A stretch of 64,000 bases of DNA from NCBI GenBank assembly GCA_027334715.1, contig DAHWUG010000001.1, positions 15,324 through 79,323 on the forward strand, in the 5' to 3' direction. Every line of letters begins with the position of its first letter. Within the stretch, counting starts at the first letter, position 1. Source of the DNA: Nanobdellota archaeon (lineage in GTDB: Archaea; Nanobdellota; Nanobdellia; Pacearchaeales; GW2011-AR1). The notes below the pieces were generated by a model. That model did not search any database. It had not been told where the DNA came from and saw only the letters and a program-made list of their open reading frames with translations. A program made the position numbers and the translations under genes. Shown one piece after another: positions 1 to 64,000 of the stretch.

Positions 1-215
1 TTTATGAAATCAGAGACAGTTTTTCTTTCTATTGCGACCCCCGCAACAATATAATCTGCAACTTTTAACTCTTTAATATCAGAATCAACACCAAGAGATA
101 CGAGCTCGGGAATAATAAGAGAACTTTTTTCCCTATAATCTGCCTGTATTCTTGGCCTTTCAGCTATTTTTTCTTTCTGTGTATTTTTCAGGAAAATGTT
201 GAATATTTCTTTCAT
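1..215 (-). CDS. ERCC4/XPF-type nuclease domain protein (Hef nuclease half), partial; runs off the window start
   Basis: Minus-strand ATG at 215; translation MKEIFNIFLKNTQKEKIAERPRIQADYREKSSLIIPELVSLGVDSDIKELKVADYIVAGVAIERKTVSDF matches the ERCC4 nuclease motif (GDY..ERK..D); sits directly downstream of the Hef helicase ORF. Confidence 0.5.
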   Translation of the reverse strand, partial: MKEIFNIFLKNTQKEKIAERPRIQADYREKSSLIIPELVSLGVDSDIKELKVADYIVAGVAIERKTVSDFI

Positions 216-222
216 TTTTTGT

Positions 223-1782
223 TTATTTCAATGTTTTCTGGAAATTCAACTTATTTTTTTCATTCAGGCCTTTGCGCACAGAGTCTATTGCAGTGTCCAT
301 TTTTTTTTCCTTTGCCCTTGAACTATAAAAATAAGCCTCATCCCTTGTTTTGCTTGTTATAAGCATTATAACTTTTCCTTTCATTAGTCTTGCTGTTCTT
401 CCTGCTCTTTGGATAGCCCTTATTGCAGACGGAACAGGTTCATAAAAAATAACAACATTAACCTCTGGAATGTCAAGACCTTCTTCACCTATGCTTGTTG
501 CACAGATTACATTAATTTTTCTCTCTGAAAAGTCTTCTATTATTTTTTTCTGCTCTTTCTGGGTTAATCCCGATACCCCCTCCTTGCTAATTTTTTTTGC
601 CTGTCCAACAAAAACTTTGGCCTTTACTTCAGAAATACTATTCAATGTTTTGCAAAGTATTTTCGCTGTTTCTCTGAACTGGGAGAAAACAATTATTTTG
701 GCTTTCTCATTTTCCCTGAACTCTTTCTCGACAATTTCCCGAAGAGCATGGATTTTTGGATGCTCCTGGTTTTTAGTCAGGAGCTCTTCAGAATTAATTA
801 AGGCAAAATTAAACTCTGGTTTTGAAACAAGTCTCATTACTCCTTTATTCTCTTTTTTTGCAGCCTGACTGTAAAGTTCTTTCATGTATTTGTTAAATCC
901 ATACATTGTCTGTGTTTCCAAAAGCTCCATAGCATGCTGAAGCTTTACTGCCTGTGCACATGCACTTGAAGCCAAAAGTGTATTGAAATTCTTGTTTCCC
1001 TGGGAAATCATGAACATTAACTTTTTCTGGAGTTTTATCAGCTCTGTTTTTGTAGGAAACCCGAAAAAAACTTTCCTGTTTCTCAGCTCATCAATATATG
1101 AATGGAAAAGCCTGAGAAGAGATGCGTTTATTTCCTGAAATTTTTTAGGCAAATCGAGAATTACCTTTTCAAACTCAAGCTCCTGAAGGTACGGGGCAAC
1201 ATCTTGACTGTGCCTGTTTCTCAGCTCAACTTCTTCTATTGAAAGATTTTTGCAAATGTCCCTTATTTTCTGAGCTTCGCTTCCTGGAGAAGCTGTTAAT
1301 CCAAGGATTCTTGGATTTTTTGCGGTTTCCATATATTTTCTTGCCAGATAATTATAAGAATAATTTTGAACGCATCTGTGCGCTTCATCTTCTATAAGAA
1401 GGCAGACATTTTCCAAATCATAAAGACTTTTGCTTACATCGTTTGCGACACATTGGGGAGTTGAGAAAATGATATCTGCATAACCCCAAATTTTCTGCCT
1501 GTTTTCGGGAGAGATTTCTCCGGTGAACAGCTCAAGAGAACCAAAAAGCTCAGGGAGATTGCTTTTAAAATATAAAAGATGCTGCTCTGCAAGAGGTTTT
1601 GTGGGAGCAAGAAAAACAACTTTTTCCCCCGGAAATTTTTTTATCCTTTCAATTGAAAGCATCAATGCAATAAGTGTTTTTCCAAGACCAGTAGGAAGGA
1701 CAACTAAGCAATTTTTTTTAACGCAAGTCTCAAAAATCTTTTGCTGATACTCCCTCGGTGAGACATTAGATAAAAATTCCAT
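223..1782 (-). CDS. hef: Hef-like superfamily-2 helicase (helicase domains only)
   Basis: 519 aa; Walker A PTGLGKT, DEAH-like IEDEAH, helicase C motifs ATSIGEEGLD, QRAGRTAR. Confidence 0.8.
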   Translation of the reverse strand: MEFLSNVSPREYQQKIFETCVKKNCLVVLPTGLGKTLIALMLSIERIKKFPGEKVVFLAPTKPLAEQHLLYFKSNLPELFGSLELFTGEISPENRQKIWGYADIIFSTPQCVANDVSKSLYDLENVCLLIEDEAHRCVQNYSYNYLARKYMETAKNPRILGLTASPGSEAQKIRDICKNLSIEEVELRNRHSQDVAPYLQELEFEKVILDLPKKFQEINASLLRLFHSYIDELRNRKVFFGFPTKTELIKLQKKLMFMISQGNKNFNTLLASSACAQAVKLQHAMELLETQTMYGFNKYMKELYSQAAKKENKGVMRLVSKPEFNFALINSEELLTKNQEHPKIHALREIVEKEFRENEKAKIIVFSQFRETAKILCKTLNSISEVKAKVFVGQAKKISKEGVSGLTQKEQKKIIEDFSERKINVICATSIGEEGLDIPEVNVVIFYEPVPSAIRAIQRAGRTARLMKGKVIMLITSKTRDEAYFYSSRAKEKKMDTAIDSVRKGLNEKNKLNFQKTLK

Positions 1783-1827
1783 TTTGAGAAAGAGAATTCA
1801 GCCGTTAAATACTTTATTAACCAAAAA

Positions 1828-2496
1828 TTAAGTCAAGAAGAATACATAGCCAATACCAATCAAGACAAGCGTTGCAAGGAAGCTCCACAATACTGTATTT
1901 CCAAAGAAAATCTTGTTTCCATCAAGGTCTGAAAATGGAAGAATGTTGAAGAAAGCATAGAATACGCTTAACCTTGCAAATGTCGAAAATCCAGTTAGAT
2001 AACCAACAACAGCTGCCACAATAGTTATGAAAATGCCAGCTGCAGCAATTAATCCTATATGATATTCTGTCATTTCAGAAAAAGAATACAGTCCATGTCT
2101 TTTTGCTGCCCTTGAAACCTTTGGCTTTACATCAAAGACAGTTATAGCCATCCAAAAGATGTTTCCGAGCGTTATTACTGAAATTACTATTGGAAGAATT
2201 ATTCCCAAAGGTATATTCATGTAAGAAAATTCCCCCTTTCTATATCCTGATTTTTGGAAAGTCCATATTTTTGTCTCTGCCTCAGAATCAAGATAGTAAG
2301 CTGCAATCTTTTTTGCAGCAACATTCAGCAAAATTATGACAAAAACAGCTAGGAGAATCTCAAGAAGTGACTGAAATTTCAAAAAGTTTATTGTAACAGC
2401 AAGAACTACTGTAGCAAGAATGATTGTTCCGATTTCTCTCTTTCCTAACATAGTTATAACACGAAATATTTTCTTATAAAGTTTGTTATTTTGCAT
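1828..2496 (-). CDS. polytopic membrane protein with site-2-protease-like LDG motif but no HExxH
   Basis: 222 aa, multiple TM helices, NILPFSDLDGNKI motif; no metal-binding HExxH seen. Confidence 0.4.
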   Translation of the reverse strand: MQNNKLYKKIFRVITMLGKREIGTIILATVVLAVTINFLKFQSLLEILLAVFVIILLNVAAKKIAAYYLDSEAETKIWTFQKSGYRKGEFSYMNIPLGIILPIVISVITLGNIFWMAITVFDVKPKVSRAAKRHGLYSFSEMTEYHIGLIAAAGIFITIVAAVVGYLTGFSTFARLSVFYAFFNILPFSDLDGNKIFFGNTVLWSFLATLVLIGIGYVFFLT

Positions 2497-2587
2497 TTTT
2501 TTCGGGCTTTTTCCTGTTTTTTGACGAATTTTCTAATATACAGTAAAACGTAGAAAAGTATTTAAATAACTCTTATTAATTTTTTAT

Positions 2588-2881
2588 ATGCGAGTAAGAA
2601 AAATAACAGAGGTTATAGGCCTTAGGGCTTTCACAGATTCTGGTGAATTCTTTGGAGAAGTAGAAGAAGCAAACTTAAAAGATAACAGAATAGATGGTTG
2701 GAGGATAAAAGTTGGAGGAAATGTTGTTTCTTTGGTTGGCGGAGCAAGGGGGGTTATAATCCCGCATCAGTTTGTCAAAGCAATAAGCGACGTTTTCATC
2801 ATAAATAAGACAGCTATGCCTACTTCTGGCGGAATGGAATCTATGACAGAAGTAGAAGAAGTCCCTGAAGACTTGGTATAA
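2588..2881 (+). CDS. PRC-barrel domain protein
   Basis: 97 aa; glycine-rich beta-barrel pattern typical of archaeal PRC proteins. Confidence 0.45.
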   Translation: MRVRKITEVIGLRAFTDSGEFFGEVEEANLKDNRIDGWRIKVGGNVVSLVGGARGVIIPHQFVKAISDVFIINKTAMPTSGGMESMTEVEEVPEDLV

Positions 2882-3085
2882 TTCTTATGGAAAAAAAGAA
2901 TAAGACAAGAACTTAAGGGAAGATATTTTTTAATTAAACATTTCTTTTAATTGAGTAATCTGATTATTAACATGGCTTATTTAATGTTCTAACCACAAAA
3001 TTTTCTGCAAAACCATAAATATTTTTATCATAAAAATATTTAAATAGAGATCTTCACTTTATAACTTATAAGGATTTAATATTAA

Positions 3086-3577
3086 ATGACAACGACAACA
3101 ATACTACAAAGTTCTATTTTTACCGACTTTGCCTTTCCCTTCCTTTTAATATTCTTCATACTTTTCGGAATTCTTGAAAAGACAAAAGTTTTTGGTGACG
3201 ACAAACACACACTTAATGCGATGATTTCCTTTGTTGTCGGCCTGATTTTTGTGGCAGCTGTTTTTCCAAAGGTAATTGTTGGCAACCTGATACTTTTCCT
3301 TACTGTTGCAATTGTTGTTGTCTTCATAGCACTTTTGCTTTGGGGATTTATTTCCGGAGAAGCGCCCAAGGTTCCGGCAAAACTTCAGGCATTAATAGGA
3401 ATTGTGGTTGCAATCGCAGTTGTTATTGCCTTACTTTGGGCAATAGGGATTGCAACAAATATATTTGACTTTTTATTCAATTCAAGCTGGAGCTCAAGCT
3501 TTTGGACAAATTTTGCGTTTATTGCTGTCGTAATTATTGGAATGGCTGTTGCAATCGGTGGAAGCAAGAGTAAGTAA
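3086..3577 (+). CDS. integral membrane protein, paralog 1 of a tandem pair
   Basis: 163 aa; FGILEKTKVFGDDKHTLNAMISFVVGLIF core shared with the next ORF (FGILSRVNIFGENKGLNAVIALVVGLL). Confidence 0.5.
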   Translation: MTTTTILQSSIFTDFAFPFLLIFFILFGILEKTKVFGDDKHTLNAMISFVVGLIFVAAVFPKVIVGNLILFLTVAIVVVFIALLLWGFISGEAPKVPAKLQALIGIVVAIAVVIALLWAIGIATNIFDFLFNSSWSSSFWTNFAFIAVVIIGMAVAIGGSKSK

Positions 3578-3630
3578 TAATACCCTAAACAATTTCTATA
3601 TCACATTCTAGAAAACTATTTAAATAAGAT

Positions 3631-4215
3631 TTGATAAATTGTAATATGTTCGTTCATATTTTGAGCATGCAGTTTGCAGGTTTTTTCGGAGGTGATATCG
3701 GAAATCTTCTTGCTACAGCGGAACAAGCAGGAGTTTTCAGCTATGTACTGCCTTTCTTGTTAATTTTCGCGATTGTTTTTGGGATTTTGTCTAGAGTGAA
3801 TATTTTTGGTGAGAACAAAGGGCTTAATGCAGTCATTGCACTTGTTGTAGGACTTCTTTCATTGCAGTTCCAGCTTGTTCCTTTATTTTTCTCCCAAATA
3901 TTTCCAAATTTAGGAGTTGGTCTTTCCGTAATTTTGATTATGTTAATTTTACTAGGGCTATTTATGCCAGCAGATAAACCAAACTCAATGAATTACATCC
4001 TTCTTAGTGTAGCAGCAATAGTCTTTGTTATAATTGTTGCAAATTCATTTTCTAGCACAGGGTATTATGGATTTTCAGACATTATGTATTTTATTTATGC
4101 ACATTTGTCCGGAATAGTAATAACCCTTATAGTACTAATTGCAATAGGTGCTGTTATAGGTTCAAGCGGACCAAAAGCAAAACCATACACTGCAGTATAC
4201 CAAAAATCCCCATAA
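3631..4215 (+). CDS. integral membrane protein, paralog 2 of a tandem pair
   Basis: 194 aa; same conserved core as 3086..3577. Confidence 0.5.
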   Translation: MINCNMFVHILSMQFAGFFGGDIGNLLATAEQAGVFSYVLPFLLIFAIVFGILSRVNIFGENKGLNAVIALVVGLLSLQFQLVPLFFSQIFPNLGVGLSVILIMLILLGLFMPADKPNSMNYILLSVAAIVFVIIVANSFSSTGYYGFSDIMYFIYAHLSGIVITLIVLIAIGAVIGSSGPKAKPYTAVYQKSP

Positions 4216-4220
4216 ATTAA

Positions 4221-5087
4221 TTATCTTCTGGAAATTTTTCTTATTGTCTTTTTTGATTTTTGGACAAGAACATTGCCCTGGCTGTTTTTATTAGGGACTG
4301 TTTGCTGCGCAGGAATTTTCTGCCTGAATGCAGAAGTTTCTCTTTCCTCTGCCCTATCTGCAAGATTATTAACAACTTTCCCGAATGAATCCTGCATCAT
4401 CCCCATTTCTTTCTTTATTGATTCAAGACCATCACCATAACTTTCAACCTTGTCAAAAATTGATGCCTGAAGACTGTCAATTATACTCTCTATTTTTTTC
4501 AGCCTTTCTGAAATGTAATTAACTTTCGATTCCGTAAGAACTTTAAATTCATTCATTTCATCAATCTTTTTCTGTATTGGCTTATTTTTTTCCGAAAAAA
4601 CCTGTTCTGCAACTTCCATCATTGTGTCTGTATCAGGAGCTGCCATTGGCAGGTACCCGTAACTTTGTTGCGACTGCTCCTGCTGCATTTCAGGATACTG
4701 CTGATACTGCTGTTGCTGGGGGTAATAAACTTCTTGTGATCCATACATTTCTTCTCCGGGAATTTCCTTTGTTATCATTGCTGGCATAGTCATTACTGGT
4801 ATCCCATACCCTGTTCCTGGTTTTGGAGGAATAAGGTCTTCATCATTTATGTTTCCCTCTGTTGGAAGTCTGTCCGGTTCATCTTCATTGTCAAGAATTG
4901 AATGTTCCATTCCCTCTGTAGATTCATTTTGATTATCAATGCTTGAAACAGCACTTTTTATCTGTGCTCTGCTCATAGCGTCTGTAATATCTGCTGGGGA
5001 AGTACCTTGTTCTGTAAGCTTTTGAATTATGTCAGAATCAGAAACGCCCTTATTTTTTAATTCAACCACCTGGTCCAAAACACTCAT
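4221..5087 (-). CDS. hypothetical protein with N-terminal UBA-like helix bundle, Q/Y-rich low-complexity middle and C-terminal coiled coil
   Basis: 288 aa; QQQQYQQYPEMQQEQSQQSYGY low-complexity tract; sits next to the pilus locus. Confidence 0.5.
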   Translation of the reverse strand: MSVLDQVVELKNKGVSDSDIIQKLTEQGTSPADITDAMSRAQIKSAVSSIDNQNESTEGMEHSILDNEDEPDRLPTEGNINDEDLIPPKPGTGYGIPVMTMPAMITKEIPGEEMYGSQEVYYPQQQQYQQYPEMQQEQSQQSYGYLPMAAPDTDTMMEVAEQVFSEKNKPIQKKIDEMNEFKVLTESKVNYISERLKKIESIIDSLQASIFDKVESYGDGLESIKKEMGMMQDSFGKVVNNLADRAEERETSAFRQKIPAQQTVPNKNSQGNVLVQKSKKTIRKISRR

Positions 5088-5139
5088 TTTTGTTTTTATT
5101 CTCCTCTTTTTATTCTTTTTCCTATCTTCTATTATTTAA

Positions 5140-5550
5140 TTAGTCATTTAATTTTTTTAAATCTTTTTTTCTTACAAATTCCAAAGGCTGAAACATTTTT
5201 GCCTGTTTTGTAAGCAATTCAAGATCTTCTTTTCTGGCAAAATTTGAAAATTCGGCAGATGCACTTTCAAGAAATCCTACAAGCCTTTCCATATTTCTTT
5301 TTATTTCCCCTATCTCCTTTTTTATTTCAAGAATGTCCGAAGATGTTTTTTCCTTTGTTTCAATAAGATTCTGGCCTATAAGAAGGATTCTTTCCCTAAG
5401 CATTTTTTGCTTTTCTTCCATATCCCTGAAGCGCATGATTATATCTGCAAAAAAAGAATCATTATTTTGCTGGATTTCTGCCATATTTAGAAGAGCATGA
5501 AGCGGTTTAAATTTGTTGTGTTTACCGATATATTCATCTACAATATACAA
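5140..5550 (-). CDS. coiled-coil hypothetical protein
   Basis: 136 aa, heptad-rich, divergent from the pilus ATPase gene. Confidence 0.45.
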   Translation of the reverse strand: MYIVDEYIGKHNKFKPLHALLNMAEIQQNNDSFFADIIMRFRDMEEKQKMLRERILLIGQNLIETKEKTSSDILEIKKEIGEIKRNMERLVGFLESASAEFSNFARKEDLELLTKQAKMFQPLEFVRKKDLKKLND

Positions 5551-5582
5551 AGAATTTTAAACATCTCAGGCTTTTTTTTGAA

Positions 5583-7865
5583 ATGGCTGAACAAGAGGCG
5601 AAAATAGGCAGTTATGAGTCAAAAAGAGAAGGTGGAGAGGACATTCTTTACATAAATTACCTTGGCGCCCCATTTGTGCCCAATATTGCCGACCTTCCCG
5701 ATGTTATGGCAAAAACAATTGATGCACTTATAGAAAATCCAAATGTTTCAAGAGTTGTTTTTGTCCAGCAGAAGAATTACAATTATAATCTGGAAGAGAC
5801 ATCAATGCTTCTTGAAATTGCGCAGCTTTACAATTACTTTTCAAAGCAAGAAAGACTGCTTTCCAGAGAAAAAATAGGCGGGGTCGAACAATTTTTCCCG
5901 CAAAGATATAATGAGCTTTTTACTTTCATCATGATGCTAAAGCAGGACCCACTTGCAGCTTATTTTGAAATGAAAAAAATCCTGATAAATGCAAGAATAC
6001 TCCTCGATAACATAGGAACAAGGTATAAAATTGACCAGGCAGGATACATAAGCCTTATTGAAAGAATCGTTTCCCTGCTTGAGAACACTGTTTTGATACA
6101 AAAAGCAATGCCCTGGCTTTCTGATTACAGAAAAGGAGACAGGGAAATCTATGGAAGAATTTTCAGCCCTGATGTAATCCCTAATTTTACATTCACAAGA
6201 CTTATTTCTGATCTGCCTGAAGATGCAGAGATTGTTGACCAGTATGAAATTTCCGGAGATGGTTATGATGTTTCATTGGTAACTATTCTGAAGAAAATAG
6301 ATGAGTCAAAATTAATTTATCATGTGATTCCCCCAGAAAATACCTTAAGCGAAGATCATTCCGACTTATTGAACACTGCAAGAAAGGTTCTTATTGAGCA
6401 TCAGCCAAAAGCAGAAGAATTTACAGACACAGAAAGGACAAGGCAGGTTTTTTTCAATATCTCAAAAGATCTGCTTCAGGACTTAAGTCAAAGCAAGAAA
6501 ATAAATGTAAATTATTCTGACTTGAACAAGCTTGCAACAATTCTTGTCAGGCATACAATTGGATTCGGATTGATTGAGGTTTTGCTTCAGGATAAGAAAT
6601 TGCAGGATATCTCATTAAATGCGCCGATTTCAATGACTCCTATTTTTGTAAGGCATCAGGATTATGATGAATGCATTTCAAACATTTTGCCAAGCCAGGA
6701 AGATACTGACTCATGGGCTGCAAAGTTTAGGCTTGTTTCAGGAAGGCCCTTAGACGAGGCAAATCCAATACTTGACACCCAGCTTGAGATAGGGAAGATA
6801 AGGGCAAGAATTGCAATAATACAGAGGCCATTGAGCCCTGATGGACTGGCTTATGCAATAAGACGTCACAGAGAAGAACCATGGACACTTCCTCTTTTTG
6901 TTCAAAACAAGATGATGAACTCTTTTACAGCAGGTCTTATGAGCTTTTTAATTGACGGTTCAAGGACAATGCTTATTGCAGGAACGAGGAGCAGCGGAAA
7001 AACAAGTATACTTGGCAGTTTAATGTTGGAGATAATACCAAAATATAGGATTATTGTAATTGAGGATTCTCTGGAACTTCCTGTTGAATCACTAAAAGAC
7101 TTGAAATATGATATCTTGAGAATGAAAGTAAGAAGCGCATTGTTAAAAACAACAACAGAAGTTTCTGCAGATGATGGAATCAGGACAAGTCTAAGACTTG
7201 GGGACAGCTGTCTGATAATTGGAGAAGTAAGGAGTTTGGAAGCACAAGCACTTTATGAAGCAATGCGTGTAGGTGCTTTGGCAAATGTTGTCGCAGGTAC
7301 AATTCACGGTGCAAGTCCCTATGCTGTTTTTGACAGGGTTGTAAATGACCTTAATGTTCCAACAACTAGCTTTAAGGCAACAGATATAATAGCTGTTGCA
7401 AATCCGATAAAAACTCCTGATGGTTTGCACCAGTTCAAGAGGCTTGTGCAACTTTCTGAAGTAAGAAAAGAATGGAACAAAGACCCTCTTGATGAAAAAG
7501 GATTTGTTGATTTACTTAAATACAATGTAGAAAAAGACGAGCTGGAGCCGACAGAGGACTTGATAAACGGCGACAGCGAAATTGTCAAGGACATTGCCTC
7601 AAATGTTAAAGGATGGGCTGGAAACTGGGATGCTGTTTATGACAATATTCTTTTGAGGGCAAAAATCAAGCAGGAGATAGTTGATGTTGCAGAAAAAACA
7701 AAAAATTATAAAATTTTGGAAGCTGGCTTTAACACAGAAGCAAATCATGCATTTCACAGAATTTCAGATGAAATCAGAGAGGAAATTGGACTGCCTTTGG
7801 GAGAAAGGGTTTTTTCAGATTGGCAGAAATGGCTAAATCAAAAAGTTAAAGGGAAGAAAATCTAA
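5583..7865 (+). CDS. type II/IV secretion ATPase (FlaI/PilB/VirB11 family) of an archaeal type IV pilus system, with a long N-terminal extension
   Basis: 760 aa; Walker A GTRSSGKTS, Walker B IIVIEDS; Asp/His-box-like region GEVRSLEAQALYEAMRVGALANVVAGTIHG. Confidence 0.85.
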   Translation: MAEQEAKIGSYESKREGGEDILYINYLGAPFVPNIADLPDVMAKTIDALIENPNVSRVVFVQQKNYNYNLEETSMLLEIAQLYNYFSKQERLLSREKIGGVEQFFPQRYNELFTFIMMLKQDPLAAYFEMKKILINARILLDNIGTRYKIDQAGYISLIERIVSLLENTVLIQKAMPWLSDYRKGDREIYGRIFSPDVIPNFTFTRLISDLPEDAEIVDQYEISGDGYDVSLVTILKKIDESKLIYHVIPPENTLSEDHSDLLNTARKVLIEHQPKAEEFTDTERTRQVFFNISKDLLQDLSQSKKINVNYSDLNKLATILVRHTIGFGLIEVLLQDKKLQDISLNAPISMTPIFVRHQDYDECISNILPSQEDTDSWAAKFRLVSGRPLDEANPILDTQLEIGKIRARIAIIQRPLSPDGLAYAIRRHREEPWTLPLFVQNKMMNSFTAGLMSFLIDGSRTMLIAGTRSSGKTSILGSLMLEIIPKYRIIVIEDSLELPVESLKDLKYDILRMKVRSALLKTTTEVSADDGIRTSLRLGDSCLIIGEVRSLEAQALYEAMRVGALANVVAGTIHGASPYAVFDRVVNDLNVPTTSFKATDIIAVANPIKTPDGLHQFKRLVQLSEVRKEWNKDPLDEKGFVDLLKYNVEKDELEPTEDLINGDSEIVKDIASNVKGWAGNWDAVYDNILLRAKIKQEIVDVAEKTKNYKILEAGFNTEANHAFHRISDEIREEIGLPLGERVFSDWQKWLNQKVKGKKI

Positions 7866-7866
7866 A

Positions 7867-8571
7867 ATGAAAGGCCAACATTCTGAATTAGTCAAAGAGC
7901 ATTTTGATATTAAATACAAAGGTTATGACAAATTAATAAAAAAGCTCATTCCTAATTATGAAAGAATGCATAGCTTAATACTAAAAAACTTGCGTTTTAA
8001 TAAAGGTATAAAAATTAAAGTTCTTGACTTAGGTATTGGAACCGGAAAAACTTCTTTGGAAATTTTTTTAAAATTTCCAAATGCTAAAATTGATGGTGTG
8101 GATATTTCTAAAAACATGATTAAACAAGGCAAGCAAAGACTTAGAAATTATCTTTCTAGGCTGAGTTTTATAGAACAAGATGTAGCAAAGCTTAGTTTAC
8201 AGGGGAAGTATGATACTGCTGTTTCTGTATTATGCATACATCACCTAAATTCCAAACAAAAACAGATATTATTTTCTAAAGTTTTTGATTTATTAAAGTG
8301 GAATGGAATATTTATTATAGCTGACATCGTAAAATTTGATTCCAAAAAAGAAACAGCAAAAAATGAAAGTAAATGGAAACATTTTTTAATAAAAAATTTA
8401 GGGAAAAAAGAAGGGCAATATTGGTTTGATAATTACCTTGAAGAAGACTTGCCAAGCTCTGTTCGAAACCAATTAACATGGCTAAAAAAAGCTTATTTTA
8501 AAGAAGAGAAAGAAATTTTTGAACATATGAATTATTCAGTATTTTACGGAAAGAAAACTATAAACTTCTAA
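7867..8571 (+). CDS. class I SAM-dependent methyltransferase embedded in the pilus operon
   Basis: 234 aa; motif I VLDLGIGTGKTS; motif II/post-I DGVDIS; its start lies 1 nt after the ATPase stop. Confidence 0.7.
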   Translation: MKGQHSELVKEHFDIKYKGYDKLIKKLIPNYERMHSLILKNLRFNKGIKIKVLDLGIGTGKTSLEIFLKFPNAKIDGVDISKNMIKQGKQRLRNYLSRLSFIEQDVAKLSLQGKYDTAVSVLCIHHLNSKQKQILFSKVFDLLKWNGIFIIADIVKFDSKKETAKNESKWKHFLIKNLGKKEGQYWFDNYLEEDLPSSVRNQLTWLKKAYFKEEKEIFEHMNYSVFYGKKTINF

Positions 8572-8624
8572 AGATTTATTAATTGTTTTTAATTATAGAT
8601 ATCATTGATAAAAAGTGGTGAAAA

Positions 8625-10784
8625 ATGCCCCCTCCAAAAGATATAGATGAAATTATTGAAAAATACAAAGGAAAGATAGAGAGTCAGCTGGACACTTATG
8701 AAGAAAGGGATGTTGATTACACTCAGGAATATGTAAAATTCAAGAAAGAAATGTCTCCCGAGATTTCAAGATATGAGCGCTGGGCAAAAAGCCTTGGAAA
8801 CATAATCAAACTGAAAATTTCCGAAAAAGATTCTGTAGTTGTCAAAAGAAATCTTAACATTGCACATCTTGACATTGAACCTCAGCAGTCAGTCACCCTT
8901 AGTGCTATGGCTTTCCTAAGCGTTCTTTTTCTTGGAGTTTTGATTTCTGTCGCATGGTTTCTCATATCCGGCTCTTTCCCAATTTTATTTTTCTTGCTTG
9001 TTATGATGTTCTGTTTTTTTGTGTTTTATTTTGTAAGCGGATATCCTGCAAGACTTGCAAATTCCTGGAGACTGAAAGCAAGCAGCCAAATGGTTCCTGC
9101 AATACTTTACATAGTTGTTTACATGAGGCATACATCAAACCTTGAAAGAGCTGTTGCATTTGCATCAGATCATCTTGAATATCCTCTTGCCCTTGACTTC
9201 AAGAAAATTTTTTATGATGTTCAAATCGGAAAATTTGCAACAATAAAAGACAGTCTTGACAATTATCTTGAAACATGGAGAGACTACTCAATTGAGTTCA
9301 TAGAATCATTTCATCTTATAGAGAACAGCCTGTTTGAGCCAGATGATGCAATGAGAATTCAGACATTGGAGAAATCATTGAGTGTTGTTCTTGATGGGGT
9401 TTATGAAAAAATGCTTAAATTTACTTATGAGGTAAAAAATCCCTTGACAAATGTTTACATGCTAGGAGTTGTTTTGCCAACTCTTGGTTTAGCTCTTTTG
9501 CCCCTGGCTTCTGCAATGTTAGGTGGAATGCTGACATGGGTTCATGTTTTTATCCTTTTTGATTTGATAATTCCATTTTTAGTTCTTTATCTGACAGATA
9601 AAGTTTTATTTTTAAGGCCGGGCGGAAACGGAGATTCAAGCCTTCTTGAGAAAAATCCATTATATTATAAATACAAAAACAAAAAGCCTTATTTCAAGGC
9701 ATTTTTCATTGCTTTCCCCTTTTTATTAATTGGATTATTGCCCTTCATTTTCCAGTTCACTCCCTTACCTCAGGCATTTGGCATGCCAAAAGATTTTACT
9801 TTTTCGCAGATTGGGCTTGGAATTCTGGGCGGAAATGCTAATTTCTTTGACTTCAGGACAAACGATGCAGGGGGGTTAGTCGGGCCATTTGGCGTAGGAG
9901 CCCTGCTTTTGAGCATATTGATCCCATTGAGCATTGCATTGTTCTTTTCAATTGTATATAAAGAGAAGACAAAAGAGCTTATAGTTGAAAGAAAGAAAAC
10001 AAACCAGCTTGAAGCTGAATTTAATAATTCATTATTCCAGCTTGGAAATACAATAGGAAATGGAACACCTCCCGAAATAGCATTTGGTAAAGTTGCAGAA
10101 GCTTCAAAAGGTCTGATTACAGAGGATTTCTTCAACAGAGTTAATTACAACATAAGGCAAATGGGCATGAGTATTGAAAAAGCACTTTTTGACTCAAAAA
10201 GAGGCGCTGTAATATACTATCCATCTAACTTAATTTCGACAAGCATGAAAATACTTGCTGAATCTTCCAAAAAAGGGCTGCAGATTGCAGCTTTGAGCTT
10301 AATGAGCATTTCAGAATATGTAAAAAACATGAACAAAGTAACTGCAAGGCTTAAAGACCTTTTGGCAGAAGTTATTTCTGACATGAAATCAAACATGTCT
10401 TTCCTTGCTCCCTTGCTTTCAGGAGTTGTTGTTGGACTTGCTGCCATGATAACATCTATTTTAGTCAAGATGGACATAATAAAATCTCTTGGAGGAAGTG
10501 TAGTAGCAAGCTTGGGAACTTTGGCAAATATAGTCAGCATATTTCAGGTCTCTGACATGATTCCCCCATATTTTCTGCAAGTAATCATTGGAATTTATCT
10601 TATTGAGATTGTTTTTATTTTAACCCGCGCTCTTGTTGTGATTGATTCCGGAGAAGACAAGCTTGAAAAAACAAGCAAGACGGGAAAAAATCTTACAAGT
10701 GCTATTCTTCTTTATGCAATAACTGCATTTTTGTCAATAATTGTCTTATTTGTTCTTGTGTCAATAGTTGTTGTCAGTAGTTAG
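8625..10784 (+). CDS. FlaJ/TadC-like polytopic membrane platform protein (T2SS-F domains)
   Basis: 719 aa; many TM segments with two cytoplasmic domains; lies between the ATPase and the pilins. Confidence 0.75.
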   Translation: MPPPKDIDEIIEKYKGKIESQLDTYEERDVDYTQEYVKFKKEMSPEISRYERWAKSLGNIIKLKISEKDSVVVKRNLNIAHLDIEPQQSVTLSAMAFLSVLFLGVLISVAWFLISGSFPILFFLLVMMFCFFVFYFVSGYPARLANSWRLKASSQMVPAILYIVVYMRHTSNLERAVAFASDHLEYPLALDFKKIFYDVQIGKFATIKDSLDNYLETWRDYSIEFIESFHLIENSLFEPDDAMRIQTLEKSLSVVLDGVYEKMLKFTYEVKNPLTNVYMLGVVLPTLGLALLPLASAMLGGMLTWVHVFILFDLIIPFLVLYLTDKVLFLRPGGNGDSSLLEKNPLYYKYKNKKPYFKAFFIAFPFLLIGLLPFIFQFTPLPQAFGMPKDFTFSQIGLGILGGNANFFDFRTNDAGGLVGPFGVGALLLSILIPLSIALFFSIVYKEKTKELIVERKKTNQLEAEFNNSLFQLGNTIGNGTPPEIAFGKVAEASKGLITEDFFNRVNYNIRQMGMSIEKALFDSKRGAVIYYPSNLISTSMKILAESSKKGLQIAALSLMSISEYVKNMNKVTARLKDLLAEVISDMKSNMSFLAPLLSGVVVGLAAMITSILVKMDIIKSLGGSVVASLGTLANIVSIFQVSDMIPPYFLQVIIGIYLIEIVFILTRALVVIDSGEDKLEKTSKTGKNLTSAILLYAITAFLSIIVLFVLVSIVVVSS

Positions 10785-10816
10785 GAACTACTTAAGAAAA
10801 AAACATTTATTAACTA

Positions 10817-10999
10817 TTGTTAATTTTATCGGGTATGCATGAAAAAAGGAGAAAAAAGGAAAAAAAAGGAATTGTTTCTGACTATTTACCTTGGCTACTA
10901 ATAGCCATTGCAATTCTGGTGATTCTTATGATAGCAATATTTGTGCTTAAAAACCAAGGAACATCTCTTATTGATAAATTAAAGGGGCTTTTTGGATAA
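10817..10999 (+). CDS. small pilin-like protein with class III signal
   Basis: KKEKKG then IVSDYLPWLLIAIAILVILMIAIFVL hydrophobic stretch. Confidence 0.4.
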   Translation: MLILSGMHEKRRKKEKKGIVSDYLPWLLIAIAILVILMIAIFVLKNQGTSLIDKLKGLFG

Positions 11000-11168
11000 A
11001 ATGCTAACAGAAGAGCAGCTGATAAAAATTATTCTGGGGGTTTTGGTTTTTGTAGCAGTTATTGTTGGAGTTTATCTTATCTTCAAGAACAATATTCTTG
11101 ATTTTTTTAATAATCTTGGCGGCAACGCAGGACAAACAGGAGGATTAATCTTGTCCTTGCTGAAATAA
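11000..11168 (+). CDS. small pilin-like/TM protein (55 aa, below the ORF-track cutoff)
   Basis: MLTEEQLIKIILGVLVFVAVIVGVYLIFKNNILDFFNNLGGNAGQTGGLILSLLK; ATG overlaps the previous stop (TAAAATG). Confidence 0.35.
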
Positions 11169-11169
11169 A

Positions 11170-11646
11170 ATGGACAAAAATGGATTTCTTCTTGCAGAAG
11201 AAACTCTGAAGATAGTAATTGCCGTGATTGCAATAGGATTCCTGGCCTATTTTCTTGTTTCACTTTATTTTTCTGCGAAGACATCATCACAATCAGAACA
11301 AGCTAAATCAACTTTGCCGTTTATCATGAATGCAATAAACTCCTCAAACCAGAGTGTGGATATTTACAATCCAAAAGGATGGTTAATATCAATATGGCCC
11401 CATTCAGTAACATCAGGAATAGGACCATTTAAATCAACTAACATAGAAATGCCAAACTTATGCAAAAATACAGGGTTGCAAACATGCATTTGCATATGTA
11501 GCTCAGACAGTGCAAGTAGTTGTGACAGTAGCGGAACTTGCATGGACAATCTTGGTTTTGGGGTAAAAGGAACTTTGATCAAAATAAACAATCCTCCTAT
11601 CACAGTTAACATTGACCAAAAAAATAAAATAATAAGCTTACAATAA
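11170..11646 (+). CDS. pilin-like protein, Cys-rich C-terminal domain
   Basis: MDKNG then FLLAEETLKIVIAVIAIGFLAYF (pilin-type N-terminus with Glu at +5/+6); CICICSSDSASSCDSSGTC. Confidence 0.6.
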   Translation: MDKNGFLLAEETLKIVIAVIAIGFLAYFLVSLYFSAKTSSQSEQAKSTLPFIMNAINSSNQSVDIYNPKGWLISIWPHSVTSGIGPFKSTNIEMPNLCKNTGLQTCICICSSDSASSCDSSGTCMDNLGFGVKGTLIKINNPPITVNIDQKNKIISLQ

Positions 11647-11648
11647 AA

Positions 11649-11750
11649 ATGGATCTAGATGAGATGATTAAATATGTAATATGGATTTTTTTTGCGATTA
11701 TCGCACTTTTAGGAATTTATTTTCTCCTGAAAAACATAGGAATAATGTAA
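11649..11750 (+). CDS. very small TM peptide (33 aa), possible minor pilin
   Basis: MDLDEMIKYVIWIFFAIIALLGIYFLLKNIGIM; tightly packed between pilin genes. Confidence 0.3.
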   Translation: MDLDEMIKYVIWIFFAIIALLGIYFLLKNIGIM

Positions 11751-11752
11751 AA

Positions 11753-12487
11753 ATGAAAATGATAAAAAGAAAAGACGGGGAATTAACAACACAGCAAATT
11801 GTCATCCTTATTGTCCTTATTGTAAGTTTTGTCATAATCCTTTTTTTATTGTTCAGGTTGAACCTTGGTGGAACAACAAGCGAGGAGATTTGTCATAATT
11901 CAGTTGTATTGAAAGGACAGTCGAGCATTACTTCAGGGTCATTGAACTGTAAGACAGATTATCTTTGCATTTCCGGAGGTGGAAAATGTCAGAGCTTTTC
12001 CGCATCAAATACAATGAAGGTACAACAAGGAAATAAAACACAAGTAATGAAAATTTTGGCAGATGAAATGTCTGCATGCTGGTATGAGTTTGGGGAAGGT
12101 CAAATTAATTATGCAAGCAGCACAATTACTGGAAATAAAGCATGTGCCTTATGCTCAATTGTGAACTTTGACACAAGCTTAAAGAACACTAATATATCCT
12201 ATGAGAATTTTTACAATTACTTAAGGACCACTAAAAAAACAGATTCACAGACTTACCTTCAATATCTTTATTCTACAAGTAATTTAACAGATTTCAATAA
12301 ATTTTACTTATCAGGATACCTCAATAATAACATAGACCCAAGTAAAGAATACTTTATCCTAACTGGCATATCAAAAAAGCCTGTTTGGGGATTTTTTGGA
12401 AGCACCCAGATTCCTGTAACAATTATGGAAAAAACAACCCAAAATTACAACACAATAGGATGCGATGAATTTTTGACAAAAGCCTAA
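11753..12487 (+). CDS. pilin-like protein (start trimmed relative to the ORF track)
   Basis: MKMIKRKDG then ELTTQQIVILIVLIVSFVIILFLLF; the ORF-track start at 11681 overlaps the upstream peptide in another frame. Confidence 0.5.
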   Translation: MKMIKRKDGELTTQQIVILIVLIVSFVIILFLLFRLNLGGTTSEEICHNSVVLKGQSSITSGSLNCKTDYLCISGGGKCQSFSASNTMKVQQGNKTQVMKILADEMSACWYEFGEGQINYASSTITGNKACALCSIVNFDTSLKNTNISYENFYNYLRTTKKTDSQTYLQYLYSTSNLTDFNKFYLSGYLNNNIDPSKEYFILTGISKKPVWGFFGSTQIPVTIMEKTTQNYNTIGCDEFLTKA

Positions 12488-12488
12488 A

Positions 12489-12941
12489 ATGATAAGAGGA
12501 AAAAGACAAAAAAAGAGGAATTTTTTTAACTATAATTTTCATCCAAAAAATTCTAAAGGGAATATCCTTACTGAAAATGTGATTTTTATTGTCCTTAACA
12601 TTGTTTTTATTTCTATTCTCTTGGTTTTTATTTTTGTAAAATCAGGAAGTGCTGCTGTTCTTGAGGAAAAATACGCAAAGGAAATTGCCCTTCTAATTGA
12701 TGAATCCCAACCAGGAATGACTATACATCTAAACATGCAGGATGCAATAGGCATCGCAAAAGGGAATAATATTGCCACTGCAGCAATAGTAAGAATAAAT
12801 AAAAATGTGGTTACTGTAAAGCTGAGAGGCAATGGTGGTTATAGCTATTCTTTTTTCAATGATGTCCAATTTGGTGATGGAAAATCAAATTATCATCCGG
12901 ATAACACAAACACCGGATTTGTTTTTATAATTGGGGGATAA
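12489..12941 (+). CDS. pilin-like protein
   Basis: basic N-terminus ending NSKG, then NILTENVIFIVLNIVFISILLVFIFV. Confidence 0.55.
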   Translation: MIRGKRQKKRNFFNYNFHPKNSKGNILTENVIFIVLNIVFISILLVFIFVKSGSAAVLEEKYAKEIALLIDESQPGMTIHLNMQDAIGIAKGNNIATAAIVRINKNVVTVKLRGNGGYSYSFFNDVQFGDGKSNYHPDNTNTGFVFIIGG

Positions 12942-13455
12942 AATGAAAAATAAAAAAGGAGCAGACAAAATACTTTCAGTGTACTGGTTTTTTATCCTCT
13001 TTTTAGTTGCAGCAGCCATAGTTTATATGGTAGCTTCTTTTTACGGAAAGCCTTATGATATAAGGGGCATTGAAGCGGGAATACTTGCAGACAGAGCAGC
13101 AGACTGCGTTTCTTATGCAGGTTACTTAAGGGATGGAGTTTTAAATTCTGATTTTCAACAAAACCTGCTTTCAAGATGCAATCTTAATTTTAATACAGAA
13201 GATGCATACAACTGGAATCAGCAAGGCCAATATTTTTTGGACATAAGCATTTACGATTTTAACTCTTATCCTAATTCGAATGCACTGCTTGAAGCTTCTG
13301 CAGGAAATCCCGATCTGAAGGATTTTTGCGGAGCTAAAGGAAATACAAACCCACTTTGCCTGCAACGGGAGTTTTACACTATAGACAAAAGTGGTAAGCA
13401 GTATGTAGTAAGAATAACATCTGTTGTAAGAAAAACCGAAAAAAATGTACAATAA
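12931..13455 (+). CDS. pilin-like protein
   Basis: MKNKKG then ADKILSVYWFFILFLVAAAIVYMVASF; 4 Cys in the globular part. Confidence 0.55.
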   Translation: MGDKMKNKKGADKILSVYWFFILFLVAAAIVYMVASFYGKPYDIRGIEAGILADRAADCVSYAGYLRDGVLNSDFQQNLLSRCNLNFNTEDAYNWNQQGQYFLDISIYDFNSYPNSNALLEASAGNPDLKDFCGAKGNTNPLCLQREFYTIDKSGKQYVVRITSVVRKTEKNVQ

Positions 13456-13981
13456 AATAAGAAAAACTAAGAAAGCGCAAATAGGGGAAACAATGACATG
13501 GGTATTTGCAACAATAATAATTATAGTCATACTTGTTATTTCAATATTTATTGCATCCCACTATTTGGGAAAAATAAAGCTGATTACAATGCCCACTTCT
13601 GGCCAGAGCTATGACCTTCCTATTGCGAAATCTTTTTATTCATATCTTTTAACAAAAAATGAATCAGGACAGACTGTTTATTCCCAGATTGAAAAAGACA
13701 AGAATCTTAATGATTTCGATGGCAATCTTTCCCTTGACTTATTCAATGGTCAAGAAAAAATTAAGACCTATCAGGGGTCAGGTATAAATTCCCCTCTTGT
13801 GTGGCTTGGTGCAATAAAAATATCATCTCAAAATCCAAATGGGATAGGGGTGGAAAACAAGTATTTTGGACCTCAAGATTTTGGCATTACTTCAAATAAT
13901 CTTCAATTTTATGAACTAATAAAAATAAATGAAAATGAGTCAGTCAGTCTTGTAGTTTCATCCTCTTCAAACGTAAAATGA
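13445..13981 (+). CDS. pilin-like protein
   Basis: RKTKKA then QIGETMTWVFATIIIIVILVISIFIA. Confidence 0.5.
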   Translation: MYNKIRKTKKAQIGETMTWVFATIIIIVILVISIFIASHYLGKIKLITMPTSGQSYDLPIAKSFYSYLLTKNESGQTVYSQIEKDKNLNDFDGNLSLDLFNGQEKIKTYQGSGINSPLVWLGAIKISSQNPNGIGVENKYFGPQDFGITSNNLQFYELIKINENESVSLVVSSSSNVK

Positions 13982-14283
13982 CAAAACTGATTAATAATAA
14001 AAAAGGAGATATACCGGTGACAATTCTTGTACTTGGTGTTGTTTTGATATGCATCCTTACTATCGCAAGCTTTTTTTTCGCATCATATCATGTAAATAAG
14101 AATTTTGATATAAGGATAATAAAAGAAATAAGTCTTGCAAAAGAGAAAATAGACTTTTATCAAAATGTAGGTGTTAGCAGAGACCAGGCAGACTCTTTTG
14201 TTGGAGTAAAAACAGACACTCAGGGAAAAAGATATCTTTATTACAATTGGAGCTCTATATCTGTAAGATACAACCTCCCTTGA
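13978..14283 (+). CDS. pilin-like protein
   Basis: NNKKG then DIPVTILVLGVVLICILTIASFFFA. Confidence 0.55.
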   Translation: MTKLINNKKGDIPVTILVLGVVLICILTIASFFFASYHVNKNFDIRIIKEISLAKEKIDFYQNVGVSRDQADSFVGVKTDTQGKRYLYYNWSSISVRYNLP

Positions 14284-14320
14284 CAATAACATTTTTAAAC
14301 AAAATAAACCTAAATTAAAT

Positions 14321-14668
14321 ATGGAAAGCAAAAGGGGCCAGGAGCTTAGCACCAATGCAATTATTATGATTGTCATTGGAATAATTGTGCTTGTTGTTCT
14401 TATTCTTGGCTTTACAATAGGCTGGGACAAGCTTCTTCCATTCTTTTCAACAAACAACGTGCAAAACATACAAACAACATGCAGTTCTGCATGCGCCACA
14501 GGAAATCAGTATGATTACTGCTCTTTACCAAGAACTTTGAAAGCATCTGACCTGCCTGGAAATCCTTCTAATGGCCAAGTTGTAGGAAATTGTACATTCT
14601 TTGCAACTAATCCCAACTATCAGAAGTATGGAATAGGTGTATGTGACACAATAACCTGCAGTTCTTAA
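14321..14668 (+). CDS. pilin with canonical archaeal class III signal (RG/QE), Cys-rich
   Basis: MESKRG then QELSTNAIIMIVIGIIVLVVLILGF; 9 Cys in 115 aa; candidate major pilin. Confidence 0.65.
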   Translation: MESKRGQELSTNAIIMIVIGIIVLVVLILGFTIGWDKLLPFFSTNNVQNIQTTCSSACATGNQYDYCSLPRTLKASDLPGNPSNGQVVGNCTFFATNPNYQKYGIGVCDTITCSS

Positions 14669-14712
14669 TTCTTATCTGAAATATTTTTAAAGAAACTTCC
14701 TCTTAAAGTGTA

Positions 14713-14823
14713 ATGGATTATGGATTTTCTGAAAGAAGGAACAAAAGAAAGAGCAAGAAAAAGGAAAACAGAAAGCATCCTTACAGAAAAGGCGGTGGGC
14801 ATAGGTCAATGGAAAAGAAATAA
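14713..14823 (+). CDS. tiny highly basic ORF (36 aa) inside the pilus locus, speculative
   Basis: MDYGFSERRNKRKSKKKENRKHPYRKGGGHRSMEKK; no homology recognised. Confidence 0.15.
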   Translation: MDYGFSERRNKRKSKKKENRKHPYRKGGGHRSMEKK

Positions 14824-14899
14824 TGAAGAATTTTAATATAAAGCCGAATGAATAAATTTTACTCGTGCATTTTATAAATTAGAATTACAATATCCTCTT

Positions 14900-15745
14900 A
14901 TGATAGAAATAATCTTCCTTTTTATACTGGGTCTTTTTTGGATTATTTTTGCAACTGTTCAGGATGTAAGAACAAAGGAAATAGCAAACTGGCTTAATTT
15001 TTCTCTTATAATCTTTGTTCTTGGATTCAGGTTCTTTTATTCCCTTTTTTCTGCAGGCAATTTCAGCTTTTTTTATCAGGGCCTTATAGGGCTTGTAATC
15101 TTCTCTGTTCTGGGAAATTTGTTTTATTACGGAAGAATGTTTGCAGGAGGAGATGCAAAACTTCTTATTGCCCTTGGTCCCCTAATCCCCCTTTCTGATG
15201 TTTTTTCAGTAAACTTTGGAAATTTTGTCATGTTCCTTCTTGTCTTCCTTTTTGCAGGAGCTCTTTATAGCATAACTGTCAGCGTGAGCCTTGGCATAAA
15301 AAACAGAAAGAAATTTGGAAAAGAGTTTAAGAATCAATTCAAAGAAAATAGAAAAATAATTATTTCTTTTTTAGTTCTTAGCATAATACTTATCATTTTA
15401 AGCTATTTAGACGGATTATTTTTGTACCTGGGAATACTGACTTTTATCCTGCCTTATCTTTACATTTATGCTAAAAGTGTCGACGAAATTTCAATGATAA
15501 AGAATGTTTCAGTTTCTGCGCTTAAAGAGGGGGACTGGCTTTATCATAATATTAAAATTGGCTCCAAAACAATAAAGGCAACATGGGATGGATTGAACAT
15601 GAGAGAAATAAATTTGCTCAGAAAAAAACGCAAGAATGGGAGAGTCAGGATCAGGGCAGGAGTTTTTTTCACGCCTGTTTTCTTCATAAGCTACCTTGTC
15701 TTCTTTTATTTTTGGTATATTGGATTAAGGTATTCTTTTTGGTAG
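14900..15745 (+). CDS. A24-family prepilin/prearchaellin peptidase (PibD/FlaK-like)
   Basis: 281 aa polytopic; TVQDVRTKEI and GGDAKLLIALG catalytic Asp motifs. Confidence 0.75.
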   Translation: MIEIIFLFILGLFWIIFATVQDVRTKEIANWLNFSLIIFVLGFRFFYSLFSAGNFSFFYQGLIGLVIFSVLGNLFYYGRMFAGGDAKLLIALGPLIPLSDVFSVNFGNFVMFLLVFLFAGALYSITVSVSLGIKNRKKFGKEFKNQFKENRKIIISFLVLSIILIILSYLDGLFLYLGILTFILPYLYIYAKSVDEISMIKNVSVSALKEGDWLYHNIKIGSKTIKATWDGLNMREINLLRKKRKNGRVRIRAGVFFTPVFFISYLVFFYFWYIGLRYSFW

Positions 15746-16396
15746 CCAGATTTTTTTCATTTCCCCTACATTTTTTTTATGCAGCTTCTCCCCTTCAGGC
15801 TTTTTATCTACACTTTTTTCTTTTTTCTCTGAAAATGATTTCTTCCTAAGCACTTTTTGCAGCTCTTCAAGTTCTTCTTTTTCTGCAGGCTTCCTTTCAG
15901 TTGACTTTTTCCCATGGTATACAGGGATTACATTTATTATTTCATGGCCGAAGATATTTGAGTAAGAGAGATCAACACTTTCCGGCTTTAATCTTGTTTT
16001 TATCAGAGAAGAAACTTTTTTTGCCAAGTTCATAACTTGTGGAGACAAATTTTTATCAGATGCTATATGCTCTTTTGGAATGATTATCACATGCCCACGT
16101 GAAAAAGGATTTATCTCAAGCACTGCAATTGCCTTAGAATTTTCAGATATTTTATAGGACTCTATATCCCCCAAAACAATTGAACAAAAAACACATTCTG
16201 TCGAGGACGCAGTTTCTTTAATATCACCCCCTCTTTGCTTCAAAAGATTATTTTTTACCAGAAAAGCCTCAAGTTGCTCTGAGTCCATGCCTTGAATCTG
16301 GGATATTGCGAATTCTTTTCTGTCTTCTGGAAAAGAGCGCTCTATCTGCTCAACCAACCTTTGCTTTATTGATTCTACCTGTTCTTCTGTCAGCAT
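15725..16396 (-). CDS. HIT-like domain protein with degenerate histidine triad and extra N- and C-terminal regions
   Basis: FCSIV...RGHVIIIPKEH matches the HIT N-part; the expected HxHxH position reads GHEIINV; Lys/Glu-rich tail. Confidence 0.5.
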   Translation of the reverse strand: MLTEEQVESIKQRLVEQIERSFPEDRKEFAISQIQGMDSEQLEAFLVKNNLLKQRGGDIKETASSTECVFCSIVLGDIESYKISENSKAIAVLEINPFSRGHVIIIPKEHIASDKNLSPQVMNLAKKVSSLIKTRLKPESVDLSYSNIFGHEIINVIPVYHGKKSTERKPAEKEELEELQKVLRKKSFSEKKEKSVDKKPEGEKLHKKNVGEMKKIWLPKRIP

Positions 16397-16434
16397 TAAT
16401 CATTTAATACAGAAATATTTTTAAACTCTCTCTA

Positions 16435-16665
16435 TTGAGCATGCCATCACTTGGAGCCTGGTATTATGTTATGGGGATAGTCGCACTAGCCTATAATATT
16501 CTTGGAGTATTTTATACACATATTGCCTTAGGTCTTTATATTGGCCAGACACCTGCACTAAGCTTATTCGCAGATTTGTGTATGTGGCTTTCTGCTACCC
16601 ACTACTTTTTTAAAGAACACAAAGAAGAGAAAATACTTCGGCAAACAACTGGAATTAGATATTAA
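16435..16665 (+). CDS. small membrane protein
   Basis: 76 aa, two hydrophobic helices. Confidence 0.3.
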   Translation: MSMPSLGAWYYVMGIVALAYNILGVFYTHIALGLYIGQTPALSLFADLCMWLSATHYFFKEHKEEKILRQTTGIRY

Positions 16666-16682
16666 TTTTTATCTTTTAACCT

Positions 16683-16955
16683 TTATCCTATCGCCCTTCT
16701 TATGTCAACAACCTGAACAGAGCTTACATTGGGAATTTTCCTCAATTCCTCTTCCAAGTCATCAAGCTCTTTGTCTTCAGGCCATCCAAACAAAATTATC
16801 CATGCTTTCAATCCGAACGCAATCGGTTGTATTTCAAAATTGGGATTTTGAATGTTTTGCGCCCCCAGAATTTTTTCCACATTTACCTTTATTTCATCAA
16901 TATTTGTGTCTGGAGAGTCAGGCATTACCTTTATTTTAACAGCTATAACACTCAT
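16683..16955 (-). CDS. ef1b: elongation factor 1-beta
   Basis: 90 aa; KVMPDSPD...IAFGLKA...VQVVDIRR pattern of aEF-1beta. Confidence 0.8.
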   Translation of the reverse strand: MSVIAVKIKVMPDSPDTNIDEIKVNVEKILGAQNIQNPNFEIQPIAFGLKAWIILFGWPEDKELDDLEEELRKIPNVSSVQVVDIRRAIG

Positions 16956-17056
16956 GTTTTAGTCTAATTGGATTTGTTTATAAATGTAATTGTAGCCTAT
17001 TTTAACTAACATAAAAATATCATAATACTTAAAAACCTTGGCTATTTTTCGCTGAT

Positions 17057-18010
17057 ATGGTTCAAGGGAATGGAAATTATGAAAGAATTCTTGAAAAAAT
17101 CTCAAGATCTTCAGGCTTGGAAAAAGCAGAAATTGAACGGAGAATTGAGGCAAAAAAAGCAAAACTTTCCGGATTGATAAGCATGGAAGGCGCTGCACAG
17201 GTTGTTGCTGCAGAACTGGGAATTTCTTTTGAAAATGAAAAACTGAAAATTAACGAGCTTCTTCCCGGAATGAGAAAAGTTAATACAATTGGGAAAGTCA
17301 TGAATATTTCTCCTGTAAGAACATTTACAACAAAGAAAGGGGAAGCGAGCAAGGTTGTTAATTTCTGGATTGCAGACGAAACCTCAAACATAAAAGTTGT
17401 TCTTTGGGACACAAATCTTATATTACTTATTGAAACAGGAAAAATCGGAGTTGACACTGTTATTGAGATTACGAATGGGAGCATGCGTGACAATGAAATA
17501 CATCTTGGAAGTTTTTCACAGCTTAAGCCAAGTGCGGAAGTTATTGAAAATGCCAAAACAGAAAAAGTCTTCAGGCATAAAAATATAATTGATTTAAAAC
17601 CAGGTGAAAATACCGATTTGAGAGCTTTTGTTTTGCAGGTTTTTGAGCCAAGGTTTTTCAATGTGTGCCCTGAATGCAGCAAAAAAGTAACACAGGAAGG
17701 AGAGGTCTTTATATGCGAGAAGCATGGAAAAGTCATTCCTGAAAAAAGAGCTGTTTCAAGCATTGTGATAGATGATGGAACAGATTCCGTAAGGGCTGTT
17801 TTATTCAATGAGGCATTATCAAAGCTTGGTTTCTCCCAATTGGATGATACTGACAAATTTTCAGCAGAGAAGGGGAATATTATTGGAAAAGAAATGGTTT
17901 TTACAGGAAATGTACGAAATAACGCCTTTTTCAACAACCATGAGATGATAGTTGATGACATAAAAGAGGTCAATCCAGATGAGCTTATAATGGAGCTTGA
18001 GAAGAACTAA
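17057..18010 (+). CDS. rpa: replication protein A (ssDNA-binding OB fold plus C-terminal zinc ribbon)
   Basis: 317 aa; N-terminal helical domain, OB fold, CPECSKK...CEKHGK zinc finger. Confidence 0.75.
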   Translation: MVQGNGNYERILEKISRSSGLEKAEIERRIEAKKAKLSGLISMEGAAQVVAAELGISFENEKLKINELLPGMRKVNTIGKVMNISPVRTFTTKKGEASKVVNFWIADETSNIKVVLWDTNLILLIETGKIGVDTVIEITNGSMRDNEIHLGSFSQLKPSAEVIENAKTEKVFRHKNIIDLKPGENTDLRAFVLQVFEPRFFNVCPECSKKVTQEGEVFICEKHGKVIPEKRAVSSIVIDDGTDSVRAVLFNEALSKLGFSQLDDTDKFSAEKGNIIGKEMVFTGNVRNNAFFNNHEMIVDDIKEVNPDELIMELEKN

Positions 18011-18054
18011 AATTTTACTGGCTATTGCAAGATATATCTGATATTGAAATAATC

Positions 18055-18062
18055 TTTATAAA
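18055..18062 (+). promoter_or_regulatory. TATA-like box upstream of radA, predicts a leaderless transcript
   Basis: TTTATAAA about 25 nt upstream of the ATG at 18084. Confidence 0.4.
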
Positions 18063-18074
18063 CAACTCATTTCT

Positions 18075-19097
18075 TTGGTGGTTATGGCCACAAAATCAGG
18101 AGAAACTGATATAATAAAAGATGCTGTTTCTGGGGAGAATAAAGAGGCCAAGCTTACGGATTTACCAGGCGTTGGGCCTGCTGTTGCTGCAAAACTTGAA
18201 TCTGCAGGCATTTATGACCTAATGTCAATAGCTGTAATGACTCCTACAGATCTTTCAGAGATTTCCGGAGTAAGCCCCGCTGTTGCCCGTAAAATCATCC
18301 AGGCTGCAAGAAAAATGCTTGACTTAGGATTTGTTGAAGGGACAGAATATGCAAAAAAAAGGGAGAATATAAGCTATATAAGTACAGGAAGCAAAAGCTT
18401 TGATGAACTTTTAGGAGGAAGAGGAATTGAATCAAGAGCAATAACAGAGGCATTTGGTGCTTTTGGCTCAGGAAAGACCCAGGTTGGATCAACTATCAGC
18501 GTCAATGTTCAATTGCCTGTTGAAAATGGAGGAGCAAACGGAAAATGCGTGTTCATAGATACAGAAGGAACATTCAGGCCTTCAAGAATAAAGCAGATTG
18601 CGGAAAAAAGAGGATTGAATCCCGAACAAGTTTTAAAGAACATTTTTGTTGCACGTGCATTTAATTCAGACCATCAGATTCTTTTATTGGACAAAATCTC
18701 AGAAATGATAAAGGCAGGAGAGCCAATAAAACTGCTTATTGTAGACTCTTTGACAGCCCATTTTCGCGCTGAATTTACAGGAAGAGGACAACTAGCAGAC
18801 AGGCAGCAGAAACTTAACAGATACATTCACAATTTGATGAAGCTTGCAGAGACTTACAATCTTGCAGTTTATGTAACAAACCAGGTCATGGCAAATCCCG
18901 CACAAATGTTTGGAGATCCAACAACCGCTATCGGAGGGCATATTGTGGGCCATGCTTCAACTTACCGGGTTTATCTGAGAAGAGGAAAAAAAGATTCAAG
19001 GGTTGCAAAACTTATTGATTCACCAAATCTTCCCGACAATGAATGCATTTTCTTTGTGAGCGATGCAGGTATTGTTGACGGGAAAACAGAAGAATAA
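18075..19097 (+). CDS. radA: RadA recombinase
   Basis: N-terminal HhH ([15 protein letters not shown]), Walker [10 protein letters not shown]; the likely true start is the ATG at 18084 (MATKSG). Confidence 0.9.
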
Positions 19098-19101
19098 AAA
19101 A

Positions 19102-19410
19102 ATGATAGATGATAAATTACCTTTGGAAGAAATAAGTGCCCAACATTTTTTTGAATTCAGAAAGAAATTTTTAGACCTGGAAATTTTAGGTAATGAAGCA
19201 TTAATCCAAATAAAATCCCAGTTTGATTTGGATCCAATAACAACTAAGACAGTTAGAACTAACTGTGATGAGATGCATGCTCACAGTTATTCTTGCCTTG
19301 ACTTTGACAATAGAATTTCTGCTGTTGTATTAAGGTTGATTGATGAAATTGAGATGTATCGAGAAAGATTAGATGAAATAAGGAAGAAAGCTGATTATTC
19401 TAGTTACTAA
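19102..19410 (+). CDS. hypothetical protein (start trimmed to the ATG after the radA stop)
   Basis: MIDDKLPLEEISAQHFFEF...; helical. Confidence 0.35.
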   Translation: MIDDKLPLEEISAQHFFEFRKKFLDLEILGNEALIQIKSQFDLDPITTKTVRTNCDEMHAHSYSCLDFDNRISAVVLRLIDEIEMYRERLDEIRKKADYSSY

Positions 19411-19415
19411 AATAT

Positions 19416-19724
19416 TTATTTTTTACTGACCTTTTCTTCCTTGAAAGCATATTTTGCAATCAGAAAAATTACAAATGCAATTATAATGAAATTAATTATT
19501 GCACCAAGCAATGCTCCCCAGCCGATTACTATTGTTCCGAGCCTTAATGTTGCTGTTTGCCATGTTCCTCCCGGAATAAAGAAAGTTATTATTGGCATGA
19601 CTAAATTAGCTACTAATGAATTGACCAATGCTACAGTAGCCAGTCCCATAACTATCCCAACAGCTATTCCCATAACTTTGTATTCTTCAAGAAATTCCTT
19701 GAATTCCTTAAGTATCTTTATCAT
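19416..19724 (-). CDS. mscL: large-conductance mechanosensitive channel
   Basis: 102 aa; MIKILKEFKEFL...GIAVGIVMGLA...IINFIIIAFVIFLIAK fits the MscL family. Confidence 0.8.
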   Translation of the reverse strand: MIKILKEFKEFLEEYKVMGIAVGIVMGLATVALVNSLVANLVMPIITFFIPGGTWQTATLRLGTIVIGWGALLGAIINFIIIAFVIFLIAKYAFKEEKVSKK

Positions 19725-20145
19725 AACTTATCTAAGAATTTCATCTTTATAAAATTTTATAAACTGGTTTTTTTATGCTACTTTAACAAATACTTTGTAT
19801 AAGAATATCCTTTATTTTGTTACTGGTGATTTGAAAACAACTGCAATTGCGGGGTTTGAAGAATCAGGACTGATCTTGATTTCAAGGATTGCCTTAATTG
19901 CCCCTGCATTTACTGGGTTTGCTTACCTCATTACTGGAAACTCTAAATGAATCGTCCAGGAAATTGCAGACCATGCCAAATTCGTTTTGATTGGAACAAT
20001 TGTATCATGGATGCCTTACATAATTTTTATAACTTATTTTACACCAAAAATAGGTGTAAACAAAGCCATTTTAAATTATTGCCTATTTTTGGTTGTTGCT
20101 GCAGCATTCTCTTACATTTACTTTAAGATATAAAATCAATTGAAA

Positions 20146-20217
20146 CGCCCCCACGAAGATTCGAACTCCGATTGCCTCGACCGCAACGAGGTGTTCTATC
20201 CGTTGAACTATAGGGGC
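20146..20217 (-). tRNA. tRNA-Arg (anticodon GCG)
   Basis: Cloverleaf folds: acceptor GCCCCTA/TGGGGGC, D stem GTTC/GAAC, anticodon loop TTGCGGT, T loop TTCGAAT. Confidence 0.7.
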
Positions 20218-20334
20218 CTTGGAAACTATATTTATTAACTAAAATACCTGATTATAAAATTATTGCTATTTCCAGGGAAATTTTAACCATTGCTTTATAT
20301 AAATTATTAAAAACTCCCAACTGCTTTCCTAAAA

Positions 20335-21558
20335 ATGGAAATAATTGCTGATTTGCAGATTCATTCAAAATATGCAAGAGCTACAAGCAAGGATATTACT
20401 CTAGAAAATCTTGAGAAATATGCACGAATGAAAGGCCTGAACCTGCTTGGTGTCGGGGATTTTCAGCATCCTTTAAGAAGAAAAGAGATTGATGAAAAGC
20501 TTACAGAAGATGACAAGGGAATTTTGAGAACTGCTAGCGGCTTCCCCTTTCTTTGGCAGACAGAAGTTAGTCTTATGTATAAACAAAATGATAAAAGAAG
20601 GGCAATTCATCTGCTTATTTTCGCGCCTAACCGAAAAACTGCAGATGAGATAACTGCATTTTTGGGAAGCAAAGGCCGTTTGGATTATGACGGAAGGCCA
20701 ATATTTGGGATGACTGCAAGGGACCTTGTTTTTGAAATGAAAAAAATAAATGACAAGATTGAAATAATTCCCGCACACTGCATGACTCCTTGGTTCGGAT
20801 TGTTTGGCAGCAAGAGCGGATTTGACAGCCTGAAAGAATGCTTTTTGGACCAGACAGACAAAGTTTACGCAATTGAATCAGGAATGAGTGCTGACCCTGC
20901 TATGCTATGGAGATTTGATGAAGTTTCAAAAGGAATAAATGTTGTAAGTTTTTCCGATGCACATAGTTTCTGGCCATGGAGAATTGGAAGAGAAGCAACC
21001 ATATTTGACATTCCTGAACTGTCATATGACAATATAATGAAAGCAATAAGGACTGGAGAAGGACTAAAAGCAACAATTGAAACGCCCCCTGAATATGGGA
21101 AATATCACTGGGACGGTCACAGGCTCTGCAATTTTTCATGCTCTCCTGAGGAAACCAAGAAACTTAACGGAATTTGTCCTGTGTGCAAAAAGCCGTTGAT
21201 TATTGGAGTTGACAACAGGGTCGAAGAAGTTGCTAAGTTTCCTGCAGGACACAGGGGGAAAAGCTCAAAACCATTTTATAAACTGCTCCCTTTGCATGAG
21301 GTTATTGTCCTTTGGAATGACTCAAGGCTTGAAAGCCCGAAAACGTGGGTTGCTTACAATGAACTTATAAAAAAATTCGGGAATGAGCTTAACATTTTGC
21401 TTAGAGTTTCCAAAGAAAGCCTTCTGGGGAAAAATGTTGATACAAAACTAGTTGAATTAATTTTGCTGAATAGGGAAGCAAAAATAAAAGTTGCTCCAGG
21501 TTATGATGGGGAATACGGAAAGGCTTTGATTGAAGAGAAACAAGAAACTTTAATTTAA
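20335..21558 (+). CDS. PHP-domain nuclease resembling archaeal endonuclease Q
   Basis: MEIIADLQIHSKYARATS (metal-binding DxHxHS), C-terminal zinc ribbon CNFSC...CPVCKKP. Confidence 0.6.
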   Translation: MEIIADLQIHSKYARATSKDITLENLEKYARMKGLNLLGVGDFQHPLRRKEIDEKLTEDDKGILRTASGFPFLWQTEVSLMYKQNDKRRAIHLLIFAPNRKTADEITAFLGSKGRLDYDGRPIFGMTARDLVFEMKKINDKIEIIPAHCMTPWFGLFGSKSGFDSLKECFLDQTDKVYAIESGMSADPAMLWRFDEVSKGINVVSFSDAHSFWPWRIGREATIFDIPELSYDNIMKAIRTGEGLKATIETPPEYGKYHWDGHRLCNFSCSPEETKKLNGICPVCKKPLIIGVDNRVEEVAKFPAGHRGKSSKPFYKLLPLHEVIVLWNDSRLESPKTWVAYNELIKKFGNELNILLRVSKESLLGKNVDTKLVELILLNREAKIKVAPGYDGEYGKALIEEKQETLI

Positions 21559-21586
21559 GAAATATTTTAACGCCCAAAACTCAACA

Positions 21587-22009
21587 TTAACTCTTAAATG
21601 ATTTACGATTTTTTATTTTAAACCCTTCACTGATGAGAAATTTTTCTAAATCGCAAGTTTTTTTAATGGCACTTCTGCCCCCAGATTTTACAATTTTTAC
21701 TACAACAGTATAATCTACTCTCTTTTTCCCATCTTTACTTTCTGACATCGGTCCCCCATTTATTTCAAATTTATACTGGCAATTTTCATCAGAGCCGAGT
21801 CCTATCTTTTCATTGATATCTAAATGAGAATCATATCTAACCATTCTTTCATCTAATGCAAAATTTTCAAAGCATATTTCTCTTAATTGTCTATCTTTTG
21901 TACCCAGAGTTTGGTATGGAACCCAATCAGGACTTCCATGATGAGAATCATCAACATACTCTGTTTTTGATGAAAAATCTCTAAAATATTTTAATTTAAC
22001 TATTCCCAT
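21587..22009 (-). CDS. hypothetical protein
   Basis: 140 aa, no recognisable motif. Confidence 0.4.
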   Translation of the reverse strand: MGIVKLKYFRDFSSKTEYVDDSHHGSPDWVPYQTLGTKDRQLREICFENFALDERMVRYDSHLDINEKIGLGSDENCQYKFEINGGPMSESKDGKKRVDYTVVVKIVKSGGRSAIKKTCDLEKFLISEGFKIKNRKSFKS

Positions 22010-22039
22010 AAAATCATTTGAAAAAAATTGTTTATAATA

Positions 22040-22174
22040 TTAATTATTCCCAAATATATGCTTTTCTTTTACTTTAACAAATTTATAATGCGCATCAAAT
22101 GTCTTGTTTTTGCATTTGTCGCAAACATCTTTTAAAGTGTAAGAATTGCAGGTTTTACACTTTTTAAGTTTCAT
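22040..22174 (-). CDS. nop10: H/ACA ribonucleoprotein Nop10 (44 aa, below the ORF-track cutoff)
   Basis: MKLKKCKTCNSYTLKDVCDKCKNKTFDAHYKFVKVKEKHIFGNN: CxxC..CxxC zinc ribbon plus the AH motif; classic neighbour of aIF2-alpha. Confidence 0.7.
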   Translation of the reverse strand: MKLKKCKTCNSYTLKDVCDKCKNKTFDAHYKFVKVKEKHIFGNN

Positions 22175-22187
22175 TTTAGATGGCTAA

Positions 22188-22619
22188 TCAGGCAGCTATG
22201 TGAATAAGGTACTCCTTAAGTCTTGGATGGAATGATGTAGAGAAAAGATCTTCCAGTTCATTTGCCTTTACCCATTTAAGCTCTTTAATCTTCTCGCCTG
22301 CTTTTGGCTTTCCCTTTATTGCCTCGCATAAAAAGTAGATAGCAAGAAAATTCCTTTTTTCCTCATAGGTCTTTGAAAATACAGCCCCAAGATTTTTGAC
22401 TTCCAAGCCCGTTTGTGCCCGAATCCTGTCCTTTAGAGCTTTGTTTATTTCCCCATCTGCAGTAAGCCTCCCTCCCGGAAAAACCCATTTTAAGCCGGGT
22501 ATATATGGATCATTTTCCCTTTTACCCACAAGTATTTTTCTTTCCTTAGGATCAAATATTATTCCTAGAACAATAACCTGAAAATTATTTATTTCCTTTT
22601 CTTTTTTCATATTCTTCAA
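22188..22619 (-). CDS. NUDIX hydrolase
   Basis: Nudix-box-like GGRLTADGEINKALKDRIRAQTGLEV. Confidence 0.65.
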   Translation of the reverse strand: MKNMKKEKEINNFQVIVLGIIFDPKERKILVGKRENDPYIPGLKWVFPGGRLTADGEINKALKDRIRAQTGLEVKNLGAVFSKTYEEKRNFLAIYFLCEAIKGKPKAGEKIKELKWVKANELEDLFSTSFHPRLKEYLIHIAA

Positions 22620-22697
22620 AAAAAATTTATCTTTTTAAGGTTTGTGGATCATTGTTCAATTGCACACAAGTGTGAAATTAAAATAAATAGTAGTTAT

Positions 22698-23405
22698 TTA
22701 CTTCTTTGTAATACTAAAAAATATATCTTTTGACTTACTCTTTTTTTCAATTGTTTCAAGAATTTCCCTTAGTTTTTGGTCAGCTTCCTTTATGTCGTGG
22801 TCTTCTCTTTTTAAGGAATACTTTCCAGCAGAAAGGTACTTTATTTCCGTGCCTTCTATTTTTCCCAAAATTTCTTTTATGATTTCAACACCTTTAGGCG
22901 CCGTGCTTCTAAGAATTATCTCTTTTTTTACAACACCCTTTTTCTGCTTTTGCTGGGAGTTTATTATTTCAAGTATTTTTCTTGCATCTTCAGAACCAAC
23001 CAATTTCTCAAGCTCTTTTGGATTTGTTTTTGCTTCCTGAAGAAAATCAAAAACTTTTTCCTTTTTTGTTATTTCATCCAGAACATTATCTGCCCTGTTT
23101 CCTATCGCACTTCTTATTATGCTTTCATAACTTTTTTCAAGCTTGTCTTTTTCCCTTAATTCTTTTTGCTCTTTCTGCGAAACACGCCTCAATGAAAGGT
23201 CAATTCTGTCGCCAGAAATCCTGAGAATCTTACATACAATCTTTTTTTTAGGAACAACATAATCTCTTATGTTTCTTATTCTTCCAGGAGCAATCTCGCT
23301 GAAAACTATAGAACCTTCACCGTTGTCTTCTATTGTGACAAAAACAGTAGTGCCGACTATCCTGTCTACTGTGCAAAGTACAGTATCTCCAACTTCCAAT
23401 GCCAT
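22698..23405 (-). CDS. eif2a: translation initiation factor 2 alpha subunit
   Basis: N-terminal S1 domain (GDTVLCTVDRIVGTTVFV), helical domain and C-terminal domain. Confidence 0.8.
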   Translation of the reverse strand: MALEVGDTVLCTVDRIVGTTVFVTIEDNGEGSIVFSEIAPGRIRNIRDYVVPKKKIVCKILRISGDRIDLSLRRVSQKEQKELREKDKLEKSYESIIRSAIGNRADNVLDEITKKEKVFDFLQEAKTNPKELEKLVGSEDARKILEIINSQQKQKKGVVKKEIILRSTAPKGVEIIKEILGKIEGTEIKYLSAGKYSLKREDHDIKEADQKLREILETIEKKSKSKDIFFSITKK

Positions 23406-23446
23406 GATTTATGTAAAAATAAGGGAGTTTTAAAGGTTATGTAAAA

Positions 23447-24016
23447 TTATAATCTTCTTAACTTTTTCATTACTTTTCTTACTTCATCTAAATTTGAACC
23501 ATCATACCTTATGACCTGAGGGTGAGTAAAGTTAGCATTAGACTTGTTTGCTGGCATTATTACCCTTGCTCTGCCCCTCCAGGTAAGCCATCTTTCAATG
23601 TATTTTGGGAAATCATCAACTAAAACTCTTCCATATACTAATCCTTTATCTCTGGTAATTGTCAAATCAACGTTCTGTCCAAGATTTTTGTCAATCCATT
23701 TCTTCTTGCCTGACCAAGCATATGGATTGCTTCTAGGACCCTGTGTTAATATCATAATTTTATAACCTAACTCTCTTGCAATTTCAAGTACATCCCATCC
23801 CAACTGGAATTTAGGTAAGCTTTCCCACCATTCTTCAGATCTTCTTATCATATCTGCCCTTTTTCTTATATATCCTGGTGCATCATCTGTTACAGGCATA
23901 TCCCAAACAGGTTCACCCGTAGATCTTAGTTCTTCTAATTTTCTTAATAATGCTTCATCATAACCGCATAAAGTTCCATCCATATCAAAAAGTGCGATAT
24001 CTTCTACTCTTGGCAT
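23447..24016 (-). CDS. HAD-superfamily 5'(3')-deoxyribonucleotidase-like protein
   Basis: DMDGTL motif I at the N-terminus; about 190 aa NT5C-like. Confidence 0.6.
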   Translation of the reverse strand: MPRVEDIALFDMDGTLCGYDEALLRKLEELRSTGEPVWDMPVTDDAPGYIRKRADMIRRSEEWWESLPKFQLGWDVLEIARELGYKIMILTQGPRSNPYAWSGKKKWIDKNLGQNVDLTITRDKGLVYGRVLVDDFPKYIERWLTWRGRARVIMPANKSNANFTHPQVIRYDGSNLDEVRKVMKKLRRL

Positions 24017-24066
24017 AAAAGAAGCATAAAATTATATTTTTTAATTATAATGGTGTTGCAGAACAA

Positions 24067-25440
24067 TTAAATCTTAACCAATTCTATCTCGCAACTTTCC
24101 TTTAAGGCGTTTATGAATTCTGATTCTTTGCTTTGGCTTACAATGCAACCAGCTGCAAACTCATGCCCTCCGACTTCACCACCAGTTTTCTTAATGATTG
24201 TATCAAGAATTTCCCGGACATTTCTTCCCTTTCTCCCAACACCACGCGCAGAGACCTTTATCTTGTCCTCGTAATAAGCCATTGTTACAATCACTGTTCC
24301 CTCTTCATACAGGGAGGAATTGGAAAGTATACTTGCTATTGTCCCAATGATTGTGTCTTTTACACTGTCTCTTGCATTTATTATCAAAAATCCCTTTCCC
24401 TGTATTTTCTCAACTTTACCAGAGGGATTCTTAACAAAATCAAGCCCAGCGATTAAGTGTTGCTTGTATTTTGCATGTATTGCTTCTGCTTTTTTTCTTG
24501 CTCCTGGAACTTCCATGCAAAACTGGAGAGCAATTTCTGGCTCGTCAAGCCTTGAGCATGCATTTATCATTGCACTTAATTCTCTTGCGTCTTCTAGCTT
24601 GTTGAAAAATTTTAACAGAAAAATATCTCCCACAAGCTCTTTGTTTTTTGTATTTGGATTTCTTAGCATTATTGAAGTAACAAGCTTTTTCATTTCATCC
24701 TCATTTAAATCAATGAGACTTTTATATTTCCCATTAACGGGCTCGATTCCAGAATGGCGAAGCAATTCCTTTATGCCGTCAGGATTTCCTGTAATTCCAG
24801 GAATATATGGGTCTGAATTATATTCAAGAACCTTATTTACAGGGCGAGTGTAAGGATAAATTAGTAATCCGCGCCTCCTTTTTATTTCACCATCTTCAAG
24901 AATTCCGTTGTTGAGCTTGTCAATGTTTGCTTCCATCAAGTCGCCAATCATTCCAAGGACAGCGAGTTTTGCAAGCTCCCTGTTCTCATTGCCGATTTTT
25001 TTGCAAAAAAGATAAACAAGGCCGGATGAGCTTATATTCTCCTTTCCATAAAGAATAGGATTCACCATTGTTACATTTTCAGGAATTTCCTGCACAATTT
25101 CATGATGGTCTATGATGAAAACTTCCTTAATTCCAGCTTCTTTTATGTAATTGAGCATTCCCGATGCAAGGTCAAGAAAAATAACCGGCTTGTTTTTTTC
25201 CAAACCAAATACAAACTCCTTTTCAAGTCTTTTTAAAATTCTGACTGAAAATTTTCTGTCCATCCTTTTCATTGCCTGGACCATTATTGCTGCAGAAGAA
25301 ATACCATCCGTATCAAAGTGGCTTACAACAAGAACTTCCCTGTTTTTTGGAATTGCAAGAAGTTTTTCAACAGCATTATTCATGCTTTCATCAAATTCAT
25401 TATTACCCCTTTTTTCCATTTTAAAAATAAAATTTGCCAC
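24067..25440 (-). CDS. DHH-family phosphoesterase, archaeal RecJ/Cdc45-like (GAN-type)
   Basis: HFDTDG and IIDHHE motifs; 457 aa with a DHHA1-like C-terminus. Confidence 0.7.
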   Translation of the reverse strand: MANFIFKMEKRGNNEFDESMNNAVEKLLAIPKNREVLVVSHFDTDGISSAAIMVQAMKRMDRKFSVRILKRLEKEFVFGLEKNKPVIFLDLASGMLNYIKEAGIKEVFIIDHHEIVQEIPENVTMVNPILYGKENISSSGLVYLFCKKIGNENRELAKLAVLGMIGDLMEANIDKLNNGILEDGEIKRRRGLLIYPYTRPVNKVLEYNSDPYIPGITGNPDGIKELLRHSGIEPVNGKYKSLIDLNEDEMKKLVTSIMLRNPNTKNKELVGDIFLLKFFNKLEDARELSAMINACSRLDEPEIALQFCMEVPGARKKAEAIHAKYKQHLIAGLDFVKNPSGKVEKIQGKGFLIINARDSVKDTIIGTIASILSNSSLYEEGTVIVTMAYYEDKIKVSARGVGRKGRNVREILDTIIKKTGGEVGGHEFAAGCIVSQSKESEFINALKESCEIELVKI

Positions 25441-25443
25441 TAT

Positions 25444-25836
25444 TTAAGCAAAATTGTGATAATGTTCCTGCTTTCTAAGAAGGGAGAATATTCTTTCCCT
25501 TTCCCTCATTGCTCTTTTGTCTTGAGCATTCCTTTCCCTGTGTTTTGTAATCCTTTCCAGCTTTTCCCTTATATTCTTCACATCCGGCTGCTGGTAAATC
25601 TCCTTTTCCTTGAGAATTCTTGATATTTTTCCGTGCTCTTTAGGATGAATCCCTTCATGCCTTAAAGCCTCGCCTATTTTTTCAGCTGTCAGGCCTTTTT
25701 TCGCAAGTTCAACAATTTTTTCCCCATATTCTTTCTCTGTTAATTCCTTTTTTTCTTCCTTTCCTGTTTCAGGAGACTCATTTTTGACAGATTCAGATTC
25801 TTTTTTCTCAGATTTCTCTGCTTTTTCTTTTGGCAT
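25444..25836 (-). CDS. rps15: ribosomal protein S15 (S13e)
   Basis: GLTAEKIGEALR...KHRERNAQDKRAMRERERIFSLLRK matches the S15P family; Lys/Glu-rich N-terminal extension. Confidence 0.65.
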   Translation of the reverse strand: MPKEKAEKSEKKESESVKNESPETGKEEKKELTEKEYGEKIVELAKKGLTAEKIGEALRHEGIHPKEHGKISRILKEKEIYQQPDVKNIREKLERITKHRERNAQDKRAMRERERIFSLLRKQEHYHNFA

Positions 25837-25940
25837 CTGATTAGATGAAGAAGTTCGTTTTTAAAGTTTTTTGTATATTCAAAAGTAAAAATTGTGCATG
25901 AATGTAAAAGATATTTAAATACAAAAAACTTATCTGCCTT

Positions 25941-26735
25941 ATGGGTAAAACCATAGGCATTGTAAGCCTTAAAGGAGGTGTTGGCAAGACAACAATGGTT
26001 ACAGCACTTGCTGGGGCATTTTTCAGACTTGGAAAAAAAGTTCTTATCGTAGATGGTAATCTTTCAATGCCCAATTTGGGGCTTCACCTTAATATAATTG
26101 ATCCAAAAACGACAGTTCATGATGTTCTAAATAAGGAAGCAGGAGTAAAGGAAGCAATACACCCTTATCCTGGTTTTGACATCCTTCCCGCATCTTTGTT
26201 TACAAATGCAAAAGTAAACCCCTTTTTGCTAAAAAACAACTTAAGAGAGATAAAAAGAAAATATGATGTTATTGTTATTGACTCTTCGCCAGCTTTAAAT
26301 GATGAAACCCTTGCAGTGATGCTTGCATCTGATGAGATCTTTGTTGTTTCAACACCAGATCATCCGACCATGAGCACAAGTCTTAAAGCTGCAAAGATTG
26401 CAAAACAGAGGGGAACTCCTATTTCTGGAATAATACTTAACAAGGTTCATAAAAAAAAATTTGAGCTTCCATTAAAAACAATCGAAAATACTTTAGAAAT
26501 GCCCATACTTGCAGTCGTACCTTATGATACTAATGTGCTAAAATCTCTTTCTTTTATGGAACCATTCACAATTCATAATCCTTTTTCAGAGGGGAGCGAA
26601 GAAGTAATGAAATTTGCCGCAATGCTTGTAGGAGAGAAATATTCTGGAAGAAGTTTTATGAATTTTTTTAGGACAATTGTTCCTGCAAAACAAGATATAA
26701 ACAGGGAAATATTTTATGAAGGATTCTTTAAATAA
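25941..26735 (+). CDS. MinD/ParA-family P-loop ATPase
   Basis: deviant Walker A KGGVGKTT, Walker B VIVIDSSPA. Confidence 0.8.
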   Translation: MGKTIGIVSLKGGVGKTTMVTALAGAFFRLGKKVLIVDGNLSMPNLGLHLNIIDPKTTVHDVLNKEAGVKEAIHPYPGFDILPASLFTNAKVNPFLLKNNLREIKRKYDVIVIDSSPALNDETLAVMLASDEIFVVSTPDHPTMSTSLKAAKIAKQRGTPISGIILNKVHKKKFELPLKTIENTLEMPILAVVPYDTNVLKSLSFMEPFTIHNPFSEGSEEVMKFAAMLVGEKYSGRSFMNFFRTIVPAKQDINREIFYEGFFK

Positions 26736-26738
26736 AAA

Positions 26739-26811
26739 TAGCCCTGCCAGGATTCGAACCTGGGTCTAAGGCGCCAAAGGCCTTCATACTTGACCGCTAT
26801 ACTACAGGGCT
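26739..26811 (-). tRNA. tRNA-Gln (anticodon UUG)
   Basis: acceptor AGCCCTG/CAGGGCT, anticodon loop CTTTGGC, T loop TTCGAAT. Confidence 0.8.
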
Positions 26812-26946
26812 TTTTTTCCGAAAAAGGTTCAATCAGAGATTGAACAAAGATTTACTTTGTAAATCTTTCCACAAAGCTGTTAAAACTTGACCAGCTTATG
26901 GCTATAGCCAGAAAACAAAGCATTAATTTATAAGGGTTTTGATTAA

Positions 26947-27564
26947 TCAGTAAGAATCCTTGTAACGACCACGAGACTCAACTTTCTTAAGCTGTTGCAG
27001 AACTAATTTTGAGCTTTTTGATTCAGAGTATCCATGCAAAACAGAATCAAATAGTTCTTTCCAATACATGAAATGCCTTGCTTCCAGTGCTTGTTTTAGA
27101 AGATGAATGTCGACCGCCTTGTCTTCTGTTTTGTGGCTGTGGAATCCAAGGCCAAAATCAATAAAAAAAACTTCATTGTCTTTCAAAATCATGTTACTTG
27201 TTGTCAAATCCCCGTGAATTATATCTGCATCATGAAACTTTGCAATGTTTTCTCCAATCTTTTTGCAGATTTCTTTTTGTTTTCCAAGAAGAAAACTATC
27301 AAGGTTGTCTGAAAGTTTTTTTCCATTGATAAATTCCATTGTTATTTCTTTTGTTTTTTCATCAACTTTCTTAATTTTTGGTATGCTTGCAACTTTTCCT
27401 GCTTTTTCAATTAATTTTGCTTCAGATCTTGTTCTTAATTTTCTTATTTCCTCATCAATTTCAGGAAGCCTGTAAGATTTTTTTATTCTCTTTTTTATCA
27501 CCTCATTGTTATTAAGTAAAATAAGCGCTTCTGCACCCTGCTGAATAATTTTTTCATTTGCCAT
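26947..27564 (-). CDS. bud32: KEOPS Bud32-type atypical kinase (RIO-like)
   Basis: 205 aa; catalytic loop HGDLTTSNMIL, DFGLG. Confidence 0.75.
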   Translation of the reverse strand: MANEKIIQQGAEALILLNNNEVIKKRIKKSYRLPEIDEEIRKLRTRSEAKLIEKAGKVASIPKIKKVDEKTKEITMEFINGKKLSDNLDSFLLGKQKEICKKIGENIAKFHDADIIHGDLTTSNMILKDNEVFFIDFGLGFHSHKTEDKAVDIHLLKQALEARHFMYWKELFDSVLHGYSESKSSKLVLQQLKKVESRGRYKDSY

Positions 27565-27580
27565 TTTGTTTAGTTTTTAT

Positions 27581-27973
27581 CTAATGGTCCCATAAATAAA
27601 TTAGAAAAACAAGCGCAATAAGAAGCCCGAAATCTATCAGTAAGCAAAATTCACAGAGAGCTTTTATTACAAAAGCCTGAAGAATCAGAAAATACAAGGA
27701 GATTATGGAACCTACTATGACTGCTAAATGTATGATATTTCTAGTGTGCTTGCTTGGATTATTTATGTGAAACAAAGTCAGCAGAATCATAAAAGAGAAA
27801 ATAAAAACACCATACACTGAATTTTTTACACCAAATAATGAGCCATAAGCAGAGCCATTGATTATTGAACAGCCCTGACCTGGCTTGCATATTCCTGTAA
27901 GATTATCTGTTGTAAGAATTAATGAGCTTATTAGTCCGATAACAAAAATCAAGAGGAATATCTTGTATTTCAT
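27581..27973 (-). CDS. vitamin K epoxide reductase (VKOR)-family membrane thiol oxidoreductase
   Basis: loop Cys pair CKPGQGC and TM active site CEFC; 4-5 TM helices. Confidence 0.6.
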   Translation of the reverse strand: MKYKIFLLIFVIGLISSLILTTDNLTGICKPGQGCSIINGSAYGSLFGVKNSVYGVFIFSFMILLTLFHINNPSKHTRNIIHLAVIVGSIISLYFLILQAFVIKALCEFCLLIDFGLLIALVFLIYLWDH

Positions 27974-28526
27974 TTTATGAATTTTAAGATTTCAGGAAGT
28001 TCAGTTACTCCTGTATCTTCTGAGAAATGTCCTTTATCCTTTAAAATTATTACTCTTGCTCCTAAACTATTCTCAAAAATGCTTTTATTAGAGTTTACAA
28101 ATCCGTAAGGCTCATTACTTGATAAAAAAACAGTAAGGCTGTAAATTTTTTGCCTGATCTTACCGAAATCAATTGGTGTATTTATCCAAGGTTTTGCAAT
28201 ATCTTTTTCATCTTCTTCCAAATTATCAAGCTTAAACCACCCGGCTATAAAAATGCAGCTTACCTTTCCATTAAAATCTTCTTTTTCTAAATATCTCATT
28301 ATTGTCTGACAACCAATGCTGTGACCAATAAGTAAAGTCTTATTATCCAGTTTTCCAATGCTTTTTTCCAGGAAAGAAATCCAAGATTCTATTTTTGGTT
28401 CTTCAGGATTTGCCATTTTTGGCTGAATTACTTTATACCCTTTTTTTCCAATTTTTTTCTTAACCATTGATGCATAGGTTCATCTGGAGAACCACCCCAA
28501 CCATGAATAAGAATTGCTCTTTTCAT
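27970..28526 (-). CDS. alpha/beta hydrolase (RBBP9/YdeN-like serine hydrolase) with +1 frameshift in an A-run
   Basis: GHSIG nucleophile elbow; MKRAILIHGWGGSPDEPMHQW is encoded in another frame from the ATG at 28526 and shifts into the ORF-track frame within AAAAAAA near 28440-28456. Confidence 0.5.
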
Positions 28527-29908
28527 TAAAACCTTATTTTTTTTATTTTGCCAAATTTTTTTGCCAGTTTCTGCATCTGCCTCTGGTCAAGACCTTTTGA
28601 CATATCCATTCCGCTGCCCGACTTTACCATTTCATTAAGGAGCCTATACTGTTTTAACAAAGAACGCACATCGCTTCCATGAACGCCCGCTCCCTGCGCA
28701 ACTCTTGAAATTCTGGATGTCTGTTTTTCAAGAAGTTCCGGATTTTCCTTTTCTTCCCTTGTCATTGATTTAAGAATGTGCTCCCATTTTGCCAGTTTTG
28801 CTTCCTGGCTTTCAAGGACATTGTCCGGAATTTTTGCTGAACCAAATCCGGGAATCATTGATTTTATTTTTTCAAATCCACCCAGTGAATTCATTGAACG
28901 AACCTGCTCTATGACATCTTCAAGGCTGAGTTTTCCTTCTGCAATCTGTTGTTGCATTTTTTCCTGCTTTTTTTCATCTGTTACAGAACGAATTTTTTCC
29001 ATAAGAGCTTCCAAATCTCCCATTCCAAGAAGCCTTGAAAGGAAAGAAGATGGATTGAATTCTTCAATGTCATTTATTTTCTCGCCTGTTGTTATAAAAT
29101 AAACAGGAGCCTTTGTCTCTGCGCATGCAGTTAGAGCTCCGCCGCCCTTTGCAGTTGAATCCATTCTTGTTATTATAACTCCCGAAATCTTCAAAGCTTG
29201 AAGAAACTCCTGAGCCTGCTTTTTAGCTGCCTGGCCGATATCTGCAGGCATTACAAGTATTGTTTCTGTCGGTCTGATTTCCCTATCGAGCGCTTTTATT
29301 TCTTCAATAAGCTCTTTGTCCAGAGTGTGTCTTCCAGCTGTATCAATAACAACAACATTGTAATCTTTCAATTGTTTTTCACAACTTTTCCAGAGATTTA
29401 CTGCATTTTTTTCTTTCATGTCAACAAAACAGTTAAGATGATTTCTTTCTGCAAGCTGCTTTAATTGTTCTGGTGCTGCAGGGCGATAAACATCAAGGCC
29501 CACAAGAGCTGCCTTGTTCCCCCTTTTTGCATAATAATTTCCAAGTTTTGCAATTGTTGTCGTCTTTCCTGCTCCATACAAACCAAGAAGCATAATTCTG
29601 TTTTGGGTTTTTTTAAGTTCAAGAGGTTTGTATTCCCCCAAAATCCTTGCAAGTTCATCATGAAGCAACTTGATTATGTGCTCTTTTTTTTCAATGCCTT
29701 TTATTCTTTCATCCATGGCAGTTTTTCTTATCTTTTCGCTGAGCTCTTTTACAAGAAGAACATTGACATCTGCTTCAATCAATGCCCTTTGCAGGTCTTT
29801 TATTATGGAATCAACCATATCTTTGTCAAGAAATATAGCATTTGCGATTTTGTTTGTTGTTCTTCTTAACAAGTCTCCAAGTTTTTCAAGCATTGAAAAA
29901 GAAGCCAA
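28526..29908 (-). CDS. srp54: signal recognition particle protein SRP54
   Basis: NG domain GLYGAGKTTT, DTAGR; Met-rich M domain. Confidence 0.9.
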   Translation of the reverse strand: MASFSMLEKLGDLLRRTTNKIANAIFLDKDMVDSIIKDLQRALIEADVNVLLVKELSEKIRKTAMDERIKGIEKKEHIIKLLHDELARILGEYKPLELKKTQNRIMLLGLYGAGKTTTIAKLGNYYAKRGNKAALVGLDVYRPAAPEQLKQLAERNHLNCFVDMKEKNAVNLWKSCEKQLKDYNVVVIDTAGRHTLDKELIEEIKALDREIRPTETILVMPADIGQAAKKQAQEFLQALKISGVIITRMDSTAKGGGALTACAETKAPVYFITTGEKINDIEEFNPSSFLSRLLGMGDLEALMEKIRSVTDEKKQEKMQQQIAEGKLSLEDVIEQVRSMNSLGGFEKIKSMIPGFGSAKIPDNVLESQEAKLAKWEHILKSMTREEKENPELLEKQTSRISRVAQGAGVHGSDVRSLLKQYRLLNEMVKSGSGMDMSKGLDQRQMQKLAKKFGKIKKIRF

Positions 29909-29930
29909 TTTAGAGTTAATAAATTTGTGG

Positions 29931-31001
29931 TTACAACCCTAATTTTTCAGTAAACTTTCTCTTGTCAAAAAGCTCCAGGTCCCTGTATTCCTGGCCAGTT
30001 CCAAGGAAAAGAACAGGTCTTCTTGTTGCATAGCTTACAGAAACAGCTGTTCCGCCCTTTTCATCCACATCTGCCTTTGTTAAAATTATTCCGTCAATTC
30101 CAACTGCCTCATTAAAGCTTTCTGCCTGTTCTACAGAATCATTTCCAGTTATGCTTTCTCCTATGAAAAGTTTTAAATCAGGTTTACAGACATTTGAAAT
30201 TTTCTCAATTTCTTTCATGAGATTTTTTGCAGTGTGCATTCTTCCTGCCGTGTCAATCAATACTACAGGTATATGATTTTTCTTTGCATAGCTTATTGCA
30301 TCAAAGCCAACCGCTGCAGGATCTGAACCATACTGCTGGCTTATTATTTTGACATTCAGCTTTTCTCCGTGCTTTTTCAGCTGCTCTATTGATGCTGCAC
30401 GGAAAGTATCTGCAGCTGCAATAACACTTGAGAGTCTTTTGTCTTTCAAATATTCTGCAACTTTTGCAATTGTTGTTGTTTTTCCTGTTCCATTTATTCC
30501 AACAAAAAGAATTATATACGGCTCTTTTGAATTTGCCTGCTTTTCTGCAATTTTAAAGGAAATGTCAAAAGGGTTCATTATTATTTCTTCAATTGTATCC
30601 CTCAAACTGGCTTTTATTTCAGATTCTATTTCATCTTTTAGAAATTCCCTGCCTAAAACACGCCTTTTCAACTCCCAGATTATTTTCTCAACAGCAGTGT
30701 ACGCAACATTATTCTCAAGAAGAAGATTTTGCAAATCATCGCTGTACCTGTTGAAATCTTCCTCTGATATTTCCGTTTTTGAGATTTTTGTCTTTATTTT
30801 TTCAAAAAAACCTTCCTTTTTCTCGCTTACTTCTATTTTTCTCGGCTTTTTCCCTGCTTTTTCCCTGGTTTCTGCCTTTATTTCCTGCTTTTTTGCTTCT
30901 TCTTTTGAGAGTTTTTTAGCCCAGCCGCTTATTTTTTCCCTTAAAAACTTAAACATACTTTTTCCATGTTTTGCACGTTTATAACTTTTTTTAGTGAACA
31001 T
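29931..31001 (-). CDS. ftsY: SRP receptor FtsY
   Basis: GINGTGKTTTIAK, DTAGR; charged N-terminal A-domain. Confidence 0.85.
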   Translation of the reverse strand: MFTKKSYKRAKHGKSMFKFLREKISGWAKKLSKEEAKKQEIKAETREKAGKKPRKIEVSEKKEGFFEKIKTKISKTEISEEDFNRYSDDLQNLLLENNVAYTAVEKIIWELKRRVLGREFLKDEIESEIKASLRDTIEEIIMNPFDISFKIAEKQANSKEPYIILFVGINGTGKTTTIAKVAEYLKDKRLSSVIAAADTFRAASIEQLKKHGEKLNVKIISQQYGSDPAAVGFDAISYAKKNHIPVVLIDTAGRMHTAKNLMKEIEKISNVCKPDLKLFIGESITGNDSVEQAESFNEAVGIDGIILTKADVDEKGGTAVSVSYATRRPVLFLGTGQEYRDLELFDKRKFTEKLGL

Positions 31002-31029
31002 AAATTTTTATAAATAAAGAAAAGCTTTT

Positions 31030-32343
31030 TTGGGCATGAAGGGCATTCTAGTAATCCTTGATGGCCTTGGAGACCTGGATTCTAAGCAACTAGACGGCAA
31101 AACACCGCTTGAAGCAGCTGAAATGCCCAACTTGGACTTCTTGGCAAACAGGGGTCATATGGGTTTCATGTATCCAGTAAGGCCAGGCTTTGTGCCTGAA
31201 TCAGATGAGGCTGTTGTTTCTATTTTTGGGAATGACTTAATGGATAGCTCAAGGGGGCAGCTTGAAGCACGCGGTGCCGGATTGAACTTAACAAGAGGAG
31301 ACCTTGCATTAAGAGTTAATTTTGCAACAATAGATAATATTGAATCAGGAAATATCATCGACAGAAGAGCCGGAAGGACACTTACGACCAATGAAGCTGA
31401 AATTCTTGCCAAGGCATTGAACAAAATAAGACTTCCCTGCGAGTTTGAATTTAAATCCACAATACAACATCGTGCTGTCCTGGTGCTTAAAGGCGGCTTT
31501 TCAGATAGCATCTCTGGAAATGATTATACATACACCGGAGGGCAAGCAATAGCTGCTGAAAAAATAGGTGTTTTCAAACCTCTTGATGAGGAAGATAATT
31601 CAACATATACCACAAATGTCTTAAAAGAATTTATAGAAAAGGCATACGAAGTTCTGGATAAACATCCAGTAAATGAAGAAAGAAGAAGAAGAGGATTGCT
31701 TCCCGCTAACTTCTTGCTAATGAGGGGGGCAGGTATTGAGCCCCAAAAATTAAAATACTACAAAAAATGGATGTCTGTTGCTTACATGCCTTTGGAAAAG
31801 GGTTTTGCAAAAATATGCGGAATGACTAATTTTTCATTCGACTATCCCAAACTGAAAAATCTGGATGCTTATTCAAATCTTTGGCAGGGGCTTAAGGAAG
31901 CATGCGAATTTTCTGAGAAAGCAATAAAAAAGAATTTCAAAAATTTTGATTATGCTTATGTACATATAAAGGAGACAGATTTACCCGGACATGATAACAA
32001 ACCATTTGAGAAAAAGCATATGCTTGAATACATTGACAAGACTTTCTTCAAATTTCTTGTTTCTTTTGCACCACCAAACAAAATAAAGGTGATTGTTACG
32101 GGGGACCATTCAACACCATGCAGATTGAAAGCTCATAGTGCAGATCCTGTTCCTATAATGTTTTACAATCAGTCTCTGCCTAAAATGAGAAGCTTTGGAC
32201 TTGGAAGATTTTTCAGCAAACAAAGTGCTATTGAAGGAGAGAAAGAGAAAAAAAGGGTCAAATTCTCTGAAAGAGAGGCAAGAAAAGGTACTCTTGGGAG
32301 AATTCTTGGAAAGGACATTTTGGAAAGGCTTGGATTTATTTGA
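31030..32343 (+). CDS. apgM: archaeal-type 2,3-bisphosphoglycerate-independent phosphoglycerate mutase
   Basis: MKGILVILDGLGD N-terminus, TGDHSTP metal-binding motif. Confidence 0.8.
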   Translation: MGMKGILVILDGLGDLDSKQLDGKTPLEAAEMPNLDFLANRGHMGFMYPVRPGFVPESDEAVVSIFGNDLMDSSRGQLEARGAGLNLTRGDLALRVNFATIDNIESGNIIDRRAGRTLTTNEAEILAKALNKIRLPCEFEFKSTIQHRAVLVLKGGFSDSISGNDYTYTGGQAIAAEKIGVFKPLDEEDNSTYTTNVLKEFIEKAYEVLDKHPVNEERRRRGLLPANFLLMRGAGIEPQKLKYYKKWMSVAYMPLEKGFAKICGMTNFSFDYPKLKNLDAYSNLWQGLKEACEFSEKAIKKNFKNFDYAYVHIKETDLPGHDNKPFEKKHMLEYIDKTFFKFLVSFAPPNKIKVIVTGDHSTPCRLKAHSADPVPIMFYNQSLPKMRSFGLGRFFSKQSAIEGEKEKKRVKFSEREARKGTLGRILGKDILERLGFI

Positions 32344-32415
32344 ATGCTTCTTAATTATGACTTTTCATTATAGCAATCATTAAAAATGCCATGTGTTTTT
32401 CAGAGTTTAGGCAAG

Positions 32416-32970
32416 ATGATAACCTACAATGATATTTATGAAGCTGCAAGAAAAGAGAGATATTCTGAGCAGCTGCAGCAGATTCCCAAGAATTTTGTTG
32501 AGGAAGTCGCAGGGTATTTAAGAGACAAGAAAGAAATGGCTTCAAAGGAAGATGATGTTTTCTCAGAGGCAATTGCAAAGACAAAAAAACAACTTGAGAA
32601 TGCAATAACCCTTTTCAAGGAGCTTTTGCTTAGAAGAAGAAAAAAAATACTGGCCCTTGTTCTAATTGCCACTGAAACAGGCATTTCAAAACAGGATTTT
32701 GAGAATATGCTTGGGTTTGAAAAAGAGCTTTTTGAAGCGCTGATGAAGAACATTGACCTGACAGACAAAAGCATTCAGGAAATACTTAATGGGAAAAAAC
32801 AGGAAGAAACAAATAATGAGCTGATAATCTTCAAGACGAATGTTGATGAATTTATGGACCTGGAAGGCGGAAAACTTGGGCCCTTTGAAAAAGGTCAGAT
32901 GGCAAATATCCCTAAAAACATTGCTAAAATACTGATTGATGACGGAAAAGCAGAGATTGTGCAAAGATAA
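32416..32970 (+). CDS. GINS complex subunit (Gins51/15-like)
   Basis: MITYNDIYEAARKERYSEQLQQIPKNFVEEVAGYL matches the GINS A-domain; C-terminal B-domain LEGGKLGPFEKGQMANIP. Confidence 0.5.
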   Translation: MITYNDIYEAARKERYSEQLQQIPKNFVEEVAGYLRDKKEMASKEDDVFSEAIAKTKKQLENAITLFKELLLRRRKKILALVLIATETGISKQDFENMLGFEKELFEALMKNIDLTDKSIQEILNGKKQEETNNELIIFKTNVDEFMDLEGGKLGPFEKGQMANIPKNIAKILIDDGKAEIVQR

Positions 32971-33012
32971 AATAATTTTATAAACAAGATTCCTAATTAA
33001 ATATCCGACAAA

Positions 33013-33495
33013 ATGACTTTAAATGCAGAAAGAAACCTTGAAAGCGTTGCCTTTGAAGCAAATGACCAGAATGTAAAGCAGCTAAAAGGAATTAAGAGGA
33101 TATTGTACACCCCCTATGCTATTTACTGGAAAGGGGGTCAGATGAGGTCTTATCAGGAAGAAGCTGCAGAAAAAGCCGGAATAAAGGCAGAAAATCTTAC
33201 AATTCTGAATGCAGTCATTTTTGGTTTTGGTGGCGCATTGTTATACCACCATCTAGGACAGGACTCAAATTATTTTTTTGGTGAGCATTTTGTGCATAGA
33301 ATGTCTGGATTTTTAGGCACAACCACAGAATATTCTCTTTACGGGTTGTCTGCATTTATGGCTGTGCAATCTTCATTAAGAGCTTTTTATTCCATTAAAA
33401 ATAAGAAAGCTGTTGCTGCTATAGGCATAGAGGCATTTATTGGCGATGCACTAACCTTTCTTTATAAAAAATCTAGAACAAAGCATGTGAAATAA
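33013..33495 (+). CDS. hypothetical protein
   Basis: 160 aa; partly hydrophobic. Confidence 0.35.
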   Translation: MTLNAERNLESVAFEANDQNVKQLKGIKRILYTPYAIYWKGGQMRSYQEEAAEKAGIKAENLTILNAVIFGFGGALLYHHLGQDSNYFFGEHFVHRMSGFLGTTTEYSLYGLSAFMAVQSSLRAFYSIKNKKAVAAIGIEAFIGDALTFLYKKSRTKHVK

Positions 33496-33544
33496 AACTT
33501 ATTCCTGAATTTGGAATTTTTTCTGCAACAGTCTTTTTTAAAAA

Positions 33545-33644
33545 AGCCTGTGGAGGGAGTTGAACCCTCGACCCCCGGTTAATTCGGAACTTTGTTTTTC
33601 AAAATTCATACAAAACCGATGCTCTGCCACTGAGCTACACAGGC
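33545..33644 (-). tRNA. tRNA-Thr (anticodon UGU) with an intron of about 28 nt
   Basis: acceptor GCCTGTG/CACAGGC, D arm GCTC-AGTGGCA-GAGC, loop TTTGTA then intron then A-ACCGG, T loop TTCAACT. Confidence 0.6.
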
Positions 33645-33677
33645 ATGATTTTACAAAGAAACCATGGATTTAAAAGA

Positions 33678-34172
33678 TTATTGATTAAATCTCTTCCATT
33701 CTGTTTTTATTCCTTTAATCTTATTTTCTGTCATGACCAGCTCATCCAAAATGCCGTCAATAAGGGGATATTTCTTTGCCTCTTCCAGTGAAATCCATGC
33801 ATACTGGTCATTTTCCTCTTCCTGCAGTTTTATTTCCCCTGAATCATAATCTGCAATCAAGGAAATAATAATAGAATCTGGAGCAGTTTCCCCATATTGT
33901 GCAATTATGCTTGTAAGATAATCAATATTTTTTATTTCAATTCCGACTTCTTCTCTTACTTCGCGTCTTGCGACTTTCTCAAAGAGATTATACCATGCAT
34001 TTACAGTGTCTTTTGGAAGAGAAAGATAGTCATGAGTTTCAAGCTTCCCACCAGGAACTGTCCACATGCCCGGCCATTTTTTCTTGCTTGCAGAGCGCCT
34101 TGTTATGAGATATTTTCTGTCTTTAATAACAATCACAGTTATTGCAATTTTATATGCGGGTTGCTCCTCCAT
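33678..34172 (-). CDS. NUDIX hydrolase
   Basis: Nudix box GGKLETHDYLSLPKDTVNAWYNLFEKVARREVREEVGIEI. Confidence 0.75.
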   Translation of the reverse strand: MEEQPAYKIAITVIVIKDRKYLITRRSASKKKWPGMWTVPGGKLETHDYLSLPKDTVNAWYNLFEKVARREVREEVGIEIKNIDYLTSIIAQYGETAPDSIIISLIADYDSGEIKLQEEENDQYAWISLEEAKKYPLIDGILDELVMTENKIKGIKTEWKRFNQ

Positions 34173-34213
34173 TTTATAATAAATTATTAGAAATATATAA
34201 AATTAATTATTAT

Positions 34214-34750
34214 TTACAGCTTTTTTTCAATTCTGAAAATTCTTATTTCACAGAGTGCGAGAGGATAAATTTTCTTTAACTTTAGGCTCAATGACCTTTG
34301 CATTCTGTTCTGTATCAATTCTTCAAACAATGAATCTACTGTCTTGTCCTTTACATAATTTATTATTTCCTCTCTTGCCCTTTCCCTTAGGGCTTTTCTG
34401 ATTTCTCTCGAAACTTTTTTTCTTGTTATCAAAAAAGGTTTTATTTCAACTTTAGCATCCTTTGTTTCTGCCGAGAATGAGTCTTCAACGTAATTTGCCC
34501 CCTTTCTTATCATCTTCCTTATGAAATAAGGAAGGATCACAAATTCCTTCGGGTATGCCTTTGCCTTGTTGTCCTCTATCCTGACATCCATCGTAAGAAG
34601 AACGCTTTTACCTCTTAGCATTCTTGTCAAATCATATTTTATTGTCCTGCCATTAAGCTCTGAAATTTCATAAGCATAAAGCTGGGTATCCCTGTTCAAA
34701 ATAGGAATATCAACATCAAAAAATTTCTGTTTTCTTTTTGCCTGTGCCAT
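34214..34750 (-). CDS. rps3ae: ribosomal protein S3Ae (S1e)
   Basis: 178 aa; KRKQKFFDVDIP...LGRT N-terminal pattern. Confidence 0.8.
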   Translation of the reverse strand: MAQAKRKQKFFDVDIPILNRDTQLYAYEISELNGRTIKYDLTRMLRGKSVLLTMDVRIEDNKAKAYPKEFVILPYFIRKMIRKGANYVEDSFSAETKDAKVEIKPFLITRKKVSREIRKALRERAREEIINYVKDKTVDSLFEELIQNRMQRSLSLKLKKIYPLALCEIRIFRIEKKL

Positions 34751-34770
34751 TTTATCTGTTAATTTTTATT

Positions 34771-35085
34771 TTACTCCTGTTGTATTTTTCCTGCTCTTTT
34801 ATTTCTTCTGCCCTGCCTGTATTTTGCCTTTCCGCATTTTTCGCAGATGTACATAATGTTTGTCTTTTTTGTTGTCTTGGATTTTCTTTTGAATTTTGAA
34901 ACAGCCGGCTTTGAATATTTTCCTTTATTTCCAATACCCCTATTTTGCCCCCTTAATCTTGCTCTATCTTTTGAACCTCTTGTTAAAGCTCCTCTCTTTC
35001 CTCCTGTACCCACTAATTTTATTTTCTGCTTTGTCTTTTCATTGCAGTAAGGACAATACCTGTTCACTGTTTTTGGTATCTTCAT
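34771..35085 (-). CDS. rpl44e: ribosomal protein L44e
   Basis: CPYCNEKT...IGNKGKYSK...CEKCGKA C4 zinc ribbon. Confidence 0.85.
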   Translation of the reverse strand: MKIPKTVNRYCPYCNEKTKQKIKLVGTGGKRGALTRGSKDRARLRGQNRGIGNKGKYSKPAVSKFKRKSKTTKKTNIMYICEKCGKAKYRQGRRNKRAGKIQQE

Positions 35086-35154
35086 GATTTGAAAAGAAAA
35101 AATGTCTTTTTAAAGGTTATTAAGAAGCAAGATTAAATCGCCCTGCCAAGAACA

Positions 35155-35225
35155 TGGGCGTACCAAGGATTGAACTTGGGAATCATCCACGTCAAGGATG
35201 CAGTTTGCCACTAGCTTATACGCCC
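35155..35225 (-). tRNA. tRNA-Val (anticodon GAC), atypical D arm
   Basis: acceptor GGGCGTA/TACGCCC, anticodon arm CATCC-TTGACGT-GGATG, T arm CCAAG-TTCAATC-CTTGG; a 4-bp D stem could not be drawn. Confidence 0.55.
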
Positions 35226-35352
35226 TTTAAAATGAAGGGTAAATTTAAGGTTTTATATTTTTCCACTTCGAAATAACCACACAATTAGACTACAAGACTA
35301 TTAAAAAACAGCCTCCAGAAATATTTAAATATAACTCTAAACAAATTAACTT

Positions 35353-35577
35353 ATGAGGGGTTATCCAGGAACTTATCCAAGAAGAGGCGGCTCGGGATTC
35401 TTTGTTGTAATATTCGTACTCTTTGGCCTGTATTTAATCAATTATGCAATTCAGTTTATTGTTATACCTGCAGCTTTCAAATCCTTTGAGCAGTGGATAA
35501 TTCTTGCTGGGGGCGTTCTTCTTCTTATAGGTGCAATAAATCAATTGCGATTGAATAGGTATATGAGAGGATATTAA
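35353..35577 (+). CDS. small membrane protein
   Basis: 74 aa, two TM helices. Confidence 0.35.
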   Translation: MRGYPGTYPRRGGSGFFVVIFVLFGLYLINYAIQFIVIPAAFKSFEQWIILAGGVLLLIGAINQLRLNRYMRGY

Positions 35578-35668
35578 ATTTATTAGCCTGATTTGAGTTT
35601 TTTATTTTTATTTGATGTTTTCCTCCTATTCTAACAAAATTTATATACGTAATTTGCATGTTTTTTAT

Positions 35669-37516
35669 ATGAGGTTTAGAAGGGGTGAAAATAGTAAAAA
35701 AGGTCAAGTTACTGTTTTCATAATCATTGCAGTTATGATTGTTTCGCTGGCTCTAGGATATCTTTTTTTAAGAAATTCTGTTGCAACACAAAGCATTCCT
35801 GTTGACATACGGCCTGTTTATGATAGCTTTGTTTCCTGCTTGCAGGATAATACCCGGACAGGAATTAGTGTTTTGGAAAGTCAGGGCGGGTACATAAATC
35901 TCCCTGCCTTTGATCCTGGAAACACATACATGCCTTTTTCTTCTCAGCTTAATTTCGCAGGAACGCAGATCCCTTATTGGTATTATATATCAGGAAACAA
36001 CATCCCAAAAACACAGATTCCTTCTGTCAGCGATATGCAGACTTCATTAGGTAATTTTATCTCCCAAAAAATAAGAAGCTGTGACTTAAGAGATTATTAC
36101 TCCCAGGGATTTGTTGTTACAATGGGAGATCCAAGCAGCTCTGTCAATATAAAATCAAATGAAGTTGATGTTAGCTTATCAATGCCTTTAACTATACAAA
36201 AAGGAAATGAAACAGCTGTTGTGAACACACATAAAATTGCAGTAACCTCCCCTCTTGGAGAATTGTACAATTCTGCGCAGACTGTTTATAATGATGAACA
36301 AAAAAACATGTTTTTGGAAAATTATACCATGGATGAATTAATGACTTATGCTCCTGTCGATGGAGTTAAGATTACATGCGGACCTTTGATTTGGAATGCA
36401 AATGATATTTTTGACACACTGCAAAATGCAATAACTGCAAACACTCTTGAGCTAAAATCAAAAGGGGCAACAAACGACTATTTTGCACTACATCTGCCTG
36501 TGAATGATAATGTAAGATTTTTGACCTCCCAGAATTGGTCAAACAGTTTTGAAGTCTCTCCAGCAGACGGGCCGATATTAACAGCTACGCCTGTAGGAAA
36601 TCAGCAGGGTCTCGGAGCTCTTGGATTCTGCTATGTTCCTTATCATTTTGTGTACAACATAAAATATCCTGTTCTTATCCAGATTTACAATCAGAATGAA
36701 ATTTTCCAATTCCCATTTGCAGTTGTCATACAGGGAAACAATCCAAGACAGCCTCTTTCAGGAACAGCTGTTTCTGAAGTTAACTCTCCTTTATGCCAGT
36801 ACAAAAATACACCGGTGCAGATAACTGCTGTTGACAGAAACTTAAATCCAATTGCAAACGCAACCATTTCCTATGAATGCGTTCAGCAAGAATGTTCAAT
36901 AGGTATGACAGACAATTCAGGGGCACTCACTGCAAATTTCCCACAATGCGTAAATGGCTATGTAATTGCACGAGCTCCCGGCTTTAAAGATACAAAATAT
37001 CTTTTTTCAACAGTATCTCAAGGTTCTCTTGAAATGATAATGGACAAACTTTATCCAACAAATGTTCAGCTTCTTGTTGATGGAAAACCATACAGCGGGA
37101 CGGCAATGATAACATTTGATTCAGATTATTCAACACAGACACTTGTCTGGCCTAACCAGAAAACAGTTAATCTTGGAGAGGGCAATGAAAACATAACTGT
37201 TCAGGTTTACATGAATACATCAATAACAATACCTGCAACAACAACACAGCAGTGCGTAACTGTTCCCAATGGAATTCTTGGAATTGTCGGATTGACACGG
37301 CAAAACTGTTTTGAAGTAAATGTTTCCCAGCAGATTATTTCAAATGCTCTTGCAGGAGGAGGAAATACAGAGAATTATTTCCTTGAATCAGACTTATCAC
37401 AAGGCAAAACAGTTCAGATAAATGCACCCAGCTTACCTACTCCAAAGACAATTGGTGACATCCAGAATAATTACAATCTATTTGACCAGAATCAGATAGC
37501 AGTCAACTTAGTATAA
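35669..37516 (+). CDS. large secreted protein with pilin-type class III signal peptide (KKG/Q)
   Basis: MRFRRGENSKKG then QVTVFIIIAVMIVSLALGYLFL; about 600-aa Cys-containing extracellular part; its stop abuts the giant gene. Confidence 0.6.
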   Translation: MRFRRGENSKKGQVTVFIIIAVMIVSLALGYLFLRNSVATQSIPVDIRPVYDSFVSCLQDNTRTGISVLESQGGYINLPAFDPGNTYMPFSSQLNFAGTQIPYWYYISGNNIPKTQIPSVSDMQTSLGNFISQKIRSCDLRDYYSQGFVVTMGDPSSSVNIKSNEVDVSLSMPLTIQKGNETAVVNTHKIAVTSPLGELYNSAQTVYNDEQKNMFLENYTMDELMTYAPVDGVKITCGPLIWNANDIFDTLQNAITANTLELKSKGATNDYFALHLPVNDNVRFLTSQNWSNSFEVSPADGPILTATPVGNQQGLGALGFCYVPYHFVYNIKYPVLIQIYNQNEIFQFPFAVVIQGNNPRQPLSGTAVSEVNSPLCQYKNTPVQITAVDRNLNPIANATISYECVQQECSIGMTDNSGALTANFPQCVNGYVIARAPGFKDTKYLFSTVSQGSLEMIMDKLYPTNVQLLVDGKPYSGTAMITFDSDYSTQTLVWPNQKTVNLGEGNENITVQVYMNTSITIPATTTQQCVTVPNGILGIVGLTRQNCFEVNVSQQIISNALAGGGNTENYFLESDLSQGKTVQINAPSLPTPKTIGDIQNNYNLFDQNQIAVNLV

Positions 37517-37517
37517 A

Positions 37518-40500
37518 ATGAAAAAAGAGAAAATGCAGAAAAAAGGGATTTTAACTAGTAAGAAATTTAACACTGCTACAATAATAGGATTATCTTTATT
37601 TTTAACATTGTTTTTTATATCAATAATCTCTGCACAGGGTTCTTATATAAGATCTGCCCCTGCATATACATACGGCTACCAGGCAGGTTCATTTTTTGGA
37701 TTGCAGAATTATCCACAGGTTGATTCAAACATGTGCAACAACAGACAGGATTTTATCCTGCAGGTTGACCCTCTTGGCTGCACGCCAAGCGTTGTAACAA
37801 GTGACCTTCTTGAGCAGCAGAATGTCGCTGTTTTCTGTCCTATTGTTGCAACGCAATTAAATCCGTTGATAAGCGTCAGCGCAATAAACAACATGGTTTT
37901 GGCGAACCCGCCAGGCAGCAGTTTTTCAAATAATATTGCAGGAGTGAATTATTTCCCATCACAAGCAGCACTTGGGCAGTACAATCCATCAATAAGCTCG
38001 CCTTATCTTGGAAATATAGGCTATGCAACAATTATCTTAAGGCAGCAGCCAAATGAGTCGGCAATGCCTGAATTTGTCCAGGGAAATTTGACAGCGCAGA
38101 TAAGTTATAATATAAAGAATGCATGGGGAGTTGGAAGTGCAAGCTATTTCCTTCCCCAACTTTCCGATACTGATTTCAACAAAAATATAAATGCTTACAG
38201 TTTCTGGAATGGAAAAGGATTCATAAGATTGGACAGCGCAGATAACACAAAAGCTGTCATTTCTGTTTATTCAGGAGTTAGCGGAGCTGCAGGTTCAAGC
38301 ACTGCAAAGACAAAAGTTGCAACATTTAATCTTAAAACAGGAGAAACATCTTCTGACATTTACCTTCCGGGATTTGCTTTGTGCATGGGTGGCTTAAAAG
38401 TTCATCTCCAGGATTTGGAAAACCCAGATACAACTGCAAAGCTGATTGTTGATTCAAGCGTAACTGACTTAAGAAAAGGGGATACTTTCCTTGATGGTAG
38501 GTGCACGGTTAAATCAATATCAAAACAGGGAATAAACCAAAATGTCCAGATTTTATGCAATGAAGACCAGCAGGAAAGCAATTTTCTGCTTGGAATAAAT
38601 CCCAAGGTAAACTTAAGTATTAACGGAACAACAAAAACTTACAGCGTTGGCGATTATTTGTTTGATTATCTAAATCCAAAAGACCAGCAGCATTATTCTG
38701 TTTATCTTGGTTTCATAGGAAATAATGGAAAAGCAAATCTTGATTCAGACATTTACATAAGAACTCTTTTAATACCAACAAAAAACGGCGGAACAGAAAC
38801 AAAATTGACCAATGACGAAATTTCATATGTTGCAGGATATGATGAAGCCGTTAAAGGCTCTGATTTAAAGCAAGGAATTTCCGGCCAAATAGTTGATGGT
38901 GGCAAAGCAGTGTTTGCAACAATCAGCCAGATATTAAGGGGGGGTCTTAGTGGAAAATATCTAAGTTATCTTCAATATGGTTCTTCTGATACAAATTTTC
39001 CAACTGATGGGCAAACGAAACTCAGGATAGTGGGTTATGCAGGAGTTTATGACACAGATCTTTCGCAACTTCCAAAACCAACTCAAGATTCTTATAATAG
39101 TGCAATGAGTGATTACCAGACAATAATAAACAATTACGCTGGTGAAACCTATCCATCAGGAAGCTCTGTAACAGAAGGACAACAGGCACTTCAGCAGGCA
39201 ATAGATCTTGCAAATCAATTTGGGCAGAAAAGAACAGTTCTTCAGCTATGCCAACAATATTCACAAAGTTACGGAGCAGATTCAGGCATTCCGCCTATAT
39301 GCAGTGATAATGCACTTCTGTCAAGCACATCTGTTTCAGAGCAAAGCGTCATTATCAACGGGCAATCACACGTAATTTCTTTTTACGGAATAACACAGCC
39401 AACCTTTGACCAATACGGTGTTATTATTTCTGTACAAAATCCTGACGGAACTTATCGCGATCCTGCTGACTTACAAAAAGGAGATGTTCTTTATCTTACA
39501 CAGGAAACAGATTATGCTTATACGACTGGCTCTATTTTTAATGGCAACCGCATTACAGTTTATTACAGATATGATAATACAGCTGGCTGGCAATGGTCTG
39601 TTGATAAATCAGTATGGATGCCTGTAAGAACAGTAATAATTTCAGGAGGAAAAAATCCTGGAGAACTAACATCTTCTGAGCAAATAAGTATGATCAATCA
39701 GCTTAATAAAAATGGTCAAGGAAGTAAAACATTTGATGATGGAAAACAATTGCTGACAGATAGCGGTGCTTCACCACAGACAAATGAGCAATACATTCAG
39801 CTTGCTCACCTTACAGCAGACACGGCAACTTTCAATACTTATCTTGGAACAGGAACATTCACAAGTGCTTTGCCACAGCAAAAAATTAAGCTTGGAGCTG
39901 TGGATACATTTGGAAGCCAGTATACCTTTGCACTGCAAAAAATAAATCTGCAGCAGGTTGCAAAAGTTTCCATAGAGCCTGACATAAATTATGCCCATTC
40001 AAATGCATCATTCAGTTTTAAAATAGGAATTGAGAAAAGAAATATTCAGCTTACTCCAAATGAAACAAAGCAAAGAATAAAGGATTTGAATAATACAATA
40101 AACAAATGGCAAAGCTTGCAGAATTCACTTAATAGTGTAGTCAAAGTAGGAAAAGCTGCATGCATTATTACAGAAGGAACATTGCTTGTTAAGAATTTCA
40201 TTGCAAATTTAGGAGGTGCAGGAGCTGCAAGGCAATTGGCAATGAGAAGTCCGGGGGGATGGGATGACCAATGTCAGAAAGCAGTAACAAGCAATTCCCA
40301 GATTAATGGAAAAGGGCCATTTACAACTGTTGAAAACTGTCTTCAGGCAAATTCACCTGCTGTTGATGCTTCTGTAAATGCATATGACGCAGCTCTTAAA
40401 GCTCAAAATGATAATATACAGACACTAAGCCAAGGATTACCAACTACGACTGTTGCAGGAGAGAAAGTTACTGATAATGCCCAGCTTTTCGATAAAATAT

Positions 40501-43500
40501 CTCCTTCTGTAATAGGAAGCTTGTCAAGCAGTTTGAATGGAGTTTTTCCAGATGGAATACCTACTGGAAACGGAAATCAAAAAATTAACATTAATGATAT
40601 AACAAAACAAATAAATTCAAACACTGCAACGCTTTCACAAATGGAGCAGCTGCAGCTAAATATAGGATTGCTGAATTCAAATGACCAAACTGTTGCATCA
40701 ATTGCAAAGAATCAGGTACAGACAATACTTACCCAGATTAACAGCAACTATCAGGCAACTGCACAGCAGACAGCTGCTAATCAAGCATCACAAAATGATA
40801 TTGATAATGCACATGCAATTGTTTTGGCAGGACCAAATGCCAAAGAGCTGATATACTATGGTTCTACAGCCAAAGATGGAAATAAATTTGGAATTGCAGC
40901 AGGCACACCTGTTGCAGTAATTGTATTTCAAAACCAGCAATATACTCTTGAATTAACTCCTGTAGCAGGAAGCGGGAATACCTATGCAATAAAAAATGTT
41001 TATGATGACAGCACAGGAAATAATTTAGACCATGAAAATGCAATTTATGCAGAAATAATAAAAACAATTTCTGACTTTAAAGCTTACACTACAGACTCTT
41101 ACAAAAATCAGTATCTTAACCCAACTCTTCAATATTATGAAACAGGGCAGTATGCAGGATTGCCTGCAATTGTTCCATTTGATCTGCAAAATGGCTGGTA
41201 TGCTGTTATAAAATCAAATCTTCCAATTTTAGGAGGGCTGACTTCTTATGATGCATCTGGAAGAGTTTCTGCCTTTTATGTGTGCAATGTTGGCCCAAAT
41301 GGGAGGGAAGAAGACATGGGAGGGGATGACATATGCGGACAATTTGTTCCAGGAACAAATCAGCCACCTGTCTTTACAGGGCTTGATTCTTCACAATCAT
41401 TAGAATTAATGAATAAAGCTACAGATGCAATTAAGCAAGCATCTTCTATTAAACAAAAAACAGGAATTGTACTTATTAATGGGCAAAAAATCCCTATTGG
41501 GCAACCATCAACAGGCACGCCTGTAATACAATGCGAGGATTTCATGTCTCCCAGCGATTGCAATATCTTATTCAATGTATGTGATCCTTTTGTATGCCCT
41601 TCAAGCAGATGCAATCTCGGGGGAGCTTACCCTGTTCAGGATGTTATCCAGTCCGGAATTATAGGAAGCCTTGCACTTTGTTATCCAAATTTTCCGCAGG
41701 TAAAAATACCAATATGCATTTCAGGGGTAAATGCAGGATTGCAGGGTTATATCAGCGTTCTTAAATCATACCAGCAGTGTCTGCAAACAAGCCTTAATAC
41801 AGGGCAGCAGGTTGGTATTTGTAGTGAAGTAAATAGCATTTACCAATGCCAGTTTTTCTGGAAGCAGGGAATACCTATAATAAATTATGCCCTTCCAAAA
41901 ATAGCTGGAAGCGTTTTAGGACAGAATTCTGGAACAGGCGGAGGGGAGTATTTAGCAGGCACAGATGCTGTTACAAATGCACAAAAATCAATTGATTATT
42001 TTAGCCAGTTTTATGCTGCAAATTCGTACAAAGCATTCCAGGAAAGGTCAACAGAGGGTGTAGGAGATGCTGTCTGCAAAAACTTTATCTCATTGACAAC
42101 GCCAAATGGAGGAGACTTATTTAATACATTAATAACTCCCGATTCACCTGTGCAATTTTACGGGCAGTTTGATGAAGCTCCTTACACAACTGCAACAAAT
42201 CCCCCAACGTCTCAGTATAATGTATTTTACCACATTTATGCGGGAACAGATTTCCCAGCTTATTATCAAGTTTATCTGAAAGGCTCTCAGAGCTCATTTT
42301 ACCAGGATACATCTGTAAGCAGGGTTGTTGCAACAGGTGTTGTTCCTATAGGACAGTTTACAACAAACACGAGTGTTTTCACAGCCCCATCTGGATATCA
42401 GCAATTATGCATTGTTGTCAACGGACAGGAGCAATGCGGATTCAAACAGGTAACAACTGAATTTGGAGTAAATTACCTGCAGCAGCAGTATTTATCTTCA
42501 CAGGCAAAACAGACAAACATAACTTCTGAGGCAAATTGTGTTTCTGGAACTCCAAGCGTTTACAATTTATTGAATCCAAATGTGCAAGCAGGTGTTACAA
42601 ATACAATAAATCCTGCAATTTACAATCAGGGAATAATAAGAATATGCTCTACAAATAGCCCAGGTCAGGGAACAGATGCAAACTGGAATACTCAAAATGC
42701 ACGATGGCAAAAAGTTGGCTATTGTGATACACCAAATATTGGGTGTTGGCTTGATACACAAAGCGTCACTAATGTTATAAAAGACACAAACATTGCAAAT
42801 TCAACTTTGCGGGCAACAAGCTCACAATTTGTCCAGCAATTGCAATCACAAAATGGATTCTTTGATGACCCCGGGTTTGCTTCATACATATCTTCCTTAA
42901 ATACATTGAAAGATCAAAAACAAAATCTTCAGATAATAAGCTCAATAACACAAAATCTCTCAAAAGCTTCTCTAAGCAATCAGAAAGCAGAGCTTTATTT
43001 AATAAGAGGAAATGCATATACTTCTGTTGCAATCCAGGGATTTGATGCTGCTTCAGCTGGTTCAAAATCCTTGTGTGTTACATGTCTTCAGGCAGGAAAT
43101 GATTGGTGCGGAAGTTCTTCATCAGCACAATGTGTTCCTTCTGGAACATGCAAAATAAGTGATACAATAAAAGCTGCTTATGGTTATTCTGGAATAAGCC
43201 TTTCTAATGCAACAGACAGATGCTCTGTTTTCACCAATGGAATAAAAACATCATCAGGCACTGCAGCAAACGGAGGTTCATGCACTGTAAACTCTGATTG
43301 CCAGTCAAACTATTGCGATACTGCTAATGGTATTTGCACTGATTCTTCAACAATCATTGGTTCTACAGGAAATAAAAATCCAACTGGTGTAATAAATACA
43401 CAAACGCAACAAATTTTTGGAGCTAGTTATCCTATTTTTGAGTTTCACACTGCCAGAATTTATGATATTATAACTTCTTCAGATTTATTATATACATTCT

Positions 43501-44675
43501 ACCAAAATAATTGGTATTGGTGCATAATGTCTAGTGGTTGTCCAATTACTTCTGGAACACCTATACCGGACAACACTTACTGGAAACTTGCCGGAAATCC
43601 AGGAACTTCTGTATCATTAAGTGATAATAATCTTAATTTCTTAACATCTCTTGGAACTGTTCATACTTATTCAGGCGGATTAGCATTATTAATACAAAGA
43701 ACAATTACAAATCAGGAAGGAGGTGGACTTAAACCATTTGGGTTTACAATATTAAGCTCTGATGATAAATTGTCCACAAGTAATGTTGACTATACCCCTG
43801 ATGGAATTTTTACAATTCATACTCCTAATAAATATGATTTTTATCTTATTCATGCTCAAAGCACATGGCAGTGGAATACTTATTCTGGGCAGCCACTTGA
43901 TTCTTGGCCTTATGTTACATCTACTTCATCTAATGGACAAAATCCAACTACTGCTGATTTAAGTTTAATACAAAGTTTAGTGGGGCTAAATGGACTTAGT
44001 GGAGCTCAAATAATCTTTGGGGGCAGTGCAATTTCATCTTCAAATTCAGGAACAGGAAATGCAATAGGCACATGTTCCAGCCAGACAAGCTGCCAGCAAT
44101 TATTGGGAAATGAAATAATAAGATTGGCACAGCAAGTGAAACAGGAGAATAAAAATATTGTTGATTCAAATATTCAAGCACAGACAGGAGCAAAATCATT
44201 TGAATGCCTTGCATTACAAATTGCCATGGTTGAAAGCACTATCCAACAATGTAACCCTCTCCAGCAGAATAACAATCCGTTATATTGTGAAGGAACTCCT
44301 GATGAAGTATATGCTAACACAAATAATGGGGAAAGTAGTTTTGGAATTATGCAAATAAATACAGCTGGTCAGTATAGTCATTGTGGAGACTCATGGAAAG
44401 ATGGGACCTCATTGTCTTCTGATTTAACCCAGTGCAAAATTCAGCTTTCAAATCTTGATACAGATATAAAAGAAGGATTAAACATTTTAGTTAGTGGGTC
44501 TAATGGCGGTCCAAAAACATTTAGCTGTCAAGGAGCACAAGATCAAACATACAGCGGGTGGACATATGCAATAAGAAATTACAATGGCTGGGGATGTCAG
44601 AATCCAGGTTATGTAGACAAAGTTATTAATGACAAACAATTAGTTGCTAACCTTTTCCCCTCTGTTTGCGGTTGA
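37518..44675 (+). CDS. giant secreted protein (2385 aa) with C-terminal family-1 lytic transglycosylase (SLT) domain
   Basis: N-terminal signal/TM; S/T/N/Q-rich repetitive beta regions; C-terminus carries AMVES (catalytic Glu-Ser), GIMQI and AIRNYNGWG motifs of the SLT fold plus many Cys. Confidence 0.8.
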   Translation: MKKEKMQKKGILTSKKFNTATIIGLSLFLTLFFISIISAQGSYIRSAPAYTYGYQAGSFFGLQNYPQVDSNMCNNRQDFILQVDPLGCTPSVVTSDLLEQQNVAVFCPIVATQLNPLISVSAINNMVLANPPGSSFSNNIAGVNYFPSQAALGQYNPSISSPYLGNIGYATIILRQQPNESAMPEFVQGNLTAQISYNIKNAWGVGSASYFLPQLSDTDFNKNINAYSFWNGKGFIRLDSADNTKAVISVYSGVSGAAGSSTAKTKVATFNLKTGETSSDIYLPGFALCMGGLKVHLQDLENPDTTAKLIVDSSVTDLRKGDTFLDGRCTVKSISKQGINQNVQILCNEDQQESNFLLGINPKVNLSINGTTKTYSVGDYLFDYLNPKDQQHYSVYLGFIGNNGKANLDSDIYIRTLLIPTKNGGTETKLTNDEISYVAGYDEAVKGSDLKQGISGQIVDGGKAVFATISQILRGGLSGKYLSYLQYGSSDTNFPTDGQTKLRIVGYAGVYDTDLSQLPKPTQDSYNSAMSDYQTIINNYAGETYPSGSSVTEGQQALQQAIDLANQFGQKRTVLQLCQQYSQSYGADSGIPPICSDNALLSSTSVSEQSVIINGQSHVISFYGITQPTFDQYGVIISVQNPDGTYRDPADLQKGDVLYLTQETDYAYTTGSIFNGNRITVYYRYDNTAGWQWSVDKSVWMPVRTVIISGGKNPGELTSSEQISMINQLNKNGQGSKTFDDGKQLLTDSGASPQTNEQYIQLAHLTADTATFNTYLGTGTFTSALPQQKIKLGAVDTFGSQYTFALQKINLQQVAKVSIEPDINYAHSNASFSFKIGIEKRNIQLTPNETKQRIKDLNNTINKWQSLQNSLNSVVKVGKAACIITEGTLLVKNFIANLGGAGAARQLAMRSPGGWDDQCQKAVTSNSQINGKGPFTTVENCLQANSPAVDASVNAYDAALKAQNDNIQTLSQGLPTTTVAGEKVTDNAQLFDKISPSVIGSLSSSLNGVFPDGIPTGNGNQKININDITKQINSNTATLSQMEQLQLNIGLLNSNDQTVASIAKNQVQTILTQINSNYQATAQQTAANQASQNDIDNAHAIVLAGPNAKELIYYGSTAKDGNKFGIAAGTPVAVIVFQNQQYTLELTPVAGSGNTYAIKNVYDDSTGNNLDHENAIYAEIIKTISDFKAYTTDSYKNQYLNPTLQYYETGQYAGLPAIVPFDLQNGWYAVIKSNLPILGGLTSYDASGRVSAFYVCNVGPNGREEDMGGDDICGQFVPGTNQPPVFTGLDSSQSLELMNKATDAIKQASSIKQKTGIVLINGQKIPIGQPSTGTPVIQCEDFMSPSDCNILFNVCDPFVCPSSRCNLGGAYPVQDVIQSGIIGSLALCYPNFPQVKIPICISGVNAGLQGYISVLKSYQQCLQTSLNTGQQVGICSEVNSIYQCQFFWKQGIPIINYALPKIAGSVLGQNSGTGGGEYLAGTDAVTNAQKSIDYFSQFYAANSYKAFQERSTEGVGDAVCKNFISLTTPNGGDLFNTLITPDSPVQFYGQFDEAPYTTATNPPTSQYNVFYHIYAGTDFPAYYQVYLKGSQSSFYQDTSVSRVVATGVVPIGQFTTNTSVFTAPSGYQQLCIVVNGQEQCGFKQVTTEFGVNYLQQQYLSSQAKQTNITSEANCVSGTPSVYNLLNPNVQAGVTNTINPAIYNQGIIRICSTNSPGQGTDANWNTQNARWQKVGYCDTPNIGCWLDTQSVTNVIKDTNIANSTLRATSSQFVQQLQSQNGFFDDPGFASYISSLNTLKDQKQNLQIISSITQNLSKASLSNQKAELYLIRGNAYTSVAIQGFDAASAGSKSLCVTCLQAGNDWCGSSSSAQCVPSGTCKISDTIKAAYGYSGISLSNATDRCSVFTNGIKTSSGTAANGGSCTVNSDCQSNYCDTANGICTDSSTIIGSTGNKNPTGVINTQTQQIFGASYPIFEFHTARIYDIITSSDLLYTFYQNNWYWCIMSSGCPITSGTPIPDNTYWKLAGNPGTSVSLSDNNLNFLTSLGTVHTYSGGLALLIQRTITNQEGGGLKPFGFTILSSDDKLSTSNVDYTPDGIFTIHTPNKYDFYLIHAQSTWQWNTYSGQPLDSWPYVTSTSSNGQNPTTADLSLIQSLVGLNGLSGAQIIFGGSAISSSNSGTGNAIGTCSSQTSCQQLLGNEIIRLAQQVKQENKNIVDSNIQAQTGAKSFECLALQIAMVESTIQQCNPLQQNNNPLYCEGTPDEVYANTNNGESSFGIMQINTAGQYSHCGDSWKDGTSLSSDLTQCKIQLSNLDTDIKEGLNILVSGSNGGPKTFSCQGAQDQTYSGWTYAIRNYNGWGCQNPGYVDKVINDKQLVANLFPSVCG

Positions 44676-44711
44676 TTGATTATGATTCTAAAGCTTTTTA
44701 TAGAGATAAAA

Positions 44712-44795
44712 TGCGGGAGATAGGATTCGAACCTATGCAAGCACTAAGCTAATGGGTCCTAGGCCCACTCCGTTTGACCACTCCGGCACTCCCGC
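44712..44795 (-). tRNA. tRNA-Leu (type II, anticodon UAG), unusual C33
   Basis: acceptor GCGGGAG/CTCCCGC, long variable arm, anticodon loop CCTAGGA, T loop TTCGAAT. Confidence 0.65.
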
Positions 44796-45449
44796 ATTAA
44801 ATAAGTTTGCATATTGTGGTTTAAAAGTTATTCCATAATACTCTTTTCTATACTTTTTATGAACCCATTTATCTTTTAAAATAGGAACTTTAAGGCTATT
44901 AAAAATTGAATCTAAATCCTTCCACATTTGTTTGCTTGCAGTTGATAACCCATAACCCCTCCTTCTTTTTCCCCCCTCTGTCGCTAATAATCCCTTAAGG
45001 AAGGCTATTTTAATCTCTTTGTTTGAGTTTAAAATACATTTTGGAATTTTTACTACATCACTCTTCTTCCCTGAAGGAATCCCAAAAACATTTTTTAATA
45101 AATTATAAATTGCTTTACTATCAATGCACATGTGATATGTTTGCTGTTTACCTTCTCTTAATTTTACTTTTGTGACATTAAATTTTCTGTTAAATAGACT
45201 AACACATAATTTTGATATATGCTTTATCAGATTCCAATTTGTTAATTCTATTGTTGTTTGAGTCTTACTTTTTTTTAGATGACCATCCCCTATAATACAC
45301 CCGACAAAAAATGCTAACTCATCATTGATATACAAAGGAATTTTTGTTAGTTTTGAAGGACCGTATTTTGCTTTAACAAAGATTTTTTTATTATTTCTTG
45401 AAATTACATTTAATCCATTTTGAGAATTAATTACATCTTTTTTGTACAT
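44733..45449 (-). CDS. LAGLIDADG homing endonuclease, free-standing; ORF tail reads into tRNA-Leu
   Basis: Two LAGLIDADG motifs LAFFVGCIIGDGHL and IAFLKGLLATEGG; the last ~21 codons overlap the tRNA 5' half. Confidence 0.65.
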   Translation of the reverse strand: MYKKDVINSQNGLNVISRNNKKIFVKAKYGPSKLTKIPLYINDELAFFVGCIIGDGHLKKSKTQTTIELTNWNLIKHISKLCVSLFNRKFNVTKVKLREGKQQTYHMCIDSKAIYNLLKNVFGIPSGKKSDVVKIPKCILNSNKEIKIAFLKGLLATEGGKRRRGYGLSTASKQMWKDLDSIFNSLKVPILKDKWVHKKYRKEYYGITFKPQYANLFNAGVPEWSNGVGLGPISLVLA

Positions 45450-45537
45450 CGGAGTTTAAGGAGACTAAACTTAATAAATGTTTCGTTGCCTGTCCTATTT
45501 ATTAGATAAAAATTAAGGAAATAAAAAAATCCAAGAA

Positions 45538-46473
45538 TTACTTTGCCTTTACCCTTATTTCATTCTCTTTCTGCTTTATCTTTTCCTCCAGGTCAAGTTT
45601 TTCTATGAGTTCCTTGTAACGGTTTCTTATTGTGACCTCTGTTATTCCTGCAATGTCTGCAACTTCCCTCTGTGTCTTTTTTTCATCATTGATTAATGCA
45701 GCAACGTAAAGAGCTGCTGCTGCAATTCCTGCAGGGCCCCTTCCTGATGTCAATTCAACATCTTCTGCACGTTTTAAGACCTTGAGCGCGTCATTCTGCG
45801 TTTTTGGAGAAAGTTTTAGAACAGAAGAGAAACGGGAAATGTAATCTTTTGGAGAGCTCTGGTTTACCTTTATTCCAAGCTTTCTTATAATAAATCTGTA
45901 TGTTCTTCCTATTTCCTTTCTTTCCACATCAGAAGCTGTTGCCATTTCATCCAGGGTTCTTGGAATATTGTAGCTTCTACATGCTGCATAAAGGCAGGCT
46001 GCAATCACAGATTCCATGCTTCTTCCACGTACAAGACCTCTCTGAAGAACATAATTGTAAATTCTTGCTGCATCATCTCTTATTACATTTGGCAGATTCA
46101 AATATGAAGAAATAACCCTTAATTCAGCCATTGCAAGCCTTAGATTTCTTTCAATGCTTGTTGAAACGCGCTCCTGCCATTTTTTTAGCCTTAAGAATTT
46201 TCTTGTCTGCTTTGGCTCAAGCCTGTATATGTCTGATATTTCTCCAACATTTGTCGTAAGTCCTCTGTCAAATTTCTGGATGCTTGTTGGAGCTCCGCCA
46301 CGGCCTTTTTTCTCGCTTTTGTCAAACTTTCCCTGCAAATCAATGCCAGTATCAACCATTTTTTCCTCGACGACAAGACCACAGTCATTGCAGATAACTT
46401 CACCCAAATGAGAATCATATGTAAGGTTAATACTTCCGCATTCAGGGCATTTTCTTATAGAAGATGATGGCAT
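45538..46473 (-). CDS. tfb: transcription initiation factor IIB
   Basis: N-terminal zinc ribbon CPECGS...CNDCG, B-finger, two cyclin repeats. Confidence 0.9.
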   Translation of the reverse strand: MPSSSIRKCPECGSINLTYDSHLGEVICNDCGLVVEEKMVDTGIDLQGKFDKSEKKGRGGAPTSIQKFDRGLTTNVGEISDIYRLEPKQTRKFLRLKKWQERVSTSIERNLRLAMAELRVISSYLNLPNVIRDDAARIYNYVLQRGLVRGRSMESVIAACLYAACRSYNIPRTLDEMATASDVERKEIGRTYRFIIRKLGIKVNQSSPKDYISRFSSVLKLSPKTQNDALKVLKRAEDVELTSGRGPAGIAAAALYVAALINDEKKTQREVADIAGITEVTIRNRYKELIEKLDLEEKIKQKENEIRVKAK

Positions 46474-46605
46474 TTTGGTTGATTTTGGTTGATTTTAGTT
46501 TAATAGAACATGCTACTATTATGACAAATATTTTTAAATGTTTCGGTTATATAAACCTTTCGGTTTCCTCCGACGACACTTTCTTATTTTTTTAAGAATT
46601 ATTGC

Positions 46606-46965
46606 TTATGAAATCAAAATACCGTTAACCATTCCTTCCTGTGAAGGGCGATTGGTTATCCTGACTTTTCCCTTGTCTGTCTGGACTACGTTTCCCTTGC
46701 TTAATATATTCTGCCTTGCCAAGAACCTGTTTGAAGGAGTTTCGAGAACATTTTTTATCTCAAGCTTTTCTGTCTTTTTACCAATTTTTACATTAATCAT
46801 GTTTCCTTTCAGCAGGAATGTTTTTACATTTCCGCCAAGGACTTTTTGAGTCTTTCTTTTTTCTGTTCCAAGCTTGACATCCCTTTTTTGGCCTTTCAGC
46901 TCATAAAGCTTTTTCTTTCTGCTTTTCTTGTATTTTCCGCCAGATATTTTTCTTCCGTGCTTCAT
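46606..46965 (-). CDS. rps8e: ribosomal protein S8e
   Basis: MKHGRKISGGKYKKSRKKKLYELKGQ fits the S8e N-terminus. Confidence 0.8.
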   Translation of the reverse strand: MKHGRKISGGKYKKSRKKKLYELKGQKRDVKLGTEKRKTQKVLGGNVKTFLLKGNMINVKIGKKTEKLEIKNVLETPSNRFLARQNILSKGNVVQTDKGKVRITNRPSQEGMVNGILIS

Positions 46966-47086
46966 ATGAGAAAATCAGATTTTTCGTTTAAATATGTTTC
47001 TGTCACCTAATTATTTCGTCGATTAAGCTTCAGCATGAAAAAGATTTCAACGAAATATTTATAAACAATTTTTAAGAAGATAATCT

Positions 47087-47338
47087 ATGGTTAACGGAAT
47101 TGAAAGACCTTTGGATTTGCTTAATAACTCCAAGGGGAAAGAAGTGTTAGTCCATTTGAAAGGAGATAAACAGTTTGTTGGGACATTGTTAGCTTTTGAT
47201 ATACACATCAATTTAGTCCTTGACAACATAAAAGAAATGGAGAACAATGAGATAAAAAGGAATCTCGGTTTGACATTTCTTAGGGGAGATACGATAATCT
47301 TCATTTCTCCTGCTTCTACTGCTTTAAAAAAAGAATAG
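47087..47338 (+). CDS. Sm-like (LSm) archaeal protein
   Basis: PLDLLNNSKGKEVLVHLKGDKQFVGTLLAFDIHINLVL...RGDTIIFISP Sm1/Sm2 motifs. Confidence 0.8.
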   Translation: MVNGIERPLDLLNNSKGKEVLVHLKGDKQFVGTLLAFDIHINLVLDNIKEMENNEIKRNLGLTFLRGDTIIFISPASTALKKE

Positions 47339-47444
47339 GCGTTTTTGATTTAATTTTCGCAAATTACATTGCGGATTAAACTTAGCCACTGCCCTATGAA
47401 TTATTTTTAGTTACTTTTATTAATTGTACTTGCCTACCAAGAGA

Positions 47445-48341
47445 ATGACTGAGAAAATAAAAATCACCTTTTTGGGAACGAGCGATGCAATTCCCACAGC
47501 AGAAAGAAATCATACTTCCATATGGCTGAATTTCGCCGGAGAAAACATTCTGATTGACTGTGGAGAAGGCACTCAAAGGCAGATAAGGAAAGCAGGACTA
47601 AATCCGTGCAAGCTCACAAGAATTTTGATAACACACTGGCATGCAGACCACATACTTGGCTTACCCGGCTTGCTTAAAACAATGGCTATGAGTGGTTATA
47701 ACAATACTCTTTATATTTACGGACCAACCGGCACAAAATTTCTTATGAATTCCTTAATGAAGCTGTTCGCAGTTCGTGATGAATTTAAGATAGAAATTAG
47801 GGAAGTTTCTGGAAAATTTCTTGAGACAGGGGCATTTTATCTGGCTGCTGAAAAAATGATTCACGGAGTTGCATGCAATGCTTACAGTTTTGTAAAAAAG
47901 GAGCAGGTAAGAATTGACAAATCAAAATTAAAAAAATTTGGAATAAGAGAAGGTCCTCACTTGAAAGATCTGAAGAAAGGCAAGAATATGAAGTACAACG
48001 GAAAAATGTACAAAGCAAGGAATTTGACTTATGAAGAAGAGGGGAAGAAGATAACATTTGTTTTTGACACAAAAATTAATGATAAAATTGTTCCATTTGC
48101 AAGAAATTCGGACCTTTTTGTCTGCGAAGCTTCTTCTGTTGATAAGGAAGGGGCAAAGAAATACCAGCATATGATGGCAGAGCAAGCTGCTGAAACAGCA
48201 AAAAAGGCAAAAGTGAAAAAACTTGTTCTTTCCCATATAAGCCAAAGAACTGAAAGAGACCTTAATGGAAATTTGTCAAGAGCCAAGAAAAAATTCGGCA
48301 ATATCATCATTGCAAAAGACCTTTATTCTGTTGAAATTTGA
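47445..48341 (+). CDS. rnz: ribonuclease Z (tRNA 3' processing, MBL fold)
   Basis: ITFLGTSDAIP, HWHADH metal motif; the ORF track starts at 47424, the likely start is MTEKIK at 47445. Confidence 0.8.
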   Translation: MTEKIKITFLGTSDAIPTAERNHTSIWLNFAGENILIDCGEGTQRQIRKAGLNPCKLTRILITHWHADHILGLPGLLKTMAMSGYNNTLYIYGPTGTKFLMNSLMKLFAVRDEFKIEIREVSGKFLETGAFYLAAEKMIHGVACNAYSFVKKEQVRIDKSKLKKFGIREGPHLKDLKKGKNMKYNGKMYKARNLTYEEEGKKITFVFDTKINDKIVPFARNSDLFVCEASSVDKEGAKKYQHMMAEQAAETAKKAKVKKLVLSHISQRTERDLNGNLSRAKKKFGNIIIAKDLYSVEI

Positions 48342-48356
48342 TTTTGAATAGAAAGC

Positions 48357-48365
48357 TTTTAAATA
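48357..48365 (+). promoter_or_regulatory. TATA box for the tRNA-Arg/tRNA-Cys transcript
   Basis: TTTTAAATA centred about 30 nt upstream of the tRNA-Arg 5' end. Confidence 0.4.
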
Positions 48366-48390
48366 GATTTCTCACATTAAAATTATATGA

Positions 48391-48513
48391 GCCCCTGTAG
48401 CTCAGCCTGGATAGAGCGCCTGCCTTCTAAGCGAAGGAAGGAATTCTTCCCATTTCTCTTTTAGAGGAAAAGAAGAAAGCAGGAGGTCGCAAGTTCAAAT
48501 CTTGTCGGGGGCG
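48391..48513 (+). tRNA. tRNA-Arg (anticodon UCU) with an intron of about 48 nt
   Basis: acceptor GCCCCTG/CGGGGGC, D arm GCTC/GAGC, anticodon stem CCTGC, loop CTTCTA then intron then GCAGG, T loop TTCAAAT. Confidence 0.7.
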
Positions 48514-48521
48514 TTAAACAT

Positions 48522-48594
48522 GCGGAGATGGCACAGTGGCTACTGCATTCGGCTGCAGCCCGAATTTTCGTGGGTTCGATTCCCACTCTCCGCT
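48522..48594 (+). tRNA. tRNA-Cys (anticodon GCA)
   Basis: acceptor GCGGAGA/TCTCCGC, anticodon loop CTGCAGC, T arm GTGGG-TTCGATT-CCCAC. Confidence 0.8.
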
Positions 48595-48601
48595 CTTTTT
48601 A
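48595..48601 (+). terminator. oligo-T terminator after tRNA-Cys
   Basis: CTCTTTTT immediately 3' of the tRNA. Confidence 0.35.
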
Positions 48602-48781
48602 ATAGCCATATCCCTGTAGATGTGACAGCCAGATTCCACACAGAGAAACTGGCACATATTAATAATAAGATTTTAGTAAAAATTAATTTTAATCCTGCAT
48701 AACACTTAACCAGTAATTATTTGAAAAATAGCTTAATTAACAGATGTTTTTTTCTTAATACTTTAATATGGATTATTTGCA

Positions 48782-49216
48782 TTACTTTGTTAAATCAAGA
48801 TAACCATCTTGCATTCTGATTTTATTCTTCGGATAAGGAATGTCTCTTGGTTTTTCCTCGTGACCCTCTTTTCTTAAATCTGATCTTGTTTTTTCCCTAA
48901 AATTCTTGAATTTCTGTACTGTATGTGCTTTTATTATTGCCTGATGGAAATTAAAAACCACCAAGAAAAAAGTTATTGATATGATAAGTGTGATTATATC
49001 CAAAGAGTAAGGGATTGGGTTAAGAATTGCAGAGGTAATAAAGATTTGCTGTAGTCTTCTTATAATCAGCAAAAAGAGAGTTATAATAAAAAAAGTAAAT
49101 GCAGTTCTTGCTTTTCCATCAAGTCTTTTTCTTGTGCTTAGCATTAAAAGAGATGATAACATATACAAGATCAGTATAACAAAGCTTATTGTGACAACAA
49201 TGTAATCTAATGCCAT
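48782..49216 (-). CDS. membrane protein, 4 TM
   Basis: 144 aa, hydrophobic helices. Confidence 0.45.
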   Translation of the reverse strand: MALDYIVVTISFVILILYMLSSLLMLSTRKRLDGKARTAFTFFIITLFLLIIRRLQQIFITSAILNPIPYSLDIITLIISITFFLVVFNFHQAIIKAHTVQKFKNFREKTRSDLRKEGHEEKPRDIPYPKNKIRMQDGYLDLTK

Positions 49217-49217
49217 T

Positions 49218-50909
49218 TTACTTTTTTAATAAATCTTTCAAATCCACCTTTTCCTCTATTTTTTTGCCCGTCTTTTTTTTGTGCCTCTCTCTTCTCGTTA
49301 TTGCATAATAAATAGCTGCACTTAGGGCAATGCTTAAGATAATTATAACTATTATATATATTTTTTCTTGCTGAGAAACAGCAGATGCCGCAACATTAAA
49401 TAACACACTTGAGCTAGCGATTTTTCCACTATAACTTACGCGGACATAAAGCACATACTGCCCATCAGGAGTTCCCCGCGGTATCTTAATTACTTGAGTA
49501 AAGCTTGCTTGTGTTTCAACTGCAACAGTACTACTGGAATTAGTTATTACCTTTCCATTGCTATCCTCTATTATGCAATTCATATTTGCATCAATTCTTC
49601 CTGTCTCTCCAAGGTTATACAAGGCAATATCTGCAATTATGTCATTTCCAGGACTTATTGTTTTATAACCATTTGGAATTGTTGCTTGCACATCGAAGAG
49701 ACTTTGCTTTGATTCAATATCTACTGCAACAATAACTTCCTTGCTGATTACTCCGGCAGTTATGATAATATTCCCTAAATAGATATTTGGAACAGTACTC
49801 TCTGTTGCTAAGAAATCAAAGCTTATGTTTTTTGATTCTCCCGGATTTAATGAAAATGAAGAATTGTCAATCTTTATGAAATCTACAAGTTTATCTTGTC
49901 CTAAATTAATTGTTAGGGGAGATGTCCCTGTATTTTTTATAACCAAACTTGCTTCTTTTATTTCTCCTTGATTAAGCTTTATACTAAGATGATCTGAAGA
50001 TAATGTAAATGATAAAGGAGCATATCCCCCTCCGCCTCCTCCGCCTGATGAAGTAATTGTTGGTGTTCCTCCAGAAGGAGTTTCTTCTGCGCTGTAAGTG
50101 CTGAATCCAGTGACATTAAAAATTAAAGTTCCGTCTAAGTAGCTTTGCTTTGTGCAAATTGTTGCAGGGCAGATAGAACCATCTCTTAATATTACAGGAT
50201 TTGAAAATGTTAAATTGTAAAGATAAAGGGTTGCAGAAGTATTAAAATTAGGAAGTGCAGTAGAATTTACACTTATACTATCAGAAGATATTGATGTATA
50301 GTTATCCAAACTTACGGCATTATCACTTAAATTTATACCTCTTGTAATATTAATTGTCTGATTGAATGCTATTTTTCCATAGTTTGTATTTTCCAGAACA
50401 ACATTGCTTAAATTCTGAAGATCCTTATAAGATAACTTGTTGAAATTTGTTGAACTCCCTCTTTCTGACCCCGAATAATTGCTGTAATAGACTATGAATT
50501 TACTTGAATTAACAGTGAAAGTCACACTGACTATGGAATTTCCGTTGGTGTTATTTGCATATAAATAGAGAGTGTGGATTCCTTGTGTCACGTTAAAAGT
50601 CGTATTGCTGTTTATTGTTGTGTTTGTTCCATTATCAATTCTGTACAAAACATAATCAGCGCTTAATGCTGTAAAATTTAAAGGAAGATCATTACCCGCA
50701 AAATAAGTGCTGTTTTCAGGATATGTTAATAGCAAAGTTGGTGGGCCTGTTACAATTATTGATAAAGAAGCTGTTGCACTTGTTGCATTTCCTGTTATAA
50801 TACTGCCTGTAACTGTTTGCCCTGTTATAGGGCCGGAATTTACTGTTCCTATGAAAAAAATAAGGAATGCTGCCGAGACTAATAATAAAAATCCTTCCTC
50901 TTTTTTCAT
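49218..50909 (-). CDS. N-glycosylated cell-surface protein with signal peptide and C-terminal TM anchor
   Basis: 563 aa; dense NxT/S sequons, GGGGGG linker, C-terminal TM followed by an RRERHKKK tail. Confidence 0.6.
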   Translation of the reverse strand: MKKEEGFLLLVSAAFLIFFIGTVNSGPITGQTVTGSIITGNATSATASLSIIVTGPPTLLLTYPENSTYFAGNDLPLNFTALSADYVLYRIDNGTNTTINSNTTFNVTQGIHTLYLYANNTNGNSIVSVTFTVNSSKFIVYYSNYSGSERGSSTNFNKLSYKDLQNLSNVVLENTNYGKIAFNQTINITRGINLSDNAVSLDNYTSISSDSISVNSTALPNFNTSATLYLYNLTFSNPVILRDGSICPATICTKQSYLDGTLIFNVTGFSTYSAEETPSGGTPTITSSGGGGGGGYAPLSFTLSSDHLSIKLNQGEIKEASLVIKNTGTSPLTINLGQDKLVDFIKIDNSSFSLNPGESKNISFDFLATESTVPNIYLGNIIITAGVISKEVIVAVDIESKQSLFDVQATIPNGYKTISPGNDIIADIALYNLGETGRIDANMNCIIEDSNGKVITNSSSTVAVETQASFTQVIKIPRGTPDGQYVLYVRVSYSGKIASSSVLFNVAASAVSQQEKIYIIVIIILSIALSAAIYYAITRRERHKKKTGKKIEEKVDLKDLLKK

Positions 50910-50942
50910 GCATTAGTATAGAAAGATTATTATTTAAAGTTT

Positions 50943-51491
50943 TTATCTTTTTTTCTTTCTTCTTGCAATCAAAAGCAAAATACCTACTACAATGATAAGC
51001 CCGATAATCACATACAAGAGCGTGCTATTTGTGTTTGACGACTTATATAGCAAACTCTCTGAATTATTGACAACTTCAACAGGAATTGTTGTTGAAAATG
51101 CGCTTGCTACATGAAGCATGCCACCCTGTCCTGATGAGATTTCATTGAACAAAACATTTATATCATATGTTTTTCCAATTTGTGCATTTTTTGGGAGCTG
51201 TATGTAAATATTAACTGGGACATTATCACTTCCCAAGGGCACGAAATACTGGGAGCTGTTTTCTGTAATTGTTGCTATATTGCCTTCGCTTGAAATTGAG
51301 GCGTTGACAGTTATGTTTTCTCCTCCAACCATATTCTGCAAAGCTAGTGCTATTGTTGTTGATTCACCTGGAGCCAGCTTTAAAGGATTCTGGGGCCAGT
51401 AAGGTGATGCAACCCCCGATGCAGAAATAAATGAAATTACAACTGCTAAAATTCCCAAGGATATGAGGGTTGTGATTTCTTTTTTTTCCAT
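50943..51491 (-). CDS. small cell-surface protein with signal peptide and C-terminal TM anchor
   Basis: 182 aa; C-terminal IIGLIIVVGILLLIARRKKKR. Confidence 0.55.
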   Translation of the reverse strand: MEKKEITTLISLGILAVVISFISASGVASPYWPQNPLKLAPGESTTIALALQNMVGGENITVNASISSEGNIATITENSSQYFVPLGSDNVPVNIYIQLPKNAQIGKTYDINVLFNEISSGQGGMLHVASAFSTTIPVEVVNNSESLLYKSSNTNSTLLYVIIGLIIVVGILLLIARRKKKR

Positions 51492-51529
51492 ATAATCTTT
51501 GTTATATCAATGTTTATCTATTTTTATAA

Positions 51530-52441
51530 TTATATCATCATGACTGTCCATGAACCATATGCCGCTGATGAATATGATTGTGAGCTTATACTTTGTGGGA
51601 CTCCTTTAAGGCAGAAGTACAAGGGCTCCTGTCCAGATGTTCCGTTATTGTAATTTAAGGTATTGTTTCCGGAGTAAATCCAAGCAGTTGTAACGTTAAT
51701 GGATGTTGCATTTAACATTGATGTTCCACTGCATCCTGCTGTAACATTGTCCACACTTAAGTTATTTGCGTAGATATACTGTGTTTGCGTTGTTTCCCCG
51801 CGAAGATCATATGCTGTTATATTAATGTTTGATATCTGCTTGTTTCCTGTATTATTTATAATAATAGGATTATTGCTTGAGCCAATATTTGAACTTGCCA
51901 GTGTTATTGCTGACCATGTTAATGATGTTGGCGACATTGTCATAGATGTTAATGTATTATATGTGAATGTTGTAGTTGAATTCTCAACATAATTTCCTAG
52001 CGTATCCTGTATTGACACATTTATTGTCCATGAACCTGGCTTGTCAAAATACCACATATATATTGTACAGGTGTAGTTCTTGTTATTTCCAACTGCCGCA
52101 TAAGGAAGACAGCTCGTATTGCTTCTTGTTGCCTGTCCTGCCATCTGGAAGCTTGCTTTTGCTGTTGTATCATTCAGATAGCTGGGTCCATTTCCATCGC
52201 TAGCTGTGAAATTGAATTGTATTGCCTTTGTTCCAGATTCTGTAGGATTTGCTGCAGAAATTGCATCAACATACGGAATTGTTGGTGGATTGCTTTGCAC
52301 TGTGATATTCAGAGCTGTTGTCCCGCTTGTTGCTTTACCAGTTACCTTACCCCATAAATCAGAAAAAATATTTGCTGATGCAAATGATATAATAAACACT
52401 GCAAAAATTGTCAAAATAAAAAATAAATACCCTCTCTTCAT
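51530..52441 (-). CDS. cell-surface protein consisting of one copy of a ~260-aa module duplicated in the next gene
   Basis: PPTIPYVDAISAANPTESGTKAIQFNFTA...CSGTSMLNATS block about 75-80 percent identical to residues ~935-1215 of the 1411-aa neighbour. Confidence 0.6.
   Translation of the reverse strand: MKRGYLFFILTIFAVFIISFASANIFSDLWGKVTGKATSGTTALNITVQSNPPTIPYVDAISAANPTESGTKAIQFNFTASDGNGPSYLNDTTAKASFQMAGQATRSNTSCLPYAAVGNNKNYTCTIYMWYFDKPGSWTINVSIQDTLGNYVENSTTTFTYNTLTSMTMSPTSLTWSAITLASSNIGSSNNPIIINNTGNKQISNINITAYDLRGETTQTQYIYANNLSVDNVTAGCSGTSMLNATSINVTTAWIYSGNNTLNYNNGTSGQEPLYFCLKGVPQSISSQSYSSAAYGSWTVMMI
52027..52150. repeat. near-identical (122 of 124 nt) segment shared with 53561..53684
   Basis: direct comparison of the two paralogous surface-protein genes; further identical blocks at 51705-51757 versus 53240-53292 and about 52200-52288 versus 53740-53822. 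Confidence 0.8.
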
Positions 52442-52481
52442 ATTACTATAAATACCACACTTAGCTTTTTAAACATTATTC

Positions 52482-55400
52482 TTATTCATTGATTTTGTTT
52501 ATTTTATTTTTTGCCCTTGAATAAACCGTCCATATATTCCTTTGGTCCCTTTCCAGCATCTGGGCTATCTCGCTGAATTTGAAACCCCTATTTTTTAAGT
52601 ATAATATTAATGATTCAAGGATTGTGCTTTCTCTTTTTGCAAAAACAGATAATGGCACTGACAATTTAGTTTTTGCATCAAACCTTTCTTCTTTTTTCCC
52701 TTTTGCCTTTTTATAAGATGTCCAGACTGTTCTTTCATCCCTTAAAATTGCCTTTGCAATTTCACTATAACTCATTTTCAAATTTTCTTTCATGTACTTT
52801 ACAATAGATTCCAGTGCTCCAAGCTCTTTTGAGAAAATAGAGACTGGGATACTTATGCTTTCACCAATCATTTCTGATATCTCTTTTTTGCTTATCCCAT
52901 AATTGTCTGCCACCCTTTCAATAACTTTTTCAACAACTTCATTACTTTTTAGGTCGGAATCTTCCTTTATTCTTTCTATTATGAGGTCAAGCGCCCCGAG
53001 GAGCTTGTCTTCTCCCTTCTTTTTCTGTTTCTTTTTTCTTCTAGTTGCGGGGATTACTGCAACAAGGAGAACCTTTACAATCCATGAGCCATAGGCAGAG
53101 GATGAATATGACTGTGTAATAAGATTTTGCGGAACTCCACGAAGGCATATATACAGCTCTTCCTGTCCAGATGTTGCATTGTTATAATTCATGGTGTTGT
53201 TTCCCCTCTGAAGAACCGCATTTGTCACATTTACTGACGTTGCATTTAACATTGATGTTCCACTGCATCCTGCTGTAACATTGTCCACACTGAAATTGTC
53301 TGCATAAATGAAATAATTCCCGTTTTGCTCACCTACTAGGTTATATGCTGTTACATTAAGGCTTAATGCTTCTGCATTACCTGTATTGTTTACAACAAGG
53401 GGATTATTTGTTGCACCCACATTTGCGCTTGTAAGATTTAATACTCCCCAGCTTAATGAAGAAGGAGAAACAACCATCGAAGTCAGCTGATTGTAAGTGA
53501 ATGTTGTTGAACTGTTTTCTCCATACGCTTGTGAATTGTCAAGGATAGTTGCATTTATCGTCCATGAACCTGGCTTGTCAAAATACCACATATATATTGT
53601 ACAGGTGTAGTTCTTGTTGTTTCCAACTGCCGCATAAGGAAGACAGCTCGTATTGCTTCTTGTTGTCTGTCCTGCCATCTGGAAGTATGCTGCAGCTGAC
53701 GAATCATTAAGATTTGACGCACCATTCAAATCCTGAGCTGTGAAATTGAATTGTATTGCCTTTGTTCCAGATTCTGTAGGATTTGCTGCAGAAATTGCAT
53801 CAACATACGGAATTGTTGGTGGTGAATTTGCAGAAGTTGTTTGGTATGTGAAGATGTCTGTTGCATTCAAATTGCCTGCTGTGTCATTAGTATAAAATCT
53901 CCATCTTATTGTTGAGCCGGAAGTGAAGTTTACACTTTTTGTAACATTACTCCAATTTGAGACTCCTGTCATTCCTATAAAACTATCGTTGACAAATGTC
54001 CCCGTGCCATTGTCAAAACTAAAAATATACCCACTTAATTCATTATTATCTGACCATAACAAGCTGTGTTGTACAGCTTCTCCTGCTTTTGTTGAGTTTG
54101 TCTGATTATTGCTCCATGTTGGCGCTGTTGAATCCATACCAACTACATAACTGTTGTTTAGTCCTGTATTTCCCAGTGTATCATTTGCATATGCATTTAT
54201 TGTCTGGTTTCCATCTGTAATTCCTGTCAAAGCATATGTTCCATTGCACCATCCAGAAGAAATAGCAACTGTCTGGTTTGCATTTCCTGCAACATTTACA
54301 GAACAGTCGTCAGGACCGACACCTGAATCTGTCACTGATACATTAAATATGAGGCTTTGTGTACTCCTATAGAATGTAGCATTTGTATAAACTGGCAATG
54401 TTATTACGGGTGAGGTTGTATCTATTGTGAGAGTCCTATTTGCTGCTGCAAAAGCGCAGTTTCCAGATGGATCACATGACTGATAATTCCATACATATAC
54501 TCCATCAGATATACTTGAAATAGTAAAATTAGTCTGGCTGTTATTTATTGGAGAAGAATTTGTTTGGGTTGCTGCCCATGTTCCGGATGTGTTTGTATAA
54601 ATTGAAACATTTGAAACCTCAAAATTATCATTTGCTATTCCGCTGAAGGTTATAGAAGATGAGGATGAATTCTGGCTGTTTACAGGGGAACTTAATGTGA
54701 CTATAGGAAAAATTGTGTCAACTAAAAATGTGTTGTTTAAACTAGAGAAATTGCAGGCACCATTTGAATCACATGACCTGTAATTCCATCTATAAACTCC
54801 ATTTGGAATTCCGGTTATTGTAAAAACCGTTGGTGTATTATTTATAGGCGAAGAGTTAGTCTGGTTTGCCGTCCAGCTTCCTGAAATATTCGTGAATACA
54901 GAAACATTTGACAGAGGGTATTGATAAGAAACTGCAGTTCCATTGAAAGTTATGTTAGAAGAGCTTGAGTTATATGAATTAACAGGTAAATTTAGTAATA
55001 TTTTGATGTTTGAAGGGGGAGCTGAAACAATATACTGTACTGCGCCGCTTATCCTTGCTGAGCTGCCATCTGCAGATTCTGCTGGTTCGTAGCACCTTAC
55101 ATTATACGTCCCTGTTTGCGTGAAAACAAGATTATGTGCTGGCTGGGAGGTATTTGTAGGAGCATTTACACTCGACAAAGATCCTGTGTCTGGATTAGAG
55201 CCATTTACTGTTATTGCTGTGCTCGAAGACATATTTGCCCATCCAGAAGATGACGTGTTGAACTGCAGGTATGTATTCACACTTCCGCTTCCTGTTGCTC
55301 CTGAGCCAGCCTGCTCAAAGATACAATAGGCAGTAACTGCATCATTTGTATTTAGCGCTCCTGTTGCGTTTGGTGCATAATAAACATTGTCCACAACAAA

Positions 55401-56717
55401 TATTCCGGGCTTTCCATCATGTATGAAATCATAAGAAACAGAATTGCCCACAGATTTCAAGTCAAAAACATCTTGACTTCCTTTTAAATCAGGAAGCGAG
55501 ATGTAATAGACCCCATAAGTCACATTATCAATTCTGCCAACAAGAGTATTTGAACTTTCTTCATAAACTAATATGGACGCGCTTTCATTATCCCTCACAA
55601 AGATGTCAATGACATTCTTATTTGTAAGATTCGCTGCAAAAAATGCCCTTACATAATCATTTTTTGGTATGGTAAAAGTTATATTGTCTGTTTGATTTAC
55701 ATAACTATAAATACTTCTTATGAAACTTCTATTTGCGCTGAGCCATTGAGCATCTGTTATTATGATTACATAAGTCTGGTTGCTCAAGTGGGGCGCAATC
55801 CATGAGACATAATCATAAATACCATCGTAATTTGTGTCTTTCACAGAAAGAGGTGTTATATAACTGCCATTTTCTTGCCAATAAATCTTTACCTGCGAGG
55901 GATTTGTTATATGCAAAGACTCTGAAAGGTTTGTGAAAACAAGGACATTTGTATAATGGACAATGTCTGGTCCAGAAATCCTGACGATTTTCCCAGACTG
56001 GGTATTTTGTTCTGTTGCTGTTGGTGCAGGAGTCTCGTAACTAATTTCATAATCTGTTGAATTTGTTTTATTAATGTCCATCTGAATCTGTTGAATTGGC
56101 TGCTGAACCACGAAGCCAGTTATTCTTCCAATACTACTGAGAAAACTGCCAGAAGCTGATGTTTTTGAAACAGAAAAAGCATTTCCTGAACTTATGTTTT
56201 CTGCTTCAGAAGGCAAAATCAATTTTATGCTAGAAGGCCTTTCCAATGAAACTTTTTTTATCCACTTGACTGGCTGGTTAAGAACTGCCTGCTGCTGTAT
56301 TGTTGTGACTATTGCGTTTACTCCAGGCTCTGTCGCGATTTCCTGTCCATTCTGGACGGCAAAACCTGTTGTCTGGAGATTTATCTGATTTAAGAAAAAT
56401 GCTGCAAGAATGATTGCAATGAAGACAGCAGAAATGACAGGCGCACGGATTTTATTTATACTCTTTTTATGTTTTTCAATCAGCTGTTTGCACTCTTTTA
56501 TGTAATTGTCATAGTACTCTATCCACTGTTGAATATTTCTTCCATCCCTGCTTAAGTGGAGCGTCTCGATATAAAATTTGAATGATATTTTTCCAGATAT
56601 ATAAGCATGATAAAGTCTTTTAAGATAGCTTTCAAAATACCTTTTTCTTTCTTCAGCAGCCCCTATATTTTTTCTTAACTCTCCTATGAAGGCTTTTGCT
56701 GATTTGACCTTCCCCAT
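52482..56717 (-). CDS. giant (1411 aa) two-TM surface protein with a cytoplasmic C-terminal tail carrying two HTH-like repeats
   Basis: cytoplasmic N-terminus, TM, about 1100-aa glycosylated ectodomain, second TM (IVKVLLVAVIP), then tail with SYSEIAKAILRDERTVWTSYKKAK and KFSEIAQMLERDQRNIWTVYSRAK repeats. Confidence 0.7.
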   Translation of the reverse strand: MGKVKSAKAFIGELRKNIGAAEERKRYFESYLKRLYHAYISGKISFKFYIETLHLSRDGRNIQQWIEYYDNYIKECKQLIEKHKKSINKIRAPVISAVFIAIILAAFFLNQINLQTTGFAVQNGQEIATEPGVNAIVTTIQQQAVLNQPVKWIKKVSLERPSSIKLILPSEAENISSGNAFSVSKTSASGSFLSSIGRITGFVVQQPIQQIQMDINKTNSTDYEISYETPAPTATEQNTQSGKIVRISGPDIVHYTNVLVFTNLSESLHITNPSQVKIYWQENGSYITPLSVKDTNYDGIYDYVSWIAPHLSNQTYVIIITDAQWLSANRSFIRSIYSYVNQTDNITFTIPKNDYVRAFFAANLTNKNVIDIFVRDNESASILVYEESSNTLVGRIDNVTYGVYYISLPDLKGSQDVFDLKSVGNSVSYDFIHDGKPGIFVVDNVYYAPNATGALNTNDAVTAYCIFEQAGSGATGSGSVNTYLQFNTSSSGWANMSSSTAITVNGSNPDTGSLSSVNAPTNTSQPAHNLVFTQTGTYNVRCYEPAESADGSSARISGAVQYIVSAPPSNIKILLNLPVNSYNSSSSNITFNGTAVSYQYPLSNVSVFTNISGSWTANQTNSSPINNTPTVFTITGIPNGVYRWNYRSCDSNGACNFSSLNNTFLVDTIFPIVTLSSPVNSQNSSSSSITFSGIANDNFEVSNVSIYTNTSGTWAATQTNSSPINNSQTNFTISSISDGVYVWNYQSCDPSGNCAFAAANRTLTIDTTSPVITLPVYTNATFYRSTQSLIFNVSVTDSGVGPDDCSVNVAGNANQTVAISSGWCNGTYALTGITDGNQTINAYANDTLGNTGLNNSYVVGMDSTAPTWSNNQTNSTKAGEAVQHSLLWSDNNELSGYIFSFDNGTGTFVNDSFIGMTGVSNWSNVTKSVNFTSGSTIRWRFYTNDTAGNLNATDIFTYQTTSANSPPTIPYVDAISAANPTESGTKAIQFNFTAQDLNGASNLNDSSAAAYFQMAGQTTRSNTSCLPYAAVGNNKNYTCTIYMWYFDKPGSWTINATILDNSQAYGENSSTTFTYNQLTSMVVSPSSLSWGVLNLTSANVGATNNPLVVNNTGNAEALSLNVTAYNLVGEQNGNYFIYADNFSVDNVTAGCSGTSMLNATSVNVTNAVLQRGNNTMNYNNATSGQEELYICLRGVPQNLITQSYSSSAYGSWIVKVLLVAVIPATRRKKKQKKKGEDKLLGALDLIIERIKEDSDLKSNEVVEKVIERVADNYGISKKEISEMIGESISIPVSIFSKELGALESIVKYMKENLKMSYSEIAKAILRDERTVWTSYKKAKGKKEERFDAKTKLSVPLSVFAKRESTILESLILYLKNRGFKFSEIAQMLERDQRNIWTVYSRAKNKINKINE

Positions 56718-56878
56718 TACTTACTATTTATGTATATATCCTTATAAATTTATGTAATATAATAAAAATACTTATTATTTATGTACTAAGAAAATAATCT
56801 TTTACTTCGAATTCATGATCTCCGTAATATATCTTTAATTTCAAAAAAGTTTTTAAAAGAAATATTCCTTAATGATCA

Positions 56879-58546
56879 ATGAAAAGAGAGGTTAGCATTT
56901 CAATATTTGCGGTTATTCTCCTTATTGTGTCTGTTTTCATGATTTCTTATCTTGGAGTTAAGCCGACAGGCTTTGCAATTTTTCAACAGCAGACCCAAAC
57001 TGACTTCAATTCTGGAAACTATACAAATACAATCTACAACGGCAGCGCTGTTGTTCTGGCTGCAAACCAGACAACAGGAGTATATACATCCGGGATTTTT
57101 AATGCAGTAAACATTTCAACATTGAACAATCTAACTTGGCAAGGCAGCGGAAATTTGACATTTGAAGTAAAGAACTGCTCTGCTCCAGACTGTTCTGGCG
57201 GGAGTTTCACATCTGTTAATTTGAGTAATATAAACATAACAGGACAATATTTCCAGTATCAAGTTTTTCTCACGGCAAATTCAAGCAGCCAAAGCTTGAG
57301 TAGTGTTGCATTAGATTATACTCAAATATCTAATTTGACAAATCAAACCAACCAAACAAATCAAACCAACCAAACAAATCAAATTATTCCGACATCTGCA
57401 GTTGTTTATAATCCTGCAGGAATCTTCACCTCAAATTCAGTACCTATAAATTTCACAGCAAATGGAACTGCAGATATTACCTGCTGGTATAATGTCATGA
57501 ATTCAACAGGAATGAGTATTATTACAGGGAATACAACACTTTCATCATGCGTAAATACAACACTAAGTGGCTTATCCAATGGGAATTATTTATTCAATTT
57601 ATACTTAAATGGCTCTTCTGGATTTTATTCAACATCTTCTACATTTACAATTTCTTTACCATCCCAGAATAATAATCAAAGCACAACAAATCAGACACTA
57701 ATACCACCACAACAAAACCAGACAGTAAACTCAACGCCAACGCAACCAACTATACAGCAGACCGTCGGCGTTTCAATATCAGATATTCCGCAACAGAACT
57801 TAAATGAGGATGGAACAGGAAAAGTTGCAGTTTCTGTGCAGAACACAGGTACAACTGATTTAACAGGATGTGTATTGGGTAGTGATAGTCCTGATTGGGC
57901 AAGCGTTTCAACAGGGAGCCAAGGAATAAAAGGAGGAGCAACTGCTTCTTATGATGTTTCCATAAATGTTCCTTTAAGGTCAGATGTTGGCGCACATAAT
58001 ATAGGATTGACTTTGACATGCTCTGAAGCAACAGCAACAAAGACGCTTACAATAAATGTCATCAAAACACAACTAGGGTTTAATTTAACAAGCATAAGCA
58101 GAACAAGCCCTAGGACAGTAAAACTGATATATTCACTCGCTGAACTTGCAAATCAGACACAGAATGTTACAATAAATTTTGACTTGCTTGACTCGAGCAA
58201 TACAATAGTTTCAAACTTGTCCCAGAGCATAAACTTAAGCGCTGGAACAATAAAATATTTCACAGCAAACCTTCCGATAAACAGCACATCTCCATTGTTC
58301 AAGAACATGTCGCAAAATGTTTCATTGACCTTGAAGACAGACTATAACTCACCAATTTACTCTGGAGAACTTTTAAAGACAATTGTGCTTGGTGCACCCA
58401 TATCAGGAGGATTCTTGAGTGGATTTGCAATACTCGGTGAAGGCTCTGGCAGTATTATCATAGCAGTAATTGTAGTTTTAGTAATTGTTATTGTGTTCTT
58501 TGTTGCCAGAAAAGTCATAAAACCACGAAAGTCACGAAAGAAATAA
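56879..58546 (+). CDS. N-glycosylated cell-surface protein with NQT repeat linker and C-terminal TM anchor
   Basis: 555 aa; signal peptide, TNQTNQTNQTNQTNQ tract, C-terminal TM followed by RKVIKPRKSRKK. Confidence 0.6.
   Translation: MKREVSISIFAVILLIVSVFMISYLGVKPTGFAIFQQQTQTDFNSGNYTNTIYNGSAVVLAANQTTGVYTSGIFNAVNISTLNNLTWQGSGNLTFEVKNCSAPDCSGGSFTSVNLSNINITGQYFQYQVFLTANSSSQSLSSVALDYTQISNLTNQTNQTNQTNQTNQIIPTSAVVYNPAGIFTSNSVPINFTANGTADITCWYNVMNSTGMSIITGNTTLSSCVNTTLSGLSNGNYLFNLYLNGSSGFYSTSSTFTISLPSQNNNQSTTNQTLIPPQQNQTVNSTPTQPTIQQTVGVSISDIPQQNLNEDGTGKVAVSVQNTGTTDLTGCVLGSDSPDWASVSTGSQGIKGGATASYDVSINVPLRSDVGAHNIGLTLTCSEATATKTLTINVIKTQLGFNLTSISRTSPRTVKLIYSLAELANQTQNVTINFDLLDSSNTIVSNLSQSINLSAGTIKYFTANLPINSTSPLFKNMSQNVSLTLKTDYNSPIYSGELLKTIVLGAPISGGFLSGFAILGEGSGSIIIAVIVVLVIVIVFFVARKVIKPRKSRKK
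57341..57385 (+). repeat. 18-nt tandem repeat (AATCAAACCAACCAAACA, about 2.5 copies) encoding (NQT)n
   Basis: read directly in the sequence. Confidence 0.7.
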
Positions 58547-58597
58547 TCCATAATTTTAAATATCTATTTGTAGTGCCTAATACACCTTACAATTAAT

Positions 58598-60286
58598 ATG
58601 GCATTTATAGTCAAGAAAAAGATTCATGAAAAAGAGTATTATTATCTTAATGAAAACAAGAGGGTTCCTAAAACAGGCAAGGTAAAGACAAGGACTATTG
58701 CATATCTTGGGAAAAACAGGAAAAATGCAGAGAAAAAAGCAAAAGAGATTTTAGATAAAAAAATATTTTCTGAAAATATCAAGGAAGAGATCAAAGAAGA
58801 AAAAAATATAGCTGTTGCAGAAAATAAAGACACTGGAACAACAAAAATTTCAATAGAAGATCTTGCAGCTTTCTGCAAGAGGAAAGGCTTTGTCTACCCA
58901 TCAGGAGAAATCTATGGGGGGCTTGCAGGATTCTGGGATTTTGGCTCGCTCGGAACAGAACTGAAGAATAATATAAAAAAACAGTGGTGGAAATTCCATG
59001 TTTCACAACGCGAGGATATCGTTGGCATTGACGGCTCAATAATAACAAATCCAAAAGTTTGGGAAGCATCAGGTCATACAGAAAGCTTTATCGACGTTGC
59101 AGTTGTTAATAAAAAAACAAAGGAAAAATTCAAAGTTGATAAATTTGAATTGGAGAAATACAAAAACAATCCTTTGTTTGAAATTAAAGGTGAATTTAAT
59201 CCAATGTTTACAACAACTGTCGGACCTGTTGTTTCTGAATCAATAAAAACATATTTAAGGCCAGAGACAGCCCAGCTTATCTTCGCAGATTTCAAGACAG
59301 TTTACGAAAATTCCAGGCTGAAACTTCCATGTGGAATAGCGCAGATTGGAAAAACATTTAGGAATGAGATTGCACCGAGGGATTTTCTTTTCAGAAGCAG
59401 GGAATTTGAGCAGATGGAGATTGAGTATTTCATAAAAAAAGACATGAAATGCCCATACAAAATCCCTGATGAAGAAGTCCTCGTTTTTTCAGCAGAATTA
59501 CAGAATAAGAATGCAGAACCGATAAAAATGAAGATTGAAGACGCACTTAAAAAAGGAATAATAAAAAAAGAATGGCATGCTTACTGGCTTGCTACAGAAA
59601 TAAAATGGTTTAAGGAACTGGGAGCAAATCCTAAAAATTTCAGGATAAGGCAGCATATGAAAGAGGAATTATCCCATTATTCAACAGACACATGGGATCT
59701 GGAATATAACTTCCCTTTCGGATGGAGAGAGCTTGAAGGAATTGCTGACAGGGGAAATTTTGATTTAAGCCAGCATGAAAAAAACTCAGGAAAAGACTTA
59801 AAAATTTTTGATGAAGAAAGCAAAGAAAGAATTCTTCCAGAGGTTATTTGTGAGCCAAGCCTGGGGGTAGAGAGGGCATTTCTTGTTTTCATGCTTGATT
59901 CCTATTTTTTTGATAATGAAAGGCAGAACATTTTATTGAAACTTCATCCTAAACTTTCACCGATAAAAGCAGCTGTTTTTCCCATAGTAAAAGGGGAAAA
60001 GTTCGAGAAAATTTCTGAAGAAGTTGTTGAACAGCTAAGAAAAGAATGGAATATTCTTTATGACAAGTCTGGAAGTATTGGAAGAAGATATGCAAGAAAT
60101 GATGAAATCGGGACTCCTTTCTGCATTACGATTGACGGAGAATCTTTGAAGGAAAAAGATGTTACAATAAGAGATAGGGACACAAAAAAACAGATAAGGG
60201 TGAAAATTTCAGAGCTTAATGGGATTTTGTCAAAATTAATCGAAAGAGAGATAAAATTCGAAAAAGCCGGCAAACTTTTTCCGTGA
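58598..60286 (+). CDS. glyS: glycyl-tRNA synthetase (archaeal/eukaryal class II) with a Lys-rich N-terminal extension of about 85 aa
   Basis: motif 2 FRNEIAPRDFLFRSREFEQMEIEYF; anticodon-binding domain at the C-terminus. Confidence 0.85.
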   Translation: MAFIVKKKIHEKEYYYLNENKRVPKTGKVKTRTIAYLGKNRKNAEKKAKEILDKKIFSENIKEEIKEEKNIAVAENKDTGTTKISIEDLAAFCKRKGFVYPSGEIYGGLAGFWDFGSLGTELKNNIKKQWWKFHVSQREDIVGIDGSIITNPKVWEASGHTESFIDVAVVNKKTKEKFKVDKFELEKYKNNPLFEIKGEFNPMFTTTVGPVVSESIKTYLRPETAQLIFADFKTVYENSRLKLPCGIAQIGKTFRNEIAPRDFLFRSREFEQMEIEYFIKKDMKCPYKIPDEEVLVFSAELQNKNAEPIKMKIEDALKKGIIKKEWHAYWLATEIKWFKELGANPKNFRIRQHMKEELSHYSTDTWDLEYNFPFGWRELEGIADRGNFDLSQHEKNSGKDLKIFDEESKERILPEVICEPSLGVERAFLVFMLDSYFFDNERQNILLKLHPKLSPIKAAVFPIVKGEKFEKISEEVVEQLRKEWNILYDKSGSIGRRYARNDEIGTPFCITIDGESLKEKDVTIRDRDTKKQIRVKISELNGILSKLIEREIKFEKAGKLFP

Positions 60287-60589
60287 TTTTTGTTTCCCGT
60301 CGGTGAACTTTAAAAAAATTCTACAAGTTTTCCCAAAAAACAGAAAAAAATGAAAAGTTTTTTAAATAAATAATTCCTAATACTAATAATTAAAAAGAGG
60401 TTTTGATCTGTAAAAAGAAAAAATGGCAAAAAAGAAAGCAAAGAAAAAGAAAAAAAGATAAGAACTTTAATATTTTATTTTTTATCTTTTTTTAATTTAT
60501 ACCCAATACAATTTATTGATTTTTGACCCTTACCCGATATTTTTGAAATGAAAAGATTATTAAGTTATCCTAATGATAATTTTAAAATA

Positions 60590-60732
60590 TGGCTCTGAGG
60601 AGAATTTAACTCCCGACCTCGGCCTTTCTCAATTTCCTACTTGCTCATATGCTAAAAACAGGAAGTTTTCGTGAGTGTATTTGAACAAGCTCAAATCCAT
60701 GAGAGCCGCGCTCTAACACTGAGCTACAGAGC
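60590..60732 (-). tRNA. tRNA with CAU anticodon (Met, or possibly Ile2) carrying an intron of about 70 nt
   Basis: acceptor GGCTCTG/CAGAGCC, D arm GCTC/GAGC, anticodon stem CGGCT, CTCAT then intron then GGCCG, T arm GGGAG-TTAAATT-CTCCT; exact splice site uncertain. Confidence 0.65.
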
Positions 60733-60797
60733 CGAGAATAAAAAAGATAATTGATTTAAAAGGTTTGAGGTCAAACAGGTTAAATAAATAGAAATCT

Positions 60798-60995
60798 TTA
60801 CTGCAGCGCTTTTTTTGCAGCTTCCCTTCTTTTCAATCTGGATAAATATCCTGCAACCTGGTTCCTAATCTTTTTGCTGGGCATTGTATTACCAAGGGCT
60901 TTTTTGTTTGCCTCAAAATCAGGATTAAACTCTATTCCACGCTTCACTAGCTCTTCTGCAGAACGTTTAATCATTTTTGACTTTATTTTTCCCAT
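60798..60995 (-). CDS. rps17e: ribosomal protein S17e
   Basis: MGKIKSKMIKRSAEELV...PSKKIRNQVAGYLSRL. Confidence 0.8.
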   Translation of the reverse strand: MGKIKSKMIKRSAEELVKRGIEFNPDFEANKKALGNTMPSKKIRNQVAGYLSRLKRREAAKKALQ

Positions 60996-61046
60996 TTTTC
61001 CTGTTTTTCTTATTAATCTCTCTTTTTTGCAAGTTTTTAAAGATTT

Positions 61047-62057
61047 TTATTTGAGTTTTTCTATGGAAGAAAGATTTTTGATTGCTTCTATAAGATTATC
61101 TAGTTTTTTCAGTGTTCCCCCTTGTCCTAGAATTATATATGGCATTCCCACATCAGAGGATTTTTTTGCTGCATTTATTATTTCATTTTCAGTAATTTTG
61201 CTCTTGTTATACGCAATCAGCAGCTTGTTTTCCCCCTTGTCCTTGATTTTAAGAATAATTTCTTTTTTGCCGAAACTTTCAATGTCTATAAGATCTATTG
61301 AATTTTTTGAGAGAAATTCCTTTATACTTGCAAAAAACTTGTCATCTTTTTTGGCTGGCTTTTTCTTTTTTAGGGAAAGTGTTTTTAATTTTACTTTTTC
61401 TTTTCTTGCTGGTCTTTCATGTTTTTCTTCGGCACTTTTTTCTTCACTTATCTCATTTGTTATGGGAGTCATTATTACGGACTTTTCTTCTTTAACTTCA
61501 ATAAAAGGCTCTTTTTCTTTTATTGGTTGAATTAAAATTGGTCTTTCTTCCTTTAATGTTTCAGGTTTTGTAAATTTGAACTCTGAAATTTTGAATTCTG
61601 ACTCAGGCACAAGATAATATCTCCATACGACTTCATCACCAACACTGAAAGGAAGTGCGAAATCTCTTATTTCCCTAAGGGCAACTCTTATTGCCGGGCT
61701 TTGCTCTCTATCTCTCAGGAACTTTTTTTCCCGAAGCAATAAAAATGCATCTTTTTCCCTGCTTTTAAGAAATTGAGAAAACTTTTCCAGGGATGTTTCC
61801 TGGCCCGGAAGGTAATATACTGGTGAGCTTCCCACCCTCATATAACTTATTTTGACTATTTTTTCAGATGCCAGCTCAGACAGAAAAGCAGATGCGAAAA
61901 GAATTGTCAATCCGATTTCTTTTGAGATATTAACAGGAATGCTTGGTCCCCTTCTCATCAGTATGGAAACAATCCTATTTTTTATCTGGGCAGCGTCTTC
62001 AGGCATAATTGTCAGAGAAACATTGAAGTTATAAATTTTCTTGTGATTTAAAAACAA
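61047..62057 (-). CDS. tandem winged-helix DNA-binding protein (TrmB/TFIIE-alpha/Rpc34-like) with Lys-rich linker and a C-terminal domain of unknown function
   Basis: two wHTH units (IVSILMRRGPSIPVNISKEIGLT..., AFLLLREKKFLRDREQSPAIRVALREI); the start may be MPEDAAQ at 62006. Confidence 0.45.
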   Translation of the reverse strand: MFLNHKKIYNFNVSLTIMPEDAAQIKNRIVSILMRRGPSIPVNISKEIGLTILFASAFLSELASEKIVKISYMRVGSSPVYYLPGQETSLEKFSQFLKSREKDAFLLLREKKFLRDREQSPAIRVALREIRDFALPFSVGDEVVWRYYLVPESEFKISEFKFTKPETLKEERPILIQPIKEKEPFIEVKEEKSVIMTPITNEISEEKSAEEKHERPARKEKVKLKTLSLKKKKPAKKDDKFFASIKEFLSKNSIDLIDIESFGKKEIILKIKDKGENKLLIAYNKSKITENEIINAAKKSSDVGMPYIILGQGGTLKKLDNLIEAIKNLSSIEKLK

Positions 62058-62576
62058 TCAGGGTTTTAACCATCTAACTTCATAATAACTGACATCGCCT
62101 TCTTCATCAAGAATTGCCAGAAGAAGGTTTTTCTTTGTTGAATGTGCCACCCTGTTTTTAGCAGAGAATTCATGCCATGTGAACTTTCCTGATTCATGGT
62201 CTGCGAAGACAATCCATTTTGCATGTTCTTCTCCTGGTTGGAAACCCCTGTCATAAACCCTGAAATCAGCCCCAAATTTCAACGCTGTTTTGACAGTATA
62301 GCCCTTTTCCCTAAGATCTTTGAAAATAGGATATTTAATGCTCATTCTTTTGTCAGAAGAATTAGCCTTTTTCATAAGCTCACGGAAATTTAGCTCTTTT
62401 GTTTTGAAAAATACCTTCATTCTGCCTTTTTCAGCCAAGAACAGAGATTCAGTCATTGAATATTGTACTTTTTCTCCAACAGGCTGTCCAAAGCCGCTTT
62501 TTCTGTAAAGAGAGAAAGCATCCTGTGAATTGCTTGAAACAGAATTGCCTACTAGATATGCATGAATCTTTTCCAT
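62058..62576 (-). CDS. endA: tRNA-splicing endonuclease
   Basis: 172 aa; KDLREKGYTVKTALKFGADFRVYDRG and HAKWIV catalytic region. Confidence 0.8.
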   Translation of the reverse strand: MEKIHAYLVGNSVSSNSQDAFSLYRKSGFGQPVGEKVQYSMTESLFLAEKGRMKVFFKTKELNFRELMKKANSSDKRMSIKYPIFKDLREKGYTVKTALKFGADFRVYDRGFQPGEEHAKWIVFADHESGKFTWHEFSAKNRVAHSTKKNLLLAILDEEGDVSYYEVRWLKP

Positions 62577-62649
62577 TGTTAAACAAACATACCTGATTTT
62601 TTAAAGTTATTCAGTAAACAATATAAACTTTATTTTTTATGGTAATAAT

Positions 62650-64000
62650 ATGACAAAAGAAAATTATGACTTTATGAGAATAGAGAAAAAATGGCAGAAA
62701 AAATGGGAAGAGAAAGGGATTTTCCATGCTAAAGAAGGAAAGAAAAAAAAGTTTTACTCGCTTGACATGTTTCCTTATCCTTCTGGAGAAGGTCTTCATA
62801 TGGGCCATGCCTTTGTTTTTTCATTAGGAGATATTTTTGCCAGATTCAAGAGACTTCAGGGATACAATGTCCTTTACCCTGTTGGCTATGATTCGCTTGG
62901 ATTGCCTGCTGAGAATGCGGCGATAAAAGTAGGAATCCACCCGGAGGAGTACACAAAAAAATCCATTGCCAATTTCATGAAGCAGGAGAAAGCAATGGGC
63001 TGGAGCTATGACTGGTCAAGGATGCTTAAAACATCTGACCCTAATTACTATAAGTGGGACCAATGGATATTTCTGAAATTGTTTGAAAAAGGTCTTGCCT
63101 ACAGGAAAAAATCACCTGTAAACTGGTGCCCAAAATGCCAGACAGTTCTTGCAAACGAACAGGTTGTTTCAGGAAAATGCTGGAGACATGAAGATACAAG
63201 GGTTGAGTTAAGGCATCTTGAGCAGTGGTTTCTTAAAATTACAGATTATGCAGAAGAGCTCCTTTCTGGACTTGATAAAATTGACTGGCCGCAGAGAGCA
63301 AAATTAATACAAAGAAACTGGATAGGACGAAGCGAAGGAACAGAGATTTTATTCGAAATAAACAAAGAAAAATGGCCAATATTCACAACAAGACCTGATA
63401 CTATATTTGGCGTGACTTTTATGGTTGTCTCTGCACAGCACCCAAAGCTTATTGAACTTGTTACAGACAAGCAGAAAAAAGAAGTTGAGAAATTTCTGAA
63501 TAAAATAAAATCTGTAAGCGAGAAAGAAATGGAAGAGATGGAGAAAGAAGGAGTTTTTACTGGAAGCTATGCAATAAATCCTATGAACAATGAGCAAATT
63601 CCAATTTATGCAGGAAATTTTGTTGTTGCTGACTATGGAAGCGGAATGGTAATGTCTGTTCCTGCCCATGACCAAAGAGATTTTGAATTTGCAAAAAAAT
63701 ACAAACTTCCTATAAAACAGGTCATTTCAGGAGGAGATGTAAAGAAAGAAGCTTATACAGAAGCAGGAATTTTAAAAAATTCAGGAGAATTCAACGGGCT
63801 CTCAAGCGAAGAGGCAAGAGAGCACATAACAAAAGTCCTTGAATTCAGAAAAATCGGAAAGAAAAAAATCCAGTACAAGCTAAGGGATTGGCTTATTTCA
63901 AGGCAGAGATACTGGGGAGCACCTATACCAATAATTTACTGTAATAAATGCGGAGTTGTTCCTGTGTCAGAAAAAAATCTTCCTATAAAGCTACCTGAAA
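62650..64000 (+). CDS. leuS: leucyl-tRNA synthetase, bacterial-type, partial (continues past the window end)
   Basis: FPYPSGEGLHMGH (HIGH), CP1 editing motifs NWIGRSEG and TTRPDTIFG. Confidence 0.85.
   Translation, partial: MTKENYDFMRIEKKWQKKWEEKGIFHAKEGKKKKFYSLDMFPYPSGEGLHMGHAFVFSLGDIFARFKRLQGYNVLYPVGYDSLGLPAENAAIKVGIHPEEYTKKSIANFMKQEKAMGWSYDWSRMLKTSDPNYYKWDQWIFLKLFEKGLAYRKKSPVNWCPKCQTVLANEQVVSGKCWRHEDTRVELRHLEQWFLKITDYAEELLSGLDKIDWPQRAKLIQRNWIGRSEGTEILFEINKEKWPIFTTRPDTIFGVTFMVVSAQHPKLIELVTDKQKKEVEKFLNKIKSVSEKEMEEMEKEGVFTGSYAINPMNNEQIPIYAGNFVVADYGSGMVMSVPAHDQRDFEFAKKYKLPIKQVISGGDVKKEAYTEAGILKNSGEFNGLSSEEAREHITKVLEFRKIGKKKIQYKLRDWLISRQRYWGAPIPIIYCNKCGVVPVSEKNLPIKLPE

Follow-up and report, generated by a model that had tools for sequence, protein, structure and literature searches.

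Described systems related to the locus

The Epd pilus of Methanococcus maripaludis (TFF system 1, clade 1) depends on a peptidase of the EppA type, and its pilins carry the DUF361/Class_III_signal motif QxSxExxxL. In bacteria, the type IVa pilus and the type II secretion system use five to six minor pilins or pseudopilins. These sets (FimU-PilVWXE; GspH-K) are encoded in a fixed order, and their members have a common leader and N-terminal helix and individual heads. Archaeal loci of the clade-1/Epd type are clusters of 11 genes with at least five minor pilins (PMC4858521; bioRxiv 10.64898/2026.04.22.720090). Several minor pilins of the Epd system are essential, its major pilin has no globular part, and the system 1 class has also been reported in some DPANN archaea (bioRxiv 10.64898/2026.04.22.720090; PMC4858521). 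System 1 is defined by two platform genes (bioRxiv 10.64898/2026.04.22.720090). Makarova et al. (2016) placed the "nanoarchaeal" ATPases in subclade 4F, together with the euryarchaeal/halobacterial type IV pilus systems; one specific component of this subclade is an intracellular coiled-coil protein, arCOG07564, and the pilins cognate to the nanoarchaeal ATPases were not identified in that census (PMC4858521).

Pacearchaeota are uncultured, with metabolic capacities among the smallest of the DPANN lineages. Apparently, they live attached to hosts, with pili-like appendages as the suspected contact structures, and both such appendages and a strong host attachment have been reported for groundwater DPANN/Pacearchaeota (PMC7906910).

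Gene content of the locus

The window analyzed here is a stretch of 64,000 nucleotides from a Nanobdellota archaeon of the Pacearchaeales (contig DAHWUG010000001.1, positions 15,324 to 79,323). Judged from its sequence, it carries a real type IV pilus-like gene cluster that is complete; the archaeon is tiny, host-dependent and of the DPANN/Pacearchaeota. The completeness claimed in the preliminary description is borne out: an ATPase, a platform, a prepilin peptidase and substrates of the class III type were all found. The ATPase and platform genes on one side and the peptidase gene on the other flank ten small open reading frames, a total that includes the 33-aa frame at 11649-11750. Neighboring genes overlap or follow each other closely. 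In public annotation, every small protein, as well as the platform, is "hypothetical" or nameless; the locus is a previously unannotated example of a known machine type and, biologically, a system of an expected kind. The features are as follows (a slash marks the predicted cleavage point).

3086..3577, plus strand: mem163, membrane protein with four TM segments, paralogue of mem194 and candidate accessory, found in 52 related loci
3631..4215, plus strand: mem194, membrane protein with five TM segments (TM scan), paralogue of mem163, candidate accessory component
4221..5087, minus strand: Q-rich soluble protein, 288 aa, candidate cytoplasmic accessory protein; 52 related loci
5140..5484, minus strand: soluble helical protein, 114 aa, candidate cytoplasmic accessory; the frame reaches 5550 from an upstream TTG
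5583..7865, plus strand: predicted assembly ATPase, 760 aa, T2SSE/TadA/FlaI superfamily, N-terminal extension of about 200 aa
7867..8571, plus strand: class I SAM methyltransferase, 234 aa (Pfam Methyltransf_31/25/12/11), between ATPase and platform
8625..10784, plus strand: putative platform, 719 aa, polytopic, divergent T2SSF (PilC/TadC/FlaJ) member with about nine hydrophobic segments
10835..10999, plus strand: p1, 54-aa prepilin-like protein (MHEKRRKKEKKG/IVSDYLPW...), candidate Flp/EpdE-like major subunit
11001..11168, plus strand: p2, 55-aa leaderless single-TM micro-protein (M-LTEEQLIK...), no prepilin
11170..11646, plus strand: p3, 158-aa prepilin-like protein (MDKNG/FLLAEETLK...), six conserved cysteines including CxCxC
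11649..11750, plus strand: p4, 33-aa leaderless single-TM micro-protein (MDLDEMIKY...), paralogue of p2
11753..12487, plus strand: p5, prepilin-like protein of about 244 aa (MKMIKRKDG/ELTTQQ...), largest of the set, eight conserved cysteines
12489..12941, plus strand: p6, 150-aa prepilin-like protein with a long, 24-aa leader (...KRQKKRNFFNYNFHPKNSKG/NILTEN...)
12943..13455, plus strand: p7, 170-aa prepilin-like protein (MKNKKG/ADKILSVYW...), four conserved cysteines
13445..13981, plus strand: p8, 178-aa prepilin-like protein (...KTKKA/QIGETMTW...)
13978..14283, plus strand: p9, 101-aa prepilin-like protein (...NNKKG/DIPVTILV...)
14321..14668, plus strand: p10, 115-aa prepilin-like protein (MESKRG/QELSTNAII...), six conserved cysteines
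14713..14823, plus strand: highly basic micro-ORF, 36 aa (...RNKRKSKKKENRKHPYRKGG...), conserved, candidate member only
14900..15745, plus strand: predicted A24 prepilin/preflagellin-type aspartic peptidase, 281 aa (Pfam Peptidase_A24)

ATPase, platform and peptidase

The ATPase matches Pfam T2SSE (E 4.9e-13, 48.9 bits for a cut-off of 24.9). Its matches in the PDB are the archaeal GspE2 (2OAP), CpaF (E 4.9e-20) and FlaI, the first two being stronger than the last. The N-terminal ~200 residues fall outside the Pfam and PDB matches, in agreement with the extended N-terminus first noticed in this 760-aa protein. Among NCBIfam models, FlaI (the best, with 123.8 bits) and TadA both stay under their equivalog cut-offs. 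None of the four motifs (Walker A, Asp box, Walker B, His box) varies among the 59 orthologues. On these data, the predicted secretion ATPase belongs to the TadA/FlaI/GspE2 class and its catalytic motifs are intact.

The platform is more divergent. Taken alone, the protein of the window has no direct match in Pfam, NCBIfam or the PDB, and Pfam T2SSF is reached only at E 6.8. However, of 57 platform relatives, defined as those matching the family profile at E<=1e-68, 20 match T2SSF individually (best E 3.2e-10, covering 4-125 of the 125 positions of the domain). The T2SSF domain of the N-terminal half is visible in relatives; overall, two T2SSF-like regions are present, at about 150-280 and about 470-590. 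The best PDB match of the family profile is GspF/EpsF (E 0.31), aligned on the cytoplasmic-domain motif, and the AlphaFold model, with a pLDDT of 49, is unusable for fold comparison. The proposed FlaJ/TadC-type platform of 719 aa holds in this indirect form, as a divergent T2SSF family member that the profiles tie to T2SSF only via distant relatives. The family is carried by more than 530 GTDB species.

The 281-aa protein that had been taken for an A24 prepilin peptidase indeed matches Pfam Peptidase_A24 (E 3.8e-10, 40.6 bits for a cut-off of 26.5). D22 and G83-G84-D85 are the same in all 51 orthologues, which points to an A24 aspartic peptidase that retains both catalytic aspartates. Within NCBIfam it is FlaK-like (41.5 bits); EppA is not among its family matches, and no methyltransferase domain was detected in it with Pfam.

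Small proteins and class III signals

A short basic leader that closes with N-K-[KR]-[GA] precedes a hydrophobic helix of ~20 residues in eight of the ten small proteins (p1, p3 and p5-p10), whose hydrophobic windows score 2.5-3.7. The eight processing motifs originally listed (KG/I, NG/F, DG/E, KG/N, KG/A, KA/Q, KG/D and RG/QE) are all present. A class III architecture had been attributed to each small gene, and the count of ten pilins followed from it: the architecture (basic leader, G or A at -1, helix of ~20 residues) is found in these eight, whereas p2 (11001-11168) and p4 (11649-11750) have neither leader nor site, and the count of ten has to be given up.

In seven of the eight families, 98-100% of the orthologues have G or A at -1: 69/69 for p1, 67/67 for p3, 62/62 for p5, 60/61 for p6, 47/47 for p9 and 47/48 for p10, while p8 has A in 31 and G in 18 (n = 49). 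The exception is p7: with the G split by a shift of one residue in the alignment, just 34/58 are counted with G or A. K or R at -2/-3 and N at -4 (44/47 in p9) are common across the prepilin-like families. The position of the acidic residue varies from +1 to +6, with no fixed E5; it is E at +5/+6 in p3 and at +5 in 44/61 of p6. A strict FlaFind-style pattern, [KRDE][GA][ALIFQMVED][ILMVTAS]x3, is matched by p5 (DGELTT) alone among the ten, the other frames being rejected because of polar residues at +2 to +5. This strict pattern speaks against the signal in all but p5; the -1 position in seven families speaks for it.

The best conserved of the small proteins is p1, with a median identity of 64% and a length of 54 aa in public assemblies, too. 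Its predicted mature form of 42 aa has no globular domain; besides K/R at -2/-3, Y at +5, P at +7 and W at +8 are conserved. In the orthologues of p5, the start lies just ahead of NKKG/ELTT. The long-leader variant of p6 is common to the loci L001, L007 and L009. In p8, Q occupies +1 in 44/49 and W occupies +8 in 49/49. The same Q at +1 is found in 47/48 orthologues of p10, whose archaeal class III signal is, by sequence, predicted to be the most canonical one among the eight; in their Q at +1, p8 and p10 resemble EppA substrates.

The likeness among the prepilin-like families is confined to leader and helix, and the heads are mutually unrelated (hhalign). The N-terminal half of p3 resembles p6 (96.7%). 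Four of the seven proteins with heads contain conserved cysteines in even numbers: six in p3 (columns 90-100% conserved), eight in p5 (92-100%), four in p7 and six in p10 (96-100%). The Cys-rich globular parts remarked on at the outset are thereby confirmed as conserved columns. Because the cysteines are conserved and even-numbered, these four heads are probably extracytoplasmic. For p7, whose identical 170-aa product is found in public databases, an AF2 model (pLDDT 88.2, pTM 0.75) has helix 5-34, a break, helix 41-56 and four beta-strands. This order of elements, helix then sheet, is pilin-like, but the model has no significant Foldseek match in the PDB, including any solved pilin. None of the small proteins has a Pfam match to Pilin_N, Class_III_signal (DUF361), Arch_flagellin or Flp, nor a sequence match to solved pilins in the PDB search, and the family profile of p10 matches no Pfam or PDB pilin family.

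The two leaderless proteins are paralogous (hhalign 96%). Orthologues of p2 begin with M(E)LT.EQLIK, without basic leader or G/A site; the match of p2 to Pfam Flp1_like is weak (19.6 bits for a cut-off of 33.5) and occurs in only 5/29 members. Basic leader and G/A site are equally missing in p4, which is kept in 58 loci with 54% identity. In the divergent locus L038, the p4-equivalent frame has the leader MVKKLDRKG/E.

Conservation and gene order

Conservation of the small frames, named beforehand as a check, was counted in 83 related loci and gene order was compared in 50 related species loci. All ten are present as conserved frames in 47-69 of the 83, and they form ten distinct 1:1 orthologous families. 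The order from p1 to p10 is identical in 38/50 loci, and the block terminates in the A24 peptidase gene in 38/50. Among the ten genes, there was no sign of tandem duplication, silent cassettes or repeats. This pattern is far beyond chance. The eight pilin-like proteins are a fixed set, in the same order across hundreds of related species, and not a variable repertoire.

The machine itself is conserved nearly like RadA: the median identity of the ATPase is 76%, compared to 80% for RadA, and that of the platform (66%) equals Hef. This degree of conservation suggests that the machine may be central to the lifestyle of these archaea. Some loci deviate. L054 and L060 keep ATPase, platform and peptidase, with glycosyltransferase genes at the position of the pilin block, and a distant clade (L086/L089) has the ATPase-platform pair without adjacent pilins.

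Comparison with the described systems

With the Epd pilus, the locus shares the multi-gene cluster, the ATPase, the platform, the dedicated peptidase and a candidate major subunit, p1, that likewise has no globular domain. The major Epd pilin, on the contrary, is encoded outside its cluster. In place of the two platform genes of system 1, one 719-aa gene with two T2SSF-like regions is found here, the small proteins lack Class_III_signal/DUF361, and the peptidase is nearest to FlaK (below cut-off), not to EppA. An assignment to the Epd type/system 1 was rejected on the single platform gene, the missing Class_III_signal and the sequence of p10, which has Q at +1 but reads QGLSTNAI.

The bacterial Tad/Flp pilus has in common with the locus an ATPase of the CpaF/TadA class, a tiny head-less major subunit (here the candidate p1), larger proteins resembling pseudopilins and an A24 peptidase that stands alone. 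The acidic-Tyr pair behind the cleavage site of p1 (G/IISDY) is, to our reading, reminiscent of the Flp motif G/XXXXEY, although D/E-Y stands at +4/+5 in p1 and at +5/+6 in Flp. Bacteria have TadB and TadC as two proteins, in contrast to the one fused platform gene here; the locus has no secretin or other outer-membrane component, and eight substrates instead of three. The Tad/Flp type was also discarded, as no Flp Pfam match exists, Flp1_like is only weakly matched by p2 and the platform is single and fused.

Subclade 4F has its coiled-coil protein arCOG07564, and the locus has conserved soluble helical proteins beside the ATPase; the PilA-family (Pilin_N) major pilins typical of the 4F systems are absent. 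As in the minor sets of type IVa pili and type II secretion, distinct proteins in conserved order have only leader and helix in common. Sequence or Foldseek similarity to those sets is lacking, however; the leader motif, like the peptidase, is archaeal in type, and the acidic residue lies anywhere from +1 to +6 instead of at a fixed E5. Compared with the numbers of minor pilins in Epd-type loci and in bacteria given above, the description of the repertoire as "unusually large" is not supported.

Proposed filament and alternative explanations

The best explanation, in which we have good confidence, is that the locus encodes one type IV pilus-like filament machine of a Pacearchaeota-type DPANN archaeon. 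The A24 peptidase would cut the prepilins behind G/A at the cytoplasmic face of the membrane, and the ATPase, acting via the platform, would extract the processed subunits from the membrane and polymerize them through their N-terminal helices. The head-less, best-conserved p1 (~42 aa when mature) is the most likely bulk subunit, which would form a thin fiber like those of Flp or EpdE. The seven proteins with family-specific heads may be minor pilins with fixed roles in priming, at the tip or in adhesion, whereas p2, p4, the pair of helical proteins from the cytoplasm and both polytopic mem paralogues are putative lineage-specific accessories for assembly or regulation. We read the locus as a type IV filament system that has about seven minor pilins and, possibly, one major pilin of the Flp-like kind, and a heteropolymeric fiber of major and minor pilins is plausible. 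Its biological role would likely be host-cell attachment; the literature makes a use in cell-cell contact plausible (PMC7906910).

The same machine might instead build a short pseudopilus, of the kind used in type II secretion or competence, with eight low-abundance pseudopilins as a piston or short fiber for protein secretion or for the uptake of DNA or nutrients from the host. Eight distinct subunits in fixed order would suit this, and GspG-K and ComGC-GG are comparable fixed sets. No subunit is duplicated and no typical globular major pilin stands out; for host-dependent organisms without most biosynthesis, import would be valuable (PMC7906910). However, the architecture of p1 is exactly that of head-less major pilins of the Flp/EpdE type, the locus contains no ComEC/ComEA-like gene and no gene for a secreted cargo, and pili-like appendages have been observed on ultrasmall groundwater cells (PMC7906910), so that a pseudopilus is rather improbable. 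It is very unlikely that the small proteins are uncleaved, type II signal-anchored surface or membrane proteins, with the true pilins encoded elsewhere. The missing sequence and fold matches to known pilins, the failure of the strict FlaFind-style pattern for most of them and the ATPase-platform pairs without adjacent small genes (distant clade, L054 and L060) are in its favor, but plain anchors require positive charges and no near-invariant G/A at one position. Here, this residue is common to eight otherwise unrelated families, in ~50 species each, and a peptidase gene closes the block in most loci (38/50).

The variable or switchable fiber of the preliminary description, made from a large repertoire, has the many pilin-like genes behind a single machine on its side. 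Yet, each gene is its own 1:1 orthologous family, the order is the same across species (38/50 loci) and the heads are unrelated. Distinct families in fixed order without tandem duplication indicate dedicated structural roles and no switching repertoire, and we consider this version extremely unlikely. An archaellum locus for motility, for which the best NCBIfam matches (FlaI for the ATPase, FlaK for the peptidase) could be quoted, has a practically negligible chance: these matches are far from their cut-offs (124 bits vs. 550 and 41.5 vs. 330), and GspE2/CpaF outranks FlaI in the PDB. The archaellum was ruled out by the lack of archaellin (PF01917), FlaH, FlaF, FlaG and FlaCDE among the proteins of the locus. 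A bindosome was equally ruled out, with no SBP or other Pfam domain in the small proteins and 60 bits for the BasE ATPase model (cut-off 1000).

For the filament machine preferred here, a stronger version can be formulated, which is unlikely but deserves mention: all Pacearchaeales would share one essential, near-invariant host-contact organelle with a thin, head-less, Flp-like fiber of the 42-aa p1, a seven-member cap or primer, and a driving ATPase-platform pair that works with a new accessory module. If true, a seven-member pilin-like complex, four members of which have conserved cysteine sets, would recognize or penetrate the host envelope. The accessory module would consist of two helical proteins in the cytoplasm, two or three polytopic mem paralogues and the leaderless, "pre-matured" pilin-like micro-proteins p2 and p4, and the set would represent the pilins that the 2016 census missed for the "nanoarchaea". 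At present, the analysis provides a conserved parts list, the processing motif N-K-[KR]-[GA], a candidate major subunit and a candidate accessory module; these are usable for annotating more than 500 species genomes.

Upstream and interspersed genes

In the Q-rich protein, a domain of about 50 aa at the N-terminus is conserved, and the C-terminal part is helical and resembles a coiled coil. The protein has no TM segment and no family match, and its PDB matches are merely weak ones of the coiled-coil type. Orthologues of the 114-aa helical protein are 114-115 aa long, with a median identity of 64%; family and PDB searches gave no match for it, nor did Pfam and NCBIfam for mem163. In the distant clade, of 40-52% identity, the Q-rich, coiled-coil and mem-paralogue genes stay beside the ATPase-platform pair while the other neighbors differ. 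The Q-rich gene adjoins the ATPase there (27-42% identity over two segments), the 114-aa protein is kept, and two to three mem paralogues lie at the same place, upstream of the Q-rich, coiled-coil, ATPase and platform genes. This agrees with the accessory role first suggested for the Q-rich and coiled-coil proteins, whose genes appear to belong with the pilus locus.

Three features were absent from the preliminary description: the two conserved membrane-protein genes at 3086-4215, the methyltransferase at 7867-8571 and the basic frame at 14713-14823. The methyltransferase has no credible orthologue in the 83 loci, a 246-aa frame in the same slot of L040 being only 23.6% identical. Nothing occupies the slot in L004, which is the closest relative, or in about 25 others; elsewhere it holds LPG_synthase_TM genes or uvrABC. 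By this distribution, the gene is strain-specific cargo in a variable slot and no component of the system. For the basic 36-aa frame, an HP[YF][KR]KG motif is found in frames of 31 loci, in the strict form KHPY[KR]KGG in 29. It mostly lies 0-50 nt upstream of the peptidase gene and is kept in L054 and L060, where the pilin block is absent.

The filament locus and its conservation

The genes between 4221 and 15745 make up a real and complete locus for a type IV filament. It is strongly conserved, and its pilin-like and accessory families are currently without annotation.

Features of the locus
4221-5087, minus strand: Q-rich protein, 288 aa
5140-5484, minus strand: helical protein, 114 aa
5583-7865, plus strand: ATPase, 760 aa (Pfam T2SSE)
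7867-8571, plus strand: SAM methyltransferase, 234 aa
8625-10784, plus strand: membrane protein (platform), 719 aa
10835-14668, plus strand: ten small ORFs, p1 to p10
14713-14823, plus strand: basic ORF, 36 aa
14900-15745, plus strand: peptidase, 281 aa (Pfam Peptidase_A24)

The two Pfam matches confirm the ATPase and the prepilin peptidase named in the preliminary description. The G+C content of the window is ~35%, and the locus is flanked by archaeal housekeeping genes (Hef helicase, EF-1beta, an RPA-like protein and RadA). Apart from tRNAs, no RNA families were found in the window with Rfam. A LAGLIDADG-type homing endonuclease ORF (44733-45449, minus strand) adjoins a tRNA (44712-44795) and the TFB gene (45538-46473).

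A database look-up gave no exact-sequence match for the ATPase; p7 is present with identical sequence in public assemblies, which hence contain the same locus. The platform has more than 3,000 homologues, the named sources being metagenome-assembled genomes of Pacearchaeota, Nanoarchaeota and Woesearchaeota. When one genome was scanned for each GTDB species, at least 532 species proved to have a platform relative, and 80 loci were retrieved. The source of the window is hence a Pacearchaeota-type DPANN archaeon. When the window proteins were compared by BLASTP with all ORFs of 83 related loci, all ten small-ORF families were recovered, even the 33-aa p4, each in 47-69 loci and with median identities ranging from 37% to 64%; many of the loci without a given family are truncated contigs. 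The small ORFs are thus conserved as ORFs in relatives. The exact order p1 to p10 is kept in 38 of the 50 loci having both platform and peptidase, and this fixed order does not agree with the "variable" fibre suggested earlier. In one relative, L001, public gene callers give ORFs of matching size, with 51, 53, 167, 33, 247, 150, 171, 177, 101 and 112 aa.

A shared leader on eight small proteins

According to per-family alignments, eight of the ten families converge on one short leader, M-x-N-K-[KR]-[GA]. At position -1, seven families have G or A in 69/69, 67/67, 62/62, 60/61, 49/49, 47/47 and 47/48 of their sequences; for p7, an alignment shift of one residue obscures this column. K or R occupies -2 and -3, and N predominates at -4. 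The residues following the cleavage site are conserved inside each family and different between families (IISDYLPW, FLLAEETL, ELTTQQ, NILTEN, GDKIISVYW, QVGETMTW, DIPITILV and QGLSTNAI), and an acidic residue somewhere in +1 to +6 is kept by seven of the eight, p10 usually being without it. Comparison with hhalign confined the likeness between families to leader and helix, except for p3 and p6, which have ~75 residues in common, and for p2 and p4. Simple anchoring in the membrane would require no near-invariant small residue at one position in eight unrelated families, a pattern that is explained by a shared peptidase site. All eight cleavage-type motifs listed in the preliminary description were found; the class III leader that it ascribed to all ten small ORFs holds for these eight and fails for p2 and p4, which are leaderless. 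Only p5 passes a strict FlaFind-style regular expression, the other small ORFs failing because polar residues occupy +2 to +5. The failure is ascribed to the pattern itself, which was drawn too narrowly for proteins of this kind.

The proteins p2 and p4 are not prepilins. Their sequences begin without any leader, at M(E)LT.EQLIK and M[DN]L[DE]E.IKY, respectively; each has one hydrophobic helix plus a short tail, and the two are mutual paralogues. A Flp1_like match of p2 was rejected as generic, as it was obtained for 5 of 29 members, every one below the cut-off. At the divergent locus L038, the ORF in the p4 position does have a leader, MVKKLDRKG/E, so p2 and p4 may, judging by sequence, derive from pilin-like genes. 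They are putative small assembly accessories.

Conserved cysteines are even in number in p3 (six), p5 (eight), p7 (four) and p10 (six), which fits extracytoplasmic heads, as is also reported of other components of archaeal T4P (PMC4858521). A lone cysteine of p9, C25 (window 14047-14052 region), lies within the hydrophobic helix and is conserved in 96% of orthologues.

A structure model of p7, built with 74 homologues (pLDDT 88.2, pTM 0.75), consists of a helix (5-34), a break at the conserved FYG.PYD, a second helix (41-56), short helices and four beta-strands, an order of elements as expected for a pilin. Foldseek gave no significant match for it in the PDB, the best (E 0.04) being ribosomal proteins. 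The p10 family profile gave only transmembrane-helix noise against the PDB and Pfam.

A longer leader variant, "KRQKKRNFFSYNF..KN.[KR]G", occurs on p6 of the window (12489-12560) and of the related loci L001, L007 and L009, as well as on p3 of L007 and p10 of L013. This recurrence on different pilin families across species suggests leader exchange or a sequence-specific role of the extended leader.

ATPase, platform and peptidase

The core of the ATPase (~216-651) aligns with A. fulgidus GspE2, CpaF and FlaI. About 200 N-terminal residues lie outside it, in line with the extended N-terminus reported earlier; such extensions are on record for archaeal TFF ATPases outside the archaellum (bioRxiv 10.64898/2026.04.22.720090). 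The Walker A motif (G467-x4-GKT), Asp box, Walker B motif and His box are invariant in 59/59 orthologues, like D22 and G83-G84-D85 of the peptidase in 51/51. Cross-species identity of the ATPase is 76%, against 80% for RadA, and that of the platform, 66%, equals Hef.

The window platform has no match in Pfam, NCBIfam or the PDB, its sole trace being T2SSF at E 6.8 over residues 472-585. An exhaustive profile search gave 1,148 representative clusters. Among 57 diverse full-length members examined (23-62% identity to the window protein), 20 match T2SSF individually, with a best E of 3.2e-10, and in several of these 20, the match spans the whole domain in the N-terminal half (~150-280). The close family profile had zero matches in the PDB; a broadened profile found the cytoplasmic domain of GspF/EpsF as its best, weak match (E 0.31), in an alignment centred on the motif QLa..l.sG.Pl.eaL. 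These matches, together with ~nine hydrophobic segments, indicate by sequence a divergent PilC/TadC/FlaJ-type platform with two T2SSF-like regions. An AlphaFold model from a shallow alignment of 16 sequences was unusable (pLDDT 49).

Boundaries of the system

A metagenome scan that used one distant protein as its query recovered four loci of a distant clade, with identities of 52% for the ATPase and 40% for the platform. Two to three paralogues of mem163/mem194 (membrane-protein genes at 3086-4215 in the window), the Q-rich gene and the helical gene adjoin the ATPase and platform in unchanged arrangement, and the outer neighbours differ from those of the window. The five upstream genes, kept beside the machine at this distance, are probably its accessories, and the suggestion that the Q-rich and putative coiled-coil proteins serve as such is strengthened by this linkage. 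Searches of the PDB with these two proteins gave nothing informative. Directly upstream of the ATPase, the distant clade has an ORF of 48-52 aa (MGKKAISATIDEELIKW...KYRNKSHLIEVAIELL; L086 7508-7654, L089 7467-7616, L087 85-243), which by eye is like a ribbon-helix-helix regulator and is missing from the window.

After the platform, none of the four distant loci has small pilin genes or a peptidase. The pilin block and the peptidase are fused to the machine only in the Pacearchaeales-type lineage. Other genes replace the ten small genes in two related loci, L054 (12268-14197) and L060 (12289-16681), which retain the ATPase, platform, basic micro-ORF and peptidase; their pilin block is elsewhere in the genome or lost. 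At least two of the replacement genes are glycosyltransferase-like, as judged by eye from N-terminal sequences.

The micro-ORF (14713-14823, plus strand), just 5' of the peptidase gene, is extremely basic. It measures 34-43 aa in relatives, is conserved in at least 31 related loci with the consensus ...KRNK.K.K.KE.KKHPY[KR]KGG..R, and is kept even in loci without the pilin block.

The methyltransferase gene, overlooked in the preliminary description, occupies a slot between the ATPase and platform genes (window 7867-8571; L001-L083) that is variable, an insertion hotspot. L004, the closest relative (90% identity), and ~25 other loci have nothing in the slot; it is filled by an LPG_synthase_TM gene in about a dozen, by uvrA-uvrC-uvrB in L054 and L060, by inserts of 3-10 kb in L013 and L031, and by other genes elsewhere. 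A role as pilin N-methylase, like that of bacterial PilD, was considered for the methyltransferase. The 83 related loci contain no credible orthologue, the one candidate being a 246-aa ORF in the same slot of L040 with just 23.6% identity. Since the slot also carries unrelated genes in other loci, the methyltransferase is cargo and not a pilin methylase.

Comparison with known systems and proposed function

Archaeal loci with several pilins are familiar: at least five minor pilins are present in clade-1 loci, and 11 genes make up the epd cluster of M. maripaludis (PMC4858521; bioRxiv 10.64898/2026.04.22.720090). The number of pilin-like genes is hence at the upper end of normal, rather than the "unusually large" repertoire claimed before. 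The locus lacks the defining features of system 1, having a single platform gene and no DUF361 motif, and of Tad/Flp, having no Flp family match; those of the archaellum and the bindosome are missing as well. Nanoarchaeal ATPases were placed by Makarova et al. in subclade 4F, whose loci include an intracellular coiled-coil protein, and the pilins that go with these ATPases could not be recognized (PMC4858521). The present locus may supply these missing pilins.

From established knowledge of type IV filaments, the prepilins would insert with the basic leader staying inside the cell, and the A24 peptidase would cleave after G/A. The ATPase, acting via the platform, would then lift the subunits from the membrane into a helical fibre held by their N-terminal helices. 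The first and most conserved small protein of the block, p1, has a predicted mature form of ~42 aa with no head, resembling the head-less major pilins of Epd and Tad/Flp, and is tentatively the likeliest candidate for the bulk subunit. The seven headed proteins would be putative minor pilins with fixed roles. GspK is a tip pseudopilin, and p10, usually without the early acidic residue, might speculatively recall such proteins. The most plausible function is host attachment, proposed because Pacearchaeota are reported to associate strongly with hosts and because pili-like appendages have been seen on ultrasmall groundwater cells (PMC7906910).

Outside the locus, an ORF at 35612-37516 (plus strand) is listed with 634 aa; its likely start at 35669 gives a ~615-aa protein with the N-terminus MRFRRGENSKKG/QVTVFIIIAVMIVSLALGY, a K-K-G leader and hydrophobic helix of the same kind as those of the locus pilins. 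An ORF of 2,385 aa (37518-44675, plus strand) follows directly, and neither has a Pfam match. One possibility is that the ~615-aa protein is an additional, large substrate for the peptidase; another is that it is an adhesin.

Follow-up and report, generated by a model that had tools for sequence, protein, structure and literature searches.

The window, by which we mean the whole stretch of 64 kb that was analysed, contains two intact, co-oriented ORFs, gene 1 and a giant gene, listed in Table 1 together with the other features. The junction between the two reads TAA-A-ATG, which confirms the single-nucleotide spacer reported in the first-pass annotation. A third ORF, encoding a mini-protein with two predicted transmembrane helices (2-TM), lies directly upstream of gene 1. 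Where 600 nt or more of upstream sequence was available (70 loci), tblastn located this gene upstream on the same strand in 49 cases, and the protein is 64% identical to its positional counterpart in locus L004 and 37% identical to that in L006. It is a possible third member of the module.

The site is bounded by ribosomal protein S3Ae on the upstream side (60 of 61 loci) and by TFIIB on the downstream side (45 of 45 loci). The three co-oriented genes (for the 2-TM mini-protein, the 615-aa protein and the 2385-aa protein) are found together at a single fixed position of the chromosome, with vertical inheritance. Beyond the giant the window holds a tRNA-Leu and then a LAGLIDADG ORF, with no recognisable immunity gene downstream of the giant. 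The source is archaeal, as had been read from the letters: the window encodes TFIIB, Gins51 and S3Ae, and the homologues carry the labels Pacearchaeota, Woesearchaeota or Nanoarchaeota. It is a tiny DPANN archaeon of Pacearchaeota type.

Relatives of gene 1 are present in 451 species-representative genomes. We fetched 80 loci and encountered the giant downstream of gene 1 wherever there was enough downstream DNA (50 intact ORFs and 6 interrupted ones). More than 150 homologues of the giant, with lengths of 1800-3700 aa, were found. The 120 homologues listed all score above 1000 bits, and their alignments cover aa ~50-650 and ~750-1850.

Table 1. Position, strand and supporting observations of the features discussed in the text.
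Feature	Position	Strand	Remarks
Type IV pilus-like locus	5583..15745	+	Context
T2SSE ATPase	5583-7865	+	Pilus-like locus
Platform protein, 10-TM	8625-10784	+	Pilus-like locus
Five pilin-like ORFs	11170-13981	+	N-termini resemble that of gene 1
A24 prepilin peptidase	14900-15745	+	PF01478 match, 3.8e-10
2-TM mini-protein, 74 aa	35353..35577	+	Two transmembrane helices predicted by hydropathy scan
Gene 1, 615 aa, class III (prepilin-type) signal and large extracellular part	35669..37516 (ORF also callable from 35612)	+	Translation
Putative prepilin-peptidase site K-K-G12/Q13, then hydrophobic helix (aa 14-34)	35702..35770	+	Homologue conservation
Giant secreted protein, 2385 aa	37518..44675	+	ORF; Pacearchaeota/Woesearchaeota large 'lytic transglycosylase' protein family
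N-terminal Sec-type signal or anchor, MKKEKMQKKG...FFISIISA/QG	37518..37637	+	Hydrophobic segment aa 16-34; cleavage predicted
Conserved trunk part A (aa ~50-650)	37665..39467	+	Aligned in 113-120 of 120 homologues; many invariant Cys, Gly, Pro
Variable 'slot 1' (aa 640-746)	39435..39755	+	Aligned in just 33-46 of 120 homologues
Conserved trunk part B (aa ~750-1850): helical stretch, beta-sandwich domains, Cys-rich core	39765..43067	+	Aligned in ~99-120 of 120 homologues
Most conserved trunk stretch (aa ~1335-1542; CEDFMSPSDCN...GGGEY), Cys-rich, hydrophobic segments	41520..42143	+	Dense invariant columns C1339-Y1478
Tail module with two W-x-W motifs (aa 1956-2175)	43383..44042	+	In 52 of 121 giants, in tails or slot 1
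Divergent SLT/GH23-like domain with putative lysozyme fold (aa 2182-2385), 10 Cys	44061..44672	+	Profile comparison, motif conservation
Glu2239 codon (in AMVES), predicted catalytic acid	44232..44234	+	Invariant; aligns with Glu of MMQES

Gene 1 and the pilus-like locus

Under FlaFind-type rules a class III signal consists of a short charged N-terminus, a [KR]-G/A cleavage motif and a hydrophobic helix. The N-terminus of gene 1 reads MRFRRGENSKKG before and QVTVFIIIAVMIVSLALGYLFL after the putative cleavage site. It thus fits this description, with a short charged stretch, KKG followed by QVTVFIIIAVMIVSLALGYLFL, and a hydrophobic helix. G12 and Q13 are invariant across 56 homologues (consensus KRGQVTIFIIIA) and an A24 peptidase is encoded in the same window, so the class III signal proposed earlier holds. 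Processing by a prepilin peptidase is plausible given the N-terminal motif and the A24 peptidase, and the pilus-like machinery of the window could be the processor. The pilin-like ORF at 12931-13455 has an orthologue in a related genome into which the SLT-like domain known from the tip of the giant is inserted.

We detected 1739 homologues of gene 1 at E<=1e-3, each ~610 aa long and 50-85% identical, and the mean column identity is 63%. No Pfam domain was found among these 1739 homologues, and gene 1 itself matched nothing in PDB or NCBIfam; its sole Pfam match was a sub-threshold one to Big_1 (aa 381-426). Type IV pilins are small (~100-250 aa), have the pilin fold and are encoded with the pilus assembly genes. 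Gene 1, with a length of 615 aa and a distance of 20 kb to the pilus-like locus, matches no pilin family or structure and does not qualify as a type IV pilin proper. The label 'pilin-like' is therefore apt for the resemblance of the signal peptide, but not for the remainder, in which no pilin fold or family is recognisable.

The giant protein and its lysozyme-like tip

In the hydropathy scan aa 16-34 were the single hydrophobic segment of the giant and there was no C-terminal membrane anchor. Judging from the signal peptide and from 52 Cys overall, 10 of them in the tip, the protein would be extracellular. For the 'multi-hundred-nm' dimension attributed to it we found no basis. A trunk of ~1800 aa is conserved across the orthologous giants, with 40-80% identity between species in its core, and the tail is polymorphic. 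The AF2 model of trunk aa 1195-1850 (pLDDT 66.5, pTM 0.36) returned generic Ig/FnIII-like sandwiches and nothing else with Foldseek, and the trunk had no sequence match in PDB. Despite its strong conservation the stretch aa ~1335-1542 was modelled with a confidence below 50. For the trunk and for gene 1 the searches detected no homologues of known function. Slot 1 is here occupied by half a copy of the W-x-W tail module (jackhmmer match aa 640-746), where some orthologues (P0094, L040) house an SLT domain instead. The W-x-W module, which has no Pfam match, is a shuffled accessory module that may bind substrate.

All motifs named in the first-pass annotation are present near the C-terminus: AMVES at aa 2236-2240, GIMQI at 2276-2280 and AIRNYNGWG at 2351-2359, with 10 Cys (five potential disulfides) in the last 204 aa. 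The Pfam search that it had suggested came out negative. Neither the whole giant nor its last 258 aa matched SLT or GEWL at E<=1, and PF01464 did not match the 204-aa tip domain at E<=0.01. There was also no phmmer match to PDB, no Foldseek match of the model to PDB and no direct NCBIfam match for the window's copy. Profile comparison gave a different picture. A profile of the divergent tip subfamily aligned to a profile of ten PF01464-positive tails with an HHalign probability of 99.5% (E 2.1e-23), and in this pairing the Glu of AMVES falls on the Glu of MMQES. The matches of the tip profile to PDB were weak and all of them were lysozymes and Slt70. All 38 C-terminal domains that were aligned from orthologous giants have the catalytic Glu, which is also invariant throughout the 16-sequence alignment of the divergent subfamily. 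Direct PF01464 matches were obtained for 18 of these 38 domains and for 4 of the 16 subfamily members. The subfamily comprises 438 cluster representatives at E<=1e-3.

Homology of the tip to members of PF01464/GH23 is thus established indirectly, by transitive and profile-profile comparison. The assignment to an SLT/goose-lysozyme-type domain stands on the HHalign result and the conserved Glu, but not on a direct Pfam match for the window's copy. The missing match is probably due to a Cys-containing insert of ~17-20 residues (NPLYCEG...) between motif I and motif II; together with the potential disulfides this insert sets the tip apart from known GH23 proteins (Slt70, MltC/E/F, EtgA, GEWL). 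The lysozyme-like domain of the giant probably cuts bacterial cell walls.

Target, precedents and competing explanations

The tails of the orthologous giants carry SLT, VanY, M15_4, amidase_2, amidase_3, glucosaminidase, PT-HINT and OmpA-type PG-binding domains, and M23 according to precomputed annotation only. Of the tail domains that could be recognised, almost all have murein as their substrate; roughly one third to one half of the tails have no recognisable domain. As other murein hydrolases occupy the same position in orthologues, this comparison points strongly to bacterial murein as the target of the tip, in agreement with the earlier proposal that the wall of another cell is attacked. 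PT-HINT occurs in the orthologues P0010 and P0015, the former being the closest full-length orthologue and also carrying an unknown C-terminal domain, and is absent from the window's giant.

Several homologues of the giant in Pacearchaeota/Nanoarchaeota MAGs are named 'transglycosylase SLT domain-containing protein', and among the 120 listed homologues 27 have a precomputed PF01464 annotation. By lineage, size and trunk homology the giant is a protein of the kind described as the large LT family fam00969 of Pacearchaeota and Woesearchaeota (Castelle et al. 2021, PMC8204110). These proteins resemble it in size class (up to ~3000 aa), C-terminal LT-type domain and functional proposal; they differ in that the window's giant belongs to a divergent tip subfamily missed by Pfam SLT. 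Castelle et al. had already proposed the bacterial-wall reading and Vigneron et al. 2022 (PMC9723730) described large LT proteins with an identical functional reading. The idea is therefore not a new one and the case is real but not new. The literature searched, these two papers among it, did not describe the Pfam-invisible SLT subfamily, the partner with a class III signal, the fixed locus between S3Ae and TFIIB or the exchange of tail enzymes. As a whole the interpretation of the first-pass annotation is partly supported.

Polymorphic toxin systems have a conserved trunk, a variable C-terminal toxin, a pretoxin module (PT-HINT etc.) and an adjacent immunity gene; such 'evolved' delivery proteins with swappable C-terminal effectors include PT-HINT toxins, Rhs/CdiA-type proteins and VgrG with PG-hydrolase tips. 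By description the giants are alike in their long conserved N-terminal trunk and variable enzymatic C-terminal tip, in the PT-HINT domains of two orthologues and in several PG-hydrolase tips. They differ in that the giant has no Rhs, CdiA, VgrG or other known trunk domain and occupies a fixed core-genome site, not a mobile island, with no evident immunity gene. The wall-piercing lysins (phage tape-measure/tail-tip lysins, T7 gp16, T4SS VirB1, T3SS EtgA, FlgJ) share no trunk homology with the giant, whose enzyme would attack another organism's wall from the archaeal surface. By their published descriptions, the giant SPEARE proteins known from Nanohaloarchaeota (Hamm et al. 2019, PMC6642349) and the giant cell-wall-degrading proteins of predatory Omnitrophota (bioRxiv 10.1101/2023.11.21.568195) are likewise very large surface proteins with degradative domains and a proposed role in contact with other cells, and they belong to ultrasmall cells that are host-dependent or predatory. 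In this comparison by description, lineages and domain content differ, and the nanohaloarchaeal hosts are archaea, not bacteria.

We consider it fairly likely that the genes form a surface module specific to Pacearchaeota/Woesearchaeota, in which the giant is the subunit that presents a murein hydrolase on the outside. The giant might instead be shed into the medium as a bacteriolysin or scavenging enzyme that lyses or digests the walls of live or dead bacteria for competition or for the harvest of amino sugars and amino acids, with no role in cell-cell attachment and with gene 1 functionally unrelated or at most a secretion helper. The giant itself lacks a membrane anchor, secreted PG hydrolases of a haloarchaeon were experimentally shown to kill bacteria (PMC12352652), peptidoglycan of dead bacteria has been proposed as an amino-acid source for Pacearchaeota (PMC11537232), and the PT-HINT and unknown C-terminal domain of P0010 recall polymorphic toxins. 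A diffusible enzyme would need neither the conserved 1800-aa trunk nor a strictly co-inherited, translationally coupled partner, and the tip domain is also inserted in pilin-like, surface-filament proteins; we regard such a released enzyme as unlikely. The 'attachment and penetration device' of the first-pass annotation cannot be told apart here from a secreted bacteriolysin or scavenging enzyme.

It is also conceivable, if rather improbable, that trunk and gene 1 build the archaeon's own surface layer or a cell-cell junction and that the tip is a mere accessory that makes room in glycans of foreign or environmental origin (murein, chitin, EPS) or binds to them. The fixed site amid core informational genes, apparently universal in the lineage, the extreme conservation of gene 1, the Ig-like sandwiches in the confidently modelled parts of the trunk and the many tails without a recognisable enzyme would all suit a structural role. 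S-layer proteins usually evolve fast, whereas the trunk core is well conserved between species, and the recognisable tails are overwhelmingly murein-specific, including peptidases and amidases that would have no role on chitin or EPS. SLT domains in bacteria are normally housekeeping autolysins, and the tip could by analogy serve the archaeon's own wall, if that is murein-like or contains GlcNAc in another form. This we hold to be very improbable: no murein-synthesis (mur) domains were found among the ~50 ORFs scanned in the window, Pacearchaeota and Woesearchaeota are regarded as murein-free (PMC8204110), pseudomurein-making classes account for just two of the archaeal PG-hydrolase homologues in a published survey (PMC12352652), and the tail enzyme classes vary among close relatives, which is unexpected for the upkeep of a conserved wall.

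If the genes do form a surface-displayed module, the giant would be exported via Sec and, having no anchor of its own, tethered there through the product of gene 1, N-terminally anchored or pilin-like, after processing of the latter by the A24 peptidase; these anchoring and display steps are purely conjectural. The C-terminal domain would then cleave MurNAc-GlcNAc bonds in the sacculus of a contacting bacterium, the archaeon itself being presumed to have no murein. Cleavage may loosen the wall for attachment or access, or release muropeptides. Orthologues would have, in place of this tip, enzymes directed at other bonds of murein, so that the tip probably suits the wall chemistry of the partner.

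The gene pair and its terminal domain

An ORF scan placed both reading frames where the first-pass annotation had put them (see table), and a single nucleotide separates them, the junction reading TAA-A-ATG. The 615-aa product of the upstream gene (gene 1) begins with MRFRRGENSKKG/QVTVFIIIAVMIVSLALGYLFL, a class III (prepilin-type) signal. The hydropathy scan of the downstream protein, which we call the giant, detected one N-terminal hydrophobic segment and predicted no further membrane helices. The motifs AMVES (aa 2236-2240), GIMQI (aa 2276-2280) and AIRNYNGWG (aa 2351-2359) were all found in the giant as annotated, and its final 204 residues contain 10 Cys. We also considered the giant's own N-terminal KKG as a second class III signal and rejected it, as its Gly is followed by charged residues and homologues do not conserve the motif. 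An exact-sequence look-up of the giant returned no matching record. Gene 1 is 100% identical to the database protein P0125, which lies on ENA and Logan contigs ending inside the giant.

Features of the window discussed in the text
Feature	Position	Strand	Remark
Type IV pilus-like locus	5583-15745		complete-looking
T2SSE-family ATPase	5583-7865		pilus-like locus
Methyltransferase	7867-8571		pilus-like locus
10-TM platform-like protein	8625-10784		pilus-like locus
Five small pilin-like ORFs	11170-13981		class-III-like N-termini comparable to gene 1
174-aa pilin-like ORF	12931-13455		counterpart of P0002
A24 prepilin peptidase	14900-15745		pilus-like locus
2-TM protein	35353-35577		74 aa
Gene 1	35669-37516		ORF scan; in-frame TTG upstream at 35612
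Giant	37518-44675		ORF scan; 2385 aa
Most conserved block of giant	41520-42143		aa ~1335-1542
tRNA-Leu(TAG)	44711-44796	-
LAGLIDADG homing-endonuclease-like ORF	44733-45449	-	free-standing, 238 aa
Cluster of signal-peptide/TM proteins	48782-58546		no assigned role
1411-aa protein	52482-56717	-	within cluster 48782-58546

The C-terminal domain of the giant (aa 2182-2385, the tip) had been read as an SLT/lysozyme domain from its motifs. In the Pfam search proposed to confirm this, the giant had no SLT/lysozyme match at E ≤ 1. Pfam, NCBIfam and PDB-sequence searches likewise gave no direct match for the entire giant, its tip, gene 1 or the small 2-TM gene, and neither phmmer with the tip nor Foldseek with a model of it found a match in the PDB. 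Support for the reading came from the relatives. A word-indexed search recovered only four relatives of the tip; an exhaustive search with a tip profile recovered 438 cluster representatives, mostly C-terminal in proteins of ~2000 aa. When the giant was used as a BLAST query, the domain aligned to aa 2185-2385 in ~40 of the 120 listed homologues. Aligning 38 of these domains showed E58 (Glu2239 of the giant), G95, Y174 and G176 to be invariant and M97, Q98, I99 and N175 to be conserved at 90% or above; 18 of the 38 match PF01464 (best 2e-15).

We divided the tip domains into a divergent subfamily of 16 sequences including that of the window (A8) and a canonical one of 10 sequences (A9). PF01464 is matched by all 10 members of A9 and directly by 4 of the 16 members of A8. 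HHalign aligned the two subfamilies with a probability of 99.5% (E 2.1e-23), placing the Glu of AMVES on that of MMQES and GIMQIN on GLMQI. What sets A8 apart is an insert of ~17-20 residues (NPLYCEG...) between motifs I and II, which is probably the reason for the missed HMM match of the window tip. On these alignments the tip is a divergent GH23/SLT-like domain with its catalytic Glu intact, which may act as a transglycosylase or as a hydrolase. PF01464 is precomputed for 27 of the 120 listed homologues; with a local SLT-like profile the domain is detected in 53 of the 120, most of which lack a Pfam call. A large share of the giant family thus has a tip overlooked by screens of the standard Pfam type, which bears on surveys reporting lytic transglycosylases as absent from some Pacearchaeota (PMC11537232).

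A fixed locus with a conserved trunk and exchanged tails

The surroundings of the pair are archaeal (TFIIB, Gins51, S3Ae, eIF2-alpha, RadA, tRNA-splicing endonuclease, SRP54 and FtsY) and the GC content of the window is ~35%. The MAGs that carry homologues of the two genes have the labels Pacearchaeota, Woesearchaeota or Nanoarchaeota; in the nearest species representative, Ca. Pacearchaeota SPRUCE 657 (L011, JBEKXS01), gene 1 is 85% identical. Bacterial labels also occur at gene 1 loci (L020, Bacillota; L076, Patescibacteria).

At E ≤ 1e-3 the search with gene 1 gave 1739 homologues, ~610 aa long and 50-85% identical, with no Pfam domain; the mean column identity in the alignment is 63%. The N-terminal KRG/QVTIFIIIA is conserved, G12 and Q13 being invariant. 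We surveyed one genome per GTDB species, found relatives in 451 species-level genomes and fetched 80 loci. The giant directly follows gene 1 at every fetched locus with enough downstream DNA. Fifty of these giants are intact ORFs (1664-2678 aa). Six loci that seemed to be exceptions proved to have frameshifts, N-gaps or, in one case, an intervening ORF, and the giant was still recovered by tblastn. S3Ae lies upstream at 60 of 61 loci and TFIIB downstream at 45 of 45, and the 74-aa 2-TM protein precedes the pair in at least 49. With its flanks fixed and the pair kept together, the module belongs to the core of the lineage and is inherited vertically; it is no mobile weapon island.

In the window a LAGLIDADG ORF separates the giant from TFIIB and overlaps a tRNA-Leu(TAG) by ~64 nt with its 3' end; the loci L004-L006 have no equivalent at this position. 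The window also holds a second cluster of proteins without assigned role. Its 1411-aa member shows sub-threshold Big_3_3 and sigma70_r4-like matches and has neighbours of 563, 182, 303 and 555 aa. In L004 a comparable cluster without annotation comes after RNase Z.

The giant aligns with each of the 120 listed homologues (1800-3700 aa) over aa ~50-650 and ~750-1850, which we call the trunk; aa ~650-750 and everything beyond ~1850 (the tail) vary. Full-length alignments of subsets of 25 and 34 sequences revealed dozens of invariant Cys, Gly and Pro in the trunk. The most conserved block (CEDFMSPSDCN...GGGEY at ~1339-1478) has many invariant Cys. We found no relatives of the trunk in Pfam, NCBIfam or the PDB, and for this block none of known function. 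An AF2 model of aa 1195-1850 was partly confident; the confident portions are beta-sandwiches that matched generic Ig/FnIII-like sandwiches only and gave no functional lead. The most conserved block had the lowest AlphaFold confidence (<50) and was rendered as low-confidence helices.

Pfam searches of selected homologues identified a range of tails: SLT-like + VanY (P0012), amidase_2 (P0057), amidase_2 + M15_4 (P0120), SLT + DUF1615 + amidase_3 (P0080), M10 + SLT (P0116), an OmpA-type domain (P0109), DUF2272 (P0019) and FGE-sulfatase + GDSL lipase (P0124). M23 and trypsin-like tail domains appeared in precomputed annotation only. The closest full-length relative, P0010 (L004:10001-18286), carries an SLT-like domain, PT-HINT and a C-terminus of ~300 aa without Pfam match, a layout that resembles a polymorphic toxin. 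A Fic-domain gene and then a PIN-domain gene come after this giant (L004:18451-19446). In 49 complete giants taken from species-representative genomes, Pfam detected SLT in 9, M15_4 in 2 and amidase_3, VanY, amidase_2, glucosaminidase and PT-HINT in 1 each; the local SLT-like profile was positive in 21 of 50 species-representative giants. Nearly all of the 53 listed homologues matched by this profile carry the domain at their very C-terminal end. Two proteins, P0094 and the L040 giant, carry it in the variable stretch inside the trunk instead. A W-x-W module of ~220 aa, which recurs in 52 of 121 giants, spans aa 1956-2175 of the window giant, with a half copy in that variable stretch (aa 640-746). 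Within the module only the tip is exchanged. Almost every recognisable tail domain is predicted to attack or bind a differing part of one polymer, bacterial peptidoglycan, and this is the strongest argument here for murein as the target.

We also examined P0004 (L088), named 'M15 family metallopeptidase, partial [Patescibacteria group bacterium]' by NCBI, as a bacterial fusion and rejected it. This ORF is truncated at its N-terminus and lies on a contig of 1.6 kb (1665 bp), and since it resembles the SLT-like + VanY tail of the DPANN giant P0012 its bacterial label is probably a binning artefact.

Proposed surface display and competing readings

The window encodes a pilus-like locus with an A24 peptidase, which makes processing of gene 1 by this enzyme plausible. 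The partner had been called pilin-like: its class III-type N-terminus is kept in homologues, but by size and detectable similarity it is not a pilin. Among the four nearest relatives of the tip is P0002 (L087:1352-2536, on a groundwater DPANN contig), the positional orthologue of the 174-aa pilin-like ORF of the window. The N-terminal 60 aa are 47% and the C-terminal 111 aa 31% identical, and the gene order is shared through the A24 peptidase, an HIT protein and an OB-fold protein. The SLT-like domain of P0002 is a ~220-aa insert of the same divergent kind as the giant's tip. In relatives a predicted murein-cutting domain thus sits on a class-III-signal surface protein. This SLT-like pilin-type protein fits surface display of the tip but does not show a filament of gene 1 and giant. 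Several cluster representatives of ~360-390 aa (P0245, P0248, P0259) match the profile over the full span of P0002.

The comparisons above show the anatomy of the pair, the homology of the tip, the conservation of its Glu, the variation of the tip among murein enzymes, the strict co-inheritance of the genes and their fixed site. For the export, processing and anchoring of the module, its substrate and its biological purpose we infer the following. The giant would be exported by Sec and kept at the cell by the product of gene 1, perhaps together with the 2-TM protein, and its tip would locally cleave glycan strands of a bacterial sacculus touching the archaeal cell. As a whole this is the best-supported reading, and we consider it somewhat probable. 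The earlier interpretation as an attack module survives in part: tip homology and murein-enzyme tails argue for it, whereas the partner's identity as a pilin and the 'multi-hundred-nm' size given for the surface protein are without support.

Cleavage of bacterial murein would also be the task of a giant shed as a bacteriolysin or scavenging enzyme, which we regard as unlikely beside retention through gene 1. That the giant is a structural protein of the envelope or of a junction, with the tip an accessory to its conserved trunk, seems very unlikely given the murein-directed tails. An autolysin acting on a wall of the archaeon itself would need such a wall; no murein-synthesis domains occurred among the ORFs scanned in the 64-kb window, and we hold this explanation to be extremely improbable. 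A more far-reaching proposal makes the three-gene module a universal host-contact organelle of Pacearchaeales and Woesearchaeales. Pilus-like machinery would assemble the class-III-signal protein into a stalk bearing the giant, and once the tip had opened the murein the giant's hyper-conserved core (aa ~1335-1542), rich in Cys and in part hydrophobic, would enter the bacterial envelope or form a bridge to it. Interchangeable tips (glycosidase, amidase, endo-/carboxypeptidase, HINT-toxin) would set which bacteria are parasitised. Taken with stalk, bridging and tip-set host range this proposal is distinctly unlikely; if true, it would give a first molecular handle on archaeon-on-bacterium episymbiosis.

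Relation to published giants

Castelle et al. 2021 (PMC8204110) described fam00969, a family whose members reach 3000 aa and carry a murein-like LT domain, as part of a module confined to Pacearchaeota and Woesearchaeota. They proposed that the proteins attach to bacterial walls or degrade them, and cited earlier sightings (Rinke 2013, Castelle 2015). The same argument was made for Woesearchaeota by Vigneron et al. 2022 (PMC9723730) and repeated for Pacearchaeota, with GH23 'absent' from some genomes (PMC11537232). Experiments showed that PG hydrolases of a haloarchaeon kill bacteria, and diverse PGHs were noted in Nanoarchaeota (PMC12352652). The giant therefore belongs to a published kind, here with a divergent tip, and the core of the earlier interpretation is already in print. 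In a non-exhaustive literature search we found no published description of the Pfam-invisible subfamily, the partner genes, the fixed locus or the tip polymorphism including PT-HINT. These increments leave the published concept unchanged. It is debated whether any DPANN archaea live on bacteria, and the main genomic case for such a life comes from these giants. The tip varies among enzymes for different murein bonds, as if adapted to the walls of different bacteria, and this pattern nominates specific domains for zymograms.

Follow-up and report, generated by a model that had tools for sequence, protein, structure and literature searches.

Concerted evolution of paralogues and the L/S locus

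Non-reciprocal exchange of segments between two paralogues that are both expressed, which leads to mosaic identity and concerted evolution, is known from the subunits of the thermosome (the archaeal chaperonin) and from tufA/tufB of Salmonella, both of which are conserved housekeeping genes at dispersed loci. Exposed surface proteins are affected in the cassette-based antigenic variation of Neisseria pilE/pilS, Borrelia vlsE, Anaplasma msp2 and the trypanosome VSG genes. The closest known case to the locus described here, however, is the pair mtrA-1/mtrA-2 in the mtr operon of Methanococcales and Methanomicrobiales, for which long-lasting gene conversion has been reported (Wang et al. 2015, PMC4632066). 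[quoted passage not shown]

In the window, by which we mean the whole 64-kb stretch of DNA analysed, two adjacent genes, the small S and the large L, share one homologous module (Table 1). Like mtrA-1 and mtrA-2, they appear to be ancient paralogues within one archaeal operon, of which one copy carries an additional membrane or fusion part; in both pairs, only the shared domain seems to be homogenised recurrently, and the paralogues of the same genome group together in trees. In contrast to the core metabolic enzyme encoded by mtrA, L and S are uncharacterised, sequon-rich surface proteins of DPANN archaea, and their module evolves fast between species, shows numerous tracts of 50-420 nt that are very recent, and is one domain inside a giant protein of 850-2400 aa. 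Compared with the definition given in the LRCE survey, rather than with its gene list, the pair fits in that paralogues are closer to each other than orthologues are, that this recurs across lineages, and that both genes would act in one complex or pathway; unlike the genes of that survey as they are summarised there, the family comes from uncultivated DPANN MAGs. The mosaic identity and concerted evolution of the thermosome and tufA/tufB paralogues are likewise found for L and S, but here exchange is limited to a domain, the genes are neighbours in an operon, and one encodes a small secreted and the other a giant membrane protein. The locus is thus a new instance of a known process, concerted evolution, and involves no new mechanism. 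Neither our literature search on gene conversion in DPANN archaea nor that on surface proteins of Pacearchaeota brought up an earlier description.

Table 1. Features of the L/S locus and related genes, in coordinates of the window.
Feature	Position	Strand	Description	Basis
Gene S	51530..52441	-	303-aa secreted protein: signal peptide (aa 3-27), conserved leader motif, 257-aa module; C-terminus without membrane anchor	ORF, hydrophobic segment
Gene L	52482..56717	-	1411 aa: cytoplasmic N-terminus, TM1, ectodomain of ~1100 aa rich in glycan sequons, module, short hydrophobic stretch + RRKKK, cytoplasmic double-HTH tail	
Module copy in S (aa 47-303)	51533..52303	-	Conversion-competent segment; ungapped alignment to L aa 961-1217	
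Module copy in L (aa 961-1217)	53067..53837	-	Directly before the second membrane-spanning stretch	
L-specific region (aa 1218-1411)	52485..53066	-	Hydrophobic stretch, RRKKK, two tandem sigma-70-region-4-type HTH; lies between the module copies; without homology to S	
L-S spacer, 40 nt	52442..52481	-	TTTAAAAA at 52466-52473, 25-32 nt upstream of the S ATG	
Tract 1	S 52202..52288 (aa 52-80) / L 53736..53822	-	87/87 nt identical; dS = 0 over 22 synonymous sites	
Tract 2	S 52026..52151 (~aa 97-139) / L 53560..53685	-	124/126 nt; mismatches at 52085 and 52132; dS = 0.078 for aa 96-141	
Tract 3	S 51705..51757 (aa 229-245) / L 53239..53291	-	53/53 nt identical; dS = 0	
g182	50943..51491	-	182 aa, signal peptide + C-terminal anchor; cassette gene 3; a homologue follows S directly in 46 loci	
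g563	49218..50909	-	563 aa, sequon-rich, signal peptide + C-terminal anchor; cassette gene 4; homologue in 37 loci, same order	
RadA (Rad51-family recombinase)	18075..19097	+	Strand-exchange enzyme that homologous conversion would need	Pfam Rad51, 313 bits

The AF2 model of S (pLDDT 84) consists of a signal helix and two tandem beta-sandwich domains, residues 54-161 and 167-302. Scanning S against Pfam returned no family, while L matches Big_3_3 and Sigma70_r4_2, and a Foldseek search of the S model against the PDB yielded generic two-Ig-domain matches alone (Fab light chains, RbmA and a sialidase Ig domain; TM-scores 0.2-0.3). Orthologues of S of about 300 aa are common across DPANN MAGs. The density of NxT/S sequons in the module, as originally noted, was borne out, with 15 in S compared with 8.2±2.4 in shuffled sequences (p=0.006). 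L contains 65 compared with 29±4.6 in shuffles, all of them within the ectodomain (aa 116-1217) and none in aa 1-92 and 1218-1411. In the spacer, TTTAAAAA is a candidate archaeal TATA box that may give rise to a leaderless transcript of S. A recurrent KRG motif in S, together with a prepilin peptidase encoded in the window, suggested that S might have a prepilin-type (class III) signal; the SAG/ASA site past the hydrophobic stretch of S is just as compatible with ordinary signal peptidase I.

Identity blocks in the shared module

The modules of S and L are homologous without gaps over 771 nt, at an offset of 1534 on the plus strand, and overall 76.6% of 747 compared nucleotides are identical. 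The original prediction had described S as essentially one copy of a module of L; this homology is confirmed for S aa 47-303, but its partner in L is aa 961-1217 rather than ~935-1215, as the sequence upstream of residue 961 aligns only weakly. No further module copies beyond those in S and L were found in the 64-kb window.

Identity within the module is concentrated in three blocks (tracts 1 to 3, Table 1). The longest of them had been predicted as 122 of 124 nt (52027-52150 versus 53561-53684), which holds exactly within the slightly longer tract 2. For the perfect block of 53 nt at 51705-51757, the identity was recovered, although its partner coordinates shift by one, and the block given as about 88 nt exists as a stretch of 87 identical nucleotides, its starts being those of tract 1 and not 52200 and 53740. 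Pooled over the blocks, there are 2 synonymous differences in 60.7 sites (dS 0.03; single blocks 0-0.08), compared with saturated synonymous sites (pS 0.74) and a dN of 0.37 outside. Among the degenerate codons encoding the same amino acid in S and L, 51 of 173 show a synonymous difference, only 2 of them inside the blocks. The longest runs of identical codons comprise 31, 20, 16 and 16 codons. Against a null model of uniform divergence, permutation gave p=3e-4 for the longest run and p<1e-5 for the sum of the top three, so that the predicted patchwork, as opposed to uniform divergence, is upheld. Synonymous differences have been wiped out in the blocks and are saturated elsewhere, a pattern pointing to conversion tracts rather than uniform divergence.

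A constraint acting on the DNA or RNA itself (a regulatory element, RNA structure or overlapping gene), or strong purifying selection combined with codon bias, could also keep blocks identical. The blocks do match stretches of identical amino acids, and an 81-aa ORF on the plus strand (52206-52451) overlaps tract 1. However, amino-acid identity in the blocks is 97.8% within the genome and 54-65% to the nearest relatives, among the relatives listed, which is like that of the non-block columns; block columns are about 60% identical in other genomes, and this low identity in practice rules out nucleotide-level constraint. Codon bias cannot yield a run of 31 identical codons, since about half of the codons for conserved residues outside the blocks differ synonymously. 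Tract positions moreover vary by genome and show no correlation with conservation (see below), and we consider constraint to be of very low probability.

The L-S pair and its tracts in related genomes

Of 53 related loci from Pacearchaeota, Woesearchaeota and Nanoarchaeota, 27 have L immediately upstream of S, with L orthologues that are 850-2400 aa long. The leader motif of S is conserved among S orthologues, and the L-specific flanks are conserved too. Based on these conserved parts and on the synteny of L, S, g182 and g563, the pair appears to be ancient, with a duplication older than the divergence of the compared species. The neighbour-joining (NJ) tree places S as sister to the L module of its own genome in 17 of 27 cases (bootstrap mostly 87-100; 99 for the window); in clusters of close genomes, an S clade is sister to an L clade. 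For most genomes, no S-S or L-L comparison with another genome reaches the identity found between S and L within the genome itself.

Identity tracts 10 or more codons long, 46 in all, are spread over 19 of the 27 genomes, labelled Pacearchaeota, Woesearchaeota or Nanoarchaeota, at varying positions and with lengths of up to 422 nt; tract coverage is uncorrelated with conservation (rho 0.03). Exact tracts include 422 nt in L018, 329 nt in L004, 107 nt in the single-cell genome L017 and 98 nt in L008. Clustering of identity is significant in about 15 of the 27 pairs on at least one of two measures, and 10 of the 27 genomes are without significant clustering. Quartet sites of the close pair L006/L009 were O55/C41/X10 (O, orthology-type; C, conversion-type), arranged in alternating runs, and those of the close pair L027/L030 were O69/C24; in distant pairs, C is far above O, as in the comparison of the window with L018 (3/131/4). 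Rough polarisation of the tracts showed those of L017 to be L-like (14:2 and 11:2) and those of L006 and L009 to be S-like (11:4 and 10:3). This suggests that conversion runs both ways, with the reservation that the references used for direction may themselves be converted.

We therefore explain the mosaic of the S and L modules, with a probability of roughly 90%, by recurrent segmental gene conversion between ancient tandem paralogues. The process would amount to long-lasting concerted evolution confined to one domain. The earlier claim of segmental and ongoing conversion between the two neighbours is in this respect well supported, as dS is erased in the blocks, the blocks are unconserved between genomes, tracts occur in other genomes, and trees and quartets indicate concerted evolution. 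We propose the following sequence of events, in which (i) S and the membrane-proximal module of L would act as direct repeats on the same strand, 1534 bp apart, within a conserved DPANN surface-protein cassette; (ii) non-crossover homologous recombination, probably dependent on RadA, would copy short segments of tens to a few hundred nucleotides between the two modules; (iii) in the window genome, three tracts (87, 126 and 53 nt, with 0-2 differences) would be recent, while the rest of the module would have gone unexchanged until synonymous saturation; (iv) across the clade, different parts of the module would be hit in different lineages, apparently in both directions. As a consequence of such recurrent conversion across lineages, the module copies would evolve in concert, while the signal peptide and leader of S and the ectodomain, membrane stretch and HTH tail of L would stay orthologous. 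Crossover products, which would be deletions, would presumably be removed by selection, and homogenisation may be tolerated or favoured since both copies would have the same structural or binding role on the cell surface.

The original prediction further linked the patchwork to surface-antigen variation. In such a programmed antigenic or phase variation system of the pilE/pilS, vlsE or VSG style, conversion from a silent donor into an expression site would diversify the exposed surface. The segmental conversion in exposed surface-protein genes is indeed common to L/S and the cassette systems, S and L are sequon-rich and fast-evolving (about 60% identity between the nearest sampled species), and DPANN archaea are described, in the part of the literature considered here, as episymbionts with diversifying surface proteins (PMC6142677). 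In contrast to the cassette systems, however, L/S has, within the window, neither an archive of silent cassettes nor a single expression site. The two module copies in the 64-kb window are the only ones there, with no silent truncated cassettes; both belong to complete ORFs, S having its own start codon, signal peptide and putative promoter; their 1:1 arrangement is kept across the clade; and two assemblies of the locus are identical. The protein search turned up no close strain variant of the window S, the nearest further homologue having 61% identity. Exchange between just two copies makes them alike and cannot create combinatorial diversity; the visible effect at this locus is homogenisation and not diversification. 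This functional reading is not supported, and we regard antigenic variation as very unlikely.

Equally improbable in our view is a recent duplication or complete homogenisation of the module, followed by divergence through positive selection or import of alleles, with the blocks as leftovers. The non-block segments of the window are as diverged as orthologues (55% amino-acid identity between S and L within the genome versus up to 64% between S proteins of different species), as this scenario would have it. Nevertheless, the pS of 0.74 outside the blocks makes divergence in place after a recent duplication impossible. As for import, homologous recombination with DNA diverged by 25-30% is inefficient, and no donor-like sequence above about 64% identity was found. 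The ancient and syntenic pair and the quartets of close genomes, in which orthology-type stretches are broken by conversion-type stretches, also speak against it. Homogenisation of the whole module with later import is set aside by these comparative data and not by the window genome alone.

Next to no weight is left for an assembly artefact, that is a chimeric or collapsed contig from related strains. The source is a metagenome-assembled genome, repeats may mislead assemblers, and in MAG UBA10194 the contig ends exactly between L and S. Assembly collapse breaks contigs, though, and does not make in-frame mosaics. An independent ENA MEGAHIT contig (k141) matches the locus at 100% identity along 7479 nt, which bears on the concern about the assembly raised with the original prediction; no exact run in the window is longer than 87 nt, which is less than the final k-mer and the read length; and tracts occur in 19 independent genomes from varied studies and assemblers, including one single-cell genome. 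On the identical second assembly and the recurrence in 19 genomes, we reject the artefact. Least probable of all is a template/variable repeat pair of a diversity-generating retroelement, an element type common in DPANN archaea and suggested by near-identical repeats of ~50-125 nt in a surface-protein gene, but ruled out by the mismatch spectrum (A at 69 of 189 mismatches in S and at 38 in L, hence not adenine-specific, with all 12 substitution types present) and the lack of a reverse-transcriptase match in the 25 scanned of the 30 window ORFs of at least 220 aa, both copies being in-frame homologous coding modules over 771 nt.

The four-gene cassette and its possible role

The order L-S-g182-g563 is kept in 37-46 loci, with L heading a four-gene surface cassette, in which g563 is also enriched in sequons (22 compared with 10.4 expected). 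Scanned on its own, the tail of L scores 28.2 bits for Sigma70_r4_2 (PF08281), above the gathering threshold of 25.7, and this family is also matched by 19 of 20 homologues (best E-value 7e-14); a profile search of the tail against PDB sequences gave nothing significant. The tail is thus predicted to be a cytoplasmic double HTH of the sigma-70 region 4 type.

ToxR/ToxS and CadC exemplify one-component regulators that are tethered to the membrane and whose small periplasmic partner is encoded downstream. By analogy, a membrane segment of L would join the cytoplasmic HTH to the extracellular region, and the small exported S is encoded directly downstream. L differs from these regulators in that its HTH is C-terminal, of the sigma-70 region 4 type and present in two copies, and in that its ectodomain is huge; S, for its part, is paralogous to the juxtamembrane module. 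We tentatively put forward the rather doubtful proposal that L-S-g182-g563 could be a DPANN-specific apparatus for host sensing or adhesion, in which L would serve as a giant transcription factor tethered to the membrane, with its double HTH in the cytoplasm, and secreted S would pair with its own paralogue, the juxtamembrane two-Ig module of L, in the manner of the two chains of a Fab. If this were true, gene conversion would keep receptor and co-receptor matched while the module diversifies fast between lineages, and would not be a neutral by-product.

In summary, the L/S pair would provide a clean and well-replicated archaeal case of domain-limited, long-lasting concerted evolution, located in DPANN surface proteins. 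Within the module, phylogenies and orthology calls would be misleading, in a family that is abundant, with about 1,700 representatives when clustered at 50% identity, and assemblers may break contigs between L and S. The conserved, uncharacterised four-gene cassette with its large protein reaching from ectodomain to HTH may be regarded as a candidate for the sensing or holding of hosts by these episymbionts.

Identity blocks in the S and L modules

The secreted-protein gene S and the surface-protein gene L directly upstream of it share one ungapped homology, joining aa 47–303 of S to aa 961–1217 of L in both local protein alignment and DNA self-comparison, with an offset of 1534 on the plus strand. 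The original prediction described this module accurately, except that the L copy begins at residue 961 and not at about 935. The 64-kb window holds two copies in all, which match at 71% of amino acids and, over 747 nt, at 76.6% of nucleotides. Base-by-base comparison recovered all three identity blocks that had been proposed (Table), including the 122 of 124 matches claimed at 52027–52150; the partner coordinates were wrong by one to a few bases.

Synonymous differences are strongly clustered. At 173 codons S and L encode the same degenerate amino acid; 51 of these differ synonymously, all but two outside the blocks. The dS values of the three blocks are 0, 0.078 and 0 (Nei-Gojobori), compared with a saturated pS of 0.74 and a dN of 0.37 outside them. 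Identical-codon runs of 31, 20, 16 and 16 codons exceed permutation expectations (longest run, p = 3e-4; sum of the top three, p < 1e-5). Uneven protein conservation was rejected as the cause of the mosaic on the basis of this clustering and of the family data: block columns show 97.8% protein identity between S and L within the window genome, but only 54–65% against the nearest relatives listed, which is no better than for non-block columns. The amino-acid identity within the blocks is thus a consequence of DNA exchange and not its cause. An assembly artefact was also rejected, since an independent MEGAHIT contig (ENA ERZ27233560, k141_1336879) is 100% identical to window positions 50963–58441, exact S–L runs in the window reach at most 87 nt, and the recurrence of tracts across genomes makes a one-off misassembly irrelevant. 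A diversity-generating retroelement was dismissed because the S–L mismatches are not adenine-specific and no reverse-transcriptase match was found in the 25 scanned of the 30 window ORFs that are 220 aa or longer.

Features of the window (positions in the window)
Feature	Position	Strand	Details
Gene S	51530–52441	-	303 aa
Gene L	52482–56717	-	1411 aa
L tail	52485–53066	-	aa 1218–1411; short hydrophobic stretch and RRKKK, then two tandem sigma-70-region-4-type HTH; no sequons
Cassette L-S-g182-g563	49218–56717	-	
g182	50943–51491	-	
g563	49218–50909	-	
Block 1	S 52202–52288, L 53736–53822		87/87
Block 2	S 52026–52151, L 53560–53685		124/126
Block 3	S 51705–51757, L 53239–53291		53/53
L internal repeat	54468–54614, 54765–54911		aa 603–651 and 702–750
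Candidate TATA box	52466–52473	-	
T2SSE	5583–7865	+	type IV pilus/archaellum-type ATPase
Peptidase_A24	14900–15745	+	prepilin peptidase
RadA	18075–19097		313 bits to Rad51
Surface protein	56879–58546	+	555 aa
Rfam tRNA matches	33545–33644, 48391–48513, 60590–60733		100–144 nt
LAGLIDADG_3 ORF	44733–45449	-	238 aa
tRNA-Leu	44711–44796	-	
ORF	35612–37516	+	634 aa
ORF	37518–44675	+	2385 aa

Concerted evolution of S and L across DPANN genomes

The family to which S belongs is large and consists of approximately 300-aa proteins from Pacearchaeota, Woesearchaeota and Nanoarchaeota MAGs (best non-self match, 61% identity). A profile search returned 1,736 representatives of 50%-identity clusters. Two architectures recur among them: proteins of about 300–335 aa, and proteins of 1000–3200 aa that carry the module close to the C-terminus. 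Scanning species-representative genomes yielded 53 loci; in 27, an S-type gene immediately follows a large same-strand L-type gene of 850–2400 aa, and the order L-S-g182-g563 is kept in 37–46. S orthologues have in common a signal peptide and a leader motif missing from L (FSDxWGKITGKATSGTT), and L orthologues an N-terminal region, ectodomain and tail. Given this conservation of pairing, gene order and type-specific regions, the pair is therefore ancient.

In most genomes, however, the S module resembles its own genome's L module more than it does any S from another genome. When 76 modules were placed in a neighbour-joining tree, S and L of one genome came out as sisters in 17 of 27 genomes, mostly with bootstrap values of 87–100 (99 for the window). 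Within groups of closely related loci (L003/L006/L009; L017/L012/L023/L024; L027/L030/L039; L010/L019/L020/L022/L025), an S clade is sister to an L clade, and this nested pattern is the expected product of recurrent homogenisation followed by divergence. Quartets agree: the close pair L006/L009 has 55 orthology-type and 41 conversion-type sites in alternating runs, L027/L030 has 69 and 24, and conversion-type sites predominate in distant quartets (131 vs 3 orthology-type for the window with L018). The first and last informative sites remain orthology-type; the conversion-competent segment ends where homology ends.

Across 19 of the 27 genomes there are 46 tracts in which 10 or more codons in a row are identical; their positions vary by genome, and their coverage is uncorrelated with between-genome conservation (rho 0.03). 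L018 has an exact tract of 422 nt, L004 one of 329 nt, L017 (single-cell genome AAA011-D5) one of 107 nt, L008 one of 98 nt and L011 one of 95 nt. When direction is roughly polarised using close relatives, diagnostic sites in tracts are L-like in L017 (14:2, 11:2) and S-like in L006 and L009 (11:4, 10:3), which suggests that conversion runs both ways, L to S and S to L.

Variant loci were also found. In the MAG UBA10194, a contig break falls exactly between a tail-less L and S (L037, 5387–8825; L041, 69–1041), whose modules are sisters in the tree; the break fits a repeat disrupting assembly. In the distant relatives L047, L045 and L049, the module sits at the extreme C-terminus of a large protein without membrane stretch or HTH tail, and in L047 the S position is taken by a 520-aa protein (7172–8735) immediately ahead of a g182 homologue. 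Such loci may represent alternative architectures, or else recombination between the two repeats may have produced them.

Proteins of the surface cassette

In the AlphaFold2 model of S (pLDDT 84), a signal helix is followed by two beta-sandwich domains in tandem; a Foldseek search retrieved only generic two-Ig-domain proteins. The predicted richness in glycosylation sequons was borne out, with 15 in S (8.2±2.4 expected) and 65 in L (29±4.6 expected). All L sequons lie at residues 116–1217 and none at 1–92 or 1218–1411, a distribution that supports a topology with both termini inside and the ectodomain outside. L also contains a tandem domain repeat of approximately 99 aa (69% nucleotide identity), near a weak match to Big_3_3 (bacterial Ig-like). 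Its tail, in which the HTH match scores 28.2 bits (cut-off 25.7) and recurs in 19 of 20 homologues, looks like a membrane-tethered DNA-binding tail. Homologues that stand alone, at about 170 aa, are common in DPANN, and L049 encodes the HTH protein in an ORF of its own (1023–1517) upstream of the tail-less L, so that a functional link between HTH and surface cassette seems conserved.

All four cassette products carry signal or anchor segments and so probably form one surface complex. The 40-nt L–S spacer contains TTTAAAAA, which precedes the start codon of S by 25–32 nt and is a candidate archaeal TATA box; it may allow S to be transcribed separately from L, as a leaderless transcript. Many S orthologues start with M-K-R-G before the hydrophobic stretch and hence may carry a class III signal; a pilus-type ATPase and a prepilin peptidase are encoded in the window.

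Elsewhere in the window, the divergently oriented 555-aa surface protein has 33 sequons (13.9 expected), including four back-to-back in an (NQT)x4 run (57341–57376). Three Rfam tRNA matches uncalled by ARAGORN are probably intron-containing archaeal tRNA genes. The LAGLIDADG_3 ORF, which abuts or overlaps a same-strand tRNA-Leu, may be a homing-endonuclease remnant. No Pfam family matches the 2385-aa ORF or its immediate upstream neighbour of 634 aa at E ≤ 1e-5.

Mechanism and known parallels

The mosaic, the synonymous erasure, the age of the pair and the recurrence across genomes are best explained by gene conversion, a homologous recombination without crossover, between two direct repeats at a distance of 1534 bp. 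The gene conversion proposed in the original prediction is supported, and it extends to a lineage-wide pattern. We infer the recombination enzymology of the exchange; RadA is encoded inside the window. A crossover between the repeats would cost L its membrane stretch and HTH tail and S its leader; such deletion products would be expected to be purged by selection.

S/L shows the defining features of concerted evolution that could be tested, and its homogenisation belongs to a known kind of process. The closest published parallel is mtrA-1/mtrA-2 of methanogens, operon paralogues whose shared domain is homogenised by long-lasting gene conversion and one of which has an extra membrane domain (PMC4632066). 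One survey reports long-lasting recurrent concerted evolution for only 26 prokaryotic genes (PMC6053082). The suggested analogy to surface-antigen variation is unsupported: in cassette-based antigenic variation a single expression site receives sequence from several silent donors, whereas the window holds two complete genes and no such donor set, so conversion here homogenises and does not diversify. Our literature searches turned up no earlier account of the L-S-g182-g563 cassette, nor one of gene conversion acting on the surface genes of DPANN archaea. S/L is a rare, very clean example of domain-limited concerted evolution, and it draws attention to a conserved, uncharacterised surface cassette of DPANN archaea that includes a predicted membrane-tethered HTH protein.
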